Both the position numbers and the translations under genes were made by a program. Below, piece after piece: positions 1 to 32,000 of a stretch of 32,000 nucleotides of DNA. Under the pieces are notes generated by a model. That model had not been told where the DNA came from. It did not search any database and worked only from the letters and a program-made list of their open reading frames with translations. Each line of letters begins with the position of its first letter. Positions within the stretch are counted from its first letter, which is position 1. This stretch comes from Cyanobacteria bacterium UBA2566 (lineage in GTDB: Bacteria > Cyanobacteriota > Cyanobacteriia > Cyanobacteriales > Desertifilaceae). Location of the stretch: contig DDLS01000154.1 in assembly GCA_002340255.1 (NCBI GenBank), positions 23,444 through 55,443 of the forward strand, read 5' to 3'.

Positions 1-3000
1 CTAATACCCCAATTGATCTAATTTATTTAGTAAAGAAAGCTCAACATCTTCATCAGAATCCTCCTCTAAATCTGGATCGCCTCGATTCCCTTTTTCACCC
101 CAAGGCGGAGCAAATTTCTCCGTCGTCGGGACTTCCTCTCGATCGCCCTCTGAGTCTAGAACGTGCCCTGCCAAGTAATTCACCAACTCAGATACCGTTG
201 GATAATCAAACATCAAAGAAGAAGGTAGGGAACAGCCCAAACTGGTTTGTAATTTATTCTTCAATTCCACAGAGGTGAGCGAATCCATTCCCAAATCAAA
301 AAAGCCTTCCTTCAAACTAATGGACTCAACCTTCTCAATCCCTAAAACTTGGGCAACTTGATGGCGAATATGGGCGATCAAGAGATCTTGTTGCTCACTA
401 GGCAATGCCATTTCCAACTGTTGTAGAATGCTAGCTTTTGAAGGCGCAGAAATTAAAGAGTCAGTCTTTTGCCAATCGGATAAAAAGGGCCAAGTTCTCA
501 CCTGCTCTTCCCAAGCTGCCCACTCCATGGAAACAACTCCCACCTCCGCTTGTGCAGAACCCATCCAATGTTCTAGCGCTTTTAGCACTTCATCTGGACT
601 CAGAGCCTCCATACCTTTCTGTTTGACGCGCACATCTGCACCTCGCTCTGCGGCTTCTCCCACTTGAGAAACCGCTCCCCAATGGATACTCAATCCAGGT
701 AATCCGATGCCTTGTCGATAATGGGCTAAAGCATCCAGAAAGGCATTGGCAGCCGAATGGTTACCTTGTCCGGGGGAACCAAATAAAGAACCGACTGAGG
801 AAAATAGGACAAAAAAGTCGAGGGATTGGTGTTGGGTGAGTTGATGTAAGATCCAAGCCCCTTGGACTTTAGGAGCCATAACAGCTTCAAAGCTAGACCA
901 GGTTTGGTTTTTGAGTACGCCATCCGAGAGCATTCCCGCCGCATGAATAATGCCAGCAAGGGGATAGGATGATGGGGTCATTGTATTGAACACTGCTTGG
1001 ATGGCCTCGAAGTTGGCAACATCAGCAATTTCGACACGGATAGAGCATCCTTTTTGCTCTAGTTGGGTTAATTTAGCTTGTGTTGCGGGATCGGCAGGAC
1101 GGCGAGTGACCAACACTAGGTGTTGAGCGCCTCTTTCAATCATCCAGTCGGCTACGAGCAAGCCTAATCCTCCTAAGCCTCCAGTAATTAGATAGGTGGC
1201 ATCCGATCGCAGTTTTACCCGCCCAGATGTGGACTCACTCGAGGTTTTCACTAACCGAGGGACATAGCGTACTTGTTCTCGCCACACCACTTGGTCTTCT
1301 GAGTCAGATGAGCCAAGTTCTTGCAGGAGGCTTGTCGCTTGCTCTTCTAGGGAAGTTTGAGGGTCTAGATCCAACACCCGACAGGAGAGTTCGGGATGTT
1401 CTAAGCGGATGGCTTTAGCCATACCCCAAAGGGAGGATTGGGCAATTCCAGGAGGTTGTCCCCCATGGTGCAATGCAGATTGAGAGCCTTGGGTGACGAT
1501 CTGTAATTGGGGTGAAAATCGTTCTTGCTCGATGATGGCTTGCACTAAGGACAAGGTCGTACCACAGCCCAGCTCAGATAAGCGGTTTAAATCTTCAAGG
1601 CTGAGGTAGGAGTCGGTGGGGGGTTCTAAGGTCCAACATTGGACAATGCCTGATAATTGTGGATATTCGATTGCCACTTCTGCCATCAGTTTCCTAAAGT
1701 CTTGGGGGTTATGGGGATCGATCTGCCAGTGTTTGGGGGCAATCCGTTGGTAGTTGTCTCCCCTGCCAACTAAGATACAGGTAGCGGCGAGGTCTTCTAA
1801 CTGAGCTGCTAGGGTTTGCGCCACTCCAGTGCGATCGGCAAATATCAACCAACTCTGGGATGTTGCGTTTGGTTTTCTCGGCTCAGAGTCAGCTTGAGCG
1901 AGGATAAGAGCTTGTTTAGATAAAACGTCATCAACCTTTGCTTCTTGGGGAAGGGAGGAAACCGGAGTAAAGCCCGTTTCTTGTAGCAGGTGTTGCCACT
2001 GATGTCTGTTCAATAGGGGATGATCTCGTCGGTATTCCGTATCGCTAAATTTCCACCATCCCTCTAATAATCCGAAGATCAGATCCACCCACTGTTGAGG
2101 TTCGGTTGCTTCGAGTAATAGGAGGAGTCCACCGGGGGCTAAGAGTTGGCGCACATGGGTGAGAGTGTGGCGAATATTCGAGGTGGCATGGAGAACGTTG
2201 GCAGCGATAATCAGGTCATAGTGATGATTGGGGAATCTTTGGGATGCTGGGTTTTGTTCAATGTCAAGGGTTTGATAGGTGATGAAGGGATAGTCGGAGA
2301 ATTTTTCTTTGGCTTTGGTGAGAAATAGGGGGCCTAAGTCTGTAAAGGTATATTGGATTTGACTGGGAGGGAGAGTGGGGAGAATGGCGCTGGTTGTGCC
2401 TCCAGTTCCCGCACCGATTTCTAGGATGCGTATGCCTTGACTGGGAGGGAGGGTTTCTAGGAGGCTGGCGATCGCCTGTTGCACTAAGCTATTCATCGCC
2501 TGAGATACGGGAGAGTCTTGGTACAGTTGGGTTGCACCGGTTAGATCTCCTTCTGGAAACACCAGTTGTACGGGGTCTTGAGTTCCTTGTAAAACGGAGC
2601 TGAGTTGGGAGGCACAGCGATGGAGTAAGCTGAATTCAGCGATGGCTTGAGGATAGCGATCGCGCAACGTTTGATAGGTTGAGCTAGGACTAACGGGTGG
2701 TAAGGATTTCAAAGTTTCCCATTCTTCTGCTGTTTGATGCAGAATTTGGGCTTCTTCTAAAGACACCAACAGGCGCTTAAGCAATCGATGATGAGCTGGG
2801 ATAATCCCCAACTGTGCCGCGAGCTGTTCTAAAGAGAACGATTCTCCTGATTCATAACACCAACCTAGGGTTTGCAAAGCCTGCACAATATACTCCCTAG
2901 CTAAGTGTTCTAACTGCAAGGGAATTTTGTCATAACCTTGTAACGCCGGGCGATTTGCCAGTTCAGAAAGCTGAGGAACTAACTGGGCTTGTAGGATTGG

Positions 3001-6000
3001 GGGAGACTGGAGATTCTCCCCGGAAAATCGAGAGCCAAAGCACGCCCTACAGCGCCATTGCACACCATAACATTCTTCTAAAATGGGGGGGCGATCGCTG
3101 GTTTCGTTTGCCTCTTGCGCCAGAAGTTCTAGCAGTTTGGGCATCAGTTTCAACTCAGTTTCGGAAAGAGACCCCTTTTTCTGCAATCGTTCGGTCAAGG
3201 CAGAAAGCTCCTGGGGGGAACCCAAAGATCCCCAAGAGGGCTGGTGGGGGGCGGATTTCGGCTGTTCTAACCAATAGCGCTGTCTCTGAAAGGGATAGGT
3301 GGGTAAGAACACTTTGTGGCGTTTCTGTTGGTGGTGAAACCCCGACCAGTCGATCTCGACTCCTTGGGTGTACAGTTGTCCTAAACTGGATAACATTTGT
3401 TGCCAGTCTCCTATCCCCGGACGCAGGGAGGGTAACCACATCCCTCGATCGTCAGACACACACGATCGCCCCATTCCTAAGAGGATGGGTTTGGGCCCAA
3501 GTTCTAGGAAGATGGGATAATCTTGCATTGCGGTCATGGCAGATGCAAACTTCACGGGTTGGCGCAGATGATCGACCCAGTAGTGGGCTGTGGCGATCGC
3601 CTCCCCGGCTTGTTCTCCAGTCACATTAGATACGAAAGGAATTTGGGGCGGATGGTACGCGATCTGTTGGGCAACTGCTCTAAACTCAGCCAAAATGGGT
3701 TCTATCAGAGGAGAATGGAAGGCATGGGAAATGGGCAAATTTTGGGTCTTGATGCCTTCAGATTCCAGTTGCTCCACAATGTCTTTTAGGATCGTTTTTT
3801 CCCCAGAAATAACCACACTTTCTGGACCATTAATGGCGGCAATGGCTGCTTGTTTTTGGTAAGGAAGTAGTCGGGGACGCAGGTCAGATTCAGAGGCTTT
3901 AACCGCCGCCATTAAGCCATTTTGCGGTAAGTTTTGAATCAATCGACCCCGGGCAGCCATTAACCTTAAGCCGTCTTCTAAACTGAAGACTCCAGCAACA
4001 CAAGCGGCGACGTATTCTCCCACACTGTGACCCATAACAACTCTGGGTTGAATTCCCCAGGATTGCCACAGTTTAAATAGAGCGTATTCTAGAGCAAAGA
4101 GGGCGGGTTGAGTATAGGCGGTTCGATCGAGGAGTGGGGAGGGTTCTGCCTCTGAGTCTGGGTAGAGGATTTCCAGGAGAGGGCGGTCTAATTCATAACC
4201 GAGAATGGTGTTGCACTGGGCGATCGCCTCCCGAAAAACGGGCGAACTCTCGTACAATTGCCGACCCATGTTGACATATTGGGAACCTTGACCCGTAAAT
4301 AAAAAGGCGATTTCAGGGGGTTCTGTGCTGGTTGATACCTCTGCACCATAGACCGCGATCGCTTCTGCTGGCTCTAAGAGATAGCTGTGCAATTGCTGCT
4401 GCAAGGCTGAATGACTTGATGTAATCAGCGCTAATCGATGATTAAAATGACTTCTACCTAAATGAGTAGTATAAGCCAAATTTGCCAGATCGAGTTCTGG
4501 ATAAGTGGACAGATAATCTTGATAAGAATGGACTAATTCACCCAGTGCCTTTGGCGTTTTGGTTGAAAGAGTTAAGAGCTGAACCGGCGGTTCTGAACTG
4601 TCTTCAGCTTCCGATTTTTCCGGTTGTTTAACGGGCGTTTCTTCTACGAGAATATGGGCATTTGTGCCACTGGCTCCAAAGGAACTAATCCCTGCAATTC
4701 TCGGTTCACTTTCAGTTTCCCAATCTAGAAGAGATTGGGGAATTTTCAACGGTAAACGATCCCAATCTATATGAGGATTAGGTTGTTGGATATGGAGATG
4801 AGGTGGAATTTGGCGGTGCTGAAGAGATAAAATAACTTTAATTAATGCAGCAACTCCGGCGGCAGCTTCTAAATGGCCAAAATTGGTTTTCACTGAACCC
4901 ATCATCAAGGGGTTTTCTTGAGAGCGATTTTTACCATAAATCGCCGATAACGCTTCAATTTCAATCGGGTCGCCCAAGGAAGTTCCCGTACCATGGGTTT
5001 CCACATAACTGACTTGATGGGGGCTTAATTTGGCGCTCTTGAGAGCTTCTTGAATGACTTTCTTTTGCGCCATACGACTGGGAACTGTCATCCCGCTACT
5101 CGGACCATCATGATTAATGGCCGAGCCTCGAATTAACCCCCAGATAAAGTCTCCATCAGCGAGGGCATCTGAGAGTCGTTTTAAGACGACCACTCCACAG
5201 CCTTCGCCCTGTCCATAGCCATCGGCAGACGCATCAAAGGTTTTGCAGCGTCCGTCGCGAGAGAGCATATTCAGTTGGCAGCGACCAATGGTACTGGTGG
5301 GGGATAAAATGAGGTTGACCCCACCGGCTAAGGCTAAATTCGATTCTCGCGATCGCAAACTTTGGCAGGCTAGATGAATAGCAACTAAAGAGGTAGAACA
5401 GGCCGTATCCAGTTGGATATTGGGCCCTTGCAGCCCTAAAAAATGGGAAATTCGCCCCACTCCAATACTGCGTCCCATGCCCAAACCCGATGATTCATCG
5501 GTTCCTCCTTGCTCTTGGTATTGAATTCTCAAGCTGGCATAATCATCGGTGCAGATCCCCATATACACACCCGTTTGGCTATGTCGCAGGTGTTCTAGGG
5601 TTACTCCAGCATTTTCTAGGCTCTCCCAGGTCACTTCTAAAAGGATGCGTTGCTGAGGGTCTAAGCCGACCGCATCTCTGGGGGAAATACGGAAAAAGTG
5701 GGGGTCAAATCGATCGACATTTTCAATAAACCCGCCTTCTTTCGTGTAGGTTTTCCCCGGTTTTCCGCCCTCTGGATCGTAGTAGTCTTCCAAGTTCCAG
5801 CGATCGCCGGGTACTTCGGAAATGGCATCAATTCCTTGTTCCAAAAGATGCCAATAGGTGGCACTATCCTTGGCTCCTCCCGGAAACCGACAACCGAGAC
5901 CAATAATAGCAATGGGTTCCGTTTGTGCCTGAGTTAACGCTTCAAGTTTGCCCCGCATTTGCTTGAGCGCTTGCAGCATCTTCCGAGAAGAATCAGGAGT

Positions 6001-6030
6001 CGGTTGAGAGGAAGGTGAGGTCTGATTCAT
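1..6030 (-). CDS. Type I modular PKS, module 5: KS-AT-cMT-KR(Tyr->His)-ACP with N- and C-terminal docking regions (2009 aa, complete in the window).
   Basis: ATG at 6028-6030 lies 2 nt after the upstream TAA, with AAGGAG 7-8 nt upstream inside the previous gene. Stop TAG at 1-3. Landmarks: KS Cys 5398-5400, AT Ser 4024-4026 (GHSVGEY, HAFHS), cMT RILEIGAGTGGTT at 2392-2430, KR YLITGGLGGLG at about 1161-1197, ACP Ser 280-282. Confidence 0.95.
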   Translation of the reverse strand: MNQTSPSSQPTPDSSRKMLQALKQMRGKLEALTQAQTEPIAIIGLGCRFPGGAKDSATYWHLLEQGIDAISEVPGDRWNLEDYYDPEGGKPGKTYTKEGGFIENVDRFDPHFFRISPRDAVGLDPQQRILLEVTWESLENAGVTLEHLRHSQTGVYMGICTDDYASLRIQYQEQGGTDESSGLGMGRSIGVGRISHFLGLQGPNIQLDTACSTSLVAIHLACQSLRSRESNLALAGGVNLILSPTSTIGRCQLNMLSRDGRCKTFDASADGYGQGEGCGVVVLKRLSDALADGDFIWGLIRGSAINHDGPSSGMTVPSRMAQKKVIQEALKSAKLSPHQVSYVETHGTGTSLGDPIEIEALSAIYGKNRSQENPLMMGSVKTNFGHLEAAAGVAALIKVILSLQHRQIPPHLHIQQPNPHIDWDRLPLKIPQSLLDWETESEPRIAGISSFGASGTNAHILVEETPVKQPEKSEAEDSSEPPVQLLTLSTKTPKALGELVHSYQDYLSTYPELDLANLAYTTHLGRSHFNHRLALITSSHSALQQQLHSYLLEPAEAIAVYGAEVSTSTEPPEIAFLFTGQGSQYVNMGRQLYESSPVFREAIAQCNTILGYELDRPLLEILYPDSEAEPSPLLDRTAYTQPALFALEYALFKLWQSWGIQPRVVMGHSVGEYVAACVAGVFSLEDGLRLMAARGRLIQNLPQNGLMAAVKASESDLRPRLLPYQKQAAIAAINGPESVVISGEKTILKDIVEQLESEGIKTQNLPISHAFHSPLIEPILAEFRAVAQQIAYHPPQIPFVSNVTGEQAGEAIATAHYWVDHLRQPVKFASAMTAMQDYPIFLELGPKPILLGMGRSCVSDDRGMWLPSLRPGIGDWQQMLSSLGQLYTQGVEIDWSGFHHQQKRHKVFLPTYPFQRQRYWLEQPKSAPHQPSWGSLGSPQELSALTERLQKKGSLSETELKLMPKLLELLAQEANETSDRPPILEECYGVQWRCRACFGSRFSGENLQSPPILQAQLVPQLSELANRPALQGYDKIPLQLEHLAREYIVQALQTLGWCYESGESFSLEQLAAQLGIIPAHHRLLKRLLVSLEEAQILHQTAEEWETLKSLPPVSPSSTYQTLRDRYPQAIAEFSLLHRCASQLSSVLQGTQDPVQLVFPEGDLTGATQLYQDSPVSQAMNSLVQQAIASLLETLPPSQGIRILEIGAGTGGTTSAILPTLPPSQIQYTFTDLGPLFLTKAKEKFSDYPFITYQTLDIEQNPASQRFPNHHYDLIIAANVLHATSNIRHTLTHVRQLLAPGGLLLLLEATEPQQWVDLIFGLLEGWWKFSDTEYRRDHPLLNRHQWQHLLQETGFTPVSSLPQEAKVDDVLSKQALILAQADSEPRKPNATSQSWLIFADRTGVAQTLAAQLEDLAATCILVGRGDNYQRIAPKHWQIDPHNPQDFRKLMAEVAIEYPQLSGIVQCWTLEPPTDSYLSLEDLNRLSELGCGTTLSLVQAIIEQERFSPQLQIVTQGSQSALHHGGQPPGIAQSSLWGMAKAIRLEHPELSCRVLDLDPQTSLEEQATSLLQELGSSDSEDQVVWREQVRYVPRLVKTSSESTSGRVKLRSDATYLITGGLGGLGLLVADWMIERGAQHLVLVTRRPADPATQAKLTQLEQKGCSIRVEIADVANFEAIQAVFNTMTPSSYPLAGIIHAAGMLSDGVLKNQTWSSFEAVMAPKVQGAWILHQLTQHQSLDFFVLFSSVGSLFGSPGQGNHSAANAFLDALAHYRQGIGLPGLSIHWGAVSQVGEAAERGADVRVKQKGMEALSPDEVLKALEHWMGSAQAEVGVVSMEWAAWEEQVRTWPFLSDWQKTDSLISAPSKASILQQLEMALPSEQQDLLIAHIRHQVAQVLGIEKVESISLKEGFFDLGMDSLTSVELKNKLQTSLGCSLPSSLMFDYPTVSELVNYLAGHVLDSEGDREEVPTTEKFAPPWGEKGNRGDPDLEEDSDEDVELSLLNKLDQLGY
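166..408 (-). other. ACP5 carrier domain.
   Basis: FFDLGMDSLTSVELKNKL; Ser codon at 280-282. Confidence 0.85.
481..1857 (-). other. KR5 ketoreductase domain with the catalytic Tyr replaced by His (approximate bounds).
   Basis: YLITGGLGGLG, HAAGMLSD, APKVQGAWILH and FSSVGS are present. The motif reads GQGNHSAANAFLD, with the His codon at 757-759. Confidence 0.8.
1936..2943 (-). other. cMT5 C-methyltransferase domain (approximate bounds).
   Basis: RILEIGAGTGGTT (2392-2430), AANVLHAT, LLLLLE, LLEGWWKF. Confidence 0.8.
3451..4311 (-). other. AT5 acyltransferase domain (malonyl-type).
   Basis: FLFTGQGSQ, GHSVGEY (Ser 4024-4026), AARGRLIQ, ISHAFHS. Confidence 0.85.
4636..5919 (-). other. KS5 ketosynthase domain.
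   Basis: LDTACSTS (Cys 5398-5400), ETHGTGTSLGDP, KTNFGHLEAAAG. Confidence 0.85.
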
Positions 6031-6032
6031 GG

Positions 6033-8984
6033 TTACTCTCCTTCGGCTAACAAGGTTTCAATCCCTTCGAGTTCTTGGGAAATTTCATCTTCTAACTGCT
6101 CATCCGATAAGTCACTGAGTTCTGCACTCCATGGAGTCGAGGAGGTTGGATTTTGCTCCCCAGAAGCGGGTTCAGTAAAGAACTCTGTGAGGATAAATTC
6201 GGCTAAATCCCGGATATTCGAGCAATCAAATAAAGTGGCGGCACTCAGGGCACAGGATAAGCCAGCACTGAGTTCATTTCTTAGCTCAACGGCGGTGAGG
6301 GAATCGATACCCATCTCAAAGAATCCTAGCTGTAAATCGGGAAGTTGGTTGGCTGGATATTTGAGCAGTTTACCGATTTCTTGTTGGATATATTGAGTTA
6401 AGCGTTTTTTACGCTCTGGCAAAGACGCTCTTTGCAGTTGGGTGAGAATTTCAGATTGGGGTGCTGTGGAGGGCGTTTCGTCTTCTTCGGGCGATCGCAA
6501 TCCCATGTGTTCCAAGAATAGGCGATCCTTACCCACGGTGTAAATCTCTTTGAACCGACTCCAATCGACCTCAGCTACAGTGGTTTGCACCTGAGAGCTA
6601 TTCCAAAGTTGCTCTAAGGCTCCCATCCCTTGGGCTGGAGAAATGGAGTACACGCCTCGCTTACTCAGCTCTTCTAAATCTTCTGCATTGGCCATACCGC
6701 CTCCAGACCAAGCCCCCCAATTAATACTCATCCCCGGTAAGCCCAGAGAGCTACGATAATGGACTAAGCTATCAAGAAAGGCATTGGCTCCGCCGTAGTG
6801 AGATTGACCAAAAGAACCCCAAACGGCAGCAATGGACGAAAAGCAGACAAAACACTCTAGGTCTAGAGTTTGAGTCAGTTGATGGAGATTCCATCCTCCC
6901 GTCACTTTGGCCGCGAGAACGGACTCCAAGTCTGCATGGGTAATGTTTTCTACCGGTTCAATCCCTCCAGAAACCCCAGCTAGATGAATCACGCCTTTGA
7001 GGGGGGGCATGGAGTCGGGGATTTTCTCTATTACAGATTCTAAGGCTTGGCGATCGCACACATCGACTTGTAGCGCCCTCACCTTAGCGCCTTGTTCCTG
7101 CAAACGAGCAATCTGATTCTGTTTCTCTGGAGACGGTTGACTTCGACTGATTAAAATCAGAGATTTTGCTCCTTTCTCAATCATCCATTCAGCCGTTCGC
7201 AAACCCAGCGCTCCCAGTCCCCCAGTAATCAAATAAGTACCGTCTTCTGTAAAGGATACCGCTTCCGACTCAGCCACTAGGGTTTTCGCTAAACGGGCAA
7301 CATAGGCTTGTCCAGAACGAAACGCAATTCGGTCTTCAGCCGTGGGATTGAGCAGTTCGGCGAGCAATACTTCCACCCCATCCATTTCTGGGTCTAAGTC
7401 CACTAAAGCTCCCCATAAGTGAGGATGTTCTAAAGACACTACCTGTCCAAATCCCCATAAACTCGATTGAGCAACGGCTAAGTTTTTGGGATTTTTCCCT
7501 ACGGGTTGACTCCCTTGAGTCACGAGCCAAAGTTTCGGCCAGTTCCTCTTTAAGCCCGATTTGAGCAAACCTTGCAGGAGATGTAGGGCACTGCCACAGC
7601 CCAAATTTTGGGCAGTTCTTAACCCCTCTTCACTTAAGTTTTCTGGAGTAGAACTCCCCAAACTCCAGAGATGAATCACTCCTCGCCAATCTTCAGGATG
7701 AGTTGCCACTAATTTCTGGCACAGGTCTGTAAACTCTTGGGGGTTTAAGGGGTTAACTTCCCAATCTTCTGGTTCCTTGTGTTGAGTCTGACCTTCTGGA
7801 TAAACTAATGTACACTGCTGACCCTGTTTTTCTAGCAAACCTTTTAAGCGTTTCCCGAACCCGTTTCGATCCGCTAAAATCAGCCAATGTCCAGGCTTTT
7901 GTTCTGTAGAAACTTTGGGATTTTCTTCCCGCAGTTGCCATTCAATGCCATAGAAAAGCTGTTGTAGGGAGACCTCTGGATAAGTGAGAGAAACGTCAAG
8001 CTGTTTCTGGTTTAATTCATACAGTTCTTGAACGGATAGATTCTCCTGTTTTTGTGCAGTGACCAGGACATAGCTCAATAATCCCTTACGCAATAACTTG
8101 TATAAGTTCATGTAGGACTCAATCCCAGTTTTGGCATTTTCGTTTAGGTTCTTGAGCTGGCAAATATAATCAATATTGTCTTGTACATTGGGGTCATAGA
8201 GTCCATTGCCGACTTCATGGCTAATATCCACATAACTGACGACTTGCAGATGATGGTTAGAGAGTAGTTCAATCCATTCAGCTTTGGTAATTAGATAGGA
8301 AGAGTGGGCTTCGTAGTCAATGGAGAAGGACGCATTGGAGAAAAAGTCAGCAAAGACGAGATGTCCATTCTCATTCAGGTGGCGATCGATGTTATCAAAG
8401 AGTCCTTTTTTATCGGGAATATGACAAATGACTTCAAATCCATAGACTAAATCGTAGGAACCTGGGAAATCATCTTTAGAACTATCTCGACGTAAAATTT
8501 GCGCGCGGTCTTGTAACTTGAATTTCTCGATTTTACCGCTTCCAATTTCTACTTGCTTGCTGGATAAGGTATATCCCGTGACGGATAAATGGGGATACTT
8601 GCGAGTGAGTTCAACGACATCTGTTCCATGACCACAGCCCACATCCAAGGCTCTTTGACAGGCTGAGAAGTCGATGACTCTCCAGGACATTCTCCTCATT
8701 TCCTGTCGAGCGGCTCTTGCTATTTCGTAAGATTGGGTAGATTTTTCACCAATAAACACCCAGGAAAAGCCATTAATGATTTGGGGAAGTGCTGGGTAGT
8801 TAATAATCGCGTCTTCATCTTCAATTGCCGATAATTCATCATAGTAATCACCCAGAAGCGTTTTCGACTCATTAGGGCCATTTTGACCATTGTTCAACAA
8901 CAGGATTTCTAAAGCTCGCAGTTGTTCTGGAGAGAGTCGAGACAGTCGCTGAAATATTTGAGCCAAATCTTCAAACTGATTCAT
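6033..8984 (-). CDS. PKS processing and carrier protein MT-KR-ACP (second half of split module 4), 983 aa, with N- and C-terminal docking regions.
   Basis: ATG at 8982-8984. The N-terminal class I SAM-MT fold has LDVGCGHGTD (about 8625-8651), YDLVYGFEVICHI and NGHLVFADF. The KR has YLITGGLGALG, AAKVTGGW, FSSIAAVWGSFGQSHYGGANAF and a complete K/S/Y set. The ACP has MGIDSLTAVEL. Acidic C-terminal helix LSDEQLEDEISQELEGIETLL. Confidence 0.92.
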   Translation of the reverse strand: MNQFEDLAQIFQRLSRLSPEQLRALEILLLNNGQNGPNESKTLLGDYYDELSAIEDEDAIINYPALPQIINGFSWVFIGEKSTQSYEIARAARQEMRRMSWRVIDFSACQRALDVGCGHGTDVVELTRKYPHLSVTGYTLSSKQVEIGSGKIEKFKLQDRAQILRRDSSKDDFPGSYDLVYGFEVICHIPDKKGLFDNIDRHLNENGHLVFADFFSNASFSIDYEAHSSYLITKAEWIELLSNHHLQVVSYVDISHEVGNGLYDPNVQDNIDYICQLKNLNENAKTGIESYMNLYKLLRKGLLSYVLVTAQKQENLSVQELYELNQKQLDVSLTYPEVSLQQLFYGIEWQLREENPKVSTEQKPGHWLILADRNGFGKRLKGLLEKQGQQCTLVYPEGQTQHKEPEDWEVNPLNPQEFTDLCQKLVATHPEDWRGVIHLWSLGSSTPENLSEEGLRTAQNLGCGSALHLLQGLLKSGLKRNWPKLWLVTQGSQPVGKNPKNLAVAQSSLWGFGQVVSLEHPHLWGALVDLDPEMDGVEVLLAELLNPTAEDRIAFRSGQAYVARLAKTLVAESEAVSFTEDGTYLITGGLGALGLRTAEWMIEKGAKSLILISRSQPSPEKQNQIARLQEQGAKVRALQVDVCDRQALESVIEKIPDSMPPLKGVIHLAGVSGGIEPVENITHADLESVLAAKVTGGWNLHQLTQTLDLECFVCFSSIAAVWGSFGQSHYGGANAFLDSLVHYRSSLGLPGMSINWGAWSGGGMANAEDLEELSKRGVYSISPAQGMGALEQLWNSSQVQTTVAEVDWSRFKEIYTVGKDRLFLEHMGLRSPEEDETPSTAPQSEILTQLQRASLPERKKRLTQYIQQEIGKLLKYPANQLPDLQLGFFEMGIDSLTAVELRNELSAGLSCALSAATLFDCSNIRDLAEFILTEFFTEPASGEQNPTSSTPWSAELSDLSDEQLEDEISQELEGIETLLAEGE
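6195..6422 (-). other. ACP4 carrier domain.
   Basis: FFEMGIDSLTAVELRNEL. Confidence 0.85.
6540..7892 (-). other. KR4 ketoreductase domain, intact and A-type-like.
   Basis: YLITGGLGALG, AAKVTGGWNLH, FSSIAAVWGSFGQSHYGGANAF. Confidence 0.8.
8040..8807 (-). other. Class I SAM-dependent methyltransferase domain of a different family from cMT1, cMT3 and cMT5. It is probably an O-MT.
   Basis: LDVGCGHGTDVVEL (glycine-rich SAM loop), D/E-containing motif II (SVTGYTLS), YDLVYGFEVICHIPD, NGHLVFADF. It shows no similarity to the LEIGAGTGGTT / NVLHAT / LLEGWW family. The O-MT call is by positional analogy to O-MT-KR-ACP modules and is not proven. Confidence 0.6.
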
Positions 8985-9036
8985 AATGCATTACCCTATT
9001 TTTTGATGACTTTTATAGATTTTTACTATTTTACTT

Positions 9037-21000: not shown

Positions 21001-22300
21001 ATGGCATGACTTGAGTCGGCACTTGTACCGGTGTTTCTGACCACTCAATATAAGGATTTGGGTTTTGAAAATGTAAGTGAGGAGCAATTGTTTTATGTTG
21101 AAGCTGCAAAACAACTTTAATTAAACCCGCAATTCCTGAAGCCGCTTCTGCATGACCAATATTTGTTTTTACCGAGCCAATGAAGACCGGATTTTGGGGG
21201 GAGTGACTGTCTTTAAAAATCGCTCTTAAAGCCCCAACTTCAATGGGGTCCCCTAAAGCCGTTCCTGTACCATGAGCTTCAATATAGCTGACTTCTTTTG
21301 GGTCTAGTTGGCTATTCTTGAGAGCTTGAGCAATTACCGCTTGCTGTGAGATGCCGTTGGGAACGGTTAATCCACTGGTCTGACCATCTTGATTGATGGC
21401 TGTTCCTCGAATAATTGCTAATACCCGATCGCCGTCAGCTTGGGCATCAGATAAACGTTTGAGGACAACTATTCCACAGCCTTCACTGCGCACAAATCCA
21501 TCGGCTTTAGCATCAAATGTTTTGCATCTGCCATCAGCCGATAACATTCTGGCTCTAGAATGGTTGATATGAATTAAGGGTGAAATCAGGAAATTTACAC
21601 CTCCGGCTAGAGCGACATGGCTTTCTCTATTTCTTAAGCTGGCACAAGCTAAATGTAGGCTAACGAGTGAGGATGAACAGGCGGTATCTACAGCAAAGTT
21701 TGGCCCGACTAATCCTAAACTATAGGAAAGTCTTCCTGATGCGGTACTATTGGCATTCCCGCTAATCATATAGGCATCAATTTCTTTGAGATCCCGACTA
21801 GCTAACTTTTGCAGATAGTCATGGGTACTAATGCCAATGAAAACCCCTGTTTTGGTTCCCATTAAATGTTGGGGATTAATGGTGGCATGTTCTAAGGCTT
21901 CCCACGTGACTTCTAAAAGCAATCGTTGCTGAGGATCGAGAGAGGTTGCTTCTTTCGCTGAAAGGTTGAAAAATTCTGCGTCAAATTCTTTTAATGGGTT
22001 GACAAAACCCCCAGATTGTGTGTAGATTGTGCCGGGAGTTTCTGGGTTAGGGTCATAGTAGTCTTCGAGATTCCAGCGATTTTGAGGAATTTCTGTAATC
22101 GCATCGGTTCCTTCAGATAAAAGGTTCCAGAAGGATTCTGGGCTATTGACTCCTCCTGGAAATCGACAGCCTAGACCGACGATCGCAATTGGCTCTTGAT
22201 GAGAGTTTTCTAGTTTCTTGAGTTTAGATTCTAATTTTTCTATGGCTAAGAGCGATCGCTGTAAAGGAGTTAATTGTCGTAGCTTGTTGGCTTTGTCCAT
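12029..22300 (-). CDS. Type I modular PKS, bimodular (3423 aa): module 2 KS-AT-KR-ACP and module 3 KS-AT0-cMT-KR0-ACP, with N- and C-terminal docking helices.
   Basis: Uninterrupted ORF with ATG at 22298-22300, preceded on the minus strand by GGGGG (SD-like) 11 nt after the upstream stop. It has two full KS motif sets (Cys codons at 21677-21679 and 17165-17167) and two ACP GMDSL serines (17855-17857 and 12320-12322). The N-terminus LTPLQRSLLAIEKLESKLKKLE is a coiled-coil docking type. Confidence 0.95.
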   Translation of the reverse strand: MDKANKLRQLTPLQRSLLAIEKLESKLKKLENSHQEPIAIVGLGCRFPGGVNSPESFWNLLSEGTDAITEIPQNRWNLEDYYDPNPETPGTIYTQSGGFVNPLKEFDAEFFNLSAKEATSLDPQQRLLLEVTWEALEHATINPQHLMGTKTGVFIGISTHDYLQKLASRDLKEIDAYMISGNANSTASGRLSYSLGLVGPNFAVDTACSSSLVSLHLACASLRNRESHVALAGGVNFLISPLIHINHSRARMLSADGRCKTFDAKADGFVRSEGCGIVVLKRLSDAQADGDRVLAIIRGTAINQDGQTSGLTVPNGISQQAVIAQALKNSQLDPKEVSYIEAHGTGTALGDPIEVGALRAIFKDSHSPQNPVFIGSVKTNIGHAEAASGIAGLIKVVLQLQHKTIAPHLHFQNPNPYIEWSETPVQVPTQVMPWTTENQSRIAGVSSFGFSGSNAHVIVEEASHIKVKSPRQESERSYHLLTLSAKTKPALSDLVNRYRNHIQDYPDLELNDICYSANTGRAHFKYRLAILASSKQELIQKLQDAEQEKEESKVGKLLRSGEAPKLAFLFTGQGSQYLNMGRQLYETEPVFQKAIQECDRILKTELDYSLIDVLYPDEVDPNVSDLLHQTQYTQPVLFSLEYALVQLWKSWGVEPDSVMGHSVGEYVAACVAGVFNLAEGLKLIAARGRLMQKLPEGGGMLAVRAAEYRVRDWIRAYGNQVSIAAINGQSNVVISGELLSLEKIAQALEKETIKTKFLQVSHAFHSPLMEPILEEFDSIARQVNYRQPSIPIISNVTGTKVDRDIATATYWVNHIQESVRFAQSMETLGKTGYGVFVEIGPQPILLGMGSQCLPENKGIWLPSLRPGIEDSIQILSSLGQLYSQGVDIDWSHFWQDYKRKKVDLPTYPFQGKTYWIESDRQDKTIQKDRGLDLEKYFYHLQWQPVDRVEKPVECPPGNWLIFVDDCQSLSDSLGTLLREKNKKVSWVYKGSGYEQIAENEYRVNPEHPQDFEDLLETLHLAGREHFETLLYLWSLDTPPTEQLNLERLKVAQDFGCGGVLHLVQALLKGTSLGKLWMVTRGAQSVSLTPERVNVATSPLWGWGTVLSLEHPQLWGGLVDLDGEKQEGEAQKLWRLIDNLEKEDRLAVRGEQIYCSRLLQLPVSEPKPVVLDPDGLYLITGGTGALGWHTAQWMVNQGAKHLLLVSRREPSGQKRAKIRELEEEGVEIQVVLADVRDRQQLSLIRQHQSRDRPLKGIIHAAGVVAIEPIEEISLGQLQEMMAAKVLGGWNLHQLSQDLDLDCFVTFSSIAAVWGSIGQAHYSAANAFLNGLVHYRQAQGLPGLSVNWGPWSGGGMAGEKELQELSKRGVNPLSPQQAIAALEQIWHSGRAQTTIANVDWTILAPLYQTGRQRRLLDEIPVDLPQSSSPEQTSEILQQIQAAPKHQQKELLLTCVQQEVAKVLGLSSNQLPNREQGFFELGMDSLMAVDLGTNLTRLLGVRLPSTLTFDFPNIEQLSHYLATEQLTVDPAPTPAQSAPPSSSLKEPIAIIGIGCRFPGGATDLDRFWQVLATGTNTRQEIPPDRWDFESVGDQIATPYGNFLSEVDRFDPTFFGIAPREATALDPQQRLLLEVTWEALERACAVPQRLAQQPVGVFIGNDGQDYAELVHQHLAQEPDSPIALHAGVGNTFSGMAGRLSYTLGLTGPAIAIDTACSSSLVALHQACNSLRLGECEMAIAGGVKLHLTPTSYLLASQANMLSADGLCKTFDATADGYSRGEGCAIAILKRWSDAQKDGNPVLAIIRGSAVNQDGPSSGFTVPNGQAQQRLIRQALRQAEIDPQEIGYLEAHGTGTSLGDPIELNAAAAVLGEGRSQDCPLWVGSVKTNIGHLEAAAGISGVVKVVLAMQHQTLPPHLNFNQPNPKIDWDNSAIAVPTQLTPWTVPGKRYAGVSSFGFTGVNAHVILEEAPAPDPQDPSVNPSDRPYHLVTLSAKTETALQELVTRVQRHLESHPHVKLADLAYSLNTGRAHLEHRLAPIAFSLQDLQEKLYRWQTGQQTPELWSGDLPSLMSSPKVAFLFPGEPLDSGNWGENLYKQSPIFKAAIDECDRLLSSQFPSSIVQFLYSHSQESQPEQPIRRSALFALEYALCQLWMSWGIEPDLLFGHDVGEYVAACVAGVFSLEDALRLITADSTHLTSIAQAIVYSPPRIPLLAIADSHPPISTPDYWITPRQLPYPWAEKIQTLQAQAEYLFLELGQTPSLSTTEQHSTPQKPDNYFLSLSSQGQEWQQLLSSLAQLYVRGVNGDWLGFDRPYLPNRKPLTLPTYPFQRERYWLKTPHSVLTQNQSSVNPNPPLPETPEILAQNLQQFGDLSPSEIALLPKLLDLLKQYQNNPQDPPIEPDPLAPWLYELHWKPKANFSGDRAAKFLPSPQDLYSTLNTTSQRLLAENDLQNYTEISAHLESLSVDYIIQCLQEIGWSYPVGEQLETATLIDRFGILPSASRLFNRMLQILAEEGILNQENHHWQVLQPLPEVNPKRQHQNLLNQYSTAKAELTLLGRCASQLSQVLRGTIDPVQLVFPQGDFTDAIEMYQGSPAAKVMNELIENVVVNSLKTIPDRQGIKILEIGAGTGGTTRSVLPHFAPEQTQYLFTDVGSLFTTKAQQKFQDYKFVTYQTLDIEVNPNTQGVESHHYDIIIAANVLHATRSLQETLSHVRQLLAPGGLLILLEANIQIRWVDLIFGLLEGWWRFEDTELRPDYPLLSREQWKKLLQETGFSQAITVPEFDPMPLVLSQQAVVVAQADKTGESSPQSLEKNWLIFADRQCLGQALAKTLDSRQENYRLVVPGEGINPQNPQEFDDLLTSFSLSSSTQTHVVYLWGLDSPGLEQMSPEAIQENLSWHSQSLLYLVQSLSRLNRLSSCRLWIATQDSQLVVADSSLSGLAQSFLWGMGLTISLEYPELWGGLIDLDPQVSWDESSRILCTEIDTPEGEDRIAFRGQSRYVQRLVKPDRQFSRSQTLDRNATYIVAGELGGLSLPITEWMVAQGFRDLVLISPEQPSPDQNAQINQLQNQGALIRLIQADLTGWEEVQRVFAELDRDRLPLKGIIYTFKLSNITRITEKLFSELKMEVHRGMLGLWNLHRITQNRELDCFVNCSSLASVVGLSGQIQQGASDYFADSVVRYRQIQGLSGLTLNWGVLSVGNLRGETELTEFKKRGVCALSTDTAKLTLTRMLQRKQGQAMVADIDWSIFKPLYEMGRQRLLLEEIELQSLSHEGQEQTGQILEQVNQASESERMDLVIGHIQQQTMRVLGLKEIQMPRAEQGFFEMGMDSLTSVEFKTRLEADFHCALPTTLVFEFPNILSLAEYIGRKVMGWDREDAEEMSQSGSNQLLEQEMEELTVDVGQLSEQEMEDLINQEWAELGLENDE
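12215..12440 (-). other. ACP3 carrier domain.
   Basis: FFEMGMDSLTSVEFKTRL; Ser codon at 12320-12322. Confidence 0.85.
12570..13870 (-). other. KR0: a degenerate ketoreductase-like domain in module 3.
   Basis: The NADPH motif reads YIVAGELGGLS (about 13221-13252) instead of YLITGGxGxLG. The AAKVxGxWNLH lysine region reads EVHRGMLGLWNLH. The catalytic Tyr position is Gln (GQIQQGASDYFAD; Gln codon 12806-12808). Confidence 0.8.
13950..14960 (-). other. cMT3 C-methyltransferase domain (approximate bounds).
   Basis: KILEIGAGTGGTT (14411-14449), AANVLHAT, LLAPGGLLILLE, LLEGWWRF. Confidence 0.8.
15326..16090 (-). other. AT0: a degenerate, truncated acyltransferase remnant in module 3.
   Basis: FLFPGEPLDSG replaces FLFTGQGSQ. 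GHDVGEY replaces GHSVGEY (Asp codon 15812-15814). LRLITADSTHL replaces L(K/R)L(I/M)AARG(R/K)L(M/I)Q, so the Arg is lost. There is no HAFH motif. The distance from the FLF motif to YPFQ is about 253 aa, against about 343 aa in AT1. Confidence 0.85.
16403..17674 (-). other. KS3 ketosynthase domain with an intact catalytic triad.
   Basis: AIDTACSSS (Cys 17165-17167), EAHGTGTSLGDP, KTNIGHLEAAAG. Confidence 0.85.
17741..17968 (-). other. ACP2 carrier domain.
   Basis: FFELGMDSLMAVDL; Ser codon at 17855-17857. Confidence 0.85.
18086..19438 (-). other. KR2 ketoreductase domain, intact and A-type-like.
   Basis: YLITGGTGALG, AAKVLGGWNLH, FSSIAAVWGSIGQAHYSAANAF. The K/S/Y set is complete, a Trp sits 8 residues before the Tyr, and there is no LDD motif. 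Confidence 0.8.
19751..20605 (-). other. AT2 acyltransferase domain (malonyl-type).
   Basis: FLFTGQGSQ, GHSVGEY, AARGRLMQ, VSHAFHS. Confidence 0.85.
20915..22195 (-). other. KS2 ketosynthase domain.
   Basis: AVDTACSSS (Cys 21677-21679), EAHGTGTALGDP, KTNIGHAEAASG. Confidence 0.85.
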
Positions 22301-22311
22301 GATGTACCCCC

Positions 22312-25300
22312 CTAATCCTCCAGTAGTGCATTCAATTTTTGATTAATCAATTCTTCAACTTCTTCTTCTGACAGGTCTTGTATTAGAGCATATCTTTCTT
22401 CAAGATCTTCCTCTAGGGTATCCTCCTGTTGTTCGGGAATAGAAGATGGGCTATTGGCTATGGGTGAGCCAGATAATTGTTGAAGCAGGTATTCAACTAA
22501 CTTGTCGATTGTCGGATAGTCAAATGCCAGGGTCGAGGGCAGAGTGATTTCCAAGTTTCTTTGTAGTTTATTGCGTAATTCAACGGAAGTCAAAGAATCC
22601 ATTCCCAGTTCAAAAAACTTATCTTCTAATCCAATTTCGCTAACGTTCTTAAGACCTAATATTGGGCCCATCTGATTCCGCAGATGAGAGATGAGCAGCG
22701 ATCGCCGCTCTTTGGGCGTAGCATTGCTTAACTGTTGTGCAATATTTGATTCAACAGTTGGGGTCACCTCAGTCGCTGTGGCTTTCTGTTGCCAATCTTC
22801 CAAGAAGGGAGAATGGGCAATCCGATCTTCCCAGATAGACCAATCCACATTGACAACGCCCACTTCCGTTAACTCTCCAGTCAAGAGAATCGCTAAAGCC
22901 TCTAAAACTTCGTCAGGGGAAATAGCATTTAACCCCTGTTGTTGTAAACGAATATCTGCACCCCGTTCTGCTGCTTCTCCGACTTTGGATACGGTTCCCC
23001 AATGAATACTTAATGCCGGTAGTCCCATACTGCGTCGATAATGAGCTAAATGATCGAGAAAAGCATTAGCAGCAGCATGGTTACTCTGTCCAGAAGAACC
23101 AAACAGAGAAGCAACAGACGAGAACAGAATGAAGAAATCTAAAGGTTGGTTCTTAGTAAGCTGGTGCAAATTCCAAGCCCCTTCTATTTTGGCTTTCATA
23201 ACGGGTTCAAAACTTGACCAAGTTTGATTTTGCAAGACGGCATCCGAGAGCATCCCCGCCGCATGAATCACTCCTGCTAGGGGGTATGGGGAGCGATTAA
23301 TGCGATCGCACACCTGGGTGATTGCGTCTAGATCGGATACATCGGCCCTTTCTACTGTCACGGAACACCCCGATTTCTTCAGTTGAGCTAATTTTTCTGC
23401 GGTTAACGCATCAGGAGAACGGCGACTGAGCAACACCAAATGTTGAGCGCCTTGCTCAATCATCCAACCTGCTACCAGCAAACCTAATCCCCCTAAACCT
23501 CCTGCGATTAGATAAGTCACGTCTTTACCGAGGCTGGGAGGAATGGATGGTGTAGCCAGATCGTTCGGGACTAACCGAGAAACATAACGGCGTTGTCCTC
23601 GAAAAGCCACTTGATTTTCACCCTCCCTTGAATGGAGTTCATCCAATAAGTTTAATGCCTGAGTCTCCACCGATTCTGTTGGGTCAAGATCGACTCGAAC
23701 ACAGTTCAATTCTGGGTGTTCTAAGTCAATTACTTTGGCCATCCCCCATACTGGAGATTGGGCGAGTCCAGATAATAGAGGTTCGGGTTCAGGAAGGGGT
23801 TGCACGCCTTGGGTTACGACCCATAATTTGGGCGGTTGGCTATTCTCAAGTTTGACTAATTCTTGCACTAAGGATAAGGTCGCGCCACATCCTGATTTCA
23901 ACCATTCGTTTAACGGTTCTCTCTGAAGGATATCTCCCCTTTCCAGAGTCCAGCATTGCACCACTCCATATAAACTTGACTGTTGGACAATTTCAGTCAT
24001 CATTTGTCCAAACTCTAAAGGGTGGTGAGGATTAAGGATAAATTCTGCTGCTCCAATCTTTTGATAGTTTTCTCCAGGAAATACCAACGTGCAAGAGTGT
24101 CCGACTGAACGTAAATGGGTCGCTAGGTGCTGGGCAATTCCCTCTGGATCTGCCAAAATCAACCAATGTTGAGAGACTGCTCGGTCTTCGAGTCTAGCGG
24201 TTTCTTCTGCTTGTGCAATCATCACGACTTGGTCAGAAGAGAGGTCTAATTGCCCCGATTGTTCAGGGAGGATGACCGGCTCGCTAAATCCCGTTTCCTT
24301 CAACAGTTGCTGCCATTGCAGCCGATTGAGCAATGGATAATCAGGACGCAATTCATGATCTTGAAATCTCCACCATCCTTCTAACAGTCCAAAAACCAAA
24401 TCTAGCCATAGGTTCTGGGTTGCAACTTCTAATAAGACAATGAGTCCCCCTGGAGCGAGTAACTGATGTACGTTGTTTAAGGTCTGTTTGAGGTTTTCAG
24501 TCGCATGAAGGACATTAGCCGCGATCGCGATATCGTATTGATGTAAATCAACATTCTGTTGTTCGAGATCGCTTTCAATATCTAACGTTTGGTACGAAAC
24601 AAAGGAATAGTCCTGAAATTTTTCTTGTGCTTTCCGGAGAAATAGGGGCCCTAGATCGGTAAAAACATATTGGGTTCGACTCGGTTGAAGGTGGGGGAGA
24701 AGGTAAGCGGTTGTTCCTCCTGTTCCTGCGCCGATTTCTAAGATTCTGACCCCTTGCCTTGGAGGTAACTTTTCTATCACTTGGCTGACTGCGCGTTGGA
24801 CGATGGTATTCATCGCCTGAGCAGTGGGAGACTCTTGATAGAGGTGTGTTGCTGCGGTCAAATCCCCTTCTGGAAAGACTAGCTGTACCGGGTCTATCGC
24901 TCCTCGTAATACGGCACTCAACTGAGACGCACAACGGTGAAGAAGCGTTAATTCGGCAACGATATCTGGATATTTCTGTAATCTCGACTGATAAATTTGA
25001 CTGGGATTTACGGGGGGTAGCTCTTGTACAACTTCCCATTGTTGCGATCGTTTTTTAAGCATTCCTTCTTGAACAAGAACTTGTAAAATCCGATTAAACA
25101 GTTGTTTTTGGCTATTGACGATCCCTAATTTTTGGGTGACTCTCTCTAGTGAAAACAGCTCTGTTGGCTGATAAGACCAGCCCATTTCATCTAGGGCTTG
25201 TATAATATACTCTATACCAATTTTCTCTAATAGAGTCAGAATATTTTCTGAAGTTCCTTCCTTGAGTTCTAACTGACCCAAAATAGATTGACGTTCCATG

Positions 25301-28272
25301 TCTACCGGTTGGATTAACCGGGTCTGACCAAAACCTACTTTTTCTCGCCAATCTATAGAATAAAAATAATCATGAATGCCCGCTTTTCCTAACTCTTGTC
25401 GATGTTGCTTGACCAAACACTTCAGTAATTTGGGAAGTAAATCAACTTCATGAGGACTAAAATCTTCAACCGTTCTCAATCGTTCAGTTAAAGGCGATAT
25501 CTCGCCCTGATTCAATAAGTTGATAATTGATGTTCCTTCGTTAATTTCAGAATCTTCTATCCAATACTTTTCTCCTTGAAATGGATAAGTCGGCAAAGAA
25601 ACTTTCTGTCCAGAGAAACCAAAACTTTCATAAAATCCTAACCAATTTACCTTCGCCCCTTTTACATAGAATTCCCCTAAACTAGAGAGCATTTGTTGCC
25701 ATTCTGGTATTCCTGGACGTAAGGAAGGCAAGCATAGGCCGCCTTCCTCAGGTAAACACTCTCTTCCCATGCCCAACAATACAGGTTTTGGCCCAATTTC
25801 CAAGAAATTTTCATATCCTTGCTCACATAAGGTCACCATGCTTTGTGCAAATCTAACCGGTTCTTTGATATGATTCACCCAATATTGAGCAGTGCTGACT
25901 TCTTCTCCAACTTTTATACCTGTCACATTAGAAACTAACGGGATTTTGGGCTGACGATAAGTTACTCTTTTAGCTATCGCTTCAAATTCAGCTATCATGG
26001 GTTCCATCAATGGGGAATGAAAGGCATGGGAGACTTGTAGCGTTTTAGTTTTAATTCCCAGACTTTCTAATTGACTACAAATTGCTGCTAAAGCTTCTAT
26101 TTCCCCTGATATGACAATACTTCGTTGCCCATTAAAAGCGGCGATACTAACTTGTTTAGAATAGTTCTTTATGACTGCTTTGACTTGAGTTTCCGATGCT
26201 AATACAGAGACCATTTGGCCGCCGGGAGGCAAGCGTTGCATTAATTGTCCCCGCATGGCGATTAGTTTCAAACCTTCTTCTAAGGTGAAGACTCCGGAAA
26301 TACAAGCAGCGACATATTCTCCGACACTATGACCCATCACAATACTGGGTTTTATTCCCCAAGATTCCCATAGTTTAGCTAAGGCATACTCTACAGCAAA
26401 GAGAGCGGGTTGGGTATAAGCAGTTTGGTGAATGAGAGAGGCCTCAAGGGGCTGAGATTCATCAGGATATAAAACTTTTAATAGAGGGACTTCTAAATAG
26501 GATTTTAGAATTGTGTCACATTCGTCTAAAACCTGGCGAAAAGTTGGGTGTCTTTCATATAATTGTCGTCCCATATTGATAGATTGAGACCCTTGACCGG
26601 TAAATAGAAAAGCCACATCTTGAGAGTGGGCTGACGGTGCTGTTCCTCGAATGACCCCGTAGGTGTAAGGTTGGTTGACAAATTCTAAGAGTTTTTCCTC
26701 TAACTCTTGCTTCGACTCAGCCACGATTGCTAGTCTTTCTTCAAAATGCGCCCGTCCTAGGGTACTGGTATAGCAAATGTCTGCTATTTCAGATTCATTC
26801 TGAGATTGTAAATAAGGGATATAATTCTGGGCTAAGTCTTGCAGCGCGGGTTTGGTTTTAGCACTAAGCGTTAATATATTGAATGAAGGAGCTAGTTCTG
26901 TTTGTAGTTTGTCTTGTTCGGGCGGTTCTTCCAAAACGATATGAGCGTTGACTCCTCCAAAACCAAAGGAACTTACTCCGGCTCGCCTAGGAACTATTTC
27001 TCCATTTTCTGTAATTAGTGGTTTCCATTCTTGAGTTTCTCTGACTAGATAAAATGGTGTGTGCTTTAAGTCTATTCGAGTATTGAGTTTCTGGAAGTTA
27101 ATGATTTTAGGTATTTTTTTGTTTTTTATCGATAATAAAACTTTGATTAATCCAGCTATTCCGGCGGCGGCTTCTGTATGCCCAATATTCGTTTTTACTG
27201 CTCCTAGACCACAGTAGGGATTTTGTGGTGCTGGGATTCCATAGTGTTGATGGAGTTGTTTGAAACTCCGTTTGAGACTATTGATTTCTATGGGATCTCC
27301 CAAGGGTGTTCCTGTACCATGGGTTTCTATGTAAGAAACGGTGTTAGGCGCGATATTGGCTTGGGTATAGGCAGCTCGTAGAACTTGAGTTTGAGCATAA
27401 ATATTAGGAGCGGTTAATGTTCTTGCTTTGCCCCCATGATTGACGGCACTTCCTTTGATAACACCATAAATTTGATCTCGGTCTAATCGGGCTTGTTCTA
27501 GAGGTTTTAATAGGATTATTCCGGCTCCTTCTCCTCTAACATAGCCATCGGCTTGGCTATCAAATGTTTTGCATTGCCCTGTTGGAGATAACATGCCGAG
27601 CTGACTGAATGATATATAGCTGGTGGGAGTGCATAATATATTGATTCCACCTACAAGTGCCATTTGGCATTCTTGTGCTTGAATGGAATTGATGGCTTGG
27701 TGCAGAGCAACTAGAGAACTCGAACAAGCGGTATCTACGGGCACACTAGGACCATGAAAGTTAAAGAAATAAGAGATTCTGTTAGCAATCATGCAGGTGT
27801 ACGTTCCTGTGGCGGTATGTCCCTGAATATTGCCATTTTGATGTTGTATTTGATTATAGTCAGAGTTGCAAACACCGATAAATACTCCTATCTGGTTTCC
27901 GGAGAGTTCTAACGGTGAATAACCTGCATCTTCTAAACAAGACCAACTCAATTCTAGGAGAATCCTCTGTTGAGGGTCTATTCGACTGGCTTCCCTTGGC
28001 GAAATCCCGAAAAATCCGGCATCAAATTTATCAATGCCTTCGATTAATCCGGACCATTTACTAATCGTTTTGTTGGCAGTCTCTGGAATGGAAGAGTAAA
28101 ATTTGTCAATATCCCATCTCTGGGATGTGGTAGTGATACTATTGACTCCTTGGAGTAAATTATTCCAGTATTCACTGTAGCTTTTTGCGCCAGGGAAGCG
28201 ACAGCTTATGCCCACAACAGCTATGGATCGCTCATGGTGATTGGTTTCGTTCTCATTCGTTGCAGAAATCAT
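22312..28272 (-). CDS. Type I modular PKS, module 1: KS-AT-cMT-KR(Tyr->His)-ACP plus a C-terminal docking helix. It is the first gene of the PKS operon.
   Basis: Uninterrupted 1989-codon ORF. Motifs: KS DTACSSS / HGTGT / NIGHTEAAAG; AT GHSVGEY and HAFHS; cMT LEIGAGTGGTT, ANVLHAT and LLEGWW; KR YLIAGGLGGLG; ACP LGMDSLTSVEL; acidic C-terminal helix EEEVEELINQKLNALLED. The ORF-track start at 28281 is TTG. The first ATG is at 28272 (MISATNE...) and I prefer it. Stop codon TAG at 22312-22314. Confidence 0.93.
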   Translation of the reverse strand: MISATNENETNHHERSIAVVGISCRFPGAKSYSEYWNNLLQGVNSITTTSQRWDIDKFYSSIPETANKTISKWSGLIEGIDKFDAGFFGISPREASRIDPQQRILLELSWSCLEDAGYSPLELSGNQIGVFIGVCNSDYNQIQHQNGNIQGHTATGTYTCMIANRISYFFNFHGPSVPVDTACSSSLVALHQAINSIQAQECQMALVGGINILCTPTSYISFSQLGMLSPTGQCKTFDSQADGYVRGEGAGIILLKPLEQARLDRDQIYGVIKGSAVNHGGKARTLTAPNIYAQTQVLRAAYTQANIAPNTVSYIETHGTGTPLGDPIEINSLKRSFKQLHQHYGIPAPQNPYCGLGAVKTNIGHTEAAAGIAGLIKVLLSIKNKKIPKIINFQKLNTRIDLKHTPFYLVRETQEWKPLITENGEIVPRRAGVSSFGFGGVNAHIVLEEPPEQDKLQTELAPSFNILTLSAKTKPALQDLAQNYIPYLQSQNESEIADICYTSTLGRAHFEERLAIVAESKQELEEKLLEFVNQPYTYGVIRGTAPSAHSQDVAFLFTGQGSQSINMGRQLYERHPTFRQVLDECDTILKSYLEVPLLKVLYPDESQPLEASLIHQTAYTQPALFAVEYALAKLWESWGIKPSIVMGHSVGEYVAACISGVFTLEEGLKLIAMRGQLMQRLPPGGQMVSVLASETQVKAVIKNYSKQVSIAAFNGQRSIVISGEIEALAAICSQLESLGIKTKTLQVSHAFHSPLMEPMIAEFEAIAKRVTYRQPKIPLVSNVTGIKVGEEVSTAQYWVNHIKEPVRFAQSMVTLCEQGYENFLEIGPKPVLLGMGRECLPEEGGLCLPSLRPGIPEWQQMLSSLGEFYVKGAKVNWLGFYESFGFSGQKVSLPTYPFQGEKYWIEDSEINEGTSIINLLNQGEISPLTERLRTVEDFSPHEVDLLPKLLKCLVKQHRQELGKAGIHDYFYSIDWREKVGFGQTRLIQPVDMERQSILGQLELKEGTSENILTLLEKIGIEYIIQALDEMGWSYQPTELFSLERVTQKLGIVNSQKQLFNRILQVLVQEGMLKKRSQQWEVVQELPPVNPSQIYQSRLQKYPDIVAELTLLHRCASQLSAVLRGAIDPVQLVFPEGDLTAATHLYQESPTAQAMNTIVQRAVSQVIEKLPPRQGVRILEIGAGTGGTTAYLLPHLQPSRTQYVFTDLGPLFLRKAQEKFQDYSFVSYQTLDIESDLEQQNVDLHQYDIAIAANVLHATENLKQTLNNVHQLLAPGGLIVLLEVATQNLWLDLVFGLLEGWWRFQDHELRPDYPLLNRLQWQQLLKETGFSEPVILPEQSGQLDLSSDQVVMIAQAEETARLEDRAVSQHWLILADPEGIAQHLATHLRSVGHSCTLVFPGENYQKIGAAEFILNPHHPLEFGQMMTEIVQQSSLYGVVQCWTLERGDILQREPLNEWLKSGCGATLSLVQELVKLENSQPPKLWVVTQGVQPLPEPEPLLSGLAQSPVWGMAKVIDLEHPELNCVRVDLDPTESVETQALNLLDELHSREGENQVAFRGQRRYVSRLVPNDLATPSIPPSLGKDVTYLIAGGLGGLGLLVAGWMIEQGAQHLVLLSRRSPDALTAEKLAQLKKSGCSVTVERADVSDLDAITQVCDRINRSPYPLAGVIHAAGMLSDAVLQNQTWSSFEPVMKAKIEGAWNLHQLTKNQPLDFFILFSSVASLFGSSGQSNHAAANAFLDHLAHYRRSMGLPALSIHWGTVSKVGEAAERGADIRLQQQGLNAISPDEVLEALAILLTGELTEVGVVNVDWSIWEDRIAHSPFLEDWQQKATATEVTPTVESNIAQQLSNATPKERRSLLISHLRNQMGPILGLKNVSEIGLEDKFFELGMDSLTSVELRNKLQRNLEITLPSTLAFDYPTIDKLVEYLLQQLSGSPIANSPSSIPEQQEDTLEEDLEERYALIQDLSEEEVEELINQKLNALLED
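22477..22719 (-). other. ACP1 carrier domain.
   Basis: FFELGMDSLTSVELRNKL; Ser codon at 22594-22596. Confidence 0.85.
22792..24174 (-). other. KR1 ketoreductase domain with the catalytic Tyr replaced by His (approximate bounds).
   Basis: YLIAGGLGGLG, HAAGMLSD, KAKIEGAWNLH and FSSVAS are all present, but the motif reads GQSNHAAANAFLD. The His codon is at 23077-23079, where KR2 and KR4 have Tyr. Confidence 0.8.
24247..25254 (-). other. cMT1 C-methyltransferase domain (approximate bounds).
   Basis: RILEIGAGTGGTT, AANVLHAT, LLAPGGLIVLLE, LLEGWWRF. It sits between the AT and KR, as in known PKS cMT modules. Confidence 0.8.
25732..26619 (-). other. AT1 acyltransferase domain with malonyl-type motifs (approximate bounds).
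   Basis: FLFTGQGSQ, GHSVGEY (Ser codon 26326-26328), AMRGQLMQ, VSHAFHS. Confidence 0.85.
26917..28230 (-). other. KS1 ketosynthase domain, divergent subtype (approximate bounds).
   Basis: Cys186 codon at 27724-27726 in VDTACSSSLVALH, plus ETHGTGTPLGDP and KTNIGHTEAAAG. Distinct signatures are GISCRFPGAKSYSEYWNNL, ANRISYFFNFHGPS, SAVNHGGKARTLTAPN and SSFGFGGVNAHIVLEE. Confidence 0.85.

Positions 28273-32000: not shown

Follow-up and report, generated by a model that had tools for sequence, protein, structure and literature searches.

Rule-based annotation of biosynthetic clusters commonly calls a ketoreductase (KR) domain inactive when it lacks the catalytic tyrosine. Three characterised pathways, those of yersiniabactin (HMWP1), apratoxin (AprI) and carmabin, carry a KR with His in the Tyr column at a point where the product needs reduction. 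HMWP1 (irp1) is organised as KS-AT-cMT-KR-ACP with no DH, and its cMT makes a gem-dimethyl group. AprI has the order KS-AT-DH-MT-KR-T and yields a C-methylated unsaturated unit, while the His-KR of carmabin lies in the last PKS module of that pathway (UniProt F4Y2B4), a DH-cMT-ER-KR-ACP module four genes upstream of CarI that builds the saturated, 2-methylated end of 2,4-dimethyl-9-decynoate; both of these are from Moorena, and reduction by both His-KRs is assigned by colinearity. Among solved KRs, TylKR1 (2Z5L), EryKR1 (2FR0) and AmpKR2 (3MJS) belong to actinomycete modules that use methylmalonyl units and contain no cMT, and all three have a Tyr acid together with a Met in the GMA motif of the lid. 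A phrase search of the literature for the Tyr-to-His replacement in KRs found only one sentence of a review, according to which the active-site tyrosine is "sometimes replaced by histidine" (PMC7327777). Since His-for-Tyr is already noted in that sentence, the novelty of the substitution as such is modest. The literature search found no solved structure or kinetics for a His general acid in an SDR-fold reductase.

The window analysed here is a stretch of 32,000 nucleotides from the cyanobacterium UBA2566 (contig DDLS01000154.1), and all features given below lie on its minus strand. It carries an uncharacterised hybrid cluster, in which six PKS modules, between them containing three cMTs and two O-methyltransferases, precede an NRPS module that has a KR embedded in it. 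Gene A (22312-28281) encodes module 1 as KS-AT-cMT-KR-ACP. Its cMT (24286..25257) matches Pfam HTH_51 and Methyltransf_12 and is of the CurJ type (CurJ cMT structure 5THY, E 1e-139). The KR of this module, KR1, occupies 22792..24174 with a stop-free translation and is a didomain of a structural psiKR (23668-24162; PF21394, residues 1374-1538 of gene A) and a catalytic Rossmann subdomain (22987-23517; PF08659, residues 1589-1765, E 4e-67). It could be aligned over 350 residues with both AmpKR2 and EryKR1. The best solved relative of KR1 is AmpKR2, an A-type KR (E 7e-58), the C-type PikKR3 (3QP9) being a weaker match (E 8e-27), and no His-KR structure was found among the best PDB matches.

The preliminary description of this DNA had placed a His codon at the catalytic Tyr position of KR1, and two kinds of alignment bear this out. 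The CAT codon at 23077..23079 encodes His1735, which falls in the Tyr column in a MAFFT alignment of the window's five KRs, and phmmer alignments to solved KRs run through the motif with no gaps and set the KR1 His on the catalytic Tyr (AmpKR2 3MJS, FSSGAAVWGSGGQPGYAAANAYLD; TylKR1 2Z5L). His1735 sits in the string GSSGQSNHAAANAFLD, and the YxxxN motif becomes HAAAN. The other key residues were also correctly described as retained. The NADPH-binding Gly loop GGLGGLG lies at 23482..23502, and an SRR sequence after strand beta2 supplies the Arg for the NADPH 2'-phosphate. The stretch 23065..23250 holds LSD (residues 1678-1680, 23242-23250), Lys1698 (23188-23190), Ser1721 (23119-23121) and Asn1739 (23065-23067). 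KR1 thus has the didomain build, Gly loop, Arg and Lys/Ser/Asn expected of a modular PKS KR of the SDR "complex" family and departs at the catalytic Tyr; the psiKR and Rossmann subdomains, Gly loop, Lys, Ser and Asn are shared with TylKR1, EryKR1 and AmpKR2. By the fingerprints of Keatinge-Clay and Caffrey, a B-type KR lacks Trp at -8 and has an LxD motif some 57 residues ahead of the catalytic position. KR1 has LSD, the LxD motif that it shares with the canonical B-type TylKR1 and EryKR1, and Phe at -8 (SLFGSSGQSNH). Where TylKR1, EryKR1 and AmpKR2 combine Tyr with the lid Met, KR1 combines His with Glu1769 (GEAAERG, 22975..22977). The idea that KR1 carries a single substitution in an otherwise preserved domain therefore has to be given up, since the lid GMA is also changed, to GEA, and among homologues this lid change goes together with His.

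The remaining KRs of the window fall into three kinds. KR5, in gene E (catalytic subdomain 667..1200), has His1758 (757-759; GQGNHSAAN) and a lid Glu (Glu1792, 655-657), and its catalytic subdomain is 65% identical to that of KR1. Gene E repeats the domain order of gene A, and its cMT lies at 1957..2964; KR1 and KR5 both directly follow a CurJ-type cMT in a cis-AT module. The catalytic subdomains of KR2 (18251..18781; Tyr1320, 18341-18343, in GQAHYSAAN) and KR4 (6705..7241; Tyr730, 6795-6797, in GQSHYGGAN) belong to modules without a cMT, and the alignment agrees with the preliminary description that both have Tyr and the A-type Trp, which stands at Tyr-8. Module 4 does contain a methyltransferase domain (8247..8714), which is an O-methyltransferase of the StiD/StiE type (StiE O-MT structure 6ECX, E 2e-59). 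KR3 (12716..13249) has Gln3165 (12806-12808; GQIQQGASD) in the Tyr column and shares only 31% identity with KR1. In the MAFFT alignment its Gly loop reads GELGGLS, Lys is replaced by Gly, Asn by Asp, and HAAG by YTFK. The module around it keeps intact cMT motifs (13988..14998) and the KS3 and ACP3 motifs, and its AT is a remnant (15386..16120, approximate limits) in which GHSVG has become GHDVG, GQGSQ has become GEPLD, and a deletion of about 85 residues has removed the HAFH motif. By these changes, KR3 is a decayed domain, different in kind from KR1 and KR5. Thus, the residues that had been assigned to the three Tyr-less KRs after a cMT (His, Gln and His in KR1, KR3 and KR5) were read correctly, but pooling them into one pattern was not warranted, because KR3 is degenerate and stands beside an AT remnant. 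All ATs of the cluster with the motif preserved read HAFH or HGFH, i.e., they are of the malonyl type, and the methyl group must therefore come from the cMT.

The preliminary description had suggested scoring the residue at the Tyr position in KRs of cMT modules from public cyanobacterial PKSs. Such scoring was done in 79 public genome loci and, separately, in 116 cMT-KR proteins taken from the protein database. In the 79 loci, B-type KRs that follow a cMT have His in 48 cases and Tyr in 15, and those in modules without a cMT have His in none and Tyr in 11 (48/63 vs 0/11; Fisher p ~2e-6, uncorrected for relatedness). Each of these 48 His-KRs follows a cMT and is of the LxD type; the modules that contain them include 23 with the order DH-cMT-ER-KR, 13 with DH-cMT-KR and 5 with cMT-ER-KR. 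In the protein sample, His is present in 81 of the 116 and is the rule among those that also carry an ER (34 of 36). We considered whether His is tied to the ER rather than the cMT and rejected this, since the two DH-ER-KR modules without a cMT that could be scored (loci L011 and L025) have Tyr. At loci L016-L021, neither a KR nor a psiKR lies downstream of the cMT homologue, and these loci are uninformative on KRs. The association of His with the cMT exceeds chance, and the link is genuine and general.

Alignment places KR1 (His1735 and Glu1769) and KR5 (His1758 and Glu1792) in a large, widespread and strictly conserved subfamily of B-type His-KRs, delimited here as HMWP1, AprI, the carmabin KR and relatives. 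A set of 100 His-type KRs retains Lys and Asn without exception; Ser and the Arg for the NADPH 2'-phosphate are each present in 99, the Gly loop in 99-100 and the LxD Asp in 97, so the cofactor and catalytic residues are held at least as strictly as in Tyr-type KRs. This retention of 97-100% upholds the view that selection, not decay, is at work at the His site. The lid is the column that covaries most strongly with His or Tyr, GMA becoming GEA or GAA in His-type KRs: Met is found in 63 of 97 Tyr-type KRs and in 1 of 100 His-type ones, which have Glu in 48 and Ala in 36, with Ser as a further replacement. The preliminary description would have been undone if some other conserved Tyr had turned out to occupy the active site. 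Only two more Tyr columns are conserved, equally so in Tyr-type KRs, and another Tyr as a substitute acid was rejected on this ground.

On these observations, KR1, and likewise KR5, is most probably a working NADPH-dependent B-type beta-ketoreductase of the His subfamily, whose lid residue is Glu or small. We infer activity, almost certain for the His variant at large, because the His-KRs are conserved and are placed in modules that need reduction. In the proposed course of events, KS1 would condense the starter and malonyl-ACP (AT1 has the malonyl-type motif HAFH), and the CurJ-type cMT would methylate the beta-ketoacyl-ACP at C2. KR1 would then transfer a hydride from NADPH to C3, with a predicted B-type stereochemical outcome, and His1735, placed by Ser1721, Lys1698 and Asn1739, would donate the proton instead of Tyr. 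The predicted product is a 2-methyl-3-hydroxyacyl-ACP, in module 5 as in module 1. In module 3, with KR3 dead, a 2-methyl-3-keto unit would persist, if a module with an AT remnant extends at all.

The characterised pathways make the case for reduction more concrete. The catalytic subdomains of the carmabin and AprI KRs are 64% and 62% identical to that of KR1, i.e., as close as KR5, and their active-site and lid strings equal those of KR5 (GQGNHSAANAFL, GEAAERGAD); in AprI, the motif reads GQGNHSAANA and the lid GEAAERG. In both, as with KR1, a CurJ-type cMT stands immediately before the KR. These modules differ from modules 1 and 5 in that AprI adds a DH and carmabin a DH and an ER, by which the alcohol is processed on, while modules 1 and 5 would retain it. 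AprG of the apratoxin pathway, which leaves a 2-methyl-3-hydroxy unit, has a KR that has reverted to Tyr, and a His-KR with a free hydroxyl is therefore documented here by HMWP1 alone. (We would like to note that locus L023 was considered as a candidate for AprI and rejected; its ORF sizes and Pfam content correspond to AprE-F-G-H, and its Tyr-type KR is that of AprG.) HMWP1 has the same domain order as modules 1 and 5, and its KR, like KR1, has His in the Tyr column (GQSAHALAC), an LxD motif (LAD), the Lys and Ser, and no lid Met. It is only 34% identical to KR1 and has Cys in place of Asn, which makes it an analogue and not a close relative; it also has Arg at the lid, and its host is proteobacterial. 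HMWP1 is a working enzyme, as the in vitro synthesis of yersiniabactin with the purified proteins demonstrates.

The preliminary description had left two options for KR1, of which the second, a non-canonical reductase that uses His, is favoured by the module contexts and characterised pathways just described. The first, in which KR1 and KR5 are redox-inactive scaffolds or C-type epimerases and modules 1 and 5 deliver 2-methyl-3-ketoacyl intermediates, draws on the missing catalytic Tyr, on the fact that these modules have neither a DH nor an ER to act on an alcohol (no step within the cluster demands one), and on the presence in the same cluster of a truly dead KR after a cMT. We consider it very unlikely. 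Known incompetent KRs lack cofactor-binding or catalytic residues at more than one site. This holds for KR3, in which the Gly loop, Lys, Tyr and Asn are all gone and which fits the C-type class of PikKR3; KR1 and KR5 depart from the canonical set at the Tyr only and, with their subfamily, keep the rest. His-KRs are also the rule where an ER follows the cMT, they occur in DH-cMT-ER-KR and DH-cMT-KR modules, and the module products of HMWP1, AprI and carmabin are reduced. Additionally, C2-type epimerases are reported, in the same review, to use the very Tyr that is absent here (PMC7327777). That His-type KRs reduce normally, an outcome that the preliminary description had named as one that would refute it, is what the pathways and module contexts suggest. 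A trivial origin of the His codon in a sequencing or assembly error, TAT read as CAT, is hardly credible: the two codons are one base apart and the contig is a metagenome scaffold, but KR5 has the same His, and so do over 150 homologues, found both in isolates and in metagenomes, and the covarying change in the lid comes with it. Granting that KR1 is active, its proton might come from a water or ribose-Lys relay or from the lid Glu, His merely orienting the carbonyl. The covariation of the lid with His, the acid in the lid of both KR1 and KR5, and the Ala in about one third of His-KRs, which marks an active site remodelled beyond one point, are all consistent with such a route. It is nevertheless rather unlikely, given that His, which is invariant by definition of the subfamily, swaps only with Tyr, a known acid (in the samples the column holds 100 His, 97 Tyr and 4 others, these four in degenerate domains), and that the lid Glu is not universal among His-KRs.

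A separate question is what the link between His and the cMT reflects. It may well be inherited, a cMT-psiKR-(ER)-KR cassette having spread by recombination with no coupling of methylation to His, and we regard this as a reading of only slightly less than even probability. The closest His-KRs to KR1 group in a single large clade, in which 57 KRs have His and 6 have Tyr, the cMT-KR cassettes of AprG and AprI are 87% identical within a single pathway, some Tyr-type KRs work after a cMT (the 15 B-type ones and A-type McyG-like ones), and at least one His-KR (P0044, DH-psiKR-KR) has no cMT. Against simple inheritance, His-KRs follow cMTs in Acidobacteriota, Planctomycetota, Desulfobacterota (Desulfobacterales), Alpha- and Gammaproteobacteria and cyanobacteria, at identities as low as 35-45%, and a rough neighbour-joining tree has about 25 changes between His and Tyr, with Tyr revertants nested in the His clade. 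The lid Met is, moreover, depleted in cMT modules even where Tyr is present (6/20 vs 14/18 without a cMT). The repeated interchange within the clade suggests that His and Tyr can do almost the same work. The stronger proposal, that His-type KRs are a distinct mechanistic subclass co-evolved with embedded cMTs, in which His and Glu or Ala retune the acid and the lid and restrict the KR to the 2-methylated beta-ketoacyl-ACP, or to the time after this has formed, seems doubtful to us. If it is true, the pair of His with Glu or Ala would enforce methylation before reduction within one module.

For cluster annotation, the survey suggests a simple rule: a B-type KR after a cMT with His, an intact Gly loop, Lys, Ser, Asn and a non-Met lid would be called active, and a KR like KR3 dead. 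HMWP1 offers a ready in vitro system for the question of His as a general acid. Applied to cMT modules, the rule that a Tyr-less KR is inactive would wrongly predict ketones in most cases, and in the cluster of the window two of the six polyketide units would be drawn wrongly.

The segment at 22792-24174 on the minus strand translates cleanly into a didomain of structural ketoreductase subdomain (psiKR) plus ketoreductase (KR), and the CAT codon at 23077-23079 on the same strand encodes His1735 of KR1, the KR of module 1. When the five KRs of the window are aligned with MAFFT, the column of His1735 holds Tyr in KR2 and KR4, His in KR5, and Gln in KR3. Compared by phmmer with solved KRs, the FSS...GQxxY/HxxxN segment aligned without gaps to AmpKR2 and TylKR1, with the His of KR1 falling on the catalytic Tyr. 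The preliminary description had placed a His at this position in a KR whose other motifs are kept, and both points hold: GGLGGLG, Lys1698, Ser1721, and Asn1739 are all found, as are SRR (2'-phosphate binding) and LSD, the LxD of B-type KRs. KR2 and KR4, from modules without a C-methyltransferase (cMT), have the Tyr and the A-type mark, Trp at Tyr-8, as also described there.

That description further grouped the three cMT-linked KRs as lacking Tyr (His, Gln, and His in modules 1, 3, and 5). The residues are correct, but the KRs are of two kinds. KR1 and KR5 share 65% identity and are intact save for the Tyr. KR3, by comparison, is only 31% identical to KR1, its Gly loop reads GELGGLS, Lys is replaced by Gly, Tyr by Gln, and Asn by Asp, and the HAAG strand has become YTFK. 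Module 3 also contains an AT3 remnant (about 15386-16120, minus strand; gene B residues about 2061-2305) in which GHDVG replaces the active-site GHSVG, GEPLD replaces GQGSQ, and a deletion of about 85 residues takes out the HAFH specificity motif, while the motifs of KS3, cMT3, and ACP3 are intact. These losses and the AT3 remnant mark KR3 as a decayed domain within a partly decayed module; loading of ACP3 would need to occur in trans unless module 3 is skipped.

Histidine at this column is common among relatives of KR1. The 117 nearest homologues in the protein database carry His in 55 cases (typically in the string GSPGQGNHSAANAFL) and Tyr in 60, and all 10 homologues with an upstream ER fragment have His. 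In a review that cites Keatinge-Clay 2012, the tyrosine of KRs is described as "sometimes replaced by histidine" (PMC7327777). When 100 His-type KRs were compared with 97 Tyr-type KRs, function-critical residues were held at least as well in the His-type set, which keeps Lys and Asn in 100/100, Ser in 99, the Gly loop in 99-100, Arg in 99, and the LxD Asp in 97. No alternative Tyr specific to the His-type KRs was conserved in this comparison, so another active-site Tyr taking over, which the preliminary description had raised as an objection, was not seen.

The same description favored a redox-inactive KR1 and gave a His-using reductase as the alternative; the evidence from module context and known products gives no support to the former and supports the latter. 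The 49 His-KRs in the loci surveyed below include 23 in DH-cMT-ER-KR, 13 in DH-cMT-KR, and 5 in cMT-ER-KR modules, and in a second sample 34/36 cMT-ER-KR proteins have His. Because a DH or ER would be without substrate unless the KR works, these His-KRs are taken as reducing. In Moorena producens 3L, protein P0026 (UniProt F4Y2B4) forms the KR-ACP of a DH-cMT-ER-KR(His)-ACP module; by accession order it lies four genes upstream of CarI of the carmabin pathway (F4Y2B0, GCA_001942475.1, same genome), and the module is followed by NRPS modules with, without, and with an N-methyltransferase. The 2,4-dimethyl-9-decynoic acid of carmabin A implies full reduction at C3. For apratoxin, the protein named AprI [Moorena bouillonii PNG] (P0141) has the motif GQGNHSAANA; AprI is KS-AT-DH-MT-KR-T, and the acetate unit that it adds is C-methylated and unsaturated (PMC3075265). 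HMWP1 of yersiniabactin biosynthesis shares the KS-AT-cMT-KR-ACP architecture of modules 1 and 5, and its KR string YSSAAATLGAPGQSAHALACGYLD aligns without gaps to FSSVASLFGSSGQSNHAAANAFLD of KR1. NAD(P)H-dependent reduction has been attributed to the HMWP1 KR (PMC9547227), and the purified proteins YbtE, HMWP1, HMWP2, and YbtU have produced yersiniabactin in vitro (PMC5995452). Besides His for Tyr, the HMWP1 KR (irp1, L083 2959-12450, K. pneumoniae plasmid NZ_CP015754.1) differs in having Cys for the catalytic-set Asn (HALAC versus HAAAN in KR1) and Arg at the lid position. KR1 shares 64% identity with the carmabin KR and 62% with that of AprI, as close a relation as it has with its paralogue KR5. 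Reduction by His-type KRs is thus supported at the product level by three characterised pathways.

An alignment of cMT domains scanned against species-representative genomes gave 79 loci spanning cyanobacteria, Proteobacteria (Gamma- and Alphaproteobacteria), Desulfobacterota (Desulfobacterales), Acidobacteriota, Planctomycetota, and others. The KR downstream of the cMT has His in 49 cases and Tyr in 24. Where the context of B-type KRs could be decided, those after a cMT have His in 48 and Tyr in 15, versus His in 0 and Tyr in 11 for those without a cMT in the same loci (Fisher p about 2e-6, uncorrected for relatedness); a second search of cMT-KR proteins gave 81 with His and 35 with Tyr. The link between cMT and His-KR is real and general, and the cMT-linked loss of Tyr noted for this cluster extends well beyond it. 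Exceptions exist: protein P0044 is DH-psiKR-KR(His) without a cMT, and McyG-like A-type KRs keep Tyr after cMTs. Separately, loci L016-L021 (Caldora, Okeania, Symploca) hold close cMT homologues (58-60% identity, matching about 8001-8990); no psiKR, KR, DH, or ER was detectable over several kb downstream, and their cMT therefore belongs to a different architecture.

The substitution in KR1 is not the single one first described. His-type and Tyr-type KRs are told apart best by a column 34 positions downstream, in the GMA "lid" motif: it holds the Met of WGxWxxxGMA in 63/97 Tyr-type KRs, and Glu in 48, Ala in 36, and Met in 1 of the 100 His-type KRs. KR1 (with Glu1769) and KR5 read GEAAERGAD here. 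Among loci of known context, the lid Met is present in 14/18 KRs without a cMT, 6/20 Tyr-KRs after a cMT, and 0/45 His-KRs. M194 of the actinorhodin KR, which we take to be the homologous Met and to line the substrate pocket, offers a lead. A rough neighbor-joining tree contains about 25 His/Tyr changes; the clade to which KR1 and KR5 belong counts 57 His against 6 Tyr. AprG (L023 2073-10901, Moorena bouillonii PNG) and AprI are 87% identical over the cMT-KR-ACP region (about 898 aa), yet both sites differ: AprG has GQGMANY, a Tyr with a two-residue insertion, and lid GRALG (Arg), whereas AprI has GQGNH and lid GEAAERG (His and Glu). Protein P0002 has Tyr and Met at the two sites. AprG contains a DH by Pfam, where the 2011 paper lists none. 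In the cryptophycin producer Nostoc sp. ATCC 53789 (plasmid pNsp_c, L082 9148-17973), the KR of a KS-AT-DH-cMT-KR protein has Tyr at the catalytic column with lid GEAAERG, the form usual in His-type KRs, and looks like a Tyr revertant within the His clade.

The window lies in a 58-kb metagenome scaffold and encodes a colinear cis-AT PKS, with every large gene on the minus strand: gene A (22312-28281), KS-AT-cMT-KR1-ACP; gene B (12029-22300), KS-AT-KR2-ACP-KS-AT-cMT-KR3-ACP; gene C (9037-12045), KS-AT; gene D (6033-8984), MT-KR4-ACP; and gene E (1-6030), KS-AT-cMT-KR5-ACP. Module 4 (6033-12045) is divided over two proteins, gene C supplying KS-AT and gene D O-MT-KR-ACP. Modules 1, 3, and 5 carry C-methyltransferases of the CurJ type (match to 5THY, E 1e-139), while gene D has an O-methyltransferase of the StiD/StiE type and not a cMT (match to 6ECX, E 2e-59). 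ATs that retain the specificity motif have HAFH or HGFH, of malonyl type, and the alpha-methyl groups must therefore come from the cMTs. Downstream of the window (L001 16035-26030) follow a sixth module, KS-AT-MT-KR6-ACP, with an O-MT-like MT and a B-type, Tyr-containing KR6, and then an NRPS C-A-KR-PCP whose KR is inserted behind the A domain, a layout shared with depsipeptide synthetases that incorporate alpha-keto acids. Gene A starts only 17 residues ahead of its KS (28230-28281, minus strand), without loading domains and without the docking-like N-terminal helix of genes B, C, and E; the window does not contain the source of the starter unit, and the divergent neighbors (28512-31654, plus strand) are signalling genes (DICT-HD, pentapeptide repeat, response regulator, RDD). 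The 11-base gap between genes A and B (22300-22312) and the 17-base overlap of the gene B stop and gene C start (12029-12045) make for a compact layout and suggest translational coupling. Two ORFs, of 224 aa (2955-3629, plus strand) and 154 aa (24575-25039, minus strand), lie within PKS genes, the one in antisense orientation and the other in a different frame; both are most likely spurious.

That KR1 is active, what its His does, and the stereochemistry are inferred as follows. KR1 would act as a B-type NADPH reductase on the 2-methyl-3-ketoacyl-ACP from KS1 and cMT1. Within the Ser/Lys/Asn setting, His1735 would be the general acid, its imidazole perhaps partnered by Glu1769 of the remodelled lid. 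Modules 1 and 5 should then give 2-methyl-3-hydroxy units, module 2 a 3-hydroxy unit from an A-type KR, modules 4 and 6 3-methoxy units through KR plus O-MT, and module 3, provided its ACP can be loaded in trans, a 2-methyl-3-keto unit.

Why His accompanies the cMT can be read in two ways. The link may reflect an inherited cMT-psiKR-(ER)-KR cassette, or a functional coupling, for example a KR tuned not to reduce ahead of methylation, which requires the beta-keto group. The spread over several phyla, the many switches between His and Tyr, and the depletion of the lid Met in Tyr-KRs after cMTs as well incline us towards some coupling, on counts uncorrected for phylogeny. The His variant itself is already in the literature and in the long-studied HMWP1; its systematic association with cMTs and the covariation of the lid may be under-described.
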